DNA of 64,000 bases, taken from contig CAWEZH010000002.1 of NCBI GenBank assembly GCA_963813535.1, forward strand, positions 1,792,001 through 1,856,000. Reading direction: 5' to 3'. Positions 1 through 64,000 of the stretch are shown piece after piece (the stretch's first letter is position 1; every line of letters starts with the position of its first letter). A program made the translations under genes and the position numbers. Source of the DNA: an uncultured Chloroflexia bacterium. Its GTDB lineage: Bacteria; Chloroflexota; Limnocylindria; Limnocylindrales; CSP1-4. The notes under the pieces are model-generated. The model was not told the DNA's origin, did not search any database, and saw only the letters and a list, made by a program, of their open reading frames with translations.

Positions 1-140
1 CGACGGAACACCTGGCGAGTGCCGCGGGCGACCTAACGCTGGGCGAACTCGTGACGATGCTCGGGCGACGAGCCGATGGCCTGGCCGAGATCTGGAACGC
101 CTGGGGTCGCGTCCGGCCCGTCCTCCTCGACGGGTCCTGA
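1..140 (+). CDS. 3' end of hypothetical protein (partial)
   Basis: Open frame from nt 3 (TEHLASAAGDLTLGELVTMLGRR...VLLDGS) with GC3-rich codons ending TGA 138-140. Confidence 0.55.
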   Translation, partial: TEHLASAAGDLTLGELVTMLGRRADGLAEIWNAWGRVRPVLLDGS

Positions 141-161
141 ACCGCCTCGTCACGGCTCGAC

Positions 162-974
162 CTAGCGGCCGGTGAGGTCCTCGGTCACCTCGCCATCCGA
201 GGCAGTCTCGGCCTCCTCGGCGACATCGTCGGGCTCGTCCTCGTCGATGACGATGAGGCGCAACGCCTCTGCGGCAGCCGCGCCGATGGGCTCACCCTCC
301 TCGGCGGCCCAGGATCGGATCCGCTCGTTGAGTCGCTCCGGCTCGCGGATCTGGCTGCGATGCTCGGCCAGGGCTGCCAGCTTCCGGTCGAGCGTCTCGC
401 TGATGTCGACCCAGACGTCCGGGCGTTCCGACCAGAAGAGGTACAGGCGGCGCACGGCGTGGGCGGCGAGACCGCGCCGTGCGAGCGCCGGAAAGGCCAT
501 CGGGTTGCGGGAGGCCGGATACACGGCGTCGACGGCGGCGATGCCGGCGGCTCGATGATCGGTGTGGTTCACGCCACCGCCGCGGTGGAAGACGGCCTCG
601 GGGTCGGTGCACAGGACCGCGTCGGGCCGGAACGTCCGGATCTCGCGGACGAGCTGCTCGCGCAGCGGCAGGTCGTTGGCGAGTGCCCCATCCGGCTGGT
701 GCAGGAAGGTCACGCCTTCGTAGCCGATGACGGCCGCAGCGGCGCGCTGCTCGCGCTCGCGTACCGCGGCGAGCTCGAGCGGGTCGGCGTCCGGGTCCTC
801 TCCGCCCTGGTCGCCGGAAGTGCAGCACACCAGCCAGCCGCTCGAGCCGGCGTCGATCCAGCGCGCTGCCGTGCCGGCCGGGCCGAAGTCGGCGTCGTCG
901 GGATGCGCCGCGATCAACATGAACCGCCCCGGCCGCCAGTCATGGGCCGTCGTGGGCTCGCCCGACGTCGTCAT
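162..974 (-). CDS. PIG-L/LmbE family deacetylase (MshB/BshB-like)
   Basis: AAHPDDAD, TSGDQG, REREQRAAA, NHTDH and H-x-SQ motifs. Confidence 0.9.
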   Translation of the reverse strand: MTTSGEPTTAHDWRPGRFMLIAAHPDDADFGPAGTAARWIDAGSSGWLVCCTSGDQGGEDPDADPLELAAVREREQRAAAAVIGYEGVTFLHQPDGALANDLPLREQLVREIRTFRPDAVLCTDPEAVFHRGGGVNHTDHRAAGIAAVDAVYPASRNPMAFPALARRGLAAHAVRRLYLFWSERPDVWVDISETLDRKLAALAEHRSQIREPERLNERIRSWAAEEGEPIGAAAAEALRLIVIDEDEPDDVAEEAETASDGEVTEDLTGR

Positions 975-1128
975 CGCGCGGGTGCGATGACGGTGGCGCG
1001 TGACTGGCGCAGCAAGGTACTCTCCTTGCGGCCCTTATGGCGTGCGCGTACGCTTGCGGCCGAGGCTTCGCTCGTCTCCCCCCACGAGCGAAGCCTCTTG
1101 CATGCCTGGGACCCTGGCATGCGCTCCC

Positions 1129-1611
1129 TCATGCAGGTGCGGTCTGGAGCTCGTCGAGCGCCGTCAGGACCGCCGCCGCGTGCCCCTCGGGCTTCACCTT
1201 CTCCCAGACACGCGCGATGCGTCCATCGGGATCGACCAGGAACGTCCGCCGCGCGGTGCCCATGTAGGTCTTGCCGTAGTTCTGCTTCTCGACCCACGAG
1301 CCGTAGGCATCGGACACGGCGTGGTCCTCGTCGGCCAGCAAGGTGAACGGCAGGCCGAATTTCTCGCTGAACTTGCGCTTGCTCTCGGCGCCCTGCGGAC
1401 TGATGCCCCAGACGTCCGCGCCACGCTCGGTGATGGTCTCGTTCGCATCCCGGAACTCACACGCCTCGACCGTGCAGCCCGGCGTGTCGTCCTTGGGATA
1501 GAAGTAGAGGACGGTCCATCGGCCGCGCTGGTCGGCCAGGTCGTGGACGGTGCCCGTTGCGTCGGGAAGTGCGACCCGCGGAGCGCGGTCGCCGACGGCC
1601 GGGATGCTCAT
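1129..1611 (-). CDS. bcp: thioredoxin-dependent peroxiredoxin BCP/PrxQ
   Basis: YFYPKDDTPGCTVEAC active site; RRTFLVDPDG. Confidence 0.95.
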   Translation of the reverse strand: MSIPAVGDRAPRVALPDATGTVHDLADQRGRWTVLYFYPKDDTPGCTVEACEFRDANETITERGADVWGISPQGAESKRKFSEKFGLPFTLLADEDHAVSDAYGSWVEKQNYGKTYMGTARRTFLVDPDGRIARVWEKVKPEGHAAAVLTALDELQTAPA

Positions 1612-1613
1612 GG

Positions 1614-2306
1614 TCAGAGCGTAGCAGGGGTCTCCACGACGAGGAGCCGGCCACGCTCCACGCTCACGGCACAGGTCGGTGAGATCCGCCGGTTCGAGAG
1701 CCCGCGCGATCTGCCGACCAGGAGCGTCTCCCCGTCGAGCGGGTAGGCCAGGCCCGTGGTCGTGACACCGATCGCGTCCGCACCGACCGGTAGCAGCGTC
1801 ACCAGGTCGCCGGCACGGCCCGTCAACTCGACCGACGCCGATCCCCCACCGTCACTCGTCGTCTGGAGCAGGCGGATCCGGACATCCGCAGCGACCAGGC
1901 GGACGTCGACATCGTGTAGCTCGGGCAAGGTCAACAGCGCGAGGTTTGCCAGCGCATGGTCGAGGCGCGGACCGCCGAGCGCACCGAGGATGGCGATCGC
2001 CGACGGGCGACCGGCAAGGGCCGCTCGCACGGCGAGTTCCGTATCCGATTCGTCCTTGTCGAATGGCGCCCGCTCGATGGGGACCCCTTCGGCCTCGAGG
2101 GCGGCGATCCCCTCCTCGCCGAGCGAGTCGCCATCACCCACCCAACGATCGATCCGGAGTCGCAACGACGGGGCGTGTCGCGCTCCACCGTCCGCCGCCA
2201 CGACGTATGGATCGTCCGCACACCAGCCGGGCCACGCGACATCGATGGCTTCGCGCGGACCGACGGCGCCGTCGGCGAGGACGATGGCCTGCGCGCTCGA
2301 GTCCAT
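1614..2306 (-). CDS. thiN: thiamine diphosphokinase
   Basis: AADGG, VGDGDS, DKDESDTELA, GALGGPRLDH, GLAYPL, RGLSN motifs. Confidence 0.93.
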   Translation of the reverse strand: MDSSAQAIVLADGAVGPREAIDVAWPGWCADDPYVVAADGGARHAPSLRLRIDRWVGDGDSLGEEGIAALEAEGVPIERAPFDKDESDTELAVRAALAGRPSAIAILGALGGPRLDHALANLALLTLPELHDVDVRLVAADVRIRLLQTTSDGGGSASVELTGRAGDLVTLLPVGADAIGVTTTGLAYPLDGETLLVGRSRGLSNRRISPTCAVSVERGRLLVVETPATL

Positions 2307-2355
2307 GGCGTGGATGCTAGCGGTCCGCTATCGGCCCGATGCTAGACTCCGGCCC

Positions 2356-2973
2356 GTGCCCGCCCCGATCGACCACCCCGCAGTCCGACGCGTCCTCGCC
2401 GCCGCAGAGCGCAAGGGCATCGACCTCGAGGTCGTGACCTTCGACGAGTCGACCCACACCGCCGAGCAGGCGGCAGCGGCAGTGGGTGGCGAGCTCGGCC
2501 AGATCGTGAAGTCGCTGGTATTCGTCGCCCCGTCCGACGACGGCCTCGATCCGATCGTCTGTCTCGTGTCCGGTCAGAACCGCGTCGACGTCGCGCGGCT
2601 GGCGGCCGTCACGGGCGAGCCGGACATCCGCCGGGCGACCGCCCGAGAGGCGAACGACCTCGTCGGCTTCACCATCGGCGGCATCCCGCCGATCGGCTTC
2701 GAGCGGACGATCCGCGTCGTCATGGATCCGGACCTGGGCCGCTACGCCACGGTGTGGGCCGCGGCCGGGTTGCCGACGGCGGTCTTCGAGGTGCCGCCGG
2801 CCACGCTTCGGACGCTCGCCAACGCGACCGTCGCCCCGATCTCGGAGGATCGCCGCGCGGCCGATGTGGACGCCGAGGCTGCGCAGCCGGTCGGGCAGGA
2901 TGCGGGCCACTCGATCGACGCCGACGCCGATGACGGCGCAGCGTCCGGCCGACTCGCTTCGACGGGAGCGTGA
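2356..2973 (+). CDS. YbaK/EbsC family aminoacyl-tRNA deacylase
   Basis: STHTAEQAA, QIVKSLVF, GFTIGGIPPIG, VWAAAG; GTG 2356 lies 7 nt after TAGACT. Confidence 0.88.
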   Translation: MPAPIDHPAVRRVLAAAERKGIDLEVVTFDESTHTAEQAAAAVGGELGQIVKSLVFVAPSDDGLDPIVCLVSGQNRVDVARLAAVTGEPDIRRATAREANDLVGFTIGGIPPIGFERTIRVVMDPDLGRYATVWAAAGLPTAVFEVPPATLRTLANATVAPISEDRRAADVDAEAAQPVGQDAGHSIDADADDGAASGRLASTGA

Positions 2974-3569
2974 CCGGAGCCACCGGAGGGAGCCGATCGG
3001 CGCCCGAGCCGCGCAACGCGTCGATCACCTATCCGGGTGGTCTCCGCGCTCGCTGGCGATGGGCAGGCAGCGGTCAGGCTGCCGCGGTGTTCGCCCTCTC
3101 GGAATCCGGCGGTACCCTCGTCGACCTCGGTGATCGGGTGAGTGCCGATCCGGATGCGCTGTGCCGCGCCGAGCTCCGGCTGGAAGGTCCCCGTGGATCG
3201 TGGTCGGCACGCTTCGCATCGACGATCTTCGACGAGCCCCGGGCGCTCTACTGGGATACCGAGGGGCTGCTGGTCGTGTCCTACGGCTTCCATACCTATG
3301 GACTCGACGCGGTGAGCGGGAACGCGGGCTGGGAGCATCGCTCGGCGACACCGATCGTCGCGCTCCTCGGCTCGCCGCGGTTGCGGCACGTCATCGTCCA
3401 GTCCGAGATCGAGACGTTCGCCCTCGAGCCGGATGGGAGCGTCGGCTGGCGGGTCGCGCACTCGGACGTCGTCACGGCGGCCGAGCTCGTCGGCGGGAGA
3501 TTGGTGCTGACCGGGTTCGACGGCCAGGTCAATTCGCTCGACCCGGCGACCGGTCGATCCGCGGCCTGA
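2970..3569 (+). CDS. hypothetical protein with C-terminal PQQ-like beta-propeller repeats
   Basis: GTGA overlap with upstream stop; LDAVSGNAGW, LEPDGSVGW, LDPATG blade motifs. Confidence 0.6.
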   Translation: MTGATGGSRSAPEPRNASITYPGGLRARWRWAGSGQAAAVFALSESGGTLVDLGDRVSADPDALCRAELRLEGPRGSWSARFASTIFDEPRALYWDTEGLLVVSYGFHTYGLDAVSGNAGWEHRSATPIVALLGSPRLRHVIVQSEIETFALEPDGSVGWRVAHSDVVTAAELVGGRLVLTGFDGQVNSLDPATGRSAA

Positions 3570-3659
3570 CGCGCGCGAGTCAACCGTGGACGGCCTGGCC
3601 GCTGTGGACGAGTGGTGGATAACTCGGTTGGGCGGAGCTACATTCGTGGACGACCGCCG

Positions 3660-3689
3660 TTGACCCCGCCCGCGCCGCCCCCGTAGCGT
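3660..3689 (+). promoter_or_regulatory. sigma70-type promoter TTGACC-N18-TAGCGT
   Basis: Hexamers at 3660-3665 and 3684-3689, just downstream of GTGGA-containing repeats. Confidence 0.55.
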
Positions 3690-3692
3690 ATC

Positions 3693-3805
3693 GGTCAGCC
3701 CGGAGGGGCCGAACGATACTAACGGCGGAGATCGCATCAACGCCCACGTGTCGTGGAGGTTCCTTCGGGCCCTTCCATGCCCGGGGCCAAACCCGAGCAG
3801 CGGGT
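3693..3805 (+). ncRNA. candidate structured small RNA (family not recognised)
   Basis: Nested stems 3702-3713/3764-3776, 3714-3719/3748-3753, 3724-3727/3741-3744, terminal hairpin 3791-3805; own promoter; the next gene has a separate -10. Confidence 0.4.
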
Positions 3806-3817
3806 ATAGTCGCCGCC

Positions 3818-4717
3818 GTGACACCCCTGATCCCGATCGCCGTGGGCCTGGTCGCGCTCGCCGTCGGGATCGCGATCCTCCGCTCGTTCGGACCGCGCTT
3901 CCGCGTCGGTCGGATCCTCGCGGTGGCCCCGGTCGTCTCGATCGCCGAGGCGCGGGCGCTGGCCGACGGGCCGCCCCGGTTCATCGCGATCCAGGGCCGC
4001 ATCGACGCCGAGGACGAGTTCGAGGACGAAGCGCATCGACCGCTCGTGCTCCGGCGCGTGCGGATCCAGCTGCGTCAGCGGGGTGGCTGGGCCACCATCG
4101 ACGAACAGCGCCAGGCGGTCGACTTCGAGGTCCGCGAGGGTCTCGACGCGATCGCCATCGACCAAGCGTCCCTGGGTGACGGGCTCGTCGTGCTGCCGCG
4201 CGAGTCGAGCGGGACGGCTGGCGATGCGCCGGACCGCGTCGCACCGGACACGCCCCCAACGACGCCGCTGCGTCTGCGGATCGAGCAGGTGTCGTCGGTG
4301 GAGCACGCGCTCGTCGCCGGCGTGCCGACAGCGGACACGGCGACGGGCGCCATTCGCATGACGGCCGGGCTCGGGCGACCGCTGATCCTGACGACGCTTG
4401 CCCGCGACGAGGCGATGCGGGTGCTCGCTGCGGACGCGCCGCGCCGACCGATGCTCGCCGTCATCGCCCTCGTGGTGGGCATGATCAGCATCACCGTGGG
4501 GCTGCTGTGGGCCGTGGCTGGGGCCGTGACGCGCACGGCGCTCGCCGCCTCACCCGATCCGAGCGGCGTCCTCGGCGGTGACCCGCGCAGCAGCGGCGAG
4601 GGACCCGGTCTCGTCGGCGACCCGCTGATGGCGATCGTGCTCGTGCTGGGGATCGGCCTCGGCACGGTGCTGGCGACCCTCGTCTACGTCCGGTTCACGG
4701 GTGGCCGGCGCAGCTGA
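3818..4717 (+). CDS. hypothetical membrane protein (N-terminal TM, beta-rich middle, two C-terminal TMs; GIDE-like layout)
   Basis: Hydrophobic segments; TATAGT 7 nt before GTG. Confidence 0.65.
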   Translation: MTPLIPIAVGLVALAVGIAILRSFGPRFRVGRILAVAPVVSIAEARALADGPPRFIAIQGRIDAEDEFEDEAHRPLVLRRVRIQLRQRGGWATIDEQRQAVDFEVREGLDAIAIDQASLGDGLVVLPRESSGTAGDAPDRVAPDTPPTTPLRLRIEQVSSVEHALVAGVPTADTATGAIRMTAGLGRPLILTTLARDEAMRVLAADAPRRPMLAVIALVVGMISITVGLLWAVAGAVTRTALAASPDPSGVLGGDPRSSGEGPGLVGDPLMAIVLVLGIGLGTVLATLVYVRFTGGRRS

Positions 4718-4763
4718 CGCGTTGTCGGGTGCCGGGTCGCGCGTGCACCGGACCTTCGGACTA

Positions 4764-4816
4764 TTGGCAAGAACTGTGAGAACGGTAGGCTCGGGCCCGT
4801 GGACTTCACAGTTCTT
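4764..4816 (+). promoter_or_regulatory. promoter TTGGCA-N16-TAGGCT with 11-bp inverted repeat and 9-bp tandem repeats
   Basis: AAGAACTGTGA 4769-4779 / TCACAGTTCTT 4806-4816; AGAACTGTG-AGAACGGTA tandem at 4770-4787. Confidence 0.55.
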
Positions 4817-4827
4817 CCATACGAGGG

Positions 4828-7752
4828 ATGACCGCACAGCTCCCGCCTCGGCCCATCGACGCGACGCTCTCCGTCACCAAAGCGGCGCGTCTGCTCGGCG
4901 TGCATCCGAACACGGTCCGCGCCTGGAGTGATGCCGGACGGCTGCGCTTCTATCGGATCAACCCGCGGGGCGATCGACGCTATCGGTTGAGTGACCTCCA
5001 GCGGTTCCTCGCGGTCGCCGAACGGAGCGCCATCGAGTCGCCCCGGCGTCACCAGGTGGGGCGGCGGTCCGTCGATACCGATCCAGGCGGCGACGCTCAC
5101 CTGGACCTCGGCCACCTCGAGACGGCCGACACGTCCCGCCATCGACGCGACCTTGCGCTGCTGGACGCCATCGCCCGCGAGCCGTTCGGCCAGACGACCA
5201 TCCAGGAGGACCTCGACCGCGTCGCCGATCACATGCGGGAGGCGGGCGACCGAGCCCTCGTCGCGATCTGGGAGCGACGCGACGAGCGACTGGCGCCCGT
5301 GGCGATCGCCGTACCGCCGGGGGTCACACCGCCGCGACTGCTCGACCTCCCGAAGGGCTTCGGGGTGCTCGGTCAGGCCATCGAGTTCGCGACCGGACGC
5401 GGGACGCGGGACGCGGAATCGGCGCCCGGCGCGTCGGCAGTGATCGCCGGTGGCAGCGACCGCGTCACCACCACGGTCCTGCCCGGTGATCGCGAGGAAT
5501 TGGCGGCGGCCATCCCCGGCCGCGACGGGCCGTGGGGCGCCGTGCTCGTCGTCGCGGCACCTGGCGAACGCTTCGATCCGGCCGACCGCGACCTCGCCAC
5601 CGTGATGGCCGACGCGATCGGCGCCATCGTCGGCGTCGTCCGACGCGAGGAGGAGGTCGCCCACCTGCTCCACCGGGCCGAGGCGCTGCGGCGGGTGGCG
5701 GGCGACATCGGCAGCGGGCTGGACCTCGATCGGATCCTGGCCGGCCTCGTCGGCCACGCGATGGTGTTGTTCGAGGGCGACCGCGCCGCCGTGTTCCTGC
5801 GCCAGCCCGACGGCAGGGTCGTCGCCGAGGTCAGTCGAGGCCTGTCGGCCGCCTACCTTGCGGCCGTCCGCGATTTCCCGGCACGAAGCCTCCCGAACGA
5901 CGCGATCGCTGCCCGCCGTCCGCTGTTCTCGACCGACTATCGCAACGACCCGCGCGGCTCCGACGTCCGCGCGGCCGTGGTGCAGGAGGGCTTCGACACG
6001 ATGTGCACCGCGCCGCTGCTCGACGGCGACGAGGTGCTCGGCCTCCTCAACGTGTACCACGACACCGCGCACGAATGGACCGGCGACGAGCTCGAAACGA
6101 TCACCGCCCTCGCCACCCAGGCCAGCGTCGCGATCCGAACGGCGCAGAACTTCGAACAGATGGCGACATGGGCAGCACAGCTCCAGTCGATCCAGCAGCT
6201 CGGGGCGCGGCTGAACCACCTCTCCAACGTCCAGGACATCGGTCTTGCGATCGGGACCGAGCTCCGGCAGCTCATCGACTACCACAACGTCCGCGTCTAC
6301 CGCCGCTTCGGTGACGAGCTGGCACCCGTCGCCTTCCGTGGGCAGGTCGGCGAATACATCGACGAGACACCGGATCAGCTCAAGGTGGCCATGGGCGAAG
6401 GCATCACCGGCTGGGTCGCCGAGCACCGGATCGCCCAGTACCTGCCAGACGCCAGCACCGACCCGCGCGCGAACACCATCCCTGGCACCGAGGACGACCT
6501 CGACGAATCGATGCTGCTCGCGCCGATGCTGTTCGAGGACGACGTCCTCGGCGTGCTCGTCCTGTCGAAGCTCGGTCTCCACCAGTTCAGCGACGACGAC
6601 CTTCGCCTGCTGGTGATCTACGCGAGCTTCGCGGCGCAGGCCATGGCCAATGCCGACGCGACCGAGCGGCTCCGCCAGCAGTCGGCCGCCCTCGAGCAGC
6701 AGCTCCGTAGCCAGCGGGCGCTGCTGCAGATCACCGAGTCGATCCTGACGACGCTCGACGGCAAGGCCGTCCTCGAGGGCATCACCGAGCGCCTCGGCGG
6801 GCTGATCGCCTGCGACAACGTCGCGATCGAGGTGATCGATCCGACGACCGGCCTCCTGACGCCACTGACCGCGCGTGGCGTCCACGCCGAGGCGTACATG
6901 GAGCCGTGGGAGCCCGGCGAGACCGGTGTCGCGACGTGGGTGGTCGAGCACAACGAGCCGGTCTATGTCGAGGATGAGCGCCACGATCCACGGGTCAACC
7001 ACTTCCGCGGCCCCGACGTCGATGAATCGTCGATGGACGGCAGCCTGATCGGCGTGCCGCTGCGTGGCCGGTCCGGCGCCATCGGCGTCATGACGATCGA
7101 GCGGCTCGGCGTCGGCAATACGTTCACCGCCGAGGAGTTCGACCTCGTGAAGCTCTTCGCGGCGCAGGTATCGATCGCGCTCCAGAACGCCGAGGTCTAC
7201 CGCGATATCGAGATCCGGGCGCAGACCGACGGGTTGACCGACCTGCTGAACCACGCGACGTTCGAGGAGCACATCGGTCGTGCGGTCCGTGACGGCGGCG
7301 CATTCGGCCTGATCATGCTCGACCTCGACGACTTCCGCGATGTCAACAACCGGATGGGCCACCAGGCTGGCGACGGGGAGCTGCGACGCATCGCGAGCGC
7401 GCTCACGCGTTCGGGTCGCGACACGGACCTCGTGTTCCGCTACGGTGGCGACGAGTTCGCCTTCCTGCTGCCAGGCGCCGACGCAGCCGGCGCGCAACGG
7501 GCGGCCGAGCGTGCCTGCGCCGCGGTGCGTGGACTCGGTGGCCCCGTGACGGCGTCGGTCGGCGTCGCGACGTTCCCGGCCGACGGGGACACCGCCGCTG
7601 AGGTGTTGCTCGCCGCCGACCGGGCATGCTTCGTCGCCAAGCGCGGTGGCCGCGACCGGGTGGCGACCGCCGCCGAAGGTCTCGCGCTCGCCGCCGAGTT
7701 CCGGCCGCAGGCGCCGACGCCGGTCGACTCGGAGGTCGAGTCCGCACTCTGA
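4828..7752 (+). CDS. diguanylate cyclase with N-terminal MerR-like/excisionase (BldC-like) HTH and about four GAF domains
   Basis: LSVTKAARLLGVHPNTVRAWSDAGRL...RINPRGDRRY; repeated GAF motifs; DLDDFRDVN, RDTD I-site, RYGGDEF. Confidence 0.92.
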   Translation: MTAQLPPRPIDATLSVTKAARLLGVHPNTVRAWSDAGRLRFYRINPRGDRRYRLSDLQRFLAVAERSAIESPRRHQVGRRSVDTDPGGDAHLDLGHLETADTSRHRRDLALLDAIAREPFGQTTIQEDLDRVADHMREAGDRALVAIWERRDERLAPVAIAVPPGVTPPRLLDLPKGFGVLGQAIEFATGRGTRDAESAPGASAVIAGGSDRVTTTVLPGDREELAAAIPGRDGPWGAVLVVAAPGERFDPADRDLATVMADAIGAIVGVVRREEEVAHLLHRAEALRRVAGDIGSGLDLDRILAGLVGHAMVLFEGDRAAVFLRQPDGRVVAEVSRGLSAAYLAAVRDFPARSLPNDAIAARRPLFSTDYRNDPRGSDVRAAVVQEGFDTMCTAPLLDGDEVLGLLNVYHDTAHEWTGDELETITALATQASVAIRTAQNFEQMATWAAQLQSIQQLGARLNHLSNVQDIGLAIGTELRQLIDYHNVRVYRRFGDELAPVAFRGQVGEYIDETPDQLKVAMGEGITGWVAEHRIAQYLPDASTDPRANTIPGTEDDLDESMLLAPMLFEDDVLGVLVLSKLGLHQFSDDDLRLLVIYASFAAQAMANADATERLRQQSAALEQQLRSQRALLQITESILTTLDGKAVLEGITERLGGLIACDNVAIEVIDPTTGLLTPLTARGVHAEAYMEPWEPGETGVATWVVEHNEPVYVEDERHDPRVNHFRGPDVDESSMDGSLIGVPLRGRSGAIGVMTIERLGVGNTFTAEEFDLVKLFAAQVSIALQNAEVYRDIEIRAQTDGLTDLLNHATFEEHIGRAVRDGGAFGLIMLDLDDFRDVNNRMGHQAGDGELRRIASALTRSGRDTDLVFRYGGDEFAFLLPGADAAGAQRAAERACAAVRGLGGPVTASVGVATFPADGDTAAEVLLAADRACFVAKRGGRDRVATAAEGLALAAEFRPQAPTPVDSEVESAL

Positions 7753-7804
7753 CGTCGCGGGCCTGCCGACTGCACGGATACGCGATCCCGGTGACGATGG
7801 TCCG

Positions 7805-8269
7805 ATGAGCGGATGGCTGGGACGCGTCGCCGCCCTCGGCGCGGTCGCGATGTTGGCCGCGTCGTGCATCCCATCCACGGCGCAGCGCCCGCCGACGGCC
7901 GGTACGGGATCGTCGGCCGGGCCGTCGATCGTCCAGGAGTCGCCGGTGGCCTCGGCATCCAGCCCGTCGACCAGGCCGTCATTCGTCCGGCCGACCCCGA
8001 CCCCCTTGCCGACATTCCTCGTCTACATGGTCAGGCCGGGGGACACGCTGACGTCGATCGCCCGTACCCATGGCACGACGGCACGCAGCATCGCGTTCTG
8101 GAACCGGACTCGCTACCCATCCCTCGATCCCGACTCGCCGACGTACTCGCCGAACCGCATCGAGGTGGGCTGGGAGCTTGTCCTGATCCCGGACGTGGAG
8201 CTCGACCCCGAGGAGCTGCCCGAGCCGTCGCCGTCGATCCCGCCTCCGTCGGCGTCGCCGTCGGGTTGA
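7805..8269 (+). CDS. LysM domain lipoprotein
   Basis: Lipobox-like LAASC; Pro/Ser/Thr linker; YMVRPGDTLTSIA...NRIEVGWELVLIP. Confidence 0.85.
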   Translation: MSGWLGRVAALGAVAMLAASCIPSTAQRPPTAGTGSSAGPSIVQESPVASASSPSTRPSFVRPTPTPLPTFLVYMVRPGDTLTSIARTHGTTARSIAFWNRTRYPSLDPDSPTYSPNRIEVGWELVLIPDVELDPEELPEPSPSIPPPSASPSG

Positions 8270-8301
8270 CCAACGCCGCAGGGCTCGAGCGCGGCCGGTC
8301 G

Positions 8302-9159
8302 TCAGCCGCCGGCGAGGTCGATGAGGAACGGGAAGACGTACAGCTTCGAGGTGATCCCGGCAAAACCAAGGGCCGTGAACGCGGCCAACTGCGCGGCGAA
8401 AGCGAGCAGAAGGAGTCGGTCGGCCGGGTCGTACCTGAGTTCGCGCAGCCATGACCGGCGGCCGGTCCCGAACGCACGCAGGTCCATCGCGTCGATCGTG
8501 TCCTCGGCGCCGGCGATCGCGTTGACGACCGTCGGCACCACCACGGGCGTCGACCGCCGGAGCCGCGACAGGAAGCCGGTCGCACCCGCCGACCAGTCGA
8601 AGCCGCGGATACGCTGCGCGTCGACCGTCGTCTGGAAATCTGCGGCAAGCGACGGCAGGAACCGGAACGTCAGGTCGATGCCGAACGCGAACTTCTCGGG
8701 GACACCGAGACGTCGGAAGGCGACGCCGAAGTCGGACGGCGCGATCGCGAAGGCCACCGGGAAGCCGATCGTCGCCATCGCGAGATAGCGCGTGAATTGG
8801 GTCACCGCAAGGCTCACCGACTCCGCGGTGATCGGCGTCCCGAGGATCGGCAGGGTGAACAGCAGGTGGTGCTCGGTCGGCGGCAGGCCCTGGACGTCAC
8901 CGCCGAAGACGAACAGGTTCACGCTGACCAGCAGGCCGATGAACACGAACACGACCGTCCAATTGCGCCGGATGTGCTTCCAGGGGATGCCGGCGGACCG
9001 GTAGTACACGACGGCCACGCCGAGGAGCAGGAGCAGGAAGCGTTCGTCCCAGACCTGCAGGACCGTGAAGATGTAGAGCGCGACGACGAGGATCAGGACG
9101 CGGGGATCGCGACGTGCAAGCCACGATCCCCGGCCCAGATACCGCGGGGCGATGTTCAC
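8302..9159 (-). CDS. ECF transporter transmembrane T component
   Basis: DPRV, FRFLP, AQRIRG and AMDLRAF coupling motifs. Confidence 0.9.
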   Translation of the reverse strand: MNIAPRYLGRGSWLARRDPRVLILVVALYIFTVLQVWDERFLLLLLGVAVVYYRSAGIPWKHIRRNWTVVFVFIGLLVSVNLFVFGGDVQGLPPTEHHLLFTLPILGTPITAESVSLAVTQFTRYLAMATIGFPVAFAIAPSDFGVAFRRLGVPEKFAFGIDLTFRFLPSLAADFQTTVDAQRIRGFDWSAGATGFLSRLRRSTPVVVPTVVNAIAGAEDTIDAMDLRAFGTGRRSWLRELRYDPADRLLLLAFAAQLAAFTALGFAGITSKLYVFPFLIDLAGG

Positions 9160-9190
9160 GAGTCGGCCCCGCGATGCGTGCGCCCAGCGC

Positions 9191-9781
9191 CTAGCGGCCC
9201 AGCTGGGCCTTCACCGGCTCCCAGGCGTAGACGAGGATCGGCACGAGGATGATCGTCCCGATCAGGTCGCCGACGATGACCGGGATGTACAGGGTCGTGA
9301 GGATCGTCCCGATGTCCATGCCCTGGAGGATCGCGTCGGTGAACACGAACAGGAAGCCGATCACCACCGCGATGGAGCCGGCCACGGCGCCGCCGATCGC
9401 GCGGTCGCGGAGCGAGCCGTTCGTCCAGCGGGCGAGATACACGGGGGCGAGGCCGGCGATCAGGCCGACCAGGCCGTTGGCGATGCTCCAGTTCCAGGAC
9501 GTCAGTGCGCCCCAGCCGGAGATCTGGTCTCCGATGGCGTTTCCGACCAGTCCGGTGAAGAAGCCGACGATCGGGCCGAACGCGTAGCCGAAGAACGGCA
9601 CGAGCGCGAACGCCGGTCGGACCGAAACGGTGCTGCCGGGGATCGGCACCTGGGCGACGAGCAGGATGCCGTACAGCGCCGCGCCGATGGCGGAGTAGAC
9701 GATGGTCCGCGACGTGACCTCCCAGAGGCGATCGCGATCCATGGTTGTGGTCGTCATGGTTTCCATTCCCTCCTGTGACAC
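9191..9781 (-). CDS. ECF transporter substrate-binding S component (MtsT/UPF0397-like)
   Basis: AIGAAL, FGPIVGFFTGLVGNAIGD, WNW; about 6 TMs. Confidence 0.88.
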   Translation of the reverse strand: MSQEGMETMTTTTMDRDRLWEVTSRTIVYSAIGAALYGILLVAQVPIPGSTVSVRPAFALVPFFGYAFGPIVGFFTGLVGNAIGDQISGWGALTSWNWSIANGLVGLIAGLAPVYLARWTNGSLRDRAIGGAVAGSIAVVIGFLFVFTDAILQGMDIGTILTTLYIPVIVGDLIGTIILVPILVYAWEPVKAQLGR

Positions 9782-9800
9782 AAGCGTGAAAGCTTCCGAT

Positions 9801-11535
9801 TCAGTGCTCGGTCAACAGTTCACCTGCCGCGGCCTCCCTTCCGGGCCCTCGTCGTCGTCCCGGGTCCTGGGCGATGACCCGGCGCGCAAGCGATTCAGCA
9901 TCGAGGAACTTCCCATCCCTCGCGCCATACCGTGTGTTCGCCTCCATCAGCGAGGTCACTCGCAGATCGCACGCCCTCCAGCGCGCCGTGTCGGCGATCA
10001 CGTCCATCGGGGCTCCGTCGGCGATCACCCGACCGTCCCGAAACAGGAGGATACGGTCTGCATGCGTCAATGCAAGGTCCACGTCATGCGTGACGAAGTA
10101 CAGACTCTCCAGACCCGGGATGGCCACGACCTCGCGCATGAACGCGTGGGCCGTCCGGTGATCCTGTCCTGCTGACGGCTCGTCGAGGATGAGCGTCGCC
10201 GGCCGGAGGGCCAGGGCGATGGCCAGCGCGAGGCGTTTCTGCTGGCCGAACGACATCGCGAGCGGAGGCCGCTCGCGCACGTCTTCGAGGTCGGCGAGGG
10301 ACGTCCGCCGCAACACATCCTCGACCAGCGCCTCGAATGTTTCTGGATCGCGCCCGAGCATGCGTGGTCCGAAGAGCAACTCCTCTTCGACCGTCCGAGC
10401 GAACAGCATCTGGCTCGGGCTCTGGAACACGTAGCCGAACGTTTCGACCAGGTCGGTCGTGCGCCGGTCGGCGATCGTCCGGCCGTCGACGAGGACCGCT
10501 CCGCCGCTGATGCCGAGCAGTCGCATGGCCGTGCGGAACAGGGTGGTCTTGCCCGAGCCGTTCGGCCCGAGGACCGCGACGGTCTCCGTGGCGCCCAGCC
10601 TGGCATCGACCCCGAGCAGGATCTCGGTATCCATGATCGAGGCCGTGACATCCCGGAATTCGAGACGTGGCGGACGCTCGTCCTGCTTCTCGGGGAGCTG
10701 GCTGCGGCGTCCCCGGCCGCGGTTCTGGTGCCGTCGGTGGTCTGTCGTCCGGTGATGTCTCGGCGAGCCGTCGCACGACCACCTCGAACGGCAGCTTGAC
10801 CGACTCCGGGTCGGCGACCTCGAGGAACCCCGCCACGGGACCGATGTAGCGGGTCGATCCGGTTTCGAGATACAGGACCCGGTCGGGCCGCAGGTCGAGC
10901 GACTCCTCGACGCGGTGCTCGACGATCACGATGGCGCTGCCCTCGTCGGCGAGCGATCGCAGCAACGCCAGCAGGCGCTCGGCCGTCGCCGGATCGAGAT
11001 TCGCGAGCGGCTCGTCGACCACGAACAGGCGCGGGCGCAGCATCAGGATCCCGGCCACGGCGAGCAGCTGTCGCTCGCCGCCCGACAGCGCGCTCGTCTC
11101 GCGACCGAGCAGCCGGTGGATGCCGGCCTGGTCGGCGACCTCGCGGATCCGTTCGCGGATCTCCTCGCGCGGGATGCCGAAGTTCTCCGGCCCGAACGCC
11201 AGCTCCGCCTCGACCGTCGCCCCGACGATCTGCTTGGCCGGGTCCTGCAGCACCGTCCCGACCGTCCTGGCCAGATCGCGCAAGCGCAACTCCCGCGTGT
11301 CCTGCCCGTCGACCAGGATCGAGCCGCTGAGCTCGCCCGAGTAGGCGTGCGGGATCAGGCCGTTGATGGCCCGGATGAGCGTGCTCTTGCCGCAACCCGA
11401 CGGACCCGCCACCAGGACGACCTCGCCGGGCGACACGTCGAGCGAGACGTCGCGGATCGCCGGCTCCGAGGCGCGCCGGTAGCGAAAGGTCAGGCTGTCG
11501 ATCGCCACGATCGGCGTCGAACCAGGGTCGGTCAC
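9801..11535 (-). CDS. ECF transporter fused double ATPase (+1 frameshift near 10690, probably a sequencing error)
   Basis: Two ABC domains: GPSGCGKST/LSGGE/DEP and GPNGSGKTT/MSFGQ/DEP; GTG 11535 overlaps upstream TGA. Confidence 0.88.
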
Positions 11536-12378
11536 GCCTCGAGGACCTCGATGCGGATCGGCGTATCGATCTGGAGCCCGAAACGCTCCGCGGCCGAACC
11601 CTGGTTGACGGCGATCCCGAGGCCGCCGTAGTCGGCGTCCTCGTACAGGAGCGGCTCGCCGGCTGCGACCTCGCCGAACGTGACGTGCCACGGGACCACG
11701 ACGCCCGGCTCCGGGATCGCTCCGCCGGTCACCAGGAACCACCGACCCGCAAGCGACGCCGCATCCGGCGCGATCCCCGCGGCGCGTGCGAGGTCCTCCG
11801 GCCGGCCCGCCAGCCGGGCATTCCCGAACGAATCGATGAACAGCACGGCCGTCTCGAGGATGCCCTCGCCGACCCGCGGCTCCGGGAAGGTGATGTCGGT
11901 CAACGTCGCGGGATCGACCGCGGGACCCACGCCCTCCAACGACAGCCCGACGGCGAGATGCGCGGCGATGGGCGAGAAGATGTCTCGCCCGTGGAACGTC
12001 GATGAGACGGGGTCCAGGAAGAGCTCGGAGGACGTGATCTCATGGGCGGCCTCGAGGCCCCCGAGGGCGCGGGCGGCCGGCATCAGCAGGCCGTTGTCGG
12101 GCCCGACCAGCACGTCGCCGCGCCGTGCCCGGACCGCGATCGGCCGCCGTGCGGTCCCGACACCGGGGTCCACCACGGCCAGGTGGACGCCCACGGGCAG
12201 GTAGCCGACCATCCGCGCCAGCAGGAACGCGCCGTCACGCACTGCGTGCTTGCGGACCCCGTGGGTCAGGTCGAGGATGCGCGCGTCGGGCGCGATGCCC
12301 CACATCACGCCGCGGCACACGGCGGGTGCCGATTCGCGGGCCGAAATCGGTCAGGAACGAGATCAGTGGGCCGGCCAT
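11532..12378 (-). CDS. SAM hydroxide adenosyltransferase (DUF62, fluorinase/chlorinase superfamily), paralog 2; +1 frameshift near 12337
   Basis: MAGPLISFLTDFG then VVDPGVGTARR, GPDNG, STFHGRDIF, IDSFGN. Confidence 0.88.
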
Positions 12379-12400
12379 TCGGGTCGGTCTGGGTGGGCGT

Positions 12401-13225
12401 CTAGGCCGCGCGGATCCGCGCCGGTCGATCGAGCTCCAGGCCGAGCCGGCGCGCGGCGTCGCCCTGGTTGTCGGCCAGCGACAGCTGCCCCTCCGAGTCC
12501 GCCATCAGCAGCGACGAGCCGACCGGCACGCGCCCGAACGTGCGCTCCCAGACGGTCCGTTCCTGGATCGGCCCCGAGCCGTCGTACGCGGGGAAATCGA
12601 TGACGAGATCGCGACCCGGCTCGAGGGGTCCGACCGCGGCGACGAGATCATCCGGCGTGCCCGCAAGCGTGACGTTCCCGAAGATCAGGATGTTCGTGAT
12701 CGATGTGTCGAGCACGCCATCGCCCACCGTCGGGCGGATGTCGGGCAGCCGGACCAGGTCGTCGATCGGCACGGTCGGTCCGACCGACTCGAATGGCACC
12801 CCGTTGGCGAGGTGGGCGGCCATCGGCGAGAAGATGTCTCGGCCGTGGAAGCTCGACGTGATGACGGGCAGCATCAGGGCGCGGTTCTCCAGGACACGCG
12901 CCTCGACGATCCCGCCGAGGGTCTCGGCGGCGCTCACCAGCAATCCGTTGTCGGGACCGATGAGGACGTCGCCTCGGGCGACGCGCAGCGCAACGGGTAG
13001 CCGCTCCGTACCGACACCCGGATCGACGACGGCGACGTGGACGCCGACCGGCATGTGCTTCAGGGCGAAGTCGAGGGAGCGGGCACCGGAACGGATCGAG
13101 TACCGCGGCACCTGGTGGTTGATGTCGATGATGTTGGCGTCCGGGGAGATGCCGAACATCACGCCGCGGCAGACGGCCGGCGCCGACGGCCCGAAATCCG
13201 TGAGGAACGTGATGACCGGGCGCAT
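12401..13225 (-). CDS. SAM hydroxide adenosyltransferase (DUF62), paralog 1
   Basis: MRPVITFLTDFG, VVDPGVGTER, GPDNG, SFHGRDIF, DNQGDAA. Confidence 0.9.
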   Translation of the reverse strand: MRPVITFLTDFGPSAPAVCRGVMFGISPDANIIDINHQVPRYSIRSGARSLDFALKHMPVGVHVAVVDPGVGTERLPVALRVARGDVLIGPDNGLLVSAAETLGGIVEARVLENRALMLPVITSSFHGRDIFSPMAAHLANGVPFESVGPTVPIDDLVRLPDIRPTVGDGVLDTSITNILIFGNVTLAGTPDDLVAAVGPLEPGRDLVIDFPAYDGSGPIQERTVWERTFGRVPVGSSLLMADSEGQLSLADNQGDAARRLGLELDRPARIRAA

Positions 13226-13253
13226 CGGCGGATGGTACCAAGGCCCCGGACGC

Positions 13254-13293
13254 GTCGAAGCGGTGCCGGGAGGAGGTTCGGCACCGCTTCGAC
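13254..13293 (-). terminator. 15-bp perfect hairpin with CCUCCUCC loop on the minus strand
   Basis: GTCGAAGCGGTGCCG/CGGCACCGCTTCGAC; lies 3' of a small minus-strand ORF. Confidence 0.6.
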
Positions 13294-13347
13294 TTTCGAC
13301 CGTTCGGACCGATGAGGACGGGCCGGACGACCGGGATGTAATCGCGA

Positions 13348-13720
13348 TCAGTGCGGTCGGGCGCGGCCCTCCGTCGGACGGTCCGAAACGACCGGCCTGG
13401 ACGAGCGCCCGCAGGAACAGCAGGTCATTCACCTGGCGGAGGGACCAGTGGACCTCCGCGATCGGGATGCCGCACATGAATGCGGTCAGCGTTGCGGCCT
13501 CGTCAGGCGCGAGACCCCGACTCACGAGATGGCGGTAGGTCGAGCGCGTCACCAGCTGGGTCGTCTCGTCCCTGGCCTGTGTCGAGCTCGCGGAGCGCTT
13601 CGGGATCGTGGCCGCGGAGCCACGTCCTGCCGAGGACGCCGCCCCTGCCGACGATGCCGACGAAGCGCGGCGAAGCGATCGCCCGCGTTCCCGTGAACCT
13701 CGCTGCACCGGCCCGGCCAT
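13348..13720 (-). CDS. small hypothetical protein (a probable +1 error near 13360 hides the TGA at 13348-13350)
   Basis: Protein-like core TYRHLVSRGLAPDEAATLTAFMCGIP...WSLRQVNDLLFLR; start uncertain. Confidence 0.5.
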
Positions 13721-13902
13721 GTCCCACAGGACCCTCGTGTCTCTTGGTTCCGCCACGGACAGTCCGGTGCGGTACGGGGCATGCTGGTCGCGAGGCTGTC
13801 GGGTCGGCATGACCCATCGGTCCTATGCCGACGGTACTTCCGGCGACGACCCCGGGATGGTGACCTCGGGCAACGGACCGAGGGGTCGGTAGACTCCGCG
13901 CT

Positions 13903-15099
13903 GTGCGTGTACGACGGCTGGGATTGCGACTCATCGGGCTCGGCCTGGTCGGCGCGTGGGGCCTGGCCGCCGCGCTGATCCTCCTCGCGTATCGACCTGG
14001 TGGGCCACTCGACGTGGCGGTGGGGATCACGATGCTGGTCCCGCTCGGCATCGCCGCTGCCAGCGTGGTCTGGCCGCCGCTGACGCGGCGCGAGATCACC
14101 CACGCGGCGATCGTCGTGCTCGGCCTGGCGACGCTGCTCGTCCTGCTGCCGTCCATCGGCGGTGTGTGGAACCAGCTCCAGGCGCTGGGCTCGCAGACGC
14201 TGATGCCCTCGCTCGAGGCGGCGTACCCCTGGCTGCTCGCGCTCATCGGGACGAGTCTCTACACCGGGTTCGGGCAGGCGCGCAGGATGATCAGCGGCAC
14301 CGCCGGCCGTCGGCGCCGGATCCGCGTCGGGGTCGGGATCGCGGCCGCCCTGACGCTGCTGGCCGGGACCGCGTTCGGTGGCGCCGCCATCGCCAACGAG
14401 CTGACGCTGCGCGACCTCGATCGGCCGACACGAGCGTCGCGGTTCGGGCCGACGGAGCTCGGTGCCGGTACCGAGCCGCCGCACTGCGATGGCCGCCTCG
14501 TCGCCGGTCTGACGTCCCGCCTGACCGCCCATTTCGCCGGTTCGATCGACGGCCGCCAGAGCGGGACGGTCGACCTCGCCGGCCAGCGCGCCGCGTCTGA
14601 CTTCCGCTGGCTGGCCTACGTCGCTACCAACCGCGAGCTCGGACAGTACGGCCAGGCCCGGCACGGCGACGTCGCCTGGATCCGTACGCCGGTCGGCGGT
14701 TGGCAGCGCGCCACGGTGGCGTCGGTGGCCGATTCCACGCTCGACCTCCAGACCGTCCGCCACGCCCTCAACCCGGGGGCGCGGGCAGCCGCCGAGGACT
14801 ATGGCATCGAGGTCATCGAGCGGGCGCCGGCGAGGCGTTGTCGCGTATCGGTCGATGGACCGATATTCCGGGCCAGCTTCCCTCAGGTTCGGTGGCTCGT
14901 CGGCGATGACGACCTCGAGCACTGGCGTGGCCAGCTCGACTACTGGGTCTTCCTCGACGGCGCGCTCGGACAGGTGGCGGGGTCCGTCAACGGTGAGGGC
15001 GGCGGCCTCGAGGACGAGGCCATCCAGGGTCGAGTCGAGGTCTTCCTCACCGCCACGGATCGGGGCCGCGACAGCGTCATCCACGCGCCGGCGCCATGA
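13903..15099 (+). CDS. hypothetical membrane protein (about 5 N-terminal TMs + extracytoplasmic beta-rich, LolA/LppX-like domain)
   Basis: Hydrophobic N-terminal half; beta-rich C-terminal half with two Cys; TAGACT 7 nt before GTG. Confidence 0.65.
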   Translation: MRVRRLGLRLIGLGLVGAWGLAAALILLAYRPGGPLDVAVGITMLVPLGIAAASVVWPPLTRREITHAAIVVLGLATLLVLLPSIGGVWNQLQALGSQTLMPSLEAAYPWLLALIGTSLYTGFGQARRMISGTAGRRRRIRVGVGIAAALTLLAGTAFGGAAIANELTLRDLDRPTRASRFGPTELGAGTEPPHCDGRLVAGLTSRLTAHFAGSIDGRQSGTVDLAGQRAASDFRWLAYVATNRELGQYGQARHGDVAWIRTPVGGWQRATVASVADSTLDLQTVRHALNPGARAAAEDYGIEVIERAPARRCRVSVDGPIFRASFPQVRWLVGDDDLEHWRGQLDYWVFLDGALGQVAGSVNGEGGGLEDEAIQGRVEVFLTATDRGRDSVIHAPAP

Positions 15100-16121
15100 C
15101 CTCCCGCTTCGACGATGACGTGATGGAACCCGAGGAGCGCCCGTTCGGCAAACGCGATCGGCTGGCTCGGATGCTCCGGGTGGTCGCCGTGCTACGCGGT
15201 CATCCTGAGGGCATCCGACCGGCCGAGATCGCTCGCCGTACGGGTGTGGCGACGCGGACCGTCTATCGCGACCTCCGCGCCCTCGAGACCGAGGTCGGCG
15301 TCGCCGTCTGGTCGGAGGACGGGCTGTGGGGCGTCGTCGGCGAGGAGTTCCTGCCGCCACTCAAGCTCACACTCGACGAGGCGATGGCCGTCGTCCTGTC
15401 GGCGCGGCTGATGGTCCGCTATGCCGACAAGTACGACCCCGATCTCGCGGCCGCCTTCGAGAAGCTCGAGGAGGTCCTCCCCCGACCCCTGGCAGAGCAC
15501 GTCGAACGGACGCTGGACGTGCTCGCCCAGCACCAGCGCGATCCCGCCTTCAGCGAACACGTCCATCGACTCACCCGGGCATGGGCCGAGCGCCGGGTGG
15601 TGACCCTCGAGTACGAGCCGGCCCGCTACGCACCGGAGTCCGCTGCCAGACGTGCCGTCGTGCGGCCGTACCTGATCGAGCCTTCGCTGCAGACGCACGC
15701 CCTCTACCTCATCGGCTGGGACGAGACGAAGGACGCGCTGCGGACGTTCAAGATCGAGCGCATCCGGGATGTGGCGCTGACCCCGCGGACCTTCGAGCTA
15801 CCCGAAGGCGACGGGGTCGAGAGCGCGCTTCGGCGGGCGTGGGACATCATCGCCGACCAGCCGGCGACCGACGTCGTCCTCCGATTCTCGCCCTCGGTCG
15901 CGGCTCGCGTCCAGGAAGCGACGTGGCATCCGACCCAGCGCGTGGCGGTCGCCAAGGACGGCTCGCTGACGTGGCGGGGCACCGTCGCGGGGACCATCGA
16001 GATCCGCCTCTGGATCCTGTCCTGGGGTGCGGATGTCGAGGTCCTCGAGCCCGAGTCGCTCCGATTTGACGTTGCGTCGACGCACCGTTCTGCGGCTTCG
16101 CAGTACGAGACGGCGGGATGA
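15096..16121 (+). CDS. WYL domain transcriptional regulator (HTH-WYL-WCX, YafY/PafC-like)
   Basis: HTH GVATRTVYRDL; RRAVVRPY...LYLIGWD...RTFKIERI; WILSWGADVEVLEP. Confidence 0.92.
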   Translation: MTSRFDDDVMEPEERPFGKRDRLARMLRVVAVLRGHPEGIRPAEIARRTGVATRTVYRDLRALETEVGVAVWSEDGLWGVVGEEFLPPLKLTLDEAMAVVLSARLMVRYADKYDPDLAAAFEKLEEVLPRPLAEHVERTLDVLAQHQRDPAFSEHVHRLTRAWAERRVVTLEYEPARYAPESAARRAVVRPYLIEPSLQTHALYLIGWDETKDALRTFKIERIRDVALTPRTFELPEGDGVESALRRAWDIIADQPATDVVLRFSPSVAARVQEATWHPTQRVAVAKDGSLTWRGTVAGTIEIRLWILSWGADVEVLEPESLRFDVASTHRSAASQYETAG

Positions 16122-16188
16122 TGTTTGCCATGTGAGGTAGGGTTGGTGCTCGACACGCCACGTGATCCCCCACACGGAGGACGTGCCC

Positions 16189-16989
16189 ATGCACTCCACC
16201 TCACGCCGTCGGTGGCTGGCCGTCGCCATGCCCGCCGCACTGATCGCGGCCATCGCGATCACGGTCGTCGCCCCCACCGCGACCGGCACGTCTGCCTCGA
16301 CCGCCGAGTCATCCGTCATCGGATGGATCAACGCCGCGCGGTCGGCACGAGGCCTCGTCCCGCTCAGATATGACAGCGATCTCGCGTCGATCTCCGGGAT
16401 CCGCGCCAGCCGGATGGCGTCACGCAACGTGATGAGCCATACCGTCGGGGGCAACCTCACATCGCAGCTCAACGCCTATGGCGTGCAGTGGTTCCGCTAC
16501 GGCGAGGACATCGGCTGGTCGACCGCGTCGTGGCCGTCGACGTCGGCGAAGTCGATCTTCAATGCCTGGATGAGCAGCGCACCACACCGCGCGATGATCC
16601 TGAGCAACCGGTTCAACTACGTGGGCGTCGGGCTCGCCTATCGCTCGTCGGGTCACAGGACCTTCTCATCGGCGGTCTTCGCGGAGACGACCGACCACAC
16701 GAGGGCCGTCGCCCGGGTGACCCGCGCCACGCGATCCGGCAACGACGTCCGATGGTCGTGGAGCGGCTACGACCCGCGGCTGCAGACCCACACCGCCGGG
16801 CTGCGCAACTACGACGTGCAGTACCGCACGAATTACGGGGCGTGGCATCTGCTCCGGAACGACACGTCGCAGAGCTCGGTCACCATCTACAACAGGGGGA
16901 CCGGGACATACGCCGTCCGCGTGCGAGCCACCGACCGGCGTGGCAATGTGGGCGCATGGAGCAGCGAGGCTCGCATCCGGGTTCCCTGA
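16189..16989 (+). CDS. secreted CAP (SCP) domain protein with C-terminal fibronectin-III-like domain
   Basis: Signal peptide; INAARSARGL, GEDIG, WMSSAPHRAMIL, VGVG; YAVRVRATDRRGN; GGAGG RBS. Confidence 0.85.
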   Translation: MHSTSRRRWLAVAMPAALIAAIAITVVAPTATGTSASTAESSVIGWINAARSARGLVPLRYDSDLASISGIRASRMASRNVMSHTVGGNLTSQLNAYGVQWFRYGEDIGWSTASWPSTSAKSIFNAWMSSAPHRAMILSNRFNYVGVGLAYRSSGHRTFSSAVFAETTDHTRAVARVTRATRSGNDVRWSWSGYDPRLQTHTAGLRNYDVQYRTNYGAWHLLRNDTSQSSVTIYNRGTGTYAVRVRATDRRGNVGAWSSEARIRVP

Positions 16990-16996
16990 CCCGTCC

Positions 16997-18408
16997 ATGA
17001 GGCGGCACCCGTTTGCCGCCGTCAACCTGATCAGTGACCCGATCCACGGGTACATCGAGCTCACCAAGCGGCTGACGGCCGCCGAGTCGTCAGCCGCAGG
17101 TCTCCCGGCCGAGGACGTCGCCGAAGAGGACCTCCTCGACACGGCGTGGCTCCAGCGCCTTCGACGGATCAGCCAGCTGCAGAGTGCTCGGTGGGTCTTC
17201 CCGACCGCCGAGCATTCGCGCTTCACCCACGGTCTGGGCGTCATGCACGAGGCGGGCCTGTGGGCCCGCTCGCTCTATCCGAGCCTGCGCGCGGAGCTCG
17301 TGTCCGCGGGTGAGACCCCGATCCCCTCCGAGGGCCTGGTGACCGAGACGATGCGCATGGCCGGGCTGCTCCACGACGTCGGGCACGGGCCGTTCGCCCA
17401 CTTCTTCGACGACCACGTCCTGTCGGCGTTCGACGCACCCGATGATCCGCGCCGGCCCGACGCCAAGCGCCTCACCCACGAGGATCTCAGCGCCCGGATC
17501 ATCGGCGAGTCGGGCGACCTGCTGCGCGGGCTCCGACGCGCGCCGGGGGCGGTCGCCGAGCGCGACGCGCTAGCGGGACGATGAGGCGATCGACCCCGAC
17601 TGGGTCGCGTTCCTCATCGCCAAGCCTGCCCTCAGCGACCCGGGCATGCCGCGCTGGGTGCGCTGGCTGGCACCGCTGCTGTCTGGCGTGTTCACCGTCG
17701 ACAACCTCGACTACGTCCGGCGCGACGCGTACCTCACGGGGGTCACGGCGGGACCCGTCGACGTCGAGCGCCTGCGGCGCTACACGTTCATCGGCGCCGA
17801 GGGCCTGACGCTGTTCGAGCCCGGGCTCGGCGCCTTGGAGATGTTCCTGAGCTCCCGCCGGTTCATGTACCAGCAGGTGTACTTCCACCGGACGGTGCGG
17901 GCGATCGATCTCGATCTCGCGGACGTCTTCGGCCCGTCGATCGCGGCGATCTTCGGCGACGGCTCACCGGCCGACCGACTGCCGGCGTACGCCGACCTGG
18001 ACGAGTACGCACTCCTCCACCAGGCGGCGCGCTGGGCGCGCGGCCTCGACGTCGTCGACGCACGGGAGCGGTACTCCGGAGCCGGGTGACGGACGGGTGC
18101 AACGCCCGATCGCCGAAGCGTGGCGGGCGATCCTTCTCCGTCAGCCGACGTGGCGTGCGGAAGCCGAGGTCCGGTCGGAATACGAGGGCCGCGAGCCGCC
18201 GGCCCATGTCGTCGCGGCGCTCGGAGAGGCGGAGCCTGGTCGGGTCGCGATCGACCTGGCGGTCGTCGATGCGCGGCCCGCCGACGCGACCGCCACCGAC
18301 CGGCTGCTGGCCCTCGAAGGTCGCGACGGGCGGTCGATGTCGCTCGCCGCGGCGCTCGCCTCGATCCCGACGAACTGGCTGGTCGGCCGCCGCTACCGGC
18401 GGCGCTGA
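16997..18408 (+). CDS. HD-domain phosphohydrolase (dNTP triphosphohydrolase/SAMHD1-like); two +1 frameshifts near 17575 and 18062
   Basis: DPIHG, QRLRRISQL, HSRFTH, LLHDVGHGPF, DNLDYVRRD, MYQQVYFH. Confidence 0.85.
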
Positions 18409-18418
18409 ACGGCGGCCA

Positions 18419-19339
18419 TCACGAGGGTCGAGGTGACGGCTGCGGACTCGTCTTGGGCTTCGGGGCGTGCTGGGGCAGCACGACCAGCGGGTCGATCCGG
18501 GCGATCTGGAAGGCCGGCACCTTCATCCGCTTCACGACGGCCGGGTCGATGGCGAACGTCGCGGTCTCGAGGGGGCTGAACAACCCGTAGTGGAGGTGGC
18601 AGCCGGATGCGCGACCGGTGGCACCCTCGAGACCGAGGAACTGGCCGGCCTTCACGTTCTGGCCCTTCTTGACGACGATCCTGCTGAAGTGGGCATAGAC
18701 ACTTCGGTAACCGTTGCCGTCGTCGATGACGACCGTGATCGGCAGCGTCTGCCACAGGTGCTTGCTATCGAGCCGATGGGTGTAGGGCTTCAGATCGCCG
18801 ACCCAGCCCATCGCCTGGTCGAACCGTCGGCCTGCCGCGACGACCCTGCCGGCATGCGCGGCGACCACCCGATCACCACAGAACGTCGCCAGGTCGATCC
18901 CGTCGTGGAAGCTCTTGCCCTCGACCAGTCGCGATCCCCACGGGGACGGACCGAAGGGCAGCGTCAGACGGCCGTGGGCCAGCGGCGACCGATAGCCCTC
19001 GAGCAACTCGGGCGCCACCGGGGTGGGTGCGAGCGACGGTGCCGAAACGCCGGGCGGCGACGGTCGTGCACTCGGGCGGACGACCGGCGCGGCCGGCGGG
19101 ACCGTCGTGAGCGCGGCGACCGGTTCGGGCGTCGCGATCGCACCCTGCACGTCGCCCGCCCTGCCGAATGGCCCGTTCGCGAGCGTCGACGCTATGGCCG
19201 CCGTGGCCGCCACGACCACGACGAGACTGGCAGCGCGGCGCACCCGACGTCGACGGCGACTGCCGTCGCGTTCATCGAGCGGGCGCGGGAGGTTGGCCAG
19301 AGGGCCCGGCTGGCGGCCGGTGTGACGGATCCCGGGCAT
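18419..19339 (-). CDS. M23 family metallopeptidase
   Basis: HDGID, YAHF, GCHLH motifs; N-terminal TM/signal. Confidence 0.88.
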   Translation of the reverse strand: MPGIRHTGRQPGPLANLPRPLDERDGSRRRRRVRRAASLVVVVAATAAIASTLANGPFGRAGDVQGAIATPEPVAALTTVPPAAPVVRPSARPSPPGVSAPSLAPTPVAPELLEGYRSPLAHGRLTLPFGPSPWGSRLVEGKSFHDGIDLATFCGDRVVAAHAGRVVAAGRRFDQAMGWVGDLKPYTHRLDSKHLWQTLPITVVIDDGNGYRSVYAHFSRIVVKKGQNVKAGQFLGLEGATGRASGCHLHYGLFSPLETATFAIDPAVVKRMKVPAFQIARIDPLVVLPQHAPKPKTSPQPSPRPS

Positions 19340-19371
19340 GGGCGGTCATGGTATGCGAACCTGACGTCGAT

Positions 19372-20163
19372 ATGGCCGAGAGCCCGATCCGACCGCCGCT
19401 CGACGCCCCGGCCTCGGCATACGACAGGCACTGGATCGCCGCGCATCTCGCCGAGGAGCGACGAGCAAGTTCCCTGCTCGGCGAGATCCGCGAAGTGGTC
19501 TTCGGTCTCCAGGACGGCCTGGTCTCGACGCTCGCTGTCGTCGCGACCGTCGCCGGTGCCACCGGAGGGGCATTCCCGGTCGTCGTCGCCGGCATCGCCA
19601 GCGCACTCGCCGGGGTCTTCTCGATGGCTGCCGGCGAGTACATCGGCAGCAAGAGCCAGCGCGAGATCTTCGACGCCCAGATCCACGAGGAGCGCCACGA
19701 GGTCGATGAGCGCCCGGGCGAGGCGGAGGCGGAGGTCGCCTTCATGCTCGCCGAGGAAGGGCTTGGCGATGAGGATGCGCAGCGCATCGCCGCCCTCATG
19801 GCTCGCCATCCCGAGGTGCTCCTTCGGACCATGGTGACCCGCGAGCTCGGCATCCAGGTCGACGACCGTGGAGGGACCGTGCTGCGCGGCGCCGTGTTCA
19901 TGGGGGCCGCCTTCGGCATCGGCGCGCTGGTGCCGATCCTCCCGTTCCTGCTGCTCCCGTTCTCCACGTCACTACCGGCGGCCGTGATCGCGACGGGCGC
20001 GGTCCTGTTCGGGATCGGCGTCGTGAAGAGTCGCTGGACGCACCGCTCTGCGGCCGCGTCGGGCCTGGAAGTGCTCGTACTCGCGGCCGTCGCGGGTGTC
20101 GCCGGCTACCTGTTCGGGACGGTCCTGCCGGAAATCCTGGGTGTCGCCGGGATCACCGGCTAG
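19372..20163 (+). CDS. VIT1/CCC1 family Fe/Mn transporter
   Basis: REVVFGLQDGLVS, SMAAGEY, RELG, PILPF. Confidence 0.9.
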   Translation: MAESPIRPPLDAPASAYDRHWIAAHLAEERRASSLLGEIREVVFGLQDGLVSTLAVVATVAGATGGAFPVVVAGIASALAGVFSMAAGEYIGSKSQREIFDAQIHEERHEVDERPGEAEAEVAFMLAEEGLGDEDAQRIAALMARHPEVLLRTMVTRELGIQVDDRGGTVLRGAVFMGAAFGIGALVPILPFLLLPFSTSLPAAVIATGAVLFGIGVVKSRWTHRSAAASGLEVLVLAAVAGVAGYLFGTVLPEILGVAGITG

Positions 20164-22870
20164 GGGCGAGTCGCGCTCGAGCTGGCGCTGCGCCCACCCT
20201 GGCGGATCGCTGCCAGGACGCGGTCCGGCGTGGCCGGTACGACATCCATCCGGACGCCGGTCGCGTGGCGGATCGCGCCGAGGATCGCCGGTGCGGTCGG
20301 GATGAGGGCCGGCTCACCGACGCCCTTCGCGCCGAATGGCCCGGCCGGCTCGGCATCCTCCACGAGGATCGTCTCGATCGGCGGGATGTCGCCGATGGTC
20401 GGGATCAGGTAGTCGTGCAGGTTGTCGGTCCGGCCGGCCCGGTACTCCTCCATCAACGCGAACCCGAGGCCCTGGGCGATCCCGCCGTGGATCTGGCCCT
20501 CGACGAGCATCGGGTTGATGGCCCGACCGACGTCGTGCGCCGCGACGATCCGTCGGACGGACGTGGTGCCGAGCTCGAGGTCGACATCGACGACGGCGAT
20601 CTGCGCGCCGAACCCGTACGTCTCGTAGGGGATGCCCTGCCCGTCGGCATCGAGCGGCGTCGTCCGTGGATCGTAGCTCCCCTGCCCGACCAGGACGCAG
20701 CCGTCGGCGTCCTCGGGTAGCGCTCCGAGGTCCGGGCCGGCCATCTCGATCCGACGCAGCAGGTCGTCAGCCGCCAGCCGCGTCGCATTGCCCGACACGA
20801 ACGTCTGCCTCGACGCCGACGTCTTCCCGGCGTCGGCCGTACGGTCGGTGTCCCCGGTCACGAGATCGATCGTGGAGAGGGGGACGTCGAGTGCATCGGC
20901 CGCGATCTGACTCAAGATCGTCGACGAGCCCTGCCCGATATCCTGCGCGCCGCTGAACAGGACATAGCGACCATCGCGCCGGATGCCGATACGGATCGTC
21001 GATGGATTGGGCAGCGACGTGTTGCCGATGCCGTACCACATCGCCCCGATCCCGACGCCGCGCCGCGTGGGTCGGCCGGTCGCCGCCACCTCCGCATTCG
21101 AGCGTCGAGCGTCGTCGATCTCCTCCTGCCACGCCGGCCGCAGCGCCTCGAGGCACGGCGCCAGCCCGGCGCTGGCCTCCAGGACCTGGCCCGTGGCGGT
21201 CGTGGAACCGGCCCGCAGGACGTTCCGCAGGCGGATCTCGAGGCGGTCGAGACCGAGCTCCTCGGCGACATCGTCGATGAGCGCCTCGTGGGCGATCGCG
21301 GCCTGCGGGACGCCGAACCCGCGGAAGGCGCCACCGATCGGACCATTCGTGTAGATCGCGCGCGACGTGGCGCGCACCGCCGGCATGACGTAGGGGCCCG
21401 TCGCGTGCACGGGGACCCGGTTGGCCACGGTCGGTCCCCACGAGGCGTAGGCGCCCGTGTCGAAGTCGCCGTGGAAGTCGAAGGCGGTGAACCGACCGTC
21501 TGCGTCGGCACCGAGCGTGGCGGTCATCACGGCCGGGTGGCGCTTGGTCGTCGAACGCATCGATTCAGGACGCGTGTAGACGCATCGGACCGGTCGATCG
21601 AGCACCCACGCAGCGATCGCGACCAGCGGCTGGACCGCCATGTCGAGCTTGCCGCCGAACCCGCCACCACACGCCGTCGGTACGATGCGGACGCGCTCTG
21701 GAGCGATGCCCAGGACCAGCGCGACCTCGTCGCGGTCCATGTAGGGCGTCTGGGTCGAGACGACGACCGTGACCCGGTCACCTTCGCGCACCGCGTAGCC
21801 GGCTTCGGGCTCGATGTACGCGTGCTCGACGTGGCTCGTCCGGAACGTCCCGGTCGCGGTCGCTGACGAGCCGCGACAGGGCAGATGCGACGTCGCCGCG
21901 AGCGACCCGCCCGCTCGTCAGGACGTTGCCGGTCGACGCCTCGTGGAGCTGTCGCGCGCCGCCGGCGACGGCGTCGGCCGGGTCGATCAGCGGTTCGAGG
22001 GGTTCCCAGGCGATCGGCACCTCGTCGTCCGCGATGGCGGCGATCGTCGACGCGTCGCCGACCAGCGCCGCGACCGCCTCGCCGCGGTAGCGGACGTAGC
22101 CGTCGGCGAGCGCCGGCTGATCCTTGCCCGTCGCATAGATGCCGTAGCGGTTCTGGCCCGGGACATCGGCGGCGAGCAGGACCCGTTCGAGTCCGGGATG
22201 CGCGTCATGCAGCGTCGCCAGGTCGCCGACCGTGAACCGCGCGTGGGCGTGCGGCGAGCGCACCACCCGAAGATGCAGCACGCCGGCCGGGAGCACGATC
22301 CGCGCCGAACGCGCTGACGCCGGTGACCTGGTCGATCCCGTCGATGCGCGCGACGCGGGCACCGACCGCCGCGCCGGGTGGCGGGAGCGACGGCGCCTCG
22401 ACCCCATCGATCGACGTGACGGCGTCGATGATCTTGCGATAGCCGGTGCAGCGACACAGGACGCCGCCGAGCGCGGCCAAGACCTGGGCCTCGCCTGGCG
22501 CTGGTCGTGCGTCGAGCAATGCATCCGCGGCCATGAGCATGCCGGGTGTGCAGATCCCGCACTGTGCCCCGCCGGTCCGCACGAACGCGGCCTGGACGGG
22601 TGCCAGTTCGCCGTCCCGGGCCAGGCCCTCGACGGTCGCCACGTCGCGTCCGTCGACCTGGCCGAGGGGCACGAGACACGCGCACACCGGTTCGCCGTCG
22701 AGGCGCACCGTGCACGCCCCGCAGTCGCCGGCGTCACAGCCGACCTTCGTCCCGGTCATCCCGAGGTCATCCCGGAGGACGTCGCTCAGCCGCCGGATCG
22801 GATCGCCCGCCACGGCCACCTCCCGGCCGTTGACGAGAAAGGTCGTGGGGCGAGCGGCGACGTCGGTCAC
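20160..22870 (-). CDS. xanthine-dehydrogenase-family molybdoprotein, fused [2Fe-2S] + Moco subunits (nicotinate dehydrogenase NdhS-L-M-like); +1 frameshifts near 22293 and 21873
   Basis: GCDAGDCGACTV, QCGICTPG, CRCTGY; GGGFGGK, AFRGFGVPQ, WYGIGNTSLPNP, SASRQT, AKGVGE. Confidence 0.88.
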
Positions 22871-23703
22871 GCCAGGAGCTCCGCGACGGCGCGGCGGACC
22901 AGGGTCAGCGCCGCGTCGCGTCGATAGGTCCCGGTCCCACGGACGTCATCGATCGGCGTTAGGCCTGCGAGGTCGTCATCGACGATCCGTGCCGCCAGTG
23001 ACGGCGCCGCGACCTGACCGGCGAGGCGAGCCTCGACCGCCTCGACCCGCATCGGCACTTCGGAACAGGCGCCTACCACGATCCGTGCCGCTGCCACGCG
23101 CCCGCTCTGGTTGACGTCCACGACCGCGGCGATGCTGGCGATCGAGATCACGAGGTACTTCCGCGACCCGAGTTTGAGGAAGGTGGAGCGGGCGGTCGCC
23201 GATGGTTCGGGGACGATGATCGCCGTCACGAGTTCATCCCCGCGCCGGGCCGTCCTGCGATTGCCTTCCACGAAGTCGCCGACGGGCATCTCCCGCCGCC
23301 CGGCCCGTGAGGACAGCTCGACGCGCGCGTCGAGCGCCATCAGGTTCGGCAGCCCATCGGCCGCCGGCGACGCGTTGCACAGGTTGCCGACCACGGTCCC
23401 GCGATTCTGGATCTGGACCCCGCCGATCGAGCGCGCCGCGGCCTTCAGGCCATCGAAAGCCGCTGACAGCTCGGCGCGCACCAGGTCGGTCCAGGTGGCG
23501 AGGGCCGGGATCCGGACGACGCCGTCAGATATGGATATCGCGCGCAGCTCAGGCAGGGCGCTGACGTCGAGGACGTCATCCGCGATCGGTCGGCCGACGT
23601 TCGCGGGATACACGTCGGTCCCGCCGGCGAGCATCGTCCACGGCCGCTCAGCGAGCGCCCCGAGCGCCTCGTCGAGGCTGGTCGGTCGCAGGTAATCGGC
23701 CAT
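22867..23703 (-). CDS. FAD-binding subunit of the molybdenum hydroxylase (NdhF/CoxM-like)
   Basis: LAGGTD, QIQNRGTVVGNLCNASPAAD, PIDDVRGT-x-x-YR. Confidence 0.9.
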   Translation of the reverse strand: MADYLRPTSLDEALGALAERPWTMLAGGTDVYPANVGRPIADDVLDVSALPELRAISISDGVVRIPALATWTDLVRAELSAAFDGLKAAARSIGGVQIQNRGTVVGNLCNASPAADGLPNLMALDARVELSSRAGRREMPVGDFVEGNRRTARRGDELVTAIIVPEPSATARSTFLKLGSRKYLVISIASIAAVVDVNQSGRVAAARIVVGACSEVPMRVEAVEARLAGQVAAPSLAARIVDDDLAGLTPIDDVRGTGTYRRDAALTLVRRAVAELLA

Positions 23704-23708
23704 GGCCG

Positions 23709-24692
23709 TCAGTCGTGCAGCCGCGGCAGGACGTCGGACGCGATGCGCTCGAGCGTCTCGGGGCTCCAGTCGAGCGGGTTGAGGATCACGTGCTCGACGC
23801 CACCGAGCGCCTCGATCTTGCCGCGGATCCGGTCGGCCAGTGCCTCGGCCTCGCCGAGCAGATAGAACTCCTGCCAGTAATCGAGGTCCATACCCGAGAA
23901 GACGCGGAACCTCGGGGCTGCACTCTCCGGCGATTCGCCGGGCCCGAGGACGTGGATGAAATTCGAGTAGACCTTGGTCATCTCGTCGGGGTCGCGCCCG
24001 AGGCCGGCCATCTCTTCCCGGATGATCGCCCAATCCCCGGCGACCATCTCGGCCGTCGCCGACGAGTGGGGTACCCACGTCGATGCGTACTTGGCGATGC
24101 GCCGGAGTACGGGCCGGATCGTATCGACCGACTGGCCGTAGATCTTCTCGGACGGCTGGGTCCCGCCGCCGATCCAGATCGGCGGATGCGGTCGCTGGGC
24201 CGGCTTCGGCTCGATCGTCAGGTGTTCGAACCGGTAGAACTGTCCCTCGTAGCTCACGTCGTCACCCGCCCACAACGCGGTGATCGCCTCGAGCATCTCG
24301 TTCATCCGGCGACCCCGCTCACGAAGCGGGATGCGCAGCGCCTCGAATTCGCCGGGGTGCCATCCGACACCGACCCCGAGGATCGAGCGTCCGCCGGACA
24401 GCACGTCGAGCGTCGCCCACTCCTTGGCGAACGCGACCGGATCGCGGAAGGGGAGCACCAGGACGAGGGTCCCGAGTCGGATCGTCCGGGTGACGCCGGC
24501 CAAGCCCGACAGCAACGACACCGGCTCCAGCCAAGTCGTTCGATAGGCCGGCGGCGCGACGAGCAGGTGGTCGATGAGGAGCGCGCTCTCGAAGCCGAGG
24601 TCCTCCGCCCGTCGCAGGTAGGCCCCCATGTCGGCAAGGCTCGCCGTCTCCGAACCGAGCGCGAAGCTGGGGAGCCGGAGGCCGAAGCGCAT
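23709..24692 (-). CDS. LLM class flavin-dependent oxidoreductase (probable F420-dependent type)
   Basis: AEDLGF...DH, IRLGT, ATLDVLSGGR, GVGW, PKP..PHPPIWIGG. Confidence 0.88.
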   Translation of the reverse strand: MRFGLRLPSFALGSETASLADMGAYLRRAEDLGFESALLIDHLLVAPPAYRTTWLEPVSLLSGLAGVTRTIRLGTLVLVLPFRDPVAFAKEWATLDVLSGGRSILGVGVGWHPGEFEALRIPLRERGRRMNEMLEAITALWAGDDVSYEGQFYRFEHLTIEPKPAQRPHPPIWIGGGTQPSEKIYGQSVDTIRPVLRRIAKYASTWVPHSSATAEMVAGDWAIIREEMAGLGRDPDEMTKVYSNFIHVLGPGESPESAAPRFRVFSGMDLDYWQEFYLLGEAEALADRIRGKIEALGGVEHVILNPLDWSPETLERIASDVLPRLHD

Positions 24693-25876
24693 CAGTGACC
24701 GCCGCCGGCGACCGCGATGCCCTTGACGACCTCCGCCATCCGCGTCGCTGGGGCGGTGTTCCGGCTCCGGCCGATGAGCGGCGTCCCATCGACGAGCACC
24801 ATCGAGACGCCCGGGATGTCGCCGTTCGTCAATGCCTCCAGTGCGGTCGTGCCGACCGACCCGACCGGAGCATCGACGATGCACAGGTCGGCGGCCTTTC
24901 CCGGCGCGATCACGCCGGTGTCGAGCCGATGCACGCGGGCGGTGTTTCCGGTCGCGAACGCGACGACGGACTCGGGCGCAACGGCGCCGAGCGACGCGAG
25001 GTGGGCCATCAGCCGCAGGATGCCCAGCGGGATCACGCCCGTTCCGGACGGCGCGTCGTTGCCCAGGATCACGCGCCCGAGCGATCCGGCGTCCGCAGCC
25101 ATGCGCAGCGCGTAGAGCGCGGTCCGGCCGTTGCCGCAATGGACGAGCTCCAAGGCGATCCCCGTGTCGGCGGCGACGAGCCGGTCGATGTCCGATTCCG
25201 GCAACGAGGTCGTCCCGCCGTTGATGTGGCCGGCCACGTCCGGGTCGGCCTCGAGGACCACGTCGGCGCCGATCGCCCCCGACCCGGGTAGCGACGGACC
25301 ACCCGTATGGAACGTCGAGACCATGCCGTGTGCGCGGGCCCAGGCCACCATCGGCGCGGCATCCGCGCCGGACCTCACGGACCCGAGCCCGATCTCACCG
25401 ATCAGCGTGACGCCACCGGCGGCCATCTCGGCGAAGTCGGCCTCGACCAGTCCGTGCTCGAGGATCGGTGCTCCGGCCCGGACCTTCACGCCACCCGGCC
25501 GGAACGTGGCATACGCACGGGCGATGGCGATGGCCAGCGCCTTCAGGCCGACGATGTCCTTGGGCCGGCCCGGCACGTGCGGCTCACCGGCCGAGATCAT
25601 CGTCGTGACCCCACCGTGGAGCGACGACTCGATGAAGTCGATCGTCCGCTGGCGCGGCGTGAAGTCGCCGACCGTCGGGTGCGCGTGTGAGTCGATGAGG
25701 CCGGGTATGACCGTCGTCCCGCCCGCGTCGATGACGACGTCGGCCGACTCGCTGTCGAGGTTGCGTCCCACCGCCTCGATTCGACCGTCGATGATCGATA
25801 TCGAGTCGCCGTCGAGCAGCGGCGCGTCGATGTCGCCCGAGACGACCTGGCCGATGCCGGTGATCAGCGTCCGCAC
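24692..25876 (-). CDS. ena: enamidase-like amidohydrolase
   Basis: IGQVVSGDI, PGLIDSHAH, PRQRTIDF, LHGGVTTMISAG, PGRPKD, HINGG, GNDAPSGTGVIPLGILR, SRNT: motifs recalled from Eubacterium barkeri enamidase. Confidence 0.85.
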   Translation of the reverse strand: MRTLITGIGQVVSGDIDAPLLDGDSISIIDGRIEAVGRNLDSESADVVIDAGGTTVIPGLIDSHAHPTVGDFTPRQRTIDFIESSLHGGVTTMISAGEPHVPGRPKDIVGLKALAIAIARAYATFRPGGVKVRAGAPILEHGLVEADFAEMAAGGVTLIGEIGLGSVRSGADAAPMVAWARAHGMVSTFHTGGPSLPGSGAIGADVVLEADPDVAGHINGGTTSLPESDIDRLVAADTGIALELVHCGNGRTALYALRMAADAGSLGRVILGNDAPSGTGVIPLGILRLMAHLASLGAVAPESVVAFATGNTARVHRLDTGVIAPGKAADLCIVDAPVGSVGTTALEALTNGDIPGVSMVLVDGTPLIGRSRNTAPATRMAEVVKGIAVAGGGH

Positions 25877-25886
25877 GATCGATGCC

Positions 25887-26459
25887 TCAGCGCAGGCCGT
25901 CCTCGCCCACGGCGTCGGATGCCGCGAGCCCTCCGATCCGTGCATGTGGCCGGCCGGCATTGGTGACAGCCAGCGCGAGCAGCAGCTCGTCGGCCCCCGG
26001 CGCGTCCGGTACGGAGATGGTGACCGCATCGAAATGGGAGCGGACGAGCATCGCCTTGATGTGGTGGACCGGGATGTCGAGCGTTGCGCCCATCGCGGCA
26101 CGCTTCTTGACCGACGGCAGGATCGACACGCCGTTCGTGCGGGTACGGGTCGGCTGCCCGAACTTGGGGTGAAGGACCGCGGCGACGTGCTCGAGCTCGC
26201 CGTGCTCACCGACGATGCCGCCCTTGCCATACGCCTCGACCGGTCCTTCGAGCGCCTCCTGGCAGCGACGGGTCAGCTCGTCGCCGAGGTACTCGCCGAA
26301 GTCGATGAGCTCCGCCAGGTCATCCGACCACGTGCCGGCATACGGGTTGGTGCAGATGACCGCGACGGCGACGCGCCGAAGCGGACGCTCGAGATCGCGC
26401 TCGCCATCGACCACGATCTCCTCGCGGAACGTCGCCCATTTGCGGATCCTGATGGCCAC
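25887..26459 (-). CDS. 'amino acid synthesis' family protein (DUF1185)
   Basis: IRK, NPYAG, AYGKGGIVG..GELEH, RSHFD, DAPGADE, GRPHARIGGL; GGAGGAGG RBS. Confidence 0.85.
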   Translation of the reverse strand: MAIRIRKWATFREEIVVDGERDLERPLRRVAVAVICTNPYAGTWSDDLAELIDFGEYLGDELTRRCQEALEGPVEAYGKGGIVGEHGELEHVAAVLHPKFGQPTRTRTNGVSILPSVKKRAAMGATLDIPVHHIKAMLVRSHFDAVTISVPDAPGADELLLALAVTNAGRPHARIGGLAASDAVGEDGLR

Positions 26460-26560
26460 GGTGCTCCTCCTCCGACCAGTCCGCCGTCGCTCCCTACCCG
26501 CACAGACTAGAATGTCCACGCCAACGGCCGGTGGCAAACCGACCTGGCGAGGATGGTCGC

Positions 26561-27355
26561 GTGGAAGAATCACACGCTGATTCCCGAAGGGCGCTCGTGC
26601 TCCACGATCGATCGATGGTGGTCGATCTCATCCAGCTCACGCTGAATCACGGCCTGTTCATCGTGAGTGCGGCCCGGGACCTCGCCGAGGCACAGGCGAT
26701 CATCGCTCGATGGCGTCCGCACATCGGCGTCGTCGACATGGACCATGCCGACAGCGCGCGATTGCTGCGTGTGCTCGGCGTCTCGAGCACCCTGGACAGG
26801 AGCGTGACGCCGGTCCTCGGCCTGACGCGTCGCGGCGACCTCTCCACCAAACTCCGCGCCTTCGATCTGGGCGTGGACGACATCCTGACGGTGCCCTTCT
26901 CGCCGGAGGAGCTGCTGGCTCGGTGCGTCGTCATCGCTCGGCGTTCGACGGGGAATGAGCGGCCGATCGTGCCGACGATCACCATCGGCGAGATCGAGAT
27001 CGACATCGTCAATCGACAGGTTCGAGCGGGGGACTCGGTCATCCACCTGAGCGGGATCGAGCAAAGCCTGCTGTACCTCCTCGCGAGTCGGAGCGGCCGC
27101 GTGCTCACGCGCGACGACATCCTGGACGCGATCTGGGGGACGGATTTCGTCGCCGAAAGCAACATCGTCGATCGCCACATCCGGAGTCTGCGCATCAAGC
27201 TCCAGAACGACTACCGGCACCCTCGCTTCATCGCGACCGTCCCCGGTGTCGGATACCGGTTCATCCCGACCTTCTCGAACCAGGGATGGCAGGACGGTGT
27301 GGCCGCCGGTGGAGGAGATCCCGAGTCTTCCACAGGAGATGACGAGTCGTCATGA
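26561..27355 (+). CDS. OmpR/PhoB-family response regulator with atypical receiver
   Basis: GVDDILTVPFSPEELLAR; winged helix SNIVDRHIRSLRIKL...IATVPGVGYRF. Confidence 0.88.
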   Translation: MEESHADSRRALVLHDRSMVVDLIQLTLNHGLFIVSAARDLAEAQAIIARWRPHIGVVDMDHADSARLLRVLGVSSTLDRSVTPVLGLTRRGDLSTKLRAFDLGVDDILTVPFSPEELLARCVVIARRSTGNERPIVPTITIGEIEIDIVNRQVRAGDSVIHLSGIEQSLLYLLASRSGRVLTRDDILDAIWGTDFVAESNIVDRHIRSLRIKLQNDYRHPRFIATVPGVGYRFIPTFSNQGWQDGVAAGGGDPESSTGDDESS

Positions 27356-27387
27356 CGAGGGGCGCATGGCGGCACAGAGTAGTCTGA

Positions 27388-27444
27388 GGCACCCGCTGCG
27401 GAGTGGTGTCTCGTGAAGGGGGCGGCGCCACTCCGCGCGTGCCC
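27388..27444. terminator. GC-rich hairpin between convergent genes
   Basis: GCGGAGTGGTGTC / GGCGCCACTCCGC arms. Confidence 0.5.
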
Positions 27445-27491
27445 TCTCCGACGGTCGCGGGGCGGGACTCCCGACGACCACCTGCAGCTGG

Positions 27492-28448
27492 TCAGGCGGT
27501 GATCGCCACCGGGCCACGCAGCCGCGCCAGGATCTCGCTCAGGCTCGCCTCGGCCATCCCGACGACCTGGTCGGCGGCGCCGTAGTAGACCAGCAGTCGC
27601 TCACCATCGTCGTCGAGCGTCCAGCCGCACGGGAACACGACCCGCCCGACATCCCCGATGATCTCGTATGGTGCCGCGGGCCCGAAGGCCCACTCGTCCA
27701 TCCGACCCACGACCACGCTGGGGTCATCGAGATCGAGGAGCGCGAACCCAGCCCGATAGATGGGTCCGTCCGAGGTCGTATGTACGCCGTGATACATCAC
27801 GAGCCAACCGGCCGACGTCTCCAATGGCGGCGGCCCCAGACCGATCTTCCCGGCATCCCACCAGGCGCCGTCACGCGCCTCGAGCAACAGGGTGTGATCG
27901 CCCCAATGCCGCAGGTCCGGTGAGAACGACAGCCACATGTGCGCGCCGCCGCGCAGCGGGGACGGTCGATGGATCATCGCCCAGCGGCCGTCGAAGCGGC
28001 GCGGGAACAACGCCGCGTCCTTGTCCTCGGGCGGCATCACCGGCCCCAGACGCCGCACCGTATGGAAGTCTCGCGTCATCGCGAGCGACACGAGGGGGCC
28101 ACGTCGGCTGTACGCGGTGTAGGCGATCGCCCACTCTTCGAGCTCGGGCAGCCACGTCAGCCGCGGATCCTCGCAGCCCCAGATCTCCTCTGGATAGTGC
28201 TCGACGTCGGGTCGCAGCAGTGGCTCCGGATCGAACCCCCAGTCCGCGACGCCATCCGGACTTCTCGCGACATGGAGCGCGGAGATGCCCCGCATGTCCT
28301 CGATGCGTGTCAGCAGGATGGTCTCGTTCCCGACGCGAGCCGCCCCAGGGTTGAAGACGGAGTTGGCGGGGTAGGGAACGTCAGCAGCGGTGAGGATCGG
28401 GTTGGCGGGGGAACGTTCGAATAGCGTGGCGCTCTTCGGACCCGTCAC
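27492..28448 (-). CDS. GH130-family glycosidase / beta-mannoside phosphorylase
   Basis: VFNPGA, GCEDPR, DKDAALFP, HRP, KIG, VVFPCG, YYGAAD. Confidence 0.9.
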   Translation of the reverse strand: MTGPKSATLFERSPANPILTAADVPYPANSVFNPGAARVGNETILLTRIEDMRGISALHVARSPDGVADWGFDPEPLLRPDVEHYPEEIWGCEDPRLTWLPELEEWAIAYTAYSRRGPLVSLAMTRDFHTVRRLGPVMPPEDKDAALFPRRFDGRWAMIHRPSPLRGGAHMWLSFSPDLRHWGDHTLLLEARDGAWWDAGKIGLGPPPLETSAGWLVMYHGVHTTSDGPIYRAGFALLDLDDPSVVVGRMDEWAFGPAAPYEIIGDVGRVVFPCGWTLDDDGERLLVYYGAADQVVGMAEASLSEILARLRGPVAITA

Positions 28449-29539
28449 GCGATCGCGCCGATCACAGCCGCATCTCTTGCCCGGGCAACGGTCTCCCCGT
28501 CGCGCCGCAGCTCGCGGATGTGCTCCAACGCCATCAGCCACATCAGCGTCGACTCAGCCCCCTGGTTGATGTTTGCCCCGGTGGGCGTGAGACCGTCGTA
28601 GCTTGTACCGCGGTCCGCGTCGGCCAGGTCCAGGCCAAGGTCATTGCGCCCGAGGAACCACCCGTAGGCACGCTCCATCGCGGCTCGGTACTTCACGTCC
28701 CCGGTATGCCGATACGCAGTCTCCGAAGCCAGCACGATAGCCGTCGCTTCGATCGGTTGCTGGTCGAACTGTGGCTTGGTCCCGCCGGCCGGCCACCACG
28801 TATTGCCCACTGGCGAGAAATGGCCGGCAGGTGCCGTCTGGGCCACGATGAGCCAGTCCAACGTATCCAAGCCGGTCTGGATCATGGCGGGCGAGTCGAG
28901 CTGGATCCCGGCTCGGAGCAGCGCGTGCACCGGCAACGCGTTCTCATAGGTCACTCGAGCCTCGGGCCAGGGCCACGCGGACCCAGCCGTTCGATCGAAT
29001 GCCGTTCGCAGCTGGCGCGCGATCGAGCGGTGCGCCAGCGTCGTCGGTCCGTTCGCCAGGGCCGGGAGGGCTGCCTGGCAACCGAGGAGCACGGATGACT
29101 TCGCCCGGAGCGCGGCGACGTCCTGGGCCGCTGGCAGTGCGCGCAGGAACAACAGCGACGCCCGCTCGGTCATCTGCTCATCCGTGGCGCCGCTGACGGT
29201 CTCGCCCAGCGCGAGCATGGCTCGTCCCTGGGAGTCCTCGGAGGCCGTGCCGTCCAGCCACGTCCCATCGACTCGGCGGAAGTTCCGGAATCGCCCGCTG
29301 GTGCCGTCGAAGGCGTCCTCGAGGAATCGGAGGCTGCGCCAGGCGCTCGTCGCGACGGCATCCCAGCCGAGCTCCCGCTGATGCAGGAGGTCGACCTGGA
29401 GCGCCCGGGCGACGTCGTCCACGCAGTAGCCGTGGTCGGGATCGGGTCGACTCCCGATCGCGTGCTGCATGATGCCGATCCCGTCGGTGAGGACGTCCAG
29501 ATGGACGCGACTCACGGGATGGAGCGGTGCCTCAAGCAT
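28445..29539 (-). CDS. (alpha/alpha)-barrel glycosidase-like protein (domain often fused to GT4)
   Basis: GIMQHA, GYCVDDVARAL, SEDSQGR, TYENA, FDQQPIE, NINQGAEST. Confidence 0.8.
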   Translation of the reverse strand: MLEAPLHPVSRVHLDVLTDGIGIMQHAIGSRPDPDHGYCVDDVARALQVDLLHQRELGWDAVATSAWRSLRFLEDAFDGTSGRFRNFRRVDGTWLDGTASEDSQGRAMLALGETVSGATDEQMTERASLLFLRALPAAQDVAALRAKSSVLLGCQAALPALANGPTTLAHRSIARQLRTAFDRTAGSAWPWPEARVTYENALPVHALLRAGIQLDSPAMIQTGLDTLDWLIVAQTAPAGHFSPVGNTWWPAGGTKPQFDQQPIEATAIVLASETAYRHTGDVKYRAAMERAYGWFLGRNDLGLDLADADRGTSYDGLTPTGANINQGAESTLMWLMALEHIRELRRDGETVARARDAAVIGAIA

Positions 29540-30695
29540 TGATCGCGGCCAGCGACTCAGCACGCACGTGCTGCGGGACCCTGGTGGCGACTCGCTCGAA
29601 GACGCCCTGGTATCGGGCGCCGACGGCCGGCCACACCATCTCGCGGCTGTAGGCATAGGCTCGACGCCCAAGGCTCGTCCGCAACTCGTCGTCGCCGAGG
29701 ACTCGGTCGAGGGCCCCGGCCAGCGCCGTCGCCGAATGTGGTTCGACCAACAGGCCTCGGCCGTCTGCCAGCAGCTCGGTCGCGTAGGTGTACGGCGTCG
29801 AGACGATCGCGCATCCGGCGCCCATCGCATACGACAGCGTCCCCGACACGATCTGGTCGAGCTTCGGGTAGGGCGTGACGAACACGTCGGCCGCCTCCAA
29901 CCAGCGCGTCAGCTCGACGCGGCCGAGGAATCGGTCGACGAACCGGACGTGCCCTTGCATCCCCAGCCTGCTCACCTGGGCCTCGAGGCGCTGGCGATAG
30001 GCCTCGCCCTCCGTTCGGATCAGATCCGGGTGGGTGGCTCCGACCATGACGTAGCACGCTGCCGGGTTCGCCGCCACGACCGCGGGGAGTGCCTCGAGCA
30101 CGAGCTCATAGCCCTTGCCTGGGCCTAACAGACCGAAGCTCAGGATGACGTCCCGGCCGGCGACGCCGAGCGAAGCCTTGACCGTCTCGGGCTTGACGAG
30201 CGGCAGATTCGGCACGCCGTGCGGGATGACATCGAGGCGACCCTCGTCGACACCATAAGCGTCGGCCAGCAGCGATGCCGCCGATCGCGACATGACGACG
30301 GTCGCTGCACTCCGGGCGACGAGCTCCGAAAGGATCGACCGCTGCGAATCAGAGGGATCGGGCAGCACGGTGTGGAGCGTCGTGACCGCCGGCACATGCA
30401 GCGAGCGGACGAAGTCGATCACGTAGGCGCCGTCATCGCCGCCCCAGATCCCGTACTCATGCTGGATCGAGACGACGTCGACGCACTGTTCGATGGATCG
30501 TGCGACCTGACCGTAGTCGCCATGCTCGTCCCGCCGGATCCGGTGATGGACCTCGAGCGGATAGGGCGCCGACTGTCCGGGTGGATGCAGCGCGACGATC
30601 TCGCGGCTACCCGTGGCTGACGCCAGGTCCTGGGTGAACGACGCGATGCCGCATCGTCGGGGTGGATACGTGGAAACGAATGCCGTCCGTACGAT
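29532..30695 (-). CDS. glycosyltransferase family 4; apparent non-canonical ATC start
   Basis: Uninterrupted frame STYPPRRCGIASF...QHEYGIWGG...FGLLGPGKG...SGTLSYAMG; AGGAGGT SD 5 nt before ATC. Confidence 0.85.
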   Translation of the reverse strand: MVRTAFVSTYPPRRCGIASFTQDLASATGSREIVALHPPGQSAPYPLEVHHRIRRDEHGDYGQVARSIEQCVDVVSIQHEYGIWGGDDGAYVIDFVRSLHVPAVTTLHTVLPDPSDSQRSILSELVARSAATVVMSRSAASLLADAYGVDEGRLDVIPHGVPNLPLVKPETVKASLGVAGRDVILSFGLLGPGKGYELVLEALPAVVAANPAACYVMVGATHPDLIRTEGEAYRQRLEAQVSRLGMQGHVRFVDRFLGRVELTRWLEAADVFVTPYPKLDQIVSGTLSYAMGAGCAIVSTPYTYATELLADGRGLLVEPHSATALAGALDRVLGDDELRTSLGRRAYAYSREMVWPAVGARYQGVFERVATRVPQHVRAESLAAINA

Positions 30696-30721
30696 GACGG
30701 ACCTCCTCTCGATCGCGCACG

Positions 30722-30832
30722 CCGGCGACCGGAACGGGTCGGTCGGCTCATACCGACCGACCGGACACGATCGCCGGGAACACGTGAGTCGGGCTCGGCA
30801 CCGCTCCGGGTGGGACCGGTGCGAGTCCCGAC
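30722..30832 (-). other. two long hairpins in the csp-GT4 spacer
   Basis: GGTCGGTCGG/CCGACCGACC core at 30737-30762 with extended outer stem; second stem 30788-30832. Confidence 0.55.
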
Positions 30833-30839
30833 GGCGTGG

Positions 30840-31043
30840 TTAGGCGGATCGCACCTGTGTGGCGCGCGGGCCCTTGGGGCTGGTCTCGATCTCGAACTGG
30901 ACGCGCTCGCCGCCGACGAGGCGGTCGAAATCCAGCGAGCCGTCGAGGCCGCCGCGATGGAAGAAGTATTCCTTCTCGTCCTCGGCTGCGATGAAGCCGA
31001 AGCCACGGTCGGATACGACCTTCTTGATGGTACCGGTGGTCAT
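30840..31043 (-). CDS. cold-shock domain protein (CspA family)
   Basis: MTTGTIKK, RGFGFI, YFFH, KGPRA; GGAGGT RBS. Confidence 0.93.
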   Translation of the reverse strand: MTTGTIKKVVSDRGFGFIAAEDEKEYFFHRGGLDGSLDFDRLVGGERVQFEIETSPKGPRATQVRSA

Positions 31044-31147
31044 GAGGACCTCCAAAACTTCCCGAACCTGGCTTGCAAGACGCACGGCCCGTCCGAGAAG
31101 GAGGTCGACCACGCGGAGCATCGCCGCGAGTCGCAGCGAAGTCACTC

Positions 31148-31156
31148 ATCATAGCA
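31148..31156 (-). promoter_or_regulatory. extended -10 promoter (TG-C-TATGAT) giving a ~100-nt csp 5'UTR
   Basis: TGCTATGAT on the minus strand; long leaders are typical of csp genes. Confidence 0.55.
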
Positions 31157-31253
31157 CATTTGTTCCACACGGCCCCGCAGAAGAGGCCCCCGCGGGTGGA
31201 CGCTCGGGGTATCCTGAGGTCGGAGGGGGTATCGAAAAGCGGGGGCGCTATCG

Positions 31254-32426
31254 ATGCCACGATCACGCTCGACCAAGGCCGCAGTCATCACCGCGGTCCT
31301 CCTGCTGCTCACGCTCGCAGGAGTCGTCCTGGCACAGTCGGCCAGGGAGAAGCTCCGCACCGGAAACACCGTGACCGTCGCCGCAGGCGAGACCGTCGCG
31401 AGTGACCTCTACGCGTTCGCCGGGACGGTCCGGATCGACGGCACCGTCGACGGCGACCTCATCGCCACGGGCGGATCGATCGATGTGACGGGCTCCGTGA
31501 CCGGCGACGTGCTCGCGGCCGGGGGCAACGTATCCATCGACGGCACGGTCGATGGCGATGTGCGGATGGCCGGTGGGACGCTCACGGTCGGCGGTTCGGT
31601 GGCCGAGGATGTCGTCGCCGCCGGCGGCCAGCTGACGCTCGCCTCGTCGGGTTCGATCGGCGAGGACCTGTTCGCCTCGACGGGCCGGTTGTCCATCGAT
31701 GGCGCCGTGACCGGCGACGTCCTGGCGAGCACCGGTGCCTACGCCAAGACGGGAACGGTCGGTGGCAGCGAGGACGTCCGGATCACCTCCGCACCCACGA
31801 CACCCAGCGGTCCTGCGGCCGCGCCGACACCCATCGACCAGGTGATCGACGCCATCCGCCATTTCCTCGTCGTCCTGCTCGTCGGCGCCATCCTGATCTG
31901 GTTGGCGCCGCGCGCCTACGAGGCCATGAAGGTAGCCGTCCAGAAGAGGCCACTCCCGGCCCTTGGCTGGGGCATCGCGGCGTTCTTCGGCTTCATCGCG
32001 CTGCTCATCCTGATCGTGATCGCGATGATCCTGCTGGCCATCTTCTTCGGTGTCCTCGGCTTCGACGACTTGGTCGGTCTCGACATCGTGGGCGGCGTCG
32101 TCGCGATGCTTGGCGTGATCCTCGGGTTCGTGATCGTGTGCTCCTACGTCGCCGACGCGATCGTCGGTGCGGCGTTGGCCGGCGTGGTCATGCGCGACCG
32201 GGCGACCGATCGAACGCGCGAGCTGGCGATCCTTGCGGTCGGGGCAGCCGTCGTGGTTCTGGTCTCGTCCTTGCCGGTCCTGGGACCATGGGTGAAGCTG
32301 GTCGTGGCCCTGCTCGGCCTGGGCGCCGTCGTGATCGCGCTGTGGCGGTCGCGCGGGTCCTCAGGCATGGGCGAGCCGATGGTGACGCCGGTGCCACCGA
32401 CCCCGACACAGCCGACAGCCACCTGA
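31254..32426 (+). CDS. membrane protein with bactofilin-like beta-helix repeats (polymer-forming cytoskeletal family)
   Basis: Signal peptide; 15-aa repeats IDGTVDGDLIATGG / VTGSVTGDVLAAGG; several C-terminal TMs. Confidence 0.8.
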   Translation: MPRSRSTKAAVITAVLLLLTLAGVVLAQSAREKLRTGNTVTVAAGETVASDLYAFAGTVRIDGTVDGDLIATGGSIDVTGSVTGDVLAAGGNVSIDGTVDGDVRMAGGTLTVGGSVAEDVVAAGGQLTLASSGSIGEDLFASTGRLSIDGAVTGDVLASTGAYAKTGTVGGSEDVRITSAPTTPSGPAAAPTPIDQVIDAIRHFLVVLLVGAILIWLAPRAYEAMKVAVQKRPLPALGWGIAAFFGFIALLILIVIAMILLAIFFGVLGFDDLVGLDIVGGVVAMLGVILGFVIVCSYVADAIVGAALAGVVMRDRATDRTRELAILAVGAAVVVLVSSLPVLGPWVKLVVALLGLGAVVIALWRSRGSSGMGEPMVTPVPPTPTQPTAT

Positions 32427-32509
32427 CTCCGGCGAGCACGACGATCGGCGATCCGAAGCCGTCTCGTCGACCCGTGCCGTAGACTCTGGAGCGCTGCTGT
32501 GCAGCTTGT

Positions 32510-32586
32510 CCGCCCGTAGCTCAGTGGATCAGAGCGACTGACTTCGGATCAGTAGGTCGGGGGTTCGAATCCCTCCGGGCGGGCCA
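32510..32586 (+). tRNA. tRNA-Arg (anticodon TCG)
   Basis: Acceptor CCGCCCG/CGGGCGG, D-arm GCTC/GAGC, anticodon arm ACTGA-CTTCGGA-TCAGT, T-loop TTCGAAT, encoded CCA. Confidence 0.95.
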
Positions 32587-32600
32587 TCTTCCTGAACACG

Positions 32601-32632
32601 AAAAGTCCCTCCGGGCAGTCCGGAGGGCTTTT
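32601..32632 (+). terminator. intrinsic (likely bidirectional) terminator after the tRNA
   Basis: AAAAG-T-CCCTCCGG/CCGGAGGG-CTTTT. Confidence 0.8.
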
Positions 32633-33234
32633 CGATCTGGAGCCATACCCGCGGCCGTACCCAACGCACGAAAGATGGCACGCGCGGAGGGACCACATCC
32701 CCCAAGACGGGTCCCCCGCGGCGATGCCTCGGGGAGTGTGGGCCCCCCGAGGGCCACCGCGTGACGCATTCGTCATTCGCCCTTGGGCGTAAGGTGCTTA
32801 GGGCGTCAGAGTCGCCCCCTCGCTGTTCCCCCAGGCGACCGGTAGGCGCTGCGCGCCCTCAGACGTTGCATCGGGCGTGACATCGAGCCATTCGGCGATC
32901 GCCGCCATCAGCGCAGCATGACGGCCCGTAATGACGTGGTGGCTGCGGGCCGATAGATTCTGCAAAGGGTGGGCGGCTGGCTGCGCGGTGCCGTCCACGA
33001 TTGAGACTCCACCCGAGGCTCGGCTACTGATCTGGGGGCCTGTGGCCGGGCCTCGTCCTTTGATCGCTCCAGGGCGGCTTGACCCGTACCCGGCACCGGT
33101 TCGGACTTGCGATCCCGGGCTACCCCCAACCGGCCAGCTCGTCCGGGCCGCCCGGGTTACGTATCCCGACCCCGGCAGGGCGACGAGGGCCAGGGTCCCG
33201 TCAGGTTCAGATCGGCGCGGCGTATGGTGGATCG

Positions 33235-33453
33235 GTGACCGAGAACCTTCCTGGCTACGTGCTGACGATCGGCGTTGGCCTCGCCGTCTTGCTCCTGACC
33301 TACCGGGTGGTCGTCCGGATCATGACCAGTCACGCGCATCGGGTCGTGAAAGGTCTGGTGGCCGTCCTTGCCGCTGCCGTCGGTGTGTTCGGCGCCGTGT
33401 TCCTTGCCTTCTGGACCCGTGCCCTGACGACGAAGACGTTCTGGATGGCCTGA
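33235..33453 (+). CDS. small two-TM hypothetical protein
   Basis: Two hydrophobic helices; GTG after a TATGGT -10-like hexamer. Confidence 0.5.
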   Translation: MTENLPGYVLTIGVGLAVLLLTYRVVVRIMTSHAHRVVKGLVAVLAAAVGVFGAVFLAFWTRALTTKTFWMA

Positions 33454-33472
33454 GTCGACCGATGGGGCGCGA

Positions 33473-33925
33473 GTGATGTACCAGCTCACGGAATTGGTCC
33501 GCATCGACCGCCCGTCAGCGGACGTCTGGGCGATCCTCATCGACTTTCCGAACGTCCCGACGTGGGAGAACGACGTGCTCGAGGTCCGGCAGACGTCCCC
33601 CGGCCCGGCGGCCGTCGGCACCACGTTCGTCGCCCGCCGCCTCTTCGGTGGACGGGAAAGCCTCATCGACTGCCGGATCACCGACTGGCAGGATGGCCGT
33701 GCCGTGACGATGGAGCTCATGGGCGGTGTCGTCCGCTCGGCGTCCGTAACCTACTCCGTCGAGTCGGTGGGCTCCGACGCATGCCAGGTCACGTACTCGA
33801 TCGACGGCCAGATGCGGTCTCTGCTCGCGTGGGCGACGCCGTTCATCCCGGCCATCGGAAGTCGGTTGGTCCGCTCTAATCTCGCGAACCTGGCGCGGCT
33901 AGCCGAGGACGCGGCCGCCGTCTAG
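33473..33925 (+). CDS. SRPBCC (polyketide cyclase/START-like) family protein
   Basis: IDRPSADVWAILIDFPNVPTW; C-terminal helix NLANLARLAE. Confidence 0.85.
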   Translation: MMYQLTELVRIDRPSADVWAILIDFPNVPTWENDVLEVRQTSPGPAAVGTTFVARRLFGGRESLIDCRITDWQDGRAVTMELMGGVVRSASVTYSVESVGSDACQVTYSIDGQMRSLLAWATPFIPAIGSRLVRSNLANLARLAEDAAAV

Positions 33926-33975
33926 GCGCACGCCACGGGCGCCTCCCCTGACCGGACGGGTCGCGCTCCCTGGTA

Positions 33976-34419
33976 TCAGCCTCGGTTCTGGCGTGCCTTG
34001 AGCGCCTCGGCATAGCGCTGGCGAAGTTGCTCGAACTGGCCCATCAGGTCGTCGGCCTCGGGCGTACCCGCCGTCGCCTCCATCAAGCGATGTTCGACGG
34101 CACGCCATGCCTCGAGGATCCCGGCCAATTCCTTGGCCGGACTCACATGCTCGATCGGTGGCAATGTCACGGCGTTCGGTCGGCCCGACATGGAGAGCGC
34201 GGTCAGTTCCTCCTGGCGCGCGAACGCCAGCGCCGATTCGGCCGCCAGGCGCACGTTACGCGCCAAACCGGCGAAGGCAGGGTCGGATGGGGGCATGCCT
34301 CGCTTGCGCCGCTCGAGCGCGTCGGTTTCGGCGATCGCGATCATGAGCTGGTCCGACGTCGCTCGGAGCATCTCGGCTTCGGGCATCAGATCCGCGTCGG
34401 GCGTCCGATCGTCGCTCAC
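33976..34419 (-). CDS. hypothetical helical protein
   Basis: GGAGGGA RBS; two similar amphipathic helical halves. Confidence 0.6.
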   Translation of the reverse strand: MSDDRTPDADLMPEAEMLRATSDQLMIAIAETDALERRKRGMPPSDPAFAGLARNVRLAAESALAFARQEELTALSMSGRPNAVTLPPIEHVSPAKELAGILEAWRAVEHRLMEATAGTPEADDLMGQFEQLRQRYAEALKARQNRG

Positions 34420-34597
34420 GTGGCGTCCCTCCCTGCGTGTGGCGATGGCGCCATTCTGGCGGGTCCTGCCGCGAGTGGTACTTTCGGGTCGTTGCTGGGA
34501 TGCACCACCCCCAGCACCATCGCCGCACGGGTCCCGAGTCGCTCCCTGTCACTGGGGGATCGGTCGAGCGCCGGGACCCTGACTCCCCCTCAGCCCC

Positions 34598-34912
34598 TTA
34601 CGCGTCCTCGAAGGACGGCTCGATATCGAGTGCCTCGTAGTGGGTGATCGTGATGTCGCTGATCATGTCCTCGGCGCCGGGCAACATCCGTGGCTTCGTC
34701 ACCTCCGGACCGGTCCAGCCGTAGAGCGACGCCGTGTCCCGCCACTCTTCGTAGAGCAGAACCTCTTCGATGTCGCCCTCGATGCGTCGCGCAAGCTTCA
34801 CGTAGACGAGCCCAGGGTGCTCGCGGAGGATCGGCAGCTGGGCACGCATGAGTGCATTGAAGGAACCGGCCCGATCCGTGCTAACGCGCGCCGTCACGAC
34901 CCGGACGATCAT
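34598..34912 (-). CDS. antibiotic biosynthesis monooxygenase (ABM) family protein
   Basis: HPGLV...YEEWRD...W; ferredoxin-like size. Confidence 0.75.
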   Translation of the reverse strand: MIVRVVTARVSTDRAGSFNALMRAQLPILREHPGLVYVKLARRIEGDIEEVLLYEEWRDTASLYGWTGPEVTKPRMLPGAEDMISDITITHYEALDIEPSFEDA

Positions 34913-35010
34913 GCGGCCAGCCTAGCGTTCGCTCCGGTCAACCGCGCCAAAGGCGCGTTGCAAATCGAAACCCACGGATGACAGCGCGGCCGTCTCGCTA
35001 GGCTCACGCG

Positions 35011-35766
35011 ATGGATGCATCGACGCTGTCGCGCGCCTGGTCCTGGCTGATCGCCGCCCCTGCCGACACGATCACGGAAGCGGACCGCCGAACGGTCGAC
35101 GTGGTCGGGCTCGATCTGCCCATCCGGGCATCGATCGCCGTGGCAGCGACGACCCTGCTGCTGCTCGTCGACTTCTCGCGCGTGCTGATCCCTGCATCGA
35201 TCCAGGACCTCGGGCATTCCGCAGCCGGTTTGCGGGCGATCGCGCTGGAACGGGTGGTGCTGTTCGGTGCGATCCCTTTGGCTATCGTCCTGCTCGGCTT
35301 CCGCGATCGACCCGCGCGCTACGGCATCACCCTTGGCGACGGCCGAGCGGGTGCCGTTCTCGCGCTGGTCGGCTGCATCGTCATGACGCCGATCGTGCTC
35401 TGGTTCGTGTCCCTTCCGGATGTCCGCGCCTACTACTCGGTCAGCGCCGCCCCGTTGAGCGAGGTCGTCATCACGAACGTCCTCGACCTGACGTCCTCGG
35501 AGTTCCTGTTCCGGGGCTTCCTGATGTTCACGCTGATCCGCGCGATCGGCCCGCTCGGCGTGCTCATCAGTGTCATGCCCTTCGCCTTCGGGCACCTCGG
35601 CAAGCCCGTCCTCGAGCTCCTCTCGACGCTCGTCGGCGGGCTCGCCTACGGCTGGCTGGCGTGGCGGACGCGATCGATCGTCTGGGGATCGATCGCGCAC
35701 GTCTACATCCTCAGCCTGGTGACCCTGGCGGCCGCGGCGGCCGTCGGGTCGGCCTCTACGCGGTGA
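35011..35766 (+). CDS. CPBP/Abi family intramembrane glutamic protease
   Basis: SEFLFRG, FAFGH, RTRSIVWGSIAH. Confidence 0.85.
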   Translation: MDASTLSRAWSWLIAAPADTITEADRRTVDVVGLDLPIRASIAVAATTLLLLVDFSRVLIPASIQDLGHSAAGLRAIALERVVLFGAIPLAIVLLGFRDRPARYGITLGDGRAGAVLALVGCIVMTPIVLWFVSLPDVRAYYSVSAAPLSEVVITNVLDLTSSEFLFRGFLMFTLIRAIGPLGVLISVMPFAFGHLGKPVLELLSTLVGGLAYGWLAWRTRSIVWGSIAHVYILSLVTLAAAAAVGSASTR

Positions 35767-37159
35767 CCGCGGCCGGCAGCCAGCCCGGCTCCGGGTCGCC
35801 GAACTTCCCGACGAGGTAGTCGCGCGACGCCTCGACTGCGCGACGTGGCCCGTCGAGCTCGGCAGTCAGCCTGAAGTCACGCTTCATGATCCGGCCGTCG
35901 ATGAGCACGGTCTTGACGTTGGAGATGTCTGCCGCGCACACCACCGCCCCGACGGGGTCGATGATCGGCGCGACGTTCACGGCGGACCCGTCGAGGACGA
36001 CGATGTCCGCCTTCTTGCCCGGCGTGATCGAGCCGGTACGGTCTGCCAGGCCGGCGACGACCGCGCCACCCTGTGTCGCCCACGAGAGGACCTGGCGCGA
36101 GGTGATGAGACCGGGCGAGGCCGTCAGGCCGTCGAGATCGTCGTCCCATGCCGCCTGGTGCTTCCGGCCACGCTCGGATCCGAAGATCGCATGCATCTGC
36201 GTGAACTGGTCGGCCGAGGCCGTCGTGGCGACGTCCGACGACAGGGCCATCGGCACGTCGAATTCGAGCGCCTTGACCGCCGGCGCCCAACCGTGGCCCA
36301 TCTGGATCTCGATCTGCGGGGCGAACGAGACGTTGCCACCGGAATCGCGGACGAGCCCCCACTCCTCGTCGGTGAAATGCGAGCCGTGGACGTATGTCGT
36401 TCCCGGATACAGGAGGTCGAGGTCGCGCAGCCCGGTGATCTGCCCCTTCGTGTAGCCGAACCGATCCATGCCCACATGGACCGTGATGTTGACGCCCAGC
36501 TCCTTGGCCAGCTCCCAATCGTGACGCACGACATCGGGCTTGCAGAAGCCCGTGCCACGCGTCGCCAGACCCATCGTGATCAGCCCGTCGTCGGAGGCGA
36601 AGTACTGCTTCCGGACGCGACGGGCGTCGTCGCCCGGTGTCGTGAGTTCGCTGCCGGCGAAGTCGGGACCGAACCACCAATCCTGCAGCGACGTGTTCGG
36701 GAAGCCGTACGCGAAGACCGACCGGATGCCCGATTCCTGGAGACCCCGGACCGCCTCGTCGGCGTGGGCGGGCGTGTTCATGATGTGCGACCAGTCGACG
36801 AGCGTCGTGATGCCCGCATTGATGCACTCGAGCGAGCCCCAGAGATTGGCCGCGTAGACATCGTCGGGGCGGTAGTGCGGCGCGAACTTGTCGAGGATCG
36901 ATCCGAAGTACGTGATCAGCGCGAAGTCGGGCGCCGAGGTCCGGATCGATGTCTCCCAGGTATGTCGATGGGTATCGATGAACCCCGGGATGACGATGTC
37001 GCCCCCCGCGTCGATGACGTCGGCGTCGGCCGCGTCGAGGTTCGGACCGACGGCTTCGATCAGATCGTCCTCGATGAGGATGTCGGCTTTCGGCAGCTCG
37101 CCGAGCTTGTCGTCCTGGGTCAGGACGATGCCGCCCTTGATCAACGTCCGGTTGCTCAC
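35756..37159 (-). CDS. metal-dependent amidohydrolase/deaminase
   Basis: PGFIDTHRH, GITTLVDWSH, TVHVG, LSSD, GSITPGKKADIV. Confidence 0.88.
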   Translation of the reverse strand: MSNRTLIKGGIVLTQDDKLGELPKADILIEDDLIEAVGPNLDAADADVIDAGGDIVIPGFIDTHRHTWETSIRTSAPDFALITYFGSILDKFAPHYRPDDVYAANLWGSLECINAGITTLVDWSHIMNTPAHADEAVRGLQESGIRSVFAYGFPNTSLQDWWFGPDFAGSELTTPGDDARRVRKQYFASDDGLITMGLATRGTGFCKPDVVRHDWELAKELGVNITVHVGMDRFGYTKGQITGLRDLDLLYPGTTYVHGSHFTDEEWGLVRDSGGNVSFAPQIEIQMGHGWAPAVKALEFDVPMALSSDVATTASADQFTQMHAIFGSERGRKHQAAWDDDLDGLTASPGLITSRQVLSWATQGGAVVAGLADRTGSITPGKKADIVVLDGSAVNVAPIIDPVGAVVCAADISNVKTVLIDGRIMKRDFRLTAELDGPRRAVEASRDYLVGKFGDPEPGWLPAAVTA

Positions 37160-37202
37160 GTGTGCCTCCTCTCGAACGGGCCTCGATCACGCCGGGTGAC
37201 GA

Positions 37203-38111
37203 TCACGGTGTTCGCGCAGTCGCCCCCTCCTCTGCCGAGTGCTGCTCACGCAGATGGGTCGCGACCGCGGAGAAGTCCAGACCGCCGTCGCCGGCCGCGA
37301 TCACGGCCTCGATGACGGCGAGGTTCGTGGTGGCCTGGGGCATCGCCAGCTCGACGGCGTCGGCCAGCTCGGCGATGAGCCGCAGGTCCTTGGCCGCAAG
37401 GTCCGCGGCGAAGGCCACTGGCGTGCCGTCCGGGTCGAGGAACGCCGTACGCTTGTAGCCGACGTACGGCGCGGCCACGGCGCTCGCCGCCAGGACCTCG
37501 TACGCGCGCTCGCGCGCGATCCCTGCCCGCTCCGCGAGGACGAGGCCCTCGGCCAGCGCCTCGTTCAGGCCGAAGATCACCGTATTGACGGCCAGCTTCA
37601 TGGCCGTGCCGCTGCCCAGCGGGCCGAGGTGGAAGAGCGTGCTGCCGTACGCCTCGAGGACCGGTCGGGCGCGCTCGAGGTCCTCGGCCTGGCCGCCGAC
37701 CATCAGGGTCAGCTTGCCGCTCTCGGCGAGGGCGACGCTGCCCGACACCGGTGCATCGAGGACGCCCGCCCCCCGCGCCCGGATGGCCGACTCGTGCCGC
37801 CGGAGCACCGCGGGAGGGACGGTCGAACTGTCGACCAGGACGGCTCCGTGGCGCGCCCCGGCGATCAGGCCATCCGACCCGTCGTAGACGGCGTCGACCG
37901 CCGAACCATCTGCGAGCATCGAGATCGTGATGTCGGCGGCCGCGGTGACGTCGGCGGGTCGTGCGACCGCGCGCCCGCCGAGCTCCGACGCGAGTGCCTC
38001 GGAGGCTGCCGGGGTGCGGTTCCAGACGACGACGTCGTGGCCGGCTCCGTGTATGGCCCGCGCCATCGCGCTACCCATGCGGCCGGCCCCGACCAGGCCA
38101 ACGGTCACCAT
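37203..38111 (-). CDS. NAD(P)-dependent beta-hydroxyacid dehydrogenase (3-hydroxyisobutyrate DH family)
   Basis: GAGRMG, VWNRT, DAPVSGS, MKLAVN, KDL. Confidence 0.9.
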   Translation of the reverse strand: MVTVGLVGAGRMGSAMARAIHGAGHDVVVWNRTPAASEALASELGGRAVARPADVTAAADITISMLADGSAVDAVYDGSDGLIAGARHGAVLVDSSTVPPAVLRRHESAIRARGAGVLDAPVSGSVALAESGKLTLMVGGQAEDLERARPVLEAYGSTLFHLGPLGSGTAMKLAVNTVIFGLNEALAEGLVLAERAGIARERAYEVLAASAVAAPYVGYKRTAFLDPDGTPVAFAADLAAKDLRLIAELADAVELAMPQATTNLAVIEAVIAAGDGGLDFSAVATHLREQHSAEEGATARTP

Positions 38112-38119
38112 GGTGCCGC

Positions 38120-39106
38120 TCAGCGAGCCTCGTCGAGGCGGCGCTTGACCGTCTTGACGATACGGTCGACGGATGGGATCGCCATATCCTCGAGCGCGGC
38201 GGCCGACGGCAACGGGATGTGCGGGGTGGTGATGCGGACCAGCGGCGCGTCGAGGTTGTAGAAGCCCTCGTCGGCGACGAGCGACACGATCTCGGCGCCC
38301 CAACCACCGACCCGCGGGTTCTCCTCGATCGTGAAGAGGCGGCTGGTCTTCGCCACGGATCCGAGGATGGCCTGGGCGTCGAGCGGGATCAGGGACCGCA
38401 GGTCGATGACCTCGGCATCGATGCCGTGGTCGGCGGCAAGCCGCTCCGCGGCGGCCAGGGCCTTGGGCACCATCGCGGCCAGCGCCACGAGTGTCACGTC
38501 GGATCCCTCTCGCAGCACGGCTGCCTGGCCGAGTGGCACGACATGCTCGCCGTCGGGCACGTCGCCCTTCTCGGCGAAGAGCGCTTTGTGCTCGCAGACG
38601 ATCACGGGATCGTCGTCGCGCACCGCGGCGGCCAACAGACCCTTCATGTCGGCCGGTGTCGACGGTGCGACGACCTTGAGGCCCGGGATCGCCATGGCCC
38701 AGTTTTCGATGCTCTGACTGTGCTGGGCCCCGAAGCGGAGACCGGCGCCGTTGGCCGTCCGCAGGACGAGCGGGATCGACACCTGGCCGTCGGTCATATA
38801 GCGCGTCTTGGCGATCTGGTTGGCGACCATGTCCCAGGTCACGGCGAAGAAGTCGCTGAACATCAGCTCGGCGATCGGACGCAGCCCGGTCATGGCCGCA
38901 CCCATAGCGGCACCGACGATTGCCTGCTCGCTGATCGGCGTGTCACGCACCCGCTCGGGTCCGAACCGGTCGAACAGGCCTTCGGTCAGCTTGAACACAC
39001 CGCCGGCGGCACCCACATCCTCGCCGATGAGGACGACCGATCCGTCGCGGTCCATCTCCTGGGCGATCGCGGATGCGATCGCCTGGCGGTACGTCAGCTC
39101 AGCCAT
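38120..39106 (-). CDS. ThDP-dependent dehydrogenase E1 beta subunit (AcoB/PdhB-like)
   Basis: GEDVG, DTPISEQ, GAQHSQ, EHKAL, IDLRSLIPLD. Confidence 0.92.
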   Translation of the reverse strand: MAELTYRQAIASAIAQEMDRDGSVVLIGEDVGAAGGVFKLTEGLFDRFGPERVRDTPISEQAIVGAAMGAAMTGLRPIAELMFSDFFAVTWDMVANQIAKTRYMTDGQVSIPLVLRTANGAGLRFGAQHSQSIENWAMAIPGLKVVAPSTPADMKGLLAAAVRDDDPVIVCEHKALFAEKGDVPDGEHVVPLGQAAVLREGSDVTLVALAAMVPKALAAAERLAADHGIDAEVIDLRSLIPLDAQAILGSVAKTSRLFTIEENPRVGGWGAEIVSLVADEGFYNLDAPLVRITTPHIPLPSAAALEDMAIPSVDRIVKTVKRRLDEAR

Positions 39107-40113
39107 CAGTTGCGCCACGTCGAGGTTCCGTCGGCCCAGACCTGCGTCTCGAGGACCTCGGCCGTCGGCTCGGGCCCTTCCCGCGCCTCGGCCTCCGCGG
39201 CGGCGACCTTGGCACGAGCGGCCTCGTCGACGGCGTCGAGCTCGCTGGCGTCGACGCCGGCTGCCTCGAGCCTGGCTCGGTACGAGGGGATCGGGTCGCG
39301 CGCCTTCCACGCGGCGACCTCGTCGTCGGGCCGGTACTTGCCGGGATCGGCCCGCGAGTGGCCGCCGTGCCGGTAGGTGATCGCCTCGATCAGGGACGGT
39401 CCGTCGCCGGCACGCGCTCGAGCGACCGCCTCCACCGCCACTGCATGCACGGCCTCGACGTCGTTGCCGTCGACGACGATCGGCTCGAGGCCATAGGCGC
39501 TCGCCCGGTCCGCGGCCGGTCGGGCCACGGCGGTCACCTCGCCGATCGGCGTGTACTCCATGTACTGGTTGTTCTCGCAGACGAAGACGACCGGAGCCTT
39601 CCAGACCGCGGCCATGTTGAGTGCCTCGTGGAATGCGCCGATGTTCGTCGTCCCGTCACCGAAGAAGCAGACGGCCACCTGGCCCGACTTGCGGTACTGC
39701 GCCGACCACGCCGCGCCGAGGGCGATCGGCAGGTGCGCCCCGACGATCGCGTACGAGCCGAGCACCCCGTGTTCGACGCTCGTCAGGTGCATGGAGCCGC
39801 CCTTGCCACCGAGCAGTCCGGTCGAGCGCCCGAAGAGCTCGGCCAGGATCGGGGCCATCGGCACGCCACGTGCGATGTTGTGGTTGTGGCCGCGGTACGT
39901 GCAGAACGTGTAGTCGTCGGATCGCATCGCTACGGCGAACCCGGCGGCCACCGCTTCCTGGCCGACGCCGAGATGGGTCGTGCCGCGGACCAGCCCCTCG
40001 AAGAACAGTTCCTGCGCTCGTGTCTCGAGCAGCCGGCACTCCTGCATGAGGCGGTAGAGGGTCAGACCGGTCTCCCGGTCGAGCGTGGCGGGCGCGGCTG
40101 CGACGGTCGCCAT
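39106..40113 (-). CDS. ThDP-dependent dehydrogenase E1 alpha subunit (AcoA/PdhA-like)
   Basis: HLGVGQEA, GKGGSMH, FFGDG...ENN, TYRHGGHS..DP..YR. Confidence 0.92.
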   Translation of the reverse strand: MATVAAAPATLDRETGLTLYRLMQECRLLETRAQELFFEGLVRGTTHLGVGQEAVAAGFAVAMRSDDYTFCTYRGHNHNIARGVPMAPILAELFGRSTGLLGGKGGSMHLTSVEHGVLGSYAIVGAHLPIALGAAWSAQYRKSGQVAVCFFGDGTTNIGAFHEALNMAAVWKAPVVFVCENNQYMEYTPIGEVTAVARPAADRASAYGLEPIVVDGNDVEAVHAVAVEAVARARAGDGPSLIEAITYRHGGHSRADPGKYRPDDEVAAWKARDPIPSYRARLEAAGVDASELDAVDEAARAKVAAAEAEAREGPEPTAEVLETQVWADGTSTWRN

Positions 40114-40127
40114 CGACGGTCGGTGCG

Positions 40128-41414
40128 TCAGTACGCGTTCGCGACGAACAGCTCGTCGCTCGGGAACCTGGTGATCACGCGCGGACCGTCGCGGGTGACG
40201 ACGACCTCTTCCTCGATCCGTGCCGCCGAGACCCCGTCGGCGGCCGGGCAGTACGTCTCGAGGGCGATGACCATGCCCTCCTTGATCTCGACCGGATGGT
40301 CGAGCGAGTTGAGCCGGCTGATGATCGGGCGCTCGTGGAGAAACAATCCGACGCTATGGCCGAACTGCAGCCCGAAGCACTCCATCTCGCTCGAGAACCC
40401 GAACTCCTCGGCTTTCGGCCACACGCTGGCGACCTGATCGGTCCCGACGCCCGGCCGCATCAGCTCGATGGAGGCGTCGATCCACGCCCGCGCGCGCTTG
40501 TACGCGTCGCGCTGGGCGTCGGTCGCCCTGCCGACCGTGAACGTCCGGTAGTAGCACGTCTTGTAGCCCACGAACGTGTGGATGATGTCGAAGAACGCCT
40601 GGTCGCCCGGGCGGATGAGTCGATCGCTGAAGACGTGTGGGTGAGGGCTGCAGCGCTCGCCCGATACCGCGTTGATGTTGTCGACGTGCTCCGAGCCCAT
40701 CTCGAACAGGCGGTGGGTCACGTTGGCCACGAGCTCGCTCTCGCGGATCCCCGGCTTGAGCTGCTCGGCGATGAGCTGGTAGGCGCCGTCCACCATCGCG
40801 CACGCCGTGTTCAGCAGGATGATCTCGTCGATCGACTTGACCTCGCGTGCATCGAGCATCACCTGCTGCGCGTCGCGGACCGTCAGCCCTTCCGCTTCCA
40901 GCGCCGCGACCATCGGGGGCTCGACGAGGTCGACGCCGATCGGCAAGTCGGCGGCGCCCTCGGCCCTGAGGATCGCGGCGATCTCGCGGGCGGCCGAGCG
41001 GAAGAGCCCGGCATCCGGCGCGACGGCGCCGCGCAAACCGACCATCCCGGCGTGGACGTTCTCGGTCCGCAGCCACGGGCAGTTCAGGCGGTGGTGCTTG
41101 GCCGCCGATCCGAAGTCCCAGATGTGGGGATCGCCGCCACGTGACAGCAGCGCATAGCGGGTCATCTTGTCGCGCGCCCACTCCCCGATGTGGGTGCTCG
41201 TGACGTACCGGATGTTGTTGAAGTCGAACAGCAGCATCGCGCCGAGCTCGGATGCGGCCAGGGCCTCGCGCGCGCGACCGATCCGATAGGTTCGCAACCG
41301 ATCGACGTTCCAGCGCTCTTCCCAGTCGACGTTCATCGACCCGGGTGAGGGGATCGGGCGGTCGCCGTGGACGATGGGTGGCGCCGCCGGAGGCTGCATC
41401 TCGACGGTGGTCAC
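40128..41414 (-). CDS. M24 (Xaa-Pro peptidase/creatinase-fold) hydrolase
   Basis: NIRY, AREVKS.DEI, FFDIIH..GYKTCYYRT, GHSVGL..HE, ALET, RIEEEV. Confidence 0.88.
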   Translation of the reverse strand: MTTVEMQPPAAPPIVHGDRPIPSPGSMNVDWEERWNVDRLRTYRIGRAREALAASELGAMLLFDFNNIRYVTSTHIGEWARDKMTRYALLSRGGDPHIWDFGSAAKHHRLNCPWLRTENVHAGMVGLRGAVAPDAGLFRSAAREIAAILRAEGAADLPIGVDLVEPPMVAALEAEGLTVRDAQQVMLDAREVKSIDEIILLNTACAMVDGAYQLIAEQLKPGIRESELVANVTHRLFEMGSEHVDNINAVSGERCSPHPHVFSDRLIRPGDQAFFDIIHTFVGYKTCYYRTFTVGRATDAQRDAYKRARAWIDASIELMRPGVGTDQVASVWPKAEEFGFSSEMECFGLQFGHSVGLFLHERPIISRLNSLDHPVEIKEGMVIALETYCPAADGVSAARIEEEVVVTRDGPRVITRFPSDELFVANAY

Positions 41415-41460
41415 GGAGCACTTCCTCCTGTCGACGGTCGGCGGGCTCCTCCGCGCGACC

Positions 41461-41490
41461 TTGACACGGCCTTCAGTGTCGCTCTACGTT
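41461..41490 (+). promoter_or_regulatory. sigma70 promoter TTGACA-N18-TACGTT in the divergent M24/XRE spacer
   Basis: Hexamers read directly; AT-richer segment TGTTCAACATCGTTACACA follows. Confidence 0.5.
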
Positions 41491-41590
41491 GTTCAACATC
41501 GTTACACAACGGACAAGAGCACGTCCAGTCCCAGTCGAGGGTGTGGTGGAGGGCTCACCGAGCCGCAGCGGACAGCCCGGTTACTCCGCG

Positions 41591-42232
41591 ATGGGCGACC
41601 ACCTGCGGGCCGCACGTCGGCGACGGCACCTCAGCCTGCGCGAGTTGGCCGGCCGCCTCGGCCTCTCCCCGAGTCTCATCTCCCAGGTCGAGACCGGCCG
41701 TGCGAAACCGTCGGTCAGCACGCTATACGCGATCGCGAACGAGCTCGACGTCTCGCTCGACGAGCTGCTGTTCAACGACGCGGGTCGAGCGGGACGTGGC
41801 GGCGATGCCGCCCTCCGGGTGGTCCCAACGGCGACGACTGCCGCTCCCCCCGTCTCGCCAGCGGGCGAGCCGGTCCAGCGCGCCGACGAGCGCAAGGTCA
41901 TCCGGCTGGCGTCCGGTGTCGTCTGGGAACGGCTGACCACCGACTCCGTCCCAGGCATCGACTTCCTCTATGTCACCTACGAAGTCGGCGGAGCGTCGAG
42001 CCCCGAGCATGAATTCCAGCGCCACGGCGGTCACGAGTGGGGGTACGTCTTGAGCGGCAAGCTCGGTGTGACGATCGGTTTCCAGGAGCACGAGCTCGGT
42101 CCGGGCGACTCGATCTCGATCGACTCGACGGTCCCGCACCGCCTGTACAACCGGGGCACCGTCCCGGTCCACGGCATCTGGTTCGTGCTCGGACGGCGAT
42201 CGCTGGACGTCCCCGGCCTGCGCGACGACTGA
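41591..42232 (+). CDS. XRE-family HTH + cupin transcriptional regulator
   Basis: LSLRELAGRLGLSPSLISQVETGRAKPSV; H.GHEWGYV...PHRLYN. Confidence 0.9.
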   Translation: MGDHLRAARRRRHLSLRELAGRLGLSPSLISQVETGRAKPSVSTLYAIANELDVSLDELLFNDAGRAGRGGDAALRVVPTATTAAPPVSPAGEPVQRADERKVIRLASGVVWERLTTDSVPGIDFLYVTYEVGGASSPEHEFQRHGGHEWGYVLSGKLGVTIGFQEHELGPGDSISIDSTVPHRLYNRGTVPVHGIWFVLGRRSLDVPGLRDD

Positions 42233-43170
42233 TGGGCGCGCCGAGACACGTCGTCGGACATCTCGACTGGTCGTTCGCCGAAGCGCCGTTGCCGCCGAGC
42301 GCGACATCGAGCGGCCTCGCCCGCCACCGCTTCATCGGCCGTGACGAAGGCGCCGTCCACACCGACCTTTCGGCGATCGTGCTGCATCCCGGCGGTTGGC
42401 TCGCGCCCCACGTCCACAGTTACGAGGAAGCGCTGTACATCCTCGAGGGCGACATGCTGTTCCTCATCGGCGAGCGGGTGCACCGCGTGACCGGTGGCGA
42501 CTACACCTTGATGCCCACGGGGATGCGCCACGGCATCGCCAATACCGGAACTCGGCCGGTGCGCTTCCTCTCGCTCAACTCACCCCAGAAACAGGACCCG
42601 GATAGCGGCCGGATCGACACCTACTTCGAGGTGCCCCAAGACGTGGCTGCCTGGGAGGCCAGCGCTGAACGGCCGCCGTTCGGCGACCCGACGCTCCGGT
42701 TCGTCGGCCACTATGAGGGCACCGGGCCGCAGCTCGAGGCGCTCGCGGTGACCGATCCAGCGCGGGGGCGGGCGCCCGCCGGCGCCGACACCGCGATCCT
42801 CGCGTACAGCGGGATCTCGGTGAAGATGCTCGTCGACCGCGGGTTCGGTGCGGACCACTCGACGATGTTCACGGTCGACTACGAGCTCGGCGGCTCGGCT
42901 CAGCAGCACGACCACCCGTTCGAGGAGGCGTACGTCTTCCTCGCGGGCGAGGTCGAGGGCGAGTTCGACGGCCAGCCGTACACGTTCCGGCCGGGTGACT
43001 TCGCGTTCGCACCGGTCGGCTCGGTCCATGGCTTCTACAACACCGGCACCGAACGGGTCCGCTGGCTCGAGACGCAGGCGCCCCAGCCGCCCGCGCGTCA
43101 GGCCTATCGCTGGGTGGCCAGCTGGGAGACGTACGAGGCCGCCCGAGCGGCCGAGCGAGGAGGAAGCTGA
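42232..43170 (+). CDS. bicupin protein
   Basis: Two cupin metal motifs: HVHSYEE...H and HDHPFEE...H. Confidence 0.85.
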   Translation: MGAPRHVVGHLDWSFAEAPLPPSATSSGLARHRFIGRDEGAVHTDLSAIVLHPGGWLAPHVHSYEEALYILEGDMLFLIGERVHRVTGGDYTLMPTGMRHGIANTGTRPVRFLSLNSPQKQDPDSGRIDTYFEVPQDVAAWEASAERPPFGDPTLRFVGHYEGTGPQLEALAVTDPARGRAPAGADTAILAYSGISVKMLVDRGFGADHSTMFTVDYELGGSAQQHDHPFEEAYVFLAGEVEGEFDGQPYTFRPGDFAFAPVGSVHGFYNTGTERVRWLETQAPQPPARQAYRWVASWETYEAARAAERGGS

Positions 43171-43868
43171 TGGCGGACGGATCGGTCGTCATCGTCGGAG
43201 GCACGCGGGCGATCGGTTTCGAGCTCGCCCGCCACTATGCGGAGGGAGGCGACCAGGTCGTGCTGACCGGTCGGGATCCCGACAACGTGGCATCGGCGGT
43301 CGCCGAGCTCGGTGGGAGCACCGGAGGGGCGACGTTCGATCTGGCCGAGCCGACCTCGATCGCATCCGCGCTCGCTAGCGTCGGGCCGGTCCGCCGGCTC
43401 GCGCTCGTGGCGATCGACCGCGACCAGAACACCGTGGCCGACTACGACATCCGCAAGGCCATCCGGCTTGTGACCCTCAAGCTCGTCGGCTACACCGAGG
43501 TGGTCCACACCCTGCGTGAGCGCCTGACCGACGATGCATCGCTGGTCCTGTTCGGCGGGATGGCGAAGGAGCGACCCTATCCGGGGTCGACCACCGTCAC
43601 GACGGTCAACGGCGGCGTGGTCGGCCTGACGCGGACGCTGGTCGAGGAGCTCAAGCCGTTGCGGGTCAACTCGATCCATCCGGGCGTCGTCGGCGACAGC
43701 CCGTACTGGGCGGAGAAGACCGCGGCGGTCGAGCGCTACACGTCGGAGACGCCGCTGGGCCGTCTCGCGAACATGTCCGAGATCGTCGGTGCGGCCGTGT
43801 TCCTGCTCGAGAACACCGCGGTCAACGGTGTCGACCTCATCGTCGACGGCGGCTGGCACACGAGGTAG
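43170..43868 (+). CDS. SDR family oxidoreductase (atypical, no clear YxxxK)
   Basis: GGTRAIG, RVNSIHPG, VDGG. Confidence 0.85.
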   Translation: MADGSVVIVGGTRAIGFELARHYAEGGDQVVLTGRDPDNVASAVAELGGSTGGATFDLAEPTSIASALASVGPVRRLALVAIDRDQNTVADYDIRKAIRLVTLKLVGYTEVVHTLRERLTDDASLVLFGGMAKERPYPGSTTVTTVNGGVVGLTRTLVEELKPLRVNSIHPGVVGDSPYWAEKTAAVERYTSETPLGRLANMSEIVGAAVFLLENTAVNGVDLIVDGGWHTR

Positions 43869-43989
43869 CCGGTCGACCATCGCGGCCCATCCGCGCGTTG
43901 GGCCTTCCGTGCGCTCGCTCACGCACGTTGGAGTGCGCTCGCTCGCGTACTCAGTCCCGCCTTCGGCTGGACCACGCTTGTCGACCGGC
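43868..43989. repeat. palindromic REP/MITE-like intergenic element
   Basis: 10-bp terminal inverted repeat GCCGGTCGAC/GTCGACCGGC; internal duplicated GTGCGCTCGCTC. Confidence 0.45.
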
Positions 43990-44030
43990 GAAGGATCCGG
44001 GCTGGCGACCCGGCGAATACTCGAGCGGAG

Positions 44031-44522
44031 CTACGCCCGGGCAGCGCCCGCCGCTCCCCAGCGCTTGAGCTCAGCATCGAGGTCGAGCGGCATCACGACG
44101 CCCTTGCTCTCGTACTCACCCCACGCCTCGCGCGGGACACGCCACATGATCTCGAACTCGTTGCCGTCCGGGTCGGCGCCGTAGAGCGACTTGCTCACAC
44201 CGTGATCGGACGCGCCGCCGAGGGCCCGCTCGTCCGACAACGTCTGGGCCGCCGCGGCGAGGTCGTCGATGGTCGGGACCTCCCAGGCCAGGTGGTACAG
44301 GCCGACCGAGCCGCGCGCGGGCCGCGGTGCGTCCGGTCCGACCGAGAACAGGCCAAGATCGTGGTGGTTCTCGCCACTCGCCGAGCGCAGGAAGACGGCT
44401 CGGCCACCGAAGGCGCTTTCCACCACCTCGAACCCGAAGACACGGCCATAGAACTCGGCCGACGCCGTGGCGTCACGGACGTACAGGACGGCGTGGTTCA
44501 ACCGCGCGACCGGGATGCTCAT
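44031..44522 (-). CDS. VOC/glyoxalase family protein
   Basis: LNHAVLYV, HHDLGLF, GLYHLAW, SLYGADPDGNEFE. Confidence 0.9.
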   Translation of the reverse strand: MSIPVARLNHAVLYVRDATASAEFYGRVFGFEVVESAFGGRAVFLRSASGENHHDLGLFSVGPDAPRPARGSVGLYHLAWEVPTIDDLAAAAQTLSDERALGGASDHGVSKSLYGADPDGNEFEIMWRVPREAWGEYESKGVVMPLDLDAELKRWGAAGAARA

Positions 44523-45187
44523 GACCTGCCGGCTCCGCCGGTCTGACTCGCCGCGCCGGCAGGAGCGCCGACCAGCTTCCAGCCCGACTGCCACGTGCCC
44601 TCGTTGACGATGTTGAGCGCCATGTTCAGGAATGCCAGCGCTTCGAGCTGCCGGGCTCGGACGAGCGGGCCGACGTCGATCGGGCGGAGACCGACCGCGC
44701 GGACCAGCTCGAGGACCTTGGCCTTGGCCTTCGGATCGTCGCCGGCGACGTACCCGTCGAGCTGAAGGCCGTCGGCCATCGGGTCGACCTGATGCGTCGC
44801 GAACAGCGTGTTGAAAGCCTTGACGACCTGGCTGTCGGGGAGGAGCGCCGCCACGGCTTCAGCGTTCGACGAGGTAGTGTCGATGTCCGGGCCGGCCTCG
44901 CCGAACGAGATCCGGTTGGTGACGTCGACGACCGGCTTGCCCGCGGCAGGCGCGGCGATGTCGGCGGCGACCGCCTCGAGGTTGTCGAACCCGACGGCCG
45001 GGATGACGACGTCACCCTCCGCTGCGGCTTCGGCATTCGTTTCGACCGATCTCGCGCCCGATGCAGCCGCCGCGTCCGCGGCGTCCTTGGCGTGGCGCGA
45101 CGTGATGATGACGTCATGTCCCGCGCGCGCGAGCGACGTTGCGAGGGCTGTGCCGACGTTGCCGGCTCCGATGATCGCGACCTTCAT
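44519..45187 (-). CDS. npdG: NADPH-dependent F420 reductase family oxidoreductase
   Basis: IIGAGNVG, VVDVTN, SNAE, VVKAFN, AGDD, D.GPL..AR.LE. Confidence 0.8.
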   Translation of the reverse strand: MKVAIIGAGNVGTALATSLARAGHDVIITSRHAKDAADAAAASGARSVETNAEAAAEGDVVIPAVGFDNLEAVAADIAAPAAGKPVVDVTNRISFGEAGPDIDTTSSNAEAVAALLPDSQVVKAFNTLFATHQVDPMADGLQLDGYVAGDDPKAKAKVLELVRAVGLRPIDVGPLVRARQLEALAFLNMALNIVNEGTWQSGWKLVGAPAGAASQTGGAGRS

Positions 45188-45246
45188 CGCATGATCCTCC
45201 ATTCGCTCCGAGACTCCCGGGCCTCGGCTGTTTCGTTGCTTCCGCA

Positions 45247-45286
45247 ACCATAGTCGGATGTTATACTGATGTCAATACCGTATTGA
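45247..45286 (-). promoter_or_regulatory. promoter TTGACA-N17-TATGGT overlapped by a 7-1-7 palindrome TCAATAC-C-GTATTGA
   Basis: -35 at 45270-45275, -10 at 45247-45252, palindrome at 45272-45286, between the divergent XRE and npdG genes. Confidence 0.65.
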
Positions 45287-45301
45287 TGAGGGCAAACTAG
45301 C

Positions 45302-45871
45302 ATGGCGCCTGAAACCCGTGCGACAGACGACAGGGGTACTCGCCTTGCGGTCGGTTCACAGATCCGGCGCTGGCGCGGCGTCCGCCGCCTGACCCTGGCC
45401 CAGGTCGCAGCGGGTAGTGGCCTCAACGTCGGCTACCTGTCGCAGATCGAGAACGACAAGGCGTCGCCCTCGCTGGCCGTGTTGGGCCAGATCGCCGACG
45501 TACTCGACGTCCCGGCGGCCTGGTTCCTCATGGGCGACGTCCCGCCCCCGACGGTCGTCCGCGCACGCGAGCGGCCGGTCGCCCAGGGCGACCTGGGACG
45601 GATCGAACACGTCGACGGGCGGTCGTCCCGAGACGTCACGATCATCGAGGCGATCGCCCAGCCGGGTGGCCGGGTCGGGATGCACTCGCACGCCGGCGAC
45701 GAGCACCACCTCATCCTTCGCGGCCGGTTGCGAGCGACGCAAGGCGAGCACACCGTCGAGCTCGGTCCGGGCGACTACCTGCGCTGGGACGGATCGATCC
45801 CGCACGAGGCCGAAGTCGTGGGTGACGAGGACGCCGCCGTGCTGATCGTGCGCATCCGACCGCGCGACTGA
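45302..45871 (+). CDS. XRE-family HTH + cupin transcriptional regulator
   Basis: LTLAQVAAGSGLNVGYLSQIENDKASPSL; HSHAGDE...PHE. Confidence 0.9.
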   Translation: MAPETRATDDRGTRLAVGSQIRRWRGVRRLTLAQVAAGSGLNVGYLSQIENDKASPSLAVLGQIADVLDVPAAWFLMGDVPPPTVVRARERPVAQGDLGRIEHVDGRSSRDVTIIEAIAQPGGRVGMHSHAGDEHHLILRGRLRATQGEHTVELGPGDYLRWDGSIPHEAEVVGDEDAAVLIVRIRPRD

Positions 45872-45891
45872 CGTGGTCGTACCATCGCGAC

Positions 45892-46668
45892 GTGACCCGT
45901 CGCGCGATCACGTACGCGTCCTACCTGAAGGTCCCCGAGCTGCTGTCGCTCCAGATCGAGCGTTCGGCTGGCGCGGATGGCGCCGAGCACGATGAGCTGC
46001 TCTTCATCGTCGTCCACCAGGTCTACGAGCTGTGGTTCAAGTCGCTGCGTCACGAGCTCCAGGGCGTCCAGCTCGCGCTCGAGGACGGGGACACCGACCG
46101 CGCGCTCCATCTGCTGAACCGGGTGCTGAAGATCCTCAAGACCCTGGTCGCCCAGGTCGACGTGCTCGAGACGATGACCCCGCTCCAGTTCCTGTCCTTC
46201 CGCGATCGGCTCGATTCCGCGTCGGGCTTCCAGTCGGCCGGGTTCCGGGCGATCGAGGCCATGCTCGGCTCGCGCGACAGCGCCGCGGTCGACGCCCAGC
46301 CGGAGGGATCAGCCGGGCGCCGGTCTGTCACCGAGGCGCAAGCGGCGTCGTCGGTCTGGGAGTCGTTCCTGGGCTATCTCGTCGAGCGCGGCCATCCCAT
46401 CCCCGACGACGCGACCGAGCCCGACGAGCGCGTCCAGGACATGCTGATCGCCGCCTACCGCGAGGACCCGGATGCGGCGCTGGTGGCGGAGCGGCTGGTC
46501 GACCTCGACGAGGGCATCCAGGAGTGGCGCTACCGGCACGTCAAGATGGTCGAGCGGACGATCGGCACCAAACGCGGGACCGGCGGTTCCAGCGGGGTGG
46601 AGTACCTGCGCGGGACACTCTTCCGCCCGGCCTTCCCGGACCTGTGGGAGATCCGCTCGCGCCTCTGA
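45892..46668 (+). CDS. kynA: tryptophan 2,3-dioxygenase
   Basis: YASYL, HDELLFIVVHQVYELWFK, SASGFQS, WRYRH, GTGGSSG..YL. Confidence 0.93.
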   Translation: MTRRAITYASYLKVPELLSLQIERSAGADGAEHDELLFIVVHQVYELWFKSLRHELQGVQLALEDGDTDRALHLLNRVLKILKTLVAQVDVLETMTPLQFLSFRDRLDSASGFQSAGFRAIEAMLGSRDSAAVDAQPEGSAGRRSVTEAQAASSVWESFLGYLVERGHPIPDDATEPDERVQDMLIAAYREDPDAALVAERLVDLDEGIQEWRYRHVKMVERTIGTKRGTGGSSGVEYLRGTLFRPAFPDLWEIRSRL

Positions 46669-46680
46669 CCGCGGGTCGGG

Positions 46681-47301
46681 TCAGGCGCGCGGCACCGATG
46701 TGACGCGCGGGTCGCTGTAGCCGTGGCTCGCGATCTCCTTGGCGCGGTCGCCGTAGACCGCCGTGCTCGGTGGCGTCGCCGCGCGGAACCCGTCGACCAT
46801 CCGGTTGTACATCGAGAAGGCGGCGGCGATCAGGACGGCGAGCTGGACGTCGGCGTCGGTCGCACCAGCCTCGTGGGCAGTGGCGACGTCGCCGTCGGTC
46901 AGGGCCAGGCCGTCGTGGCGAACAGTCCGGGCGATGTGGAGGAGCGCCGCCATCTTCGGGCCCAGCCCGTCTGACGAGCCGACCTTGATGGTTTCGATGA
47001 TCGGGATCAGGTCCACCGAGCCGTCGTTCTCCAGCAATGCCGTCGCGAACGCCCCATGCGAGTCCATGCAGTAGAAGCAGTCGTTCGCGGCAGAGACGGC
47101 CGTCGCCAGCATCTCTCGCTCGGCCCGCTGCAGGGTGGTGCCCGGGAAGTCGTGCACGAGCAGTTCGTCGGCGAGCCCGCGGAGGTGGACACCGAGACCG
47201 GGCGTCAACCGGATCGCGGTCAGGATCCCCGGCGCATCCGGCAGGCTTCCGACCAGGATCGGTTGCTGCGAACGGGCGAAGCGCTCGTCGTCGCGTGCCA
47301 T
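46681..47301 (-). CDS. AhpD/carboxymuconolactone decarboxylase family peroxidase-related protein
   Basis: EREMLATAVSAANDCFYCMDSH; FSMYNRMVDG. Confidence 0.88.
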   Translation of the reverse strand: MARDDERFARSQQPILVGSLPDAPGILTAIRLTPGLGVHLRGLADELLVHDFPGTTLQRAEREMLATAVSAANDCFYCMDSHGAFATALLENDGSVDLIPIIETIKVGSSDGLGPKMAALLHIARTVRHDGLALTDGDVATAHEAGATDADVQLAVLIAAAFSMYNRMVDGFRAATPPSTAVYGDRAKEIASHGYSDPRVTSVPRA

Positions 47302-47471
47302 CGGTGGCGTCTCCTTCGCTCGGGGTCGGGTCGGTGCAGTATCGGGCACCCGGAGGTATCGCGCGATCGACACCGTGGGGCTTGTCCACGCGGTAGACTT
47401 CGCGCCGACCCCATGCGTCCTCCGCGGCTCCCCCACGTCCGCGGATCCGTCATCTCGAACAGGTGGTGCCC

Positions 47472-48620
47472 ATGAAGGTCGGTGTCGCCAAGGAGACCGC
47501 GCCCGGAGAACGGCGCGTCGCCCTGGTACCCGAAGCGCTCGGTCGGCTGCAGTCGGCCGGGCTCGAGATCGTCGTCGAGGCCGGCGCCGGCGCCGGCGCC
47601 GCGATCCCCGACAGTGCCTACGCCGAGGCCGGCGCGACGATCGTCCCGACGGACGCGTTCTACCAGCAGGCGGATGTGGTCCTGCGGGTCGCCAAGCCGA
47701 CGGCCGAGGAGACGGGCAGGCTGCGCTCGGGGCAGGCGGTCCTCGGGCTGCTGGCCCCGCTCATCGATCCAGCGCTTGCGAAGGACCTCGCCGCGAAGGG
47801 CGTCACCGCCATCAGCCTCGACGCGATCCCGCGGACGCTCTCTCGGGCACAGTCGATGGACGCACTCAGCAGCCAGGCGAACGTCGGCGGCTACAAGGCC
47901 GTCCTCCTCGCCGCGAACGCGTACGGTCGCTACTTCCCGTTGCTGACCACGGCCGCGGGCACCGCCAAGCCCGCCAACGTGCTCATCCTCGGCATCGGCG
48001 TCGCGGGGCTCCAGGCCATCGGCACCGCCAGGCGTCTGGGCGCGGTGGTCAAGGCGTACGACGTCCGGCCGGAGACCCGCGAGCAGGCCGAGAGCCTCGG
48101 TGCCCAGTTCGTCAAGCTCAAGACCACGATCGACGCGACCGGTGCCGGCGGCTATGCGCGCGAGCTGACGGCCGAGGAGCGGGCAGCTCAGCAGGCTGAG
48201 CTCAACGAGGTCATCGGTGGCATGGACGTGGTGATCACGACCGCCCAGGTGCCGGGTCGCAAGCCGCCGCTCCTGGTGACCGCCGAGGCCGTCGGACAGA
48301 TGAAGCCTGGCTCGGTGATCGTCGACATGGCGGCGAGCGCGCTGGGCGGGAACTGCGAGCTGTCGAAGGCCGGCGAGACGGTCGTGACCCCGGATGGGGT
48401 GACGATCATCGCGCCGGAGAACCTGCCGGCATCGATGCCGGCAGGTGCCTCAGCGTTCTACGCCCGCAACATCTCGGCACTCCTCCTCGGCATGGTCAAG
48501 GACGGCGCGCTCCACCTCGACTTCGAGGACGAGGTGACGCAGGCCACGGTCATCACCAAGGACGGCCAGGTCGTGTCCGAGGCCGTCAAGAAGCTGCTCG
48601 AGCCCGGAGGCCAGGCATGA
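47472..48620 (+). CDS. pntA: NAD(P) transhydrogenase alpha subunit, domain I
   Basis: GERRVALVP, RAQSMDALSSQ, GIGVAGL, GGYA, GGNCE. Confidence 0.95.
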   Translation: MKVGVAKETAPGERRVALVPEALGRLQSAGLEIVVEAGAGAGAAIPDSAYAEAGATIVPTDAFYQQADVVLRVAKPTAEETGRLRSGQAVLGLLAPLIDPALAKDLAAKGVTAISLDAIPRTLSRAQSMDALSSQANVGGYKAVLLAANAYGRYFPLLTTAAGTAKPANVLILGIGVAGLQAIGTARRLGAVVKAYDVRPETREQAESLGAQFVKLKTTIDATGAGGYARELTAEERAAQQAELNEVIGGMDVVITTAQVPGRKPPLLVTAEAVGQMKPGSVIVDMAASALGGNCELSKAGETVVTPDGVTIIAPENLPASMPAGASAFYARNISALLLGMVKDGALHLDFEDEVTQATVITKDGQVVSEAVKKLLEPGGQA

Positions 48621-48949
48621 CCCCCGAAGAGGTTGACGCGCTGCTCACAGCGCTGACGATCTTCACCCTCGCGATCCTCGTCGGGTTCGCGGTGATCAGC
48701 AAGGTGCCCGCCACGCTGCACACGCCGCTGATGTCGGGGGCCAACTCGATCCACGGCATCGTGCTGGTCGGCGCGATGCTCATCGCGGCGACCGCGAGCG
48801 GCGGTCTGAGCCAGCTGCTGTCGCTGATCGCGGTGGCGTTCGCGACGATGAACGTGGTTGGCGGCTACGTCGTCACCGACCGCATGCTCCAGATGTTCAG
48901 GAAGAAGCCGGTCGCTCCGAAGCCGGCCGCCGACGAGGCGGAGGCCTAG
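48617..48949 (+). CDS. pntA: NAD(P) transhydrogenase alpha subunit, membrane part (alpha2)
   Basis: KVPATLHTPLMSGANSIHG, NVVGGY.VTDRML. Confidence 0.93.
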   Translation: MTPEEVDALLTALTIFTLAILVGFAVISKVPATLHTPLMSGANSIHGIVLVGAMLIAATASGGLSQLLSLIAVAFATMNVVGGYVVTDRMLQMFRKKPVAPKPAADEAEA

Positions 48950-48950
48950 C

Positions 48951-50390
48951 GTGACCACGCTCGACATCATCGAGATCCTCGTCCGGATCGCCTGGCTGGC
49001 AGGCGCCGTGGCGTTCGTCATCGGGCTGGCCCGGATGAACTCCCCCGCGACGGCCCGGAACGGCAACCTCGTGTCGGCCGGCGGCATGGTCCTGGCCATC
49101 AGCGCGACTGCCGTGCTGATCCTCGCCCGCCAGCTGCTCGCACCGGAGAGCTTCGGCATCCGGGTCTCGAGCTGGGCGATCATCATCGGCGGGATCATCA
49201 TCGGCGGTGGGCTGGGCCTCTACGCCGCACGGGTCGTGAAGATGACCGCGATGCCGCAGCTCGTGTCGCTGTTCAACGCGGTCGGCGGCGGCGCCGCGGC
49301 GCTCATCGCGATCGACGACTACCTGGGTCTGCTCGATGTCGCCCACATCCGGATCGATGAGCACATCTTCATCGTCCTCGACATCATCATCGGCTCGATC
49401 ACCTTCACCGGGTCGCTGATCGCGTCCGGCAAGCTGCAGGGCCTCGTCCCCGGCAGGCCGATCCTGATCCCCGGCGGCCGCATCGTGACGCTGGCGCTCG
49501 CCGGCGTGACCGTCGTGGCAGCGGCCGTGCTGTTCGCGACCGGCGTCCCCAGCCTCGCGCTGATCCTCCTGATCCTCGCCGCGGCGCTGATCTTCGGCGT
49601 GACGATGACGCTGCCGATCGGTGGCGCCGACATGCCGGTCGTCATCAGCCTGCTGAACTCGTTCACGGGTACAGCCGTCGCGATGGCCGGCTTCGTGATC
49701 GACAACCCGGTGCTGATCATCGCGGGTGCGCTGGTCGGTGCGTCGGGCGCGATCCTGACGAAGCTGATGGCCGACGCCATGAACCGGTCGGTCATCAACA
49801 TCATGATCGGCGGCTTCGGTGGCGGCGACGAGGCCGCGACGGCCGGCGCCGAGGCAGGCGGGTCGGTGCGGTCCATCAGTCCGGACGACGTCGCGATCCA
49901 GCTCGCCTACGCCCAGCACGTCATCGTCGTGCCGGGCTACGGCCTGGCGGTCGCGCAGGCGCAGCACGCCGTCCGTGAGCTCGCCGAATTGCTCGAGGAT
50001 CGTGGCGTCGACGTGAAGTACGCGATCCATCCCGTCGCCGGGCGAATGCCCGGCCACATGAACGTGCTGCTCGCCGAGGCGAACGTGCCCTATCCGCAGC
50101 TCAAGGAGATGGACGACATCAACCCGGAGTTCGAGCGGGCGGACGTGGCGCTGGTCATCGGGGCGAACGATGTCACCAACCCGGCCGCCCGGCGACCCGG
50201 GTCACCCGTGTCCGGCATGCCGATCCTCGACGTCGACAAGGCGAAGTCCATCGTCGTGATCAAGCGATCGATGGGTAAGGGCTACGCCGGCATCGACAAC
50301 GAGCTGTACACGAACGACAAGACCGGGATGCTCTTCGCCGACGCGAAGGAGGGGCTGGCGGCGTTGACCGCGGCGGTCAAGGCGCTCTAG
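48951..50390 (+). CDS. pntB: NAD(P) transhydrogenase beta subunit
   Basis: MTAMPQLV, IGGADMPVVISLLNS, PGYGLAVAQAQH, HPVAGRMPGHMNV, GANDV. Confidence 0.95.
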   Translation: MTTLDIIEILVRIAWLAGAVAFVIGLARMNSPATARNGNLVSAGGMVLAISATAVLILARQLLAPESFGIRVSSWAIIIGGIIIGGGLGLYAARVVKMTAMPQLVSLFNAVGGGAAALIAIDDYLGLLDVAHIRIDEHIFIVLDIIIGSITFTGSLIASGKLQGLVPGRPILIPGGRIVTLALAGVTVVAAAVLFATGVPSLALILLILAAALIFGVTMTLPIGGADMPVVISLLNSFTGTAVAMAGFVIDNPVLIIAGALVGASGAILTKLMADAMNRSVINIMIGGFGGGDEAATAGAEAGGSVRSISPDDVAIQLAYAQHVIVVPGYGLAVAQAQHAVRELAELLEDRGVDVKYAIHPVAGRMPGHMNVLLAEANVPYPQLKEMDDINPEFERADVALVIGANDVTNPAARRPGSPVSGMPILDVDKAKSIVVIKRSMGKGYAGIDNELYTNDKTGMLFADAKEGLAALTAAVKAL

Positions 50391-50667
50391 CGACGGCATC
50401 GTTCCGGTGCGCCGTCGCACCGAGGGGGAGGCCATCTCGAGAGTCGCCTCCGGCGTGATCCGCCGTTCGGACGGGGTCGGATCGGCCGGGCGATGACGCC
50501 CCCGCAGCCCGTGTCGGTACTGGCCCGGGCAGGACCATCGTGCTATCCGCTCTCGACGATTGTGCAATGTCGCCTGCAAGGACTCGCGAAGTAGGCTCGG
50601 CCACGGGTCGACTCGATGTCGCCCACCACGCGATATCGACCGATCTTCGTCGGGAGTCCCCACTTCG

Positions 50668-51279
50668 ATGCCAACGCTCCGTCTTCCCCGCATACCGCGA
50701 CGTCGCCGTCGAGCCGAGGGCCAGACCCTCGTCGAGTTCGCGTTGGTCTTTCCGATCTTCGTCACGCTGGTCATGGGCCTCATCGAGTTCTCGTTCGTCT
50801 TCAACGCGATGCTGTCGGTCAACTACGCCGCGCGCGATGCGGCGCTGGCGGCGGCCGAGGCCGGTGACACGCTCGGCGCGGACTGCGTGGTCCTGTCGGC
50901 GATCGAGAGCGCCATCGGCGCCCCGACTGCCGACAATCGGATCCAGCTCGTCGAGATCTACGAGACCACGCCGAACGGGGTCATGTTCGGGAGCCCGACG
51001 ACCTACACGCGCACCGGCTCGCAGCTGTGCACCTTCGTCGACGGCTCCACCTCGACCGTCCCATACACCCGGACGGGGAACGGCTACCCCGAAGCGAACC
51101 GCTGCAACATCCTTGGCGGTTGCGACGTCAGCAACCCCAACGACACGGTCGACAACATCGGCGTCCGCATCACCTATAGACACTCCTGGGTGACGCCGCT
51201 CCGCAACTTCGTGGGTGGCGGCAGCGGCGGACTGACCTTCGACCGCTCGAGCATCATGCGCATGGAGCCGGTCCTGTGA
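50668..51279 (+). CDS. TadE/TadF-like pseudopilin
   Basis: RRRRRAEG|QTLVEFALVFP prepilin site with E+5; AARDAA. Confidence 0.85.
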   Translation: MPTLRLPRIPRRRRRAEGQTLVEFALVFPIFVTLVMGLIEFSFVFNAMLSVNYAARDAALAAAEAGDTLGADCVVLSAIESAIGAPTADNRIQLVEIYETTPNGVMFGSPTTYTRTGSQLCTFVDGSTSTVPYTRTGNGYPEANRCNILGGCDVSNPNDTVDNIGVRITYRHSWVTPLRNFVGGGSGGLTFDRSSIMRMEPVL

Positions 51280-51926
51280 GCGCCCTGCGGATGCGTCGGC
51301 GCACGACGGCGGGCCACGAGCGAGAACGAGGCCAGGGCCTGGTCGAGTTCGCGATGCTCGTGCCGGTCTTCCTGCTGATCCTCGTCGGCATGCTCGAATT
51401 CGGGTTCATCTTCGACCACACGATGACGATCAGTTACGCCACCCGCGAGGGTGCGCGCAGCGGCTCGGCCTTCGCGTCGGGCAACACGACGACGATGATC
51501 TGCAACCCGGCGGATGGGGGCCTCGACGTCGACAAGAACATCGTCGCCGCCGTGCAGCGGGTACTCGAGGCGCCTGGATCGCAGGTCGTGCTGAGTCGCG
51601 TCCAGGAGATCCGGATCTACAAGGCCACAGCGAGCGGCACCCAGAGCGGCGGCTCGGCCAACGTCTGGACCTACTCCGCGGGCAGCGGCCCGGTCGTCGA
51701 CGGCCAGCCGCTCGACTTCACCCGTTCGACGTCCAACTGGAATGCCTGCTCGCGCGTGAACTTCTGGGCCGGTGGCGTGGCGCCCGACTCGCTCGGCGTG
51801 AGCGTCACCTATTCCTACCAGTACATCACGCCCTTGCGAGCGATCCTGCAATTCTTCGGGCCGAACGGTACGCCGACCCTGCCGATCACGGACCGGTCGG
51901 TGATGGCCCTCAACCCGACGGACTGA
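51276..51926 (+). CDS. TadE/TadF-like pseudopilin
   Basis: RERG|QGLVEFAMLVP; ATREGAR. Confidence 0.88.
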   Translation: MSALRMRRRTTAGHERERGQGLVEFAMLVPVFLLILVGMLEFGFIFDHTMTISYATREGARSGSAFASGNTTTMICNPADGGLDVDKNIVAAVQRVLEAPGSQVVLSRVQEIRIYKATASGTQSGGSANVWTYSAGSGPVVDGQPLDFTRSTSNWNACSRVNFWAGGVAPDSLGVSVTYSYQYITPLRAILQFFGPNGTPTLPITDRSVMALNPTD

Positions 51927-51936
51927 CCGCAGCGCG

Positions 51937-54197
51937 ATGACCGACATCGAGTTGACCCTCGATCCGGCGCGCATGACCGACAGACAGCACGGGCGACGCG
52001 GCCAGGTCGCCGTCATCTTCGCCGGCGCGATGCTGCTCTTCGTGCTGCTCGCCGCCACGGTCATCGACCTGTCCTGGTACTGGACCAACAACCTGCGCAT
52101 CCAGCGTGCCGCGGATGCCGCCGCGCTCGCCGGCGTCGTGTTCCTCCCCGGCGACACGACGAACGCGTACGCGGCGGCCCGTGTCGAATCGGCCAAGAAC
52201 GGCTACACGCATGGCGTCGGTGGCTTCGTCGTGACGCCCCTGCAGGATCCCGCCAACGAGCGCCGCCTGCTGGTCACCATCAGCGGACCCGTCAACACGT
52301 TCTTCGCACGCGCGGTCGGCATCTCGACGTGGCCGGCGCAACGAACCGCCAAGGCCGACTTCGTGCTGCCCGTCCCGATGGGCAGCCCCGAGAACTACTA
52401 CGGCGTCGGCTACCTGATCGAGCCGGTCACCACGACCACCACGACCACCACGAACGGCACCGGGAACTCGGGGCAGCAGCATCCGGGCTCGTCACCCGCC
52501 GGCACGTGGCTCTCGAGCAGCGGAACGATCGTCAGCGCCGTCAGTTCGGCCAGCGGCGACACGAACCATGCCTACACGACGACGGCAGGGGCGACCCAGC
52601 AGTTCGGCACTCTGAACCTCCTGAGCGGCCTTGCCGCGAACCAGAACATCACCGCCGTCACGGGCATCCAGGTCTTCCTCAACGACACGCGGATGTCGGC
52701 GACCTGCAACAACAGCCGGGTCCGAGTCCACCTGTCATGGGACGGCGGGCGTGAACTGGACGACGGCCACGACCGAGACGCCCAATCTCGGCACGAACAC
52801 CACCAGCGGCGACTACACGCTCGGAAGCCAGACGAGCCTGACTGCGTGGACTCGCGCCGGGACATGGGTGGAGTCCGACCTGGCCAATGGCAACTTCGTC
52901 GTCCGCCTGACGTCGATGGAGGGCGCCAGCTGCGCCAGCACGATCGAGATGCGGGTCGACGAGGTCATGGTCCGCGTCTACTACAACCTCCAGACGGTCA
53001 CGACGACGACCACGACGACCCTGCAGCAGACGAACGTCACCGGGCCGGGAGGGCCAGGCGCTGACCCCACAGAAGTTCTGGGGCGCCATGCAGAGCCAGG
53101 GCGCACCGAGCATCCAGGGCGATGCGTACATGACCAAGTACGAGACCCGGAAATCTGTCGGGAACGGCCTGAACTCGACCAATCCGGACGCAAACTACGC
53201 CTGGCAGGACTTCTACAACTACGCGGTCGAGATCCCCGCCGGTTCGTCGAATGGCGCGATCTATGTCTACGACGCCGGGTTCTGCGATGGGACGACAGCG
53301 GCCGGCACCGGCGAGAACTGGACCGTCGGCGCACCGAACGGCAACGGGACCCGCCAGCCCGTGAGCGCCTATTTCGATGTGTACGACACGCAGCAGACCC
53401 TGGTCAACAGCCAGGACGACACGTTCATCAGCGGCAGCGGGACGGGCTACCGACGGTTGTCGTATCAGGACCACACGATCTATGGCCTGCTCGGCCAGAC
53501 GCCGACGTCCGGGATCGGAGATTGCGATGGGCAGGGCTGGCACCTGGGCTGGACCCAGATCGCCAGCGGCCTGACAGCCGGCACGTACCGGATCCACTCG
53601 TACTCCACGGATGCGACCGCCCTCAGCGATCAGGACGACTCGACCGGGCTCAATGCGTTCGCCTTCTACGCCAACGCGACCGGCGGCACGCCGCGCATCT
53701 ATGGCCTCGGCGCGATGGAGGCGTACATCCGTCTGCCGGGCGGTCAGGCGTCCGAGTTCTATCTCGCCCAGATCGATGCCGTCCACGCTGGCAAGACCAT
53801 GGTCATCAACCTGTGGGACCCGGGCGACACCGGCGCGCTGTCGGCCAGCCTGGAGATCCTCCAGCCGACCGGCTCCGGTTTCGCGCCCGCCACATTCGAC
53901 TACCAGGGCACCCTCGGCACCGGCGCGAGCGGATCCGGCTGCGGATCGCTCTCCGGGAACAACGTCACCGCCGTCACCACCAATACCGGTGGTTCGAGCC
54001 TGTACAACGGTTGCTGGCTGACGATCGAGATCCCCCTGCCGACGACGTACAGCGCACCGACCGACCCGGTGTCCGGCGAGGACGGCTGGTGGAAGATCCG
54101 CTACACGATGGGCGGTAGCACGAGCTCCTTCAGCACCGACCTGACCACATGGCAGGTCAACATCCGCGGCAACCCGGTCCACCTCGTCCTGCCGTAA
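51937..54197 (+). CDS. TadG-like pilus-tip adhesin, paralog 1 (+1 G insertions near 52749 and 53052)
   Basis: RRG|QVAVIF, QRAADAAALAG; long Ser/Thr/Gly/Asn-rich extracellular body; ends GNPVHLVLP. Confidence 0.82.
51997..52411 (+). repeat. 415-bp direct repeat, copy 1 (TadG N-terminus)
   Basis: Colinear and near-identical to 54413-54827, with no indels. Confidence 0.9.
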
Positions 54198-54352
54198 CAC
54201 GTCGCGGCACCAGAGTCCCCGCCCGCATCCGGAAGTCCGGGGACCGACCGGGACCATCGACTGCCCCGGCGAGCGGTTTCGTAAGGGACCCTGCAAGGCA
54301 CGTCACCGATGCTCGAACCCTATTGCCGGACTGTCACCCGGAGCCGCCTCGA

Positions 54353-56519
54353 ATAAATCAGCCCGATCCGATCCATACCGACTCGCCGGCCACGGCGACC
54401 GCTCGCCGCGATCGCGGCCAGGTCGCCGTGATCTTCGCCGGCGCGATGCTGTTGTTCGTCCTGCTCGCCGCCACGGTCGTGGACCTGTCGTGGTACTGGA
54501 CGAACAACCTGCGCATGCAGCGCGCGGCCGATGCCGCCGCTCTCGCCGGCGTCGTCTTCCTGCCGAGCGCCGTGCCGTCGGCGGTCACGACCGCCCGTGC
54601 CGAGGCCGCCAAGAACGGCTACACGCACGGGGTCGGCGGCGTCGTCGTCACGCCCGTCCAGGATCCTGCCAACGATCGGCGTCTGCTCGTGACGATCAGC
54701 GGCCCCGTCAACACGTTCTTCGCGCGCGCTGTCGGCATCTCGACGTGGCCGGCCCAGCGCACCGCCAAGGCCGATTACGTCCTCCCGGTCCCGATGGGCA
54801 GCCCCCAGAACTACTACGGCGTCGGCTTCTATCAGCGCCGACAGGCCACGACCAACCTGGTCCCCGCCAACACCGACTGGAACCCGACCGCACAATCCGT
54901 AGCAGGCGGCCTGTGGACCAATCCGGATCAGGCGTTCACCAACGACAACCTGTTCACCACCGAGGACACGAACAACCAGACCCAGATCTGGGGGAACTTC
55001 AACCTCCAGGCCGAGATCCCGACAGACGCGACCCTCGTCATCGACGGCCTCGAGGTGCGGCTGCAGGACGTCCGCCACACCGGCAGCGGGACATCGACGA
55101 ACTGTCGTGTGCAGGTCGCCGTTCGCAAGACGTCGAGCGGGACGTGGTCGGCGAACGTGCCCACGCCCGCGCTCACCACGGCCGACACGGACCCCGTCCA
55201 GGGCAGCAACGCGAGACCTGTCCATGTGGACACCGCATACGACCTGGACTCGCAATGACTTCGCCAATGGATCGTTCCAGGTCCGACTGACGTGGACCGA
55301 CGGCACCGCGTCGTGTGCGGCCACACGCGCCGTCCAGCTCGATCAGCTCGAGGTCCGCGTCCAGTACCACACCACGACGACGACCTTCTCGGACGTGACC
55401 TCCTCGGTGAACGACCCGGCGACCGGGACGGCTCTCGCCTCCCAGGGCTTCTGGGGCGCGGTGTTCACCTCGGGCGGCATCCGCGAGAACGGCGATCGCC
55501 ACGCGCCGTCGTTCCTCGGCAACGGGACCGGCTTGCCCGCCGGAAGCGCCAACCCGGACTACGACGCCGGAGGCTATGACTACCTGATCGAGCTGCCCGG
55601 CGGCTCCGGCCAGGTCCGCGTCTTCGACCCGATCTTCTGCGCGACGGGTCCGAACCCGACCGGCGGCTCGTATGGCGCGGGCGATCACTGGACGGGGACC
55701 CCGTCCGGTCAGGTCGACGCACCGGTGTCGGTCCGGTTCCAGCTCTACAACACCAACGGCACGCTGGCCAACGAGAGCGACGACGGTGCGCCTGTCGGCA
55801 CGATCTCGTACGACCCCGGGAGCGCCACGCTCGGCGACTTCAGTGGGAACTTCGGGACGCCGAGCAACCAGGGCGACGCCAACGCGCAGGACTGCTCGGC
55901 GAACGCTGCCCACAACCAGTGGGTGTCGATGAGCGGCAGCGCTCTGCCCGCCGGTGTCTATCGCCTGAACGTCAACACCTCCTTCGACGCGGACAACTTG
56001 AACGTCGGCGCCGAGAACCTCTTCTCGATCTGGTCCAGCTCGGCCGGGTCGTCGCGGGTCTATGGCAGCGGTCGGATGGCCGCCTATACGAACCTCGACG
56101 GCGGTCTGCAGGCGTTCTACTTCTCGCAGATCGAGTCGGTCCACGCCGGCAAGCAGATGGTGATCGAGCTGTTCGACCCGGGCGAGGTCAGCGGCAACGG
56201 CTTCCTGCGGTTCCAGAACCCCGATGGCAACGTCTACAACTACGCCACGTTCGACTGGGTCTCCGACGACGGTCGCTCGGGCAACAACGTCACGCAGATC
56301 CAGACGTCCATCAACGGGGCCGCGCAGTTCAACAACCGGCTCCTGACGATCACCGTCGACCTGCCCACGACCTACGGCAGCACCGGGCTCAACCCACCGG
56401 GCGACATCACGAACGAGCAAGGCTGGTGGCGCGTGGAATACAACGTCACCGGCGGTAACGACACGACCACCTGGGCAGTCAGCATCCGCGGCAACCCAGT
56501 CCACCTCGTGCTCCCGTAG
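54353..56519 (+). CDS. TadG-like pilus-tip adhesin, paralog 2 (start uncertain: ATA 54353 or TTG 54323; +1 insertion near 55214)
   Basis: RDRG|QVAVIF, QRAADAAALAG; ends GNPVHLVLP. Confidence 0.8.
54413..54827 (+). repeat. 415-bp direct repeat, copy 2 (TadG N-terminus)
   Basis: Colinear and near-identical to 51997-52411. Confidence 0.9.
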
Positions 56520-56606
56520 CGCACATCGAACCTACGGGGAAACGACCGCCGGGCGACGAGCCCGGCGGTCGTGATTCGGGGCCACCGGTCCGAAATGCCC
56601 CGAGGT

Positions 56607-57752
56607 CTAGGCGGACGGCACGACCGCGGCCGTCCGCGGCACGACGGTGATGTCGGACATCTCAAGCGGCGCCAGCGAGCCGAGGGACTCCGCCACGACG
56701 ACCGCGTCGTCGTTCGGCTCGAGCACGAACCCGGTCTCGGGATTGACGAACGCGTGCCCGCCGCGGTTGATCGACAGCAGGGTCGCACGGTGGTCCGTGC
56801 GGAGGCGAGCTGCCACCTCGTCGATCGACAGGCCGATGTAGGCCTCGGGCAACGTGATGCGGTAGAGCTCCGAACCCTCGCCTCCCGAGACGATGTCGGT
56901 GACGATGGCGCTCAGGCCCGGGTAGAGCGCCGAGCGTGCGAGCAGGTGCGAGGCGATCTTCGACGTGACGAGCAGCTCGTCGACGTTGGCACGTCGGAAA
57001 TGCGGTTCATGCCTGGGGTTGTTGACCTCGGCGACCGTCCGCACGCCCGGCGCGGCATGCTCGATCGCGAGGATCGTGAGGATCGAATGCATGTCCGCCT
57101 CGTCGGACGAATCACGCGGGAATATCAGCGCAGAGGTGGCCTCCTCGATGCCGGCGCGCGTGAGGTCCTCCTCGTTCGTGGCATCCCCGCGGACGAAGTA
57201 CACGCCGTCGCCGGCGGGGTTCTTGTCGACGTCGGCGATGACCACCACCTTCGCTGTGTAGTCGTCGCCGCGGAGCTCGCCGATCAAGTCGCGGGCCGTC
57301 GTATTCCAACCACACACGACGATGTGGTCCTTGTATCCGGAAGCACCCAACCCCTGGCCCTCCTTGAGCAGGAAATCGATGACCATCGCGACGAGTGCGC
57401 CCGTGATCATGCCCAGCATGGCGACGCCGAACAGGATCAGGAACCAGCCGATCAGCCGGCCGGCGGGCGAGGTGACGTAGGACGAGTCGCCCTGACCGAG
57501 GACCGTCGCGATCCCCCAGTTGAACGAGTCGAAGACCGACTCGAACGTCCATGACTTCTCGAACAACGTGATGAGCACGGCGGCCGCCAGGACGAACCCG
57601 ATGATGCCCTGGGCGAGCGACATGAAGAACCGCCGGTCGAGCTGACCGCGCATCCGGCCCAGGTGCCACAGGACGCGCCGGATGACCGGTGCGTCGAAGA
57701 ACGGCAGCGAGCGCGGCAGACGGGGTCGCCTCACCGGCCGATCGTGCCACAT
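56607..57752 (-). CDS. 2-TM ion channel with RCK (TrkA-N/TrkA-C) domains; start uncertain
   Basis: TM-pore-TM (FNWGIATVLGQGD...TSPAGR); HIVVCGWN, RGDAT, RAGIEEA. Confidence 0.85.
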   Translation of the reverse strand: MWHDRPVRRPRLPRSLPFFDAPVIRRVLWHLGRMRGQLDRRFFMSLAQGIIGFVLAAAVLITLFEKSWTFESVFDSFNWGIATVLGQGDSSYVTSPAGRLIGWFLILFGVAMLGMITGALVAMVIDFLLKEGQGLGASGYKDHIVVCGWNTTARDLIGELRGDDYTAKVVVIADVDKNPAGDGVYFVRGDATNEEDLTRAGIEEATSALIFPRDSSDEADMHSILTILAIEHAAPGVRTVAEVNNPRHEPHFRRANVDELLVTSKIASHLLARSALYPGLSAIVTDIVSGGEGSELYRITLPEAYIGLSIDEVAARLRTDHRATLLSINRGGHAFVNPETGFVLEPNDDAVVVAESLGSLAPLEMSDITVVPRTAAVVPSA

Positions 57753-57804
57753 GGGGGCATCCGGTCGCCAGCCTCGATCGCGGCGTCGCCCCGTCGGTGC
57801 GCCG

Positions 57805-58479
57805 TCAGCCGATCGTCGCGGTGCTCTCGTCGATCGTCACGCCCTCGATCCCGGCGACGGTCGCGGCCACCTCCGCGGCCGTGGCGATATCGCGGGCACG
57901 GAGCTGGAGGTCGGCCGACAAACGACCACCCTGCGTGGCGGTGGTCGTCAGGTGCGACAGGGTCCCGCCACTTGACGTGATGGCCGACTCGACCCGAGCG
58001 AACGCCTTGGGATCGTCGAGGTGGAGTCGCATCCGGACGACGTGCGGATCCCGGCCGATGACCCGCTCCGTCACCACCCGCAGTGGCCACAACGACACGA
58101 TCGCGATGGCTGTGATCGTCGCTGCCACGACCCACAGCCCAGCACCGGAGGCCATCCCGACCGCGGCGACCGACCAGAGGCTGGCGGCTGTCGTCAGGCC
58201 GCGGATCGTGGCGCCTTCCTTGAGGATCGCGCCGGCCCCGAGGAAGCCGATACCCGAGACGATCTGCGCCGCGATGCGCGTCGGATCGGCACCGGGTCCC
58301 TGGGCCATGGCGATCGACAGGACCGTGAACCCGGCCGACCCGAGCGACACGAGCAGATGCGTGCGCATGCCGGCGGGATGGTCATGGAGCTCGCGCTCCA
58401 GGCCGACCAGGGCACCCAGGAATGCCGCGAGCAGCAGACGCGCTGCGTACCCGGAATCGGCGCCGAGGTCGACGAACAT
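57805..58479 (-). CDS. mgtC: MgtC/SapB family protein
   Basis: GLERE, AGMRTH, DPTRIAAQIVSGIGFLGAG, GLTTAASLW. Confidence 0.9.
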   Translation of the reverse strand: MFVDLGADSGYAARLLLAAFLGALVGLERELHDHPAGMRTHLLVSLGSAGFTVLSIAMAQGPGADPTRIAAQIVSGIGFLGAGAILKEGATIRGLTTAASLWSVAAVGMASGAGLWVVAATITAIAIVSLWPLRVVTERVIGRDPHVVRMRLHLDDPKAFARVESAITSSGGTLSHLTTTATQGGRLSADLQLRARDIATAAEVAATVAGIEGVTIDESTATIG

Positions 58480-58491
58480 GGGACCGACAGT

Positions 58492-59109
58492 CTACGCGCG
58501 GGCCACCGGCCTCAAGAGCCCACCCGCGACCATATCCAGCGTGCCCTCGATGATCGCTTCCCGCTCACCCTGCGGCAGCAGACCATCGCCCAGCAGGACG
58601 GCCGCGCCATGGACCGCGATCCATGCGAGCGCTTCGGCCCCGCTTCGTCGAACGGCCAGCAGCCCTGCTGACTGGAGCGCATCGAGGGCCTCGGAAAGGA
58701 CCGCGTAGGGGGATGGTTCGTCGGGCACGTAGAGGTCTGGGGGGCACGCGCGAAATGCGACTTCGAACAGGCCCGGCTCGTCGAGCGCGAACGTGATGTA
58801 GGCGCGGCCAGTGGCTCGGAAGCGAGCGACGGGCGGCGAGGTCCCCTCCCCCGGCACGGCCGTCGTGGCATCGATCATGCGCCGTGCGAGCGCCTCCCGC
58901 CCCTCGGACGCGACCTGGGCGAGCAGGCCTTCGCAATTCGGGAAGTGGCGATATGCGGCGCTCGGCGAGACGCCCACGCGCCGAGCGGCCTCGCGCACCA
59001 CGACGCCATCGGCACCGCCGCTGGCGGCCAGGTCGGTCGCGGCCGACACCAGGGCGCGGCGAAGGTCGCCGTGGTGGTACGGGCGGACGACCGCTGTCGA
59101 TGTTGTCAT
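58492..59109 (-). CDS. TetR family regulator (WHG-type C-terminus)
   Basis: YHHGDLR, REAARRVGVSPSAAYRHF, WIAVHG. Confidence 0.9.
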   Translation of the reverse strand: MTTSTAVVRPYHHGDLRRALVSAATDLAASGGADGVVVREAARRVGVSPSAAYRHFPNCEGLLAQVASEGREALARRMIDATTAVPGEGTSPPVARFRATGRAYITFALDEPGLFEVAFRACPPDLYVPDEPSPYAVLSEALDALQSAGLLAVRRSGAEALAWIAVHGAAVLLGDGLLPQGEREAIIEGTLDMVAGGLLRPVARA

Positions 59110-59115
59110 GCGTCT

Positions 59116-59162
59116 ATGTTGACACCGTTCACATCGACCTGTAAAGTGGACAGTGTTCACAT
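59116..59162 (+). promoter_or_regulatory. promoter TTGACA-N17-TAAAGT with two imperfect palindromic TetR-type operators
   Basis: GTTGACACCGTTCAC and GTGGACAGTGTTCAC overlap the -35 (59119-59124) and -10 (59142-59147). Confidence 0.7.
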
Positions 59163-59194
59163 CACCGTCACCGACGACAGGAGACAGCACCGCC

Positions 59195-59701
59195 ATGGCA
59201 GAGGTCATCAACGGTCGCCGCACGGCCGGTCTCGACGACGACGTCGTCGTCTTCCTCATCGGTATGCGCATCAATCGATGGCGACACCTGCGCTCGTGGC
59301 TGCCCGCATTCCGGGCCATGCCGCGGATGCTGCGCGAGCTGGGTGCCGATCCCGATCTCGGATTGCTGCGCGTGCAGAGCTTCTGGGCCGGACGGGTCAT
59401 CATCGCCGTCCAGTACTGGCGCTCGTTCGAGCAGCTCGAGGCCTTCGCGCGGTCGAGGGACCACGAGCACCTGCCCGCCTGGCGCGAGTTCAATCGCCTG
59501 GTCCGCGACAATGGCGATGTCGGCATCTTCCACGAGACGTACAGGGTGGGGCCAGGGACGGCCGAGACGTTCTACGGGAACATGCCGCCGTTCGGACTGG
59601 CCGCTGCGGTCGGCGTCGTGCCGGTGGAAGGCCGCGGGCAGACGGCAGCCCGGCGGATGGGGACGCGGACGACGGACGAGCCGGCAGTCGCGCCCTACTG
59701 A
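59195..59701 (+). CDS. DUF4188 family protein (heme/ABM-like fold)
   Basis: VVVFLIGMRIN, VQYWRSFEQLE, HLPAW, GIFHETY, YGNMPPFGL. Confidence 0.85.
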   Translation: MAEVINGRRTAGLDDDVVVFLIGMRINRWRHLRSWLPAFRAMPRMLRELGADPDLGLLRVQSFWAGRVIIAVQYWRSFEQLEAFARSRDHEHLPAWREFNRLVRDNGDVGIFHETYRVGPGTAETFYGNMPPFGLAAAVGVVPVEGRGQTAARRMGTRTTDEPAVAPY

Positions 59702-60174
59702 TCGACGACGGTCACGTCGACGGTCTCGGCCCCGAGGGCAGCCACGAGATCGGCCGGCGCGAGATGGAGGTTGACGCCGAACGCACCGCCTCCGACCGAC
59801 ACGACGGGCTCGTCCAGGACGGATGTGTCGAGGATGACGGGCCATGCTCGCGCCGAGCCGAAGGGCGTGATCGTGAAGCGCTCGTAGCCGGTGACGGAGC
59901 GTGCCTCATCCGCGTCCGGCAGCGTCATCCGGCGCAGGCCGAGATGCGAACGGAGTTTCGGCCAGTCGAACCGCCGACCGGCCGGCACGAGCACGAACAG
60001 GTAGTCATCCTCGCCGCGACGGACGACGATCGTGCGGAGGAGGGCGCCGATCGGTATGCCCTGGAGGCTCGCCGCTTCCTCGGCGCTGCCCGCCCGTTCC
60101 GTCCGGACGACCGTGAAGGGGACGCCCGTGGCGGCGATCGACACGATGGCCGGAGTGTCGCCGTCCGTCGCCAT
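59695..60174 (-). CDS. YbaK/EbsC family aminoacyl-tRNA deacylase
   Basis: SAEEAA, LLRTIVV, TGYERFTITPFG, VSVGGG. Confidence 0.85.
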   Translation of the reverse strand: MATDGDTPAIVSIAATGVPFTVVRTERAGSAEEAASLQGIPIGALLRTIVVRRGEDDYLFVLVPAGRRFDWPKLRSHLGLRRMTLPDADEARSVTGYERFTITPFGSARAWPVILDTSVLDEPVVSVGGGAFGVNLHLAPADLVAALGAETVDVTVVDQ

Positions 60175-60175
60175 C

Positions 60176-60932
60176 TCAGCCGGTGAACACGCTGCCGCCG
60201 TTCGGCGACAGCACCTGACCGACATAGGCATCGCCGCCCGGACCGGCCAGGAAGGCGATGGTCGCGGCGATCTCCTCCGGGCTCGAGGAACCGACCGATC
60301 CGCATCGTCGCCAGCTCGGCCTCGATGGCGGCCGGATCGTTGTCGCGCAGCATCGGCGTGTCGACCGGCCCGGGTGCGACGGCGTTGACGAGGATCCCTG
60401 ACGGCGCGAGCTGGTAGGCGAGGGCTCGCGTGAACCCGACGAGCGCCGCCTTGGCCGTCACGTACTGCACGCTCTGGTTGCCGAGCCACACGGCCTCCGA
60501 TGCGATGTTGACGATGCGGCCCCAGCCCGTCTCCGACATCCCGGGCAGGACGGTCTTCGTGACGTGGAACGCGCCATCGACATGGACGTCGAGCACGCGC
60601 CGCCAATCGTGGAACGAGGTGCCGGCGAACGTCCCGGCGCCCGGCACGCCCGCGTTGTTGACGAGGACGCCGACCGGCCCGTGGTCGGTGACGAGACCGC
60701 CGACCACCCGCGCGACAGCGTCTGCGTCGGTCACATCGGCGGCGAGTGCCTCGGCGCCGCCACCCGCGGCGACGATCGAGGCTGCCACCGCCGCGACGCC
60801 CTCGCCATCCCGATCCAGGCAGCCGACGACCGCTCCATCGGCGGCGAGGCGCAGCGACGTCGCCCGGCCGATCCCGGATGCCGCACCGGTCACCAGGGCG
60901 ACACGACCCTCGAGCGGGCGCCGATCAGCCAC
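60176..60932 (-). CDS. SDR family oxidoreductase (FabG-like); +1 frameshift near 60279
   Basis: TGAASGIG, NNAG, YVTAK, NAVAPG. Confidence 0.88.
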
Positions 60933-62056
60933 GCTGCCCCGCGAACCGGGCCAGGTGGATCGGCCGGTAGCGGTCGTAGAGCGTCACGATCAGCGTCAGC
61001 AACAGCACGAAGACGAGGGCATGCTCGAGCCGGCGCCCGGTCAGGGACGCGAGCACGAATTGGCCGACCGCCACGACGACCACGTTCACGACCAGCATGG
61101 CGCCGAACTGGCGGATGGTGGAAGCCCACTGCCGTCCCCGCCGGACCAGGCCTTCGCTGATGATCGTGTTGACGACGATCACGACCGCGATCCCGAGGGC
61201 AGTCCCGACGGGACTCGCGTCGACCCCGGGCAGCATCCGTCCGAAGATGATCGATACCAGGGACACGAACACGATCTTCTCGAGCAGCTCACGGTCGACC
61301 AGCCGCTCGGCCAGGAGGTGTCGCTCCCGCTCGATGAGGGACGGGTCGACCGGTTCCTGACGTTCATCGGCGTCGAACGTCAGTGGACGGTCGGCCGGGG
61401 GCAGGCGTCGAGTGAACAGCCACCACGCGCCGACGGCGAGGAGCCCCAGCGCGACCGCGACGACGACGATCACGGTCGGTCGGTTGGCGATCGCTTCCGA
61501 CCAGGTCGCGTCGGTCGACACGCCGAACACGGCCGTCTTGATGAGATCGGTCGTGTCGAGCTGGGCGACGTGGATCCACCACTCCTGGGGCAGCTTGATC
61601 ACGATCCAGATGAACGCGGCCGCGCCGATGACCAGCCGCTTCGACATCCGTCAGCGGATCCCACCGTGCGCGAACCGCCTCGTAGAAGTCGAAGAAGTAC
61701 TCGAACGTGTTGGGGAAGACCAACAGGATGGCGCGGATCTGCGTCAGTTCGAACAGGACGACGCCTACCAGGCGGTAGTAGTAGAGGAACCGGCTGACGC
61801 CGAACGCGGTCAGGTGCGTCCAGTTCCGGAGCGTTGCCGTGTAGGCGATGCCCAGGTAGTAGACGTCGAGCGCCTTGTCGTAGCTCTGGTAGCCGTCCAG
61901 ATCGAGGCTCGTGAAGGTCTGGAAGATGGTCTGGTCGAGCCCGTCGATGACCAGCGCCGCGAGCATCGCCGGCAGCGGGAAGCGCGGGATCGCAAGTGGG
62001 ACCAGGATGCGGGTCGCGATGACGACCGCGAGGATCACGCCGTCCAAGGCGCTCAC
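60925..62056 (-). CDS. hypothetical polytopic membrane protein; +1 frameshift near 61651
   Basis: YQSYDKALDVYYL, FPNTFEYFF, IKLPQEWWIH; many TMs across two consecutive ORFs. Confidence 0.7.
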
Positions 62057-62101
62057 GTCCTCCTTCGGCGGCGTGGTCGGTGGGCCGAGGATACGCGACG
62101 G

Positions 62102-62860
62102 TCATCGCGTTCCGATCGGATCGACGAGCTCGATGCGGATGCGCTTGTTGATGCGGCCCTTCGACTCGTAGCCCGTCACTCGGATGCCACCGACCTCTCG
62201 GGTGTTCGCCACGTGGGTCCCGCCGTCCGCCTGCAGGTCGAGGCCGACGATCTCGATCGTCCGGATCTCCTCGATGCCCTCGGGCAGCAGGTTGATCTTC
62301 GTGCGGATCAGGTCCGGGATGGCGAACGCCTGCGCGCGGGGCAGCACGTTGACCCGGACGTCGCGCTCGGCAGCGAGCTCGAGGTTGACCGCCGCTTCGA
62401 TCGAATCGACGAGGTCGCCGGACATCGACTCGAACTCGAAGTCCATCCGACCGGAGCCCGGCTCCATGTTGCCGCCGGTCACCTGGGCACCGTGGTCGCG
62501 CCACACGACGCCGCACAGCGCATGTAGCGCCGTGTGGGTCCGCATCAACGCAAAGCGGCGGGCCCAGTCGAGATCGATGTCGACCGCGTCACCGATCGCC
62601 GGCGGGTCCTCGTCGCCGGGCTCGAGTTCATGGACGATCTCCGTGCCGGCCTTCCTGGCGGCGCGGACGGTCCAGCGGCGGCCGTCGGCGGTTCGCAGGA
62701 TCAGGCCGCGATCGGACGGCTGGCCGCCACCGCCCGGGTAGAACACCGTCCGATCGAGCACGATCAGCGGTGCGTCGCCGACCTCCACGTGTCGCACGGT
62801 GGCACCGACCGACCGCGCATAGGCATCGGTGTAGCAGATCTGCTCACCGGGGGGCGTCAC
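62102..62860 (-). CDS. alaX: AlaX-M type alanyl-tRNA editing protein
   Basis: LDRTVFYPGGGGQPSD, MRTHTALH, DLQADGGTHV. Confidence 0.9.
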   Translation of the reverse strand: MTPPGEQICYTDAYARSVGATVRHVEVGDAPLIVLDRTVFYPGGGGQPSDRGLILRTADGRRWTVRAARKAGTEIVHELEPGDEDPPAIGDAVDIDLDWARRFALMRTHTALHALCGVVWRDHGAQVTGGNMEPGSGRMDFEFESMSGDLVDSIEAAVNLELAAERDVRVNVLPRAQAFAIPDLIRTKINLLPEGIEEIRTIEIVGLDLQADGGTHVANTREVGGIRVTGYESKGRINKRIRIELVDPIGTR

Positions 62861-63369
62861 TCGGCGGTGAGCGTCCCGGTCATGTTCGGATGGACCGTAC
62901 ACACGAACGCGTAGTCGCCGACCGCGAGGGCCGGGGCGTCGTAGGTGCGCTCGTCGACACCCGGGAAGATCTCGCCTTCGAAGATGGACGTCCCGGCCGC
63001 GTCCTTGATCGCGACGTTATGCGGGATCGACGGGTCGTTGTTGACGAAGTGGATCTGGAATGGGGTGTCAGCAGGCACCGCCTCCTGGGTCGTGTTGAAC
63101 GCGATGCCCTCGGCCTCGATCTCCAGGACCTCGCCCGAGCCGGCGGAGGCCGATGCGCTCGACGAGGGCGAGGCGGAGGCTGATGGGGCAGCCGACTCGG
63201 ACGGCGACGCCGAGCCGCTCGGGGCAGCGGAACCGCTCGCGGCGGCCGATCCGCTCGGGAGCGGCGTCGCGGAGGGAGCCGGGGCGTAGGTCCAGCCCGG
63301 CTTCGCCGACGTGCACGCGACGAGCACGAGCAGCAGGGCGAGTCCGAACAGGGGACGCAGGGTTCGCAT
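62857..63369 (-). CDS. cupredoxin (blue copper) lipoprotein
   Basis: Lipobox LVAC; Ser/Ala/Pro linker; HNV...FVCTVHPNMTG. Confidence 0.88.
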   Translation of the reverse strand: MRTLRPLFGLALLLVLVACTSAKPGWTYAPAPSATPLPSGSAAASGSAAPSGSASPSESAAPSASASPSSSASASAGSGEVLEIEAEGIAFNTTQEAVPADTPFQIHFVNNDPSIPHNVAIKDAAGTSIFEGEIFPGVDERTYDAPALAVGDYAFVCTVHPNMTGTLTAE

Positions 63370-63444
63370 TGGGTTCGGGAGGCCTCATCGGAAGGGGTCC
63401 GTTTGTCGCAACGATGCTACCGCGTCGGCGACCGTCCGGTCCCA

Positions 63445-63516
63445 CCAGTACCAGTGACCCAGTACCTGACTAGTACCATCGTCCGGATTGTCCCCTGACC
63501 ATATGGCGACTAGCCT
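63445..63516 (+). promoter_or_regulatory. promoter TTGTCC-N17-TAGCCT preceded by three C(C/T)AGTACC direct repeats
   Basis: Repeats at 63445, 63459 and 63470; -35 at 63488-63493; -10 at 63511-63516. Confidence 0.6.
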
Positions 63517-63577
63517 CCAGTTTCCCCGGATGGATGCGAACGACGCACCCAGGGGAGACCGGAGAGCGCATATCCTC

Positions 63578-63676
63578 ATGTTCCGTTCCGTTGTCGATCG
63601 AGCCTGGCACCTCGCGGTGACCGTCGGCCCGATCGTCGTCATCGCTCTCGCGCTCGTGGCCGCTCGCCGCTGGTGA
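63578..63676 (+). CDS. 32-aa hydrophobic peptide MFRSVVDRAWHLAVTVGPIVVIALALVAARRW
   Basis: Own promoter, GGAGAG upstream, single TM helix with basic C-terminus, downstream terminator. Confidence 0.55.
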   Translation: MFRSVVDRAWHLAVTVGPIVVIALALVAARRW

Positions 63677-63773
63677 TACCGGCGGCCAAGGGGCCGTGCG
63701 AGCGGTCGCGGTATCGCGACCACTGACTCGCTATTCGCTCGCCGGACATTGCTGGCCGGCGATCGTCCTCATT

Positions 63774-63810
63774 CGAGACCCGGGGACCTCCCCCCGGGTC
63801 TCGCTTTTTT
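63774..63810 (+). terminator. intrinsic terminator with an ACCUCC loop
   Basis: CGAGACCCGGGG/CCCCGGGTCTCG followed by CTTTTTT. Confidence 0.8.
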
Positions 63811-63830
63811 GTGCGTCGCGTCCGGTCGGT

Positions 63831-64000
63831 TCAGACCCTGTCTGTCAGCCCGAGGCGGATCGCAACGGTGGCGGCTTCGACCCGACCCGACACGCCGAGC
63901 TTGGCCAGGATGTTGCCGACGTGGACGCCCACCGTCTTCTGGCTGATGAACAGCCGCTCCCCGATCTCCCGGTTCGTCCGACCTCGAGCGATCTGGACGA
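63831..64000 (-). CDS. LuxR/NarL-type HTH regulator, C-terminal part (partial)
   Basis: IARGRTNREIGERLFISQKTVGVHVGNILAKLGVSGRVEAA. Confidence 0.92.
   Translation of the reverse strand, partial: VQIARGRTNREIGERLFISQKTVGVHVGNILAKLGVSGRVEAATVAIRLGLTDRV

Follow-up and report, generated by a model that had tools for sequence, protein, structure and literature searches.

How would an operon for nicotinate breakdown reduce the pyridone ring when the usual iron-sulfur reductase is absent from it? The question is raised by five genes on the minus strand, running from position 26459 down to 20160 of the 64,000-nucleotide stretch of DNA analysed here (the window), and from their sequences the set appears to match the known hydroxylate/reduce/hydrolyse scheme for nicotinate (vitamin B3) in all but that reductase. 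The source organism is a soil Chloroflexota bacterium. Eubacterium barkeri ferments nicotinate through an upper pathway of NdhFSLM, Hnr and Ena, according to the summaries in PMC9304392 and PMC3511419.

We propose that the operon codes for the upper segment of nicotinate catabolism by ring reduction and that its luciferase-like oxidoreductase (LLM) is an F420H2-dependent 6-hydroxynicotinate ring reductase displacing Hnr, a reading which we hold at slightly better than even odds (roughly 55%). The Mo hydroxylase (FAD subunit and fused FeS/Moco subunit), judging from its similarity to Ndh, would produce 6-hydroxynicotinate. Next, with F420H2 as hydride donor, LLM would deliver hydride to C4 of the 6-pyridone and so reduce, in a Michael-type reaction, the C4=C5 bond that is in conjugation with the lactam carbonyl; the product would be 1,4,5,6-tetrahydro-6-oxonicotinate (THON). 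LLM would here do the work that elsewhere falls to Hnr, a ferredoxin-dependent FeS flavoprotein, and to the orf290 that accompanies it. The enamidase, given its full-length orthology to a solved enzyme, would open the THON ring and release ammonia, yielding 2-formylglutarate. If true, LLM is a new enzyme for the ring-reduction step of nicotinate breakdown; our literature searches found no paper on an LLM as a 6-hydroxynicotinate ring reductase.

Gene content and layout of the operon

The first gene (25887..26459, minus strand) encodes a DUF1185/AA_synth protein of 190 aa (PF06684, 211.9 bits) and starts with GTG at 26459, with a GGAGGAGGAG ribosome-binding site upstream. The enamidase orthologue (24692..25876, minus strand; 394 aa; Pfam Amidohydro_1/3) starts with GTG at 25876, 10 nt past the AA_synth stop, and its own stop shares TGATG at 24692 with the start of LLM (23709..24692, minus strand; 327 aa; Bac_luciferase, 167.7 bits). 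The gene for the FAD subunit of the Mo hydroxylase (22867..23703, minus strand; 278 aa; FAD_binding_5, 133.9 bits, and CO_deh_flav_C, 59.9 bits) has its ATG at 23703, 5 nt beyond the LLM stop, and overlaps in GTGA at 22870 with the gene for the fused 2Fe-2S, hammerhead and Moco-binding subunit (20160..22870, minus strand), whose Pfam domains (Fer2/Fer2_2; Ald_Xan_dh_C; MoCoBD_1 and MoCoBD_2) are found on three pieces. With overlaps or gaps of 5-10 nt throughout, the gene coordinates and Pfam matches bear out the first-pass annotation, which had described a coupled operon with LLM between the enamidase and hydroxylase genes.

The enamidase (EC 3.5.2.18) expected of a THON-route cluster is present as an orthologue that matches PDB 2VUN over its full length (residues 4-385 against 3-385; E 9.1e-132, 443 bits), with the HxH motif aligned, and the second-best PDB match reaches only E 2e-6. 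Clusters of enamidase homologues number more than 8000, many carrying the JGI name enamidase. The hydroxylase is an Ndh-related member of the xanthine dehydrogenase family: against the Ndh subunits of E. barkeri (3HRD), the fused subunit scores 302.6 bits (L), 230.7 bits (M) and 133.6 bits (S), and the hydroxylase parts are 46-51% identical to the Ndh parts of Desulfosporosinus. XdhB-type NCBIfam matches of the FAD subunit fall short of their cut-offs. The motifs WYGIGNTSLPNP and AFRGFGVPQ, quoted at the first pass, were both located in the ORF at 20160-21791, and WYGIGNT also stands at the start of NdhM in the Desulfosporosinus cluster. As in the Desulfovibrio aldehyde oxidoreductase (MOP; 1DGJ, 1SIJ), a single chain about 900 aa long fuses the 2Fe-2S and Moco parts; unlike MOP, the operon has a separate FAD subunit gene upstream, and the hydroxylase is closer to the Ndh subunits summed (667 bits) than to MOP (425.6 bits, full length).

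With the E. barkeri-type cluster, represented here by the Desulfosporosinus sp. I2 locus (L040), the operon shares an Ndh-related Mo hydroxylase, an enamidase orthologue, DUF1185 and the same order of chemical steps. It differs in having an F420-class LLM instead of Hnr and orf290, in fusing the FeS, L and M parts of the hydroxylase in one gene, and in that the later genes Hgd, Hmd, Mgm, Mii and Dmd are not at this locus. The proteobacterial aerobic THON-route cluster (Azorhizobium caulinodans, Bradyrhizobiaceae SG-6C) comprises, in the account given in PMC3511419, the first three steps, a transporter and two conserved unknowns, and on that account the sole difference here is therefore LLM versus Hnr with orf290. 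Both are compact three-step modules with conserved unknowns; however, the proteobacterial cluster retains orf290 and an Hnr homologue, for which PMC3511419 gives 42% identity to E. barkeri and for which we found 39% identity in a proteobacterial locus (L053).

Distribution of LLM and Hnr

The absence of hnr, claimed at the first pass for the window, extends to the genome as assembled, at 92.9% completeness: tblastn with the Desulfosporosinus Hnr as query returned only a 47-residue ferredoxin-motif match (E 0.001), and a tblastn search for orf290 returned nothing. In sequence comparison LLM shows no resemblance to the Hnr family (EC 1.3.7.1), which combines an N-terminal 2x[4Fe-4S] domain with the Hnr body, and is therefore a functional analogue at most. 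None of five other LLM-type genomes has a full Hnr match, and none of five Hnr-type genomes has any LLM match. Across 79 ena loci, an LLM orthologue lies on the same strand in 58, without a single Hnr or orf290; Hnr occurs in 11, all with orf290 and none with LLM; and the two enzymes are never found together, so the mutual exclusivity beside ena that the first-pass annotation had put forward as a check is borne out. Four further loci have neither enzyme despite at least 5 kb of flank, one of which (L067) carries orf290 and, where the contig ends, part of an Hnr, and in six the flanks are too short. DUF1185 is a fixed enamidase companion, present with ena in 57/58 LLM-type and 11/11 Hnr-type loci.

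When 400 more genomes from the phylum were sampled evenly, five LLM orthologues came up, all in the identical five-gene order. Among the best 80 metagenome LLM loci, ena and DUF1185 were found in all 36 with at least 2 kb upstream, hydroxylase genes in all 50 with at least 1 kb downstream, and Hnr in none of the 80. LLM orthologues were thus met only within this cluster, as far as the 79 ena loci, the 400-genome draw and the metagenome loci with enough flank extend. The Methylomirabilota loci keep the ena-LLM pair despite an altered gene order and another type of hydroxylase. In a quick tree, all LLM-type enamidases group in one clade (SH-aLRT 87). Its sister clade is proteobacterial and has the Hnr-type L053 among its members, and the Firmicutes Hnr-type enamidases fall outside; by this position the LLM-type enamidases are bracketed by Hnr-linked ones. 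The single clade means one switch event rather than many, and the 58-to-11 split is therefore to be counted as one evolutionary switch, confounded with phylum.

Cofactor of LLM and alternative roles

LLM scores 202.1 bits against TIGR03619 (cut-off 166.9), and its two best NCBIfam matches are F420 subfamilies. NCBI names orthologues after the TIGR03619 family, and one NCBI record has the name 'LLM class flavin-dependent oxidoreductase'. The AF2 model (pLDDT 96.6) is a TIM barrel of luciferase-like fold, for which Foldseek lists Mer, Fgd, Adf, SfnG and others at E of about 1e-18 to 1e-21. FMN enzymes (SfnG, RslO1) stand level there with F420 enzymes (Mer, Fgd, Adf), and the predicted fold cannot separate F420 users from FMN users. 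The closest PDB sequence match reaches only 82.6 bits, and outside the orthologue group the nearest full-length representatives share about 40% identity. On its sequence, LLM is probably F420-dependent. Its fold and NCBIfam class are shared with F420H2-dependent luciferase-like hydride transferases described in the review PMC8498797 (the Fht/Npd picrate reductase, LxmJ, Apd6 and Mer). Enzymes of this group deliver hydride to rings poor in electrons, to the C=C bonds of enamides or to cyclic imines: the ring of picrate is one substrate, LxmJ reduces dehydroalanine, and Apd6 acts on cyclic imines or on double bonds that are exocyclic. The available text of the review names none acting on pyridone or nicotinate-derived substrates.

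Genes for F420 tail assembly are present at C2:1316047-1318371, with cofD (297.3 bits), cofC (138.9 bits) and cofE (248.5 bits) all above curated cut-offs. A search of this 92.9% complete genome found no Fo synthase (cofG/cofH, or fbiC), the maker of the deazaflavin head group, and within the family just 2 of 40 genomes have cofH; F420 would consequently rely on scavenged Fo or on another, unknown synthase. We found cofE in 51/56 LLM-type genomes (this one; 5/5 and 45/50 others) versus 0/5 Hnr-type genomes, among them the one proteobacterial genome tested (that of L053). Since cofE is also present in 34/40 family genomes regardless of the cluster, it shows compatibility only. The F420H2-driven ring reduction suggested at the first pass, together with the F420 genes proposed there as a check, is supported by the computational checks with one gap: the missing hnr, the exclusivity, cofC/D/E and the TIGR03619 score agree with it, and the missing cofG/cofH does not. 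For Fgd and Fno, no match in the genome reached the cut-off. Like the picrate reductase system, the window holds an NpdG-like gene for a putative NADPH:F420 oxidoreductase (44519..45247, minus strand), with 104.4 bits to TIGR01915 (cut-off 149.8) and 69.9 bits to PF03807, and it also holds pntA (47463-48620) and a pntB-like gene (48858-50390; 421 bits, cut-off 689). Their presence agrees with the first-pass annotation, but the NpdG-like and pntB-like genes are below cut-offs and a link to the operon, 18-25 kb away, found no support; the NpdG-like gene is a candidate F420H2 supplier only.

LLM could instead work once the ring is open, interconverting 2-formylglutarate and 2-(hydroxymethyl)glutarate with F420 in the place of Hgd, with an unlinked enzyme (e.g., an OYE-family ene-reductase) reducing the ring. 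Chemically, 2-formylglutarate is a possible substrate because alcohol and carbonyl oxidoreductases (Adf, Fgd, fHMAD and fPKR) are among the F420-dependent LLMs characterised according to PMC8498797. Hgd is present in the Firmicutes Hnr-type clusters and absent beside LLM-type clusters, where the sole match (L015, 33% identity) is a generic dehydrogenase. However, L053 has an Hnr-type locus with neither Hgd nor LLM, and the published proteobacterial cluster is said in PMC3511419 to span steps 1-3 only, so LLM is exclusive with Hnr and orf290 rather than with Hgd. The genome does contain two OYE-family genes that could reduce the ring, but these lie more than 1 Mb from the operon, and a post-ring-opening role would leave the five genes without a step producing the enamidase substrate. 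We regard this role as unlikely.

It is quite unlikely, in our estimate, that LLM uses FMN, be it for FMNH2-dependent reduction or for a two-component monooxygenase reaction on a pyridone. FMN enzymes (7BIP RslO1, 8T0U SfnG) are among its best PDB sequence and fold matches, and the missing Fo synthase and the one flavin-type NCBI name point the same way, but the F420 subfamilies lead its NCBIfam matches, the distribution of cofE follows LLM rather than Hnr, no flavin-reductase partner was found within about 6 kb either side of the operon, and the enamidase could not use a monooxygenase product. As for the substrate, LLM may be a ring reductase for a related 6-oxo-heterocycle, derived from a carboxylated pyridine or pyridone that is not nicotinate. 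Hydroxylase specificity is not readable from sequence, the Moco subunit of the Methylomirabilota variant is only 31-33% identical, and ena and DUF1185 also pair in unrelated contexts without Ndh, Hnr or LLM (L064, L056). The bit scores of the enamidase and of the summed hydroxylase parts on the characterised enzymes, and the bracketing by Hnr-linked enamidases, argue against another substrate, which we consider an unlikely choice over nicotinate.

Frame breaks in the hydroxylase gene

In a feature that the first-pass annotation does not mention, the FeS/Moco gene is spread over three frames, with frame shifts near 22292 and near 21873. Taking the intact orthologues L001 (894 aa) and L005 (885 aa) as reference (relatives have about 890 aa), the DNA alignment places one extra base at 22292 (GTGC[T]CCCGG, minus strand) and one at 21873..21874 (CTGTCG[C]GGCTCG, minus strand). 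Frame-broken conserved ORFs in the genome number 6 of 93, including rpoC, argS and der, and all five breaks examined at the DNA level are 1-base insertions. Because rpoC is broken by the same type of insertion, and argS and der are frame-broken as well, we read the two hydroxylase breaks as most likely 1-base insertion errors of assembly and not gene decay.

That both breaks are genuine, the hydroxylase being a recent pseudogene in this strain and the operon decaying, seems very unlikely, although several observations would fit it. Two genes within 6 kb have four breaks between them, a density far over the genome-wide average of 0.057 per kb; the operon is accessory, found in just 2 of 18 same-genus genomes; and the assembly stands without a check against its own reads, as no sequencing run contained at least half of the sampled words. 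The base at 22292 is missing from the X1 contig (4.93 of 4.93) but is kept in the X3 contigs (missing in 0 of 6.15 depth). Against decay, the extra base at 21874 is absent from all covering contigs of close relatives in 3/3 runs (X1, X2 and X3), and the remainder of the hydroxylase gene retains 89-96% protein identity to L001.

Gene content of the operon

Five genes run head to tail on the minus strand of the window, from 26459 to 20160, in the source genome (assembly GCA_963813535.1; 3.28 Mb, three contigs, roughly 70% G+C), whose nearest named relatives are Chloroflexota/Candidatus Limnocylindrales MAGs. They encode a DUF1185/AA_synth protein (26459-25887; PF06684, 211.9 bits), an amidohydrolase (25876-24692; Amidohydro_1/3), a luciferase-like oxidoreductase, hereafter LLM (24692-23709; PF00296, 167.7 bits), the FAD subunit of a molybdo-hydroxylase (23703-22867; FAD_binding_5 and CO_deh_flav_C), and a fused 2Fe-2S/hammerhead/Moco subunit (22870-20160; Fer2, Ald_Xan_dh_C, and MoCoBD_1/2). 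The junctions comprise TGATG and GTGA overlaps and gaps of 5 and 10 nt, and a strong ribosome-binding site precedes the first GTG, which bears out the coupled operon proposed in the first-pass annotation. The flanks are unrelated: the operon lies between a convergent VIT1 gene and a divergent OmpR-type response regulator (26531-27355); synteny past 26459 was shared only with locus L001 among the five relatives compared. Inspection of the flanking genes revealed neither a flavin reductase nor later nicotinate-pathway genes.

The amidohydrolase is an orthologue of the solved Eubacterium barkeri enamidase, 2VUN, which it matched over its full length (E 9.1e-132; next PDB match, E 2e-6). The hydroxylase matched the L, M, and S subunits of E. 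barkeri nicotinate dehydrogenase (302.6, 230.7, and 133.6 bits, respectively), and Desulfovibrio MOP has the same fused architecture as its FeS/Moco subunit (425.6 bits); by these similarities, nicotinate would be the substrate. In a quick IQ-TREE analysis of enamidases (66 rows, the careful search being unfinished), all those linked to the LLM fell into one clade (50 rows) with SH-aLRT support of 87, which is under the 95 mark. The sister of this clade is a proteobacterial clade that includes L053, a locus with the FeS-flavoprotein 6-hydroxynicotinate reductase (Hnr), with a joint support of 97, and the Hnr-type enamidases of Firmicutes fall outside both. This bracketing by Hnr-linked enamidases supports an unchanged function of the enamidase.

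Two further gene groups lie on the minus strand of the window. One (8302-13810) encodes an ECF-type transporter consisting of a CbiQ-like T component, a riboflavin-type S component, and two ABC ATPase ORFs, and is adjoined by two tandem SAM hydroxide adenosyltransferase genes. The other (35756-41414) is a second catabolic-looking string with a 467-aa amidohydrolase, an NAD_binding_2 dehydrogenase (35% identical to Desulfosporosinus Hgd), 2-oxoacid dehydrogenase E1 beta and alpha, and an M24 peptidase.

Distribution of the LLM and Hnr among enamidase loci

To our knowledge, nicotinate catabolism has a single known ring reductase, the oxygen-sensitive, ferredoxin-dependent Hnr. As reference we used the locus of Desulfosporosinus sp. 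I2 (L040), which carries a full E. barkeri-type cluster (ndhFSLM, an MFS transporter, ena, Hnr, orf290, DUF1185, Hgd, Hmd, Dmd, Mgm, and Mii). Its Hnr has 492 aa with an N-terminal 2x[4Fe-4S] domain, and orf290 (L040:12680-13552) encodes a 290-aa protein with no Pfam family. Since NCBIfam has no Hnr model, the source genome was searched with a single Hnr protein query by tblastn and at genome level; neither Hnr nor orf290 was found with the L040 queries, the top Hnr match being a 47-aa ferredoxin motif (E 0.001), so that the lack of hnr reported earlier for the window extends to the genome.

We then compared 79 enamidase loci taken from species-representative genomes. An LLM orthologue on the same strand was present in 58 loci, none of which had Hnr, and Hnr was present in 11 loci, none of which had the LLM; no locus had both, in line with the mutual exclusivity that the first-pass annotation proposed to test. 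Four loci with a flank of at least 5 kb had neither gene (L041, L056, L064, and L067), though L067 has orf290 and, where its contig ends, a fragment of Hnr, and in six the flank was too short to judge. At the genome level, a full Hnr match was found in 0/5 other LLM-type genomes and any LLM match in 0/5 Hnr-type genomes. An even sample of another 400 genomes from the phylum contained five with LLM orthologues, all in the family of the window and all with the identical five-gene order. Among the best 80 metagenome LLM loci, ena and DUF1185 were present in 36/36 with at least 2 kb upstream and the hydroxylase genes in 50/50 with at least 1 kb downstream, and Hnr was found in 0/80. The Methylomirabilota/Rokubacteria loci have the order ena-DUF1185-LLM and a Moco subunit of another type (31-33% identity), and retain the core of ena, LLM, and DUF1185. 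Because the LLM-type enamidases form one clade, the 58-to-11 split reflects a single switch, which coincides with a difference in phylum, and does not count as many separate replications.

The operon probably encodes a known pathway with a ring-reduction step that differs from the Hnr type. The proteobacterial cluster, as described in its published account (PMC3511419), comprises the first three steps, an ABC transporter, and two conserved unknowns; compared with that description, the cluster in the window differs only by the LLM replacing Hnr and orf290.

The companion genes behave differently. orf290 occurs strictly with Hnr (11/11 loci, plus L067) and in 0/58 LLM-type loci. It matches PRK04334 'hypothetical protein' models at 226 bits, below the cut-off; this family is presumably ApbE-like, which would fit a flavinylation helper, and orf290 is probably a helper or maturation factor for Hnr. 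DUF1185/AA_synth, in contrast, pairs with the enamidase whatever the reductase (57/58 LLM-type and 11/11 Hnr-type loci, and also L064 and L056). Its solved fold resembles Bacillus chorismate mutase (PMC2954203), and the protein may act on the enamine or aldehyde that the enamidase produces. In L064 (Pseudolabrys, ~10001-11150), an enamidase-like gene and DUF1185 occur with isochorismatase, FAD monooxygenase, enoyl-CoA hydratase, and GntR genes; in L056 (Anaerotruncus, ~10001-11150), an enamidase-like gene occurs with two DUF1185 genes, RraA-like genes, and a 2-hydroxyacid dehydrogenase. No Ndh, Hnr, or LLM was found in either locus, and these may be other cyclic-amide pathways.

Cofactor supply and the candidate ring-reduction step

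The LLM matched TIGR03619, an F420-dependent LLM class, at 202.1 bits (cut-off 166.9), and the runner-up was another F420 subfamily. Its AlphaFold model is confident (pLDDT 96.6), and a Foldseek search with this model ranked FMN-dependent and F420-dependent TIM barrels alike, so the fold leaves the cofactor unsettled. A search of 1.84 billion library representatives gave 500 proteins that reach E 1e-30 with the LLM; identity among full-length relatives falls from 56% and 53% to about 40%, and the orthologue group is compact. The source genome itself has about two dozen LLM paralogues.

The F420 pathway expected of this genome was recovered in part: cofD, cofC, and cofE (297.3, 138.9, and 248.5 bits, all above cut-offs) are grouped at C2:1316047-1318371 on the contig that carries the window, flanked by LLM paralogues, whereas cofG and cofH, which encode the Fo synthase for the deazaflavin head group, were not found in this assembly (92.9% complete). 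Among 40 other genomes of the family, cofE occurs in 34 and cofH in 2, and in two single-contig genomes of the family cofE was present and cofH was not found. F420 in this lineage appears to be built on a head group that is either imported or made by an unknown synthase. We found cofE in 5/5 and 45/50 other LLM-type genomes and in 0/5 Hnr-type genomes, a distribution that indicates compatibility rather than linkage, since genomes of the family commonly have cofE with or without the cluster. No Fgd was found in the source genome at its cut-off, and the NpdG-like gene of the window (44519-45247, minus strand) is below its own. It belongs to a cluster (41489-47436) with two HTH-cupin regulators, a bicupin, an SDR, a glyoxalase-fold protein, tryptophan 2,3-dioxygenase, and a CMD-family protein, after which lie pntA and a pntB-like gene (47463-50390). 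The link between the operon and pntAB drawn in the first-pass annotation is unsupported.

6-Hydroxynicotinate is a 6-pyridone, and the enamidase substrate 1,4,5,6-tetrahydro-6-oxonicotinate (THON) is the same molecule with C4-C5, the double bond conjugated to the lactam carbonyl, saturated. The LLM would transfer a hydride to C4 of 6-hydroxynicotinate, and protonation at C5 would then give THON. This is ene-reductase chemistry, of a kind that F420H2-dependent hydride transferases also perform. F420 is an obligate two-electron carrier with a lower potential than NAD(P)H, which fits a step driven by ferredoxin in E. barkeri. According to the available part of a 2021 review of F420, luciferase-like F420H2 hydride transferases reduce the picrate ring, dehydroalanine (LxmJ), and cyclic imines or exocyclic double bonds (Apd6), and none of those it describes acts on pyridones (PMC8498797). 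Our literature search, with subscription journals mostly uncovered, found no publication that describes an F420- or LLM-dependent reaction in the breakdown of nicotinate.

Taken from gene content and conservation, the reading that the LLM is an F420-dependent ring reductase in place of Hnr has, in our estimate, a probability of roughly 0.55. The fuller version, in which the LLM is an F420H2-dependent 6-hydroxynicotinate reductase, the first luciferase-like hydride transferase on a pyridone in primary catabolism, working with scavenged Fo, is more tentative and falls a little short of even odds. It is less likely still that the FAD subunit of the hydroxylase reduces F420 directly, making hydroxylation and ring reduction a closed redox loop. 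Conceivably, the LLM could use FMN, as the Foldseek ranking would allow, or act on 2-formylglutarate instead of on the ring; the substrate of the cluster could be a related pyridine carboxylate; or the ring could be reduced by two OYE genes elsewhere in the genome. All four alternatives, however, explain less well than a ring-reducing LLM why this gene is confined to the cluster and to places without Hnr and orf290.

If true, F420-dependent ring reduction would amount to a new enzyme activity, and one enzyme would clearly have been displaced by an unrelated one. It would also give F420 a concrete physiological role in Chloroflexota and Methylomirabilota; why Chloroflexi make or use F420 is named as unanswered in the outlook of the 2021 review (PMC8498797). 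As the lineage keeps cofC/D/E and almost never the Fo synthase, vitamin B3 breakdown would depend on Fo scavenged from neighbouring organisms. LLM relatives are abundant in soil metagenomes (444 in one scan) and LLM orthologues have generic names only in public records, so one assay would give a function to many genes. The enzyme could also find use in the partial reduction of pyridones, as an oxygen-tolerant biocatalyst.

Frame breaks in the hydroxylase gene and the assembly

The FeS/Moco gene is read in three frames in the window, which the first-pass annotation had missed. In L001 and L005 the orthologous gene is one uninterrupted ORF (894 and 885 aa, respectively), on which ground programmed frameshifting was rejected, and DNA alignment with orthologues located precisely two surplus bases, at ~22292 and ~21873. 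As no sequencing run contained at least half of the sampled words (best share, 0.30), we checked these bases against contigs of close relatives. The base at 21874 was absent from the relatives' soil and permafrost contigs in 3/3 runs covering the position; the base at 22292 was absent in one run (X1) but was left out by 0 of a depth of 6.15 in another (X3).

Homology comparison with 93 conserved ORFs, drawn from two short-read genomes of the same genus, found 6 to be frame-broken in the source genome (about 0.057 breaks per kb); this comparison replaced a reference-free frameshift detector based on GC3, which had failed on the known breaks. Breaks occur in rpoC (C2:73763; 93% identical over 1500 aa), argS (near C3:727266), der (near C2:768864), and an Fgd-family LLM gene (C3:933153-934134), and of the breaks in this assembly, those of the hydroxylase gene included, all five that were examined in the DNA proved to be 1-base insertions. 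That genes which cannot be pseudogenes, being essential, are broken likewise points to an assembly error type; in the organism itself, the hydroxylase gene is most probably intact. Since the local density of four breaks in 6 kb exceeds the genome mean, we keep a small probability that the breaks are real and the gene is decaying. Given these insertion-type breaks, apparent pseudogenes anywhere in this assembly deserve distrust.

A conserved gene on the plus strand (16940-18405), which has no Pfam family and 488-490 aa in relatives, is likewise read in three frames here, and compared with L001 and L005 it has one inserted base at 17574 and another at 18061. Among the same-genus genomes G011-G028, several have 6-20 contigs and yet a marker completeness of only 59-87%, which would fit indel-rich long-read assemblies like that of the source genome.
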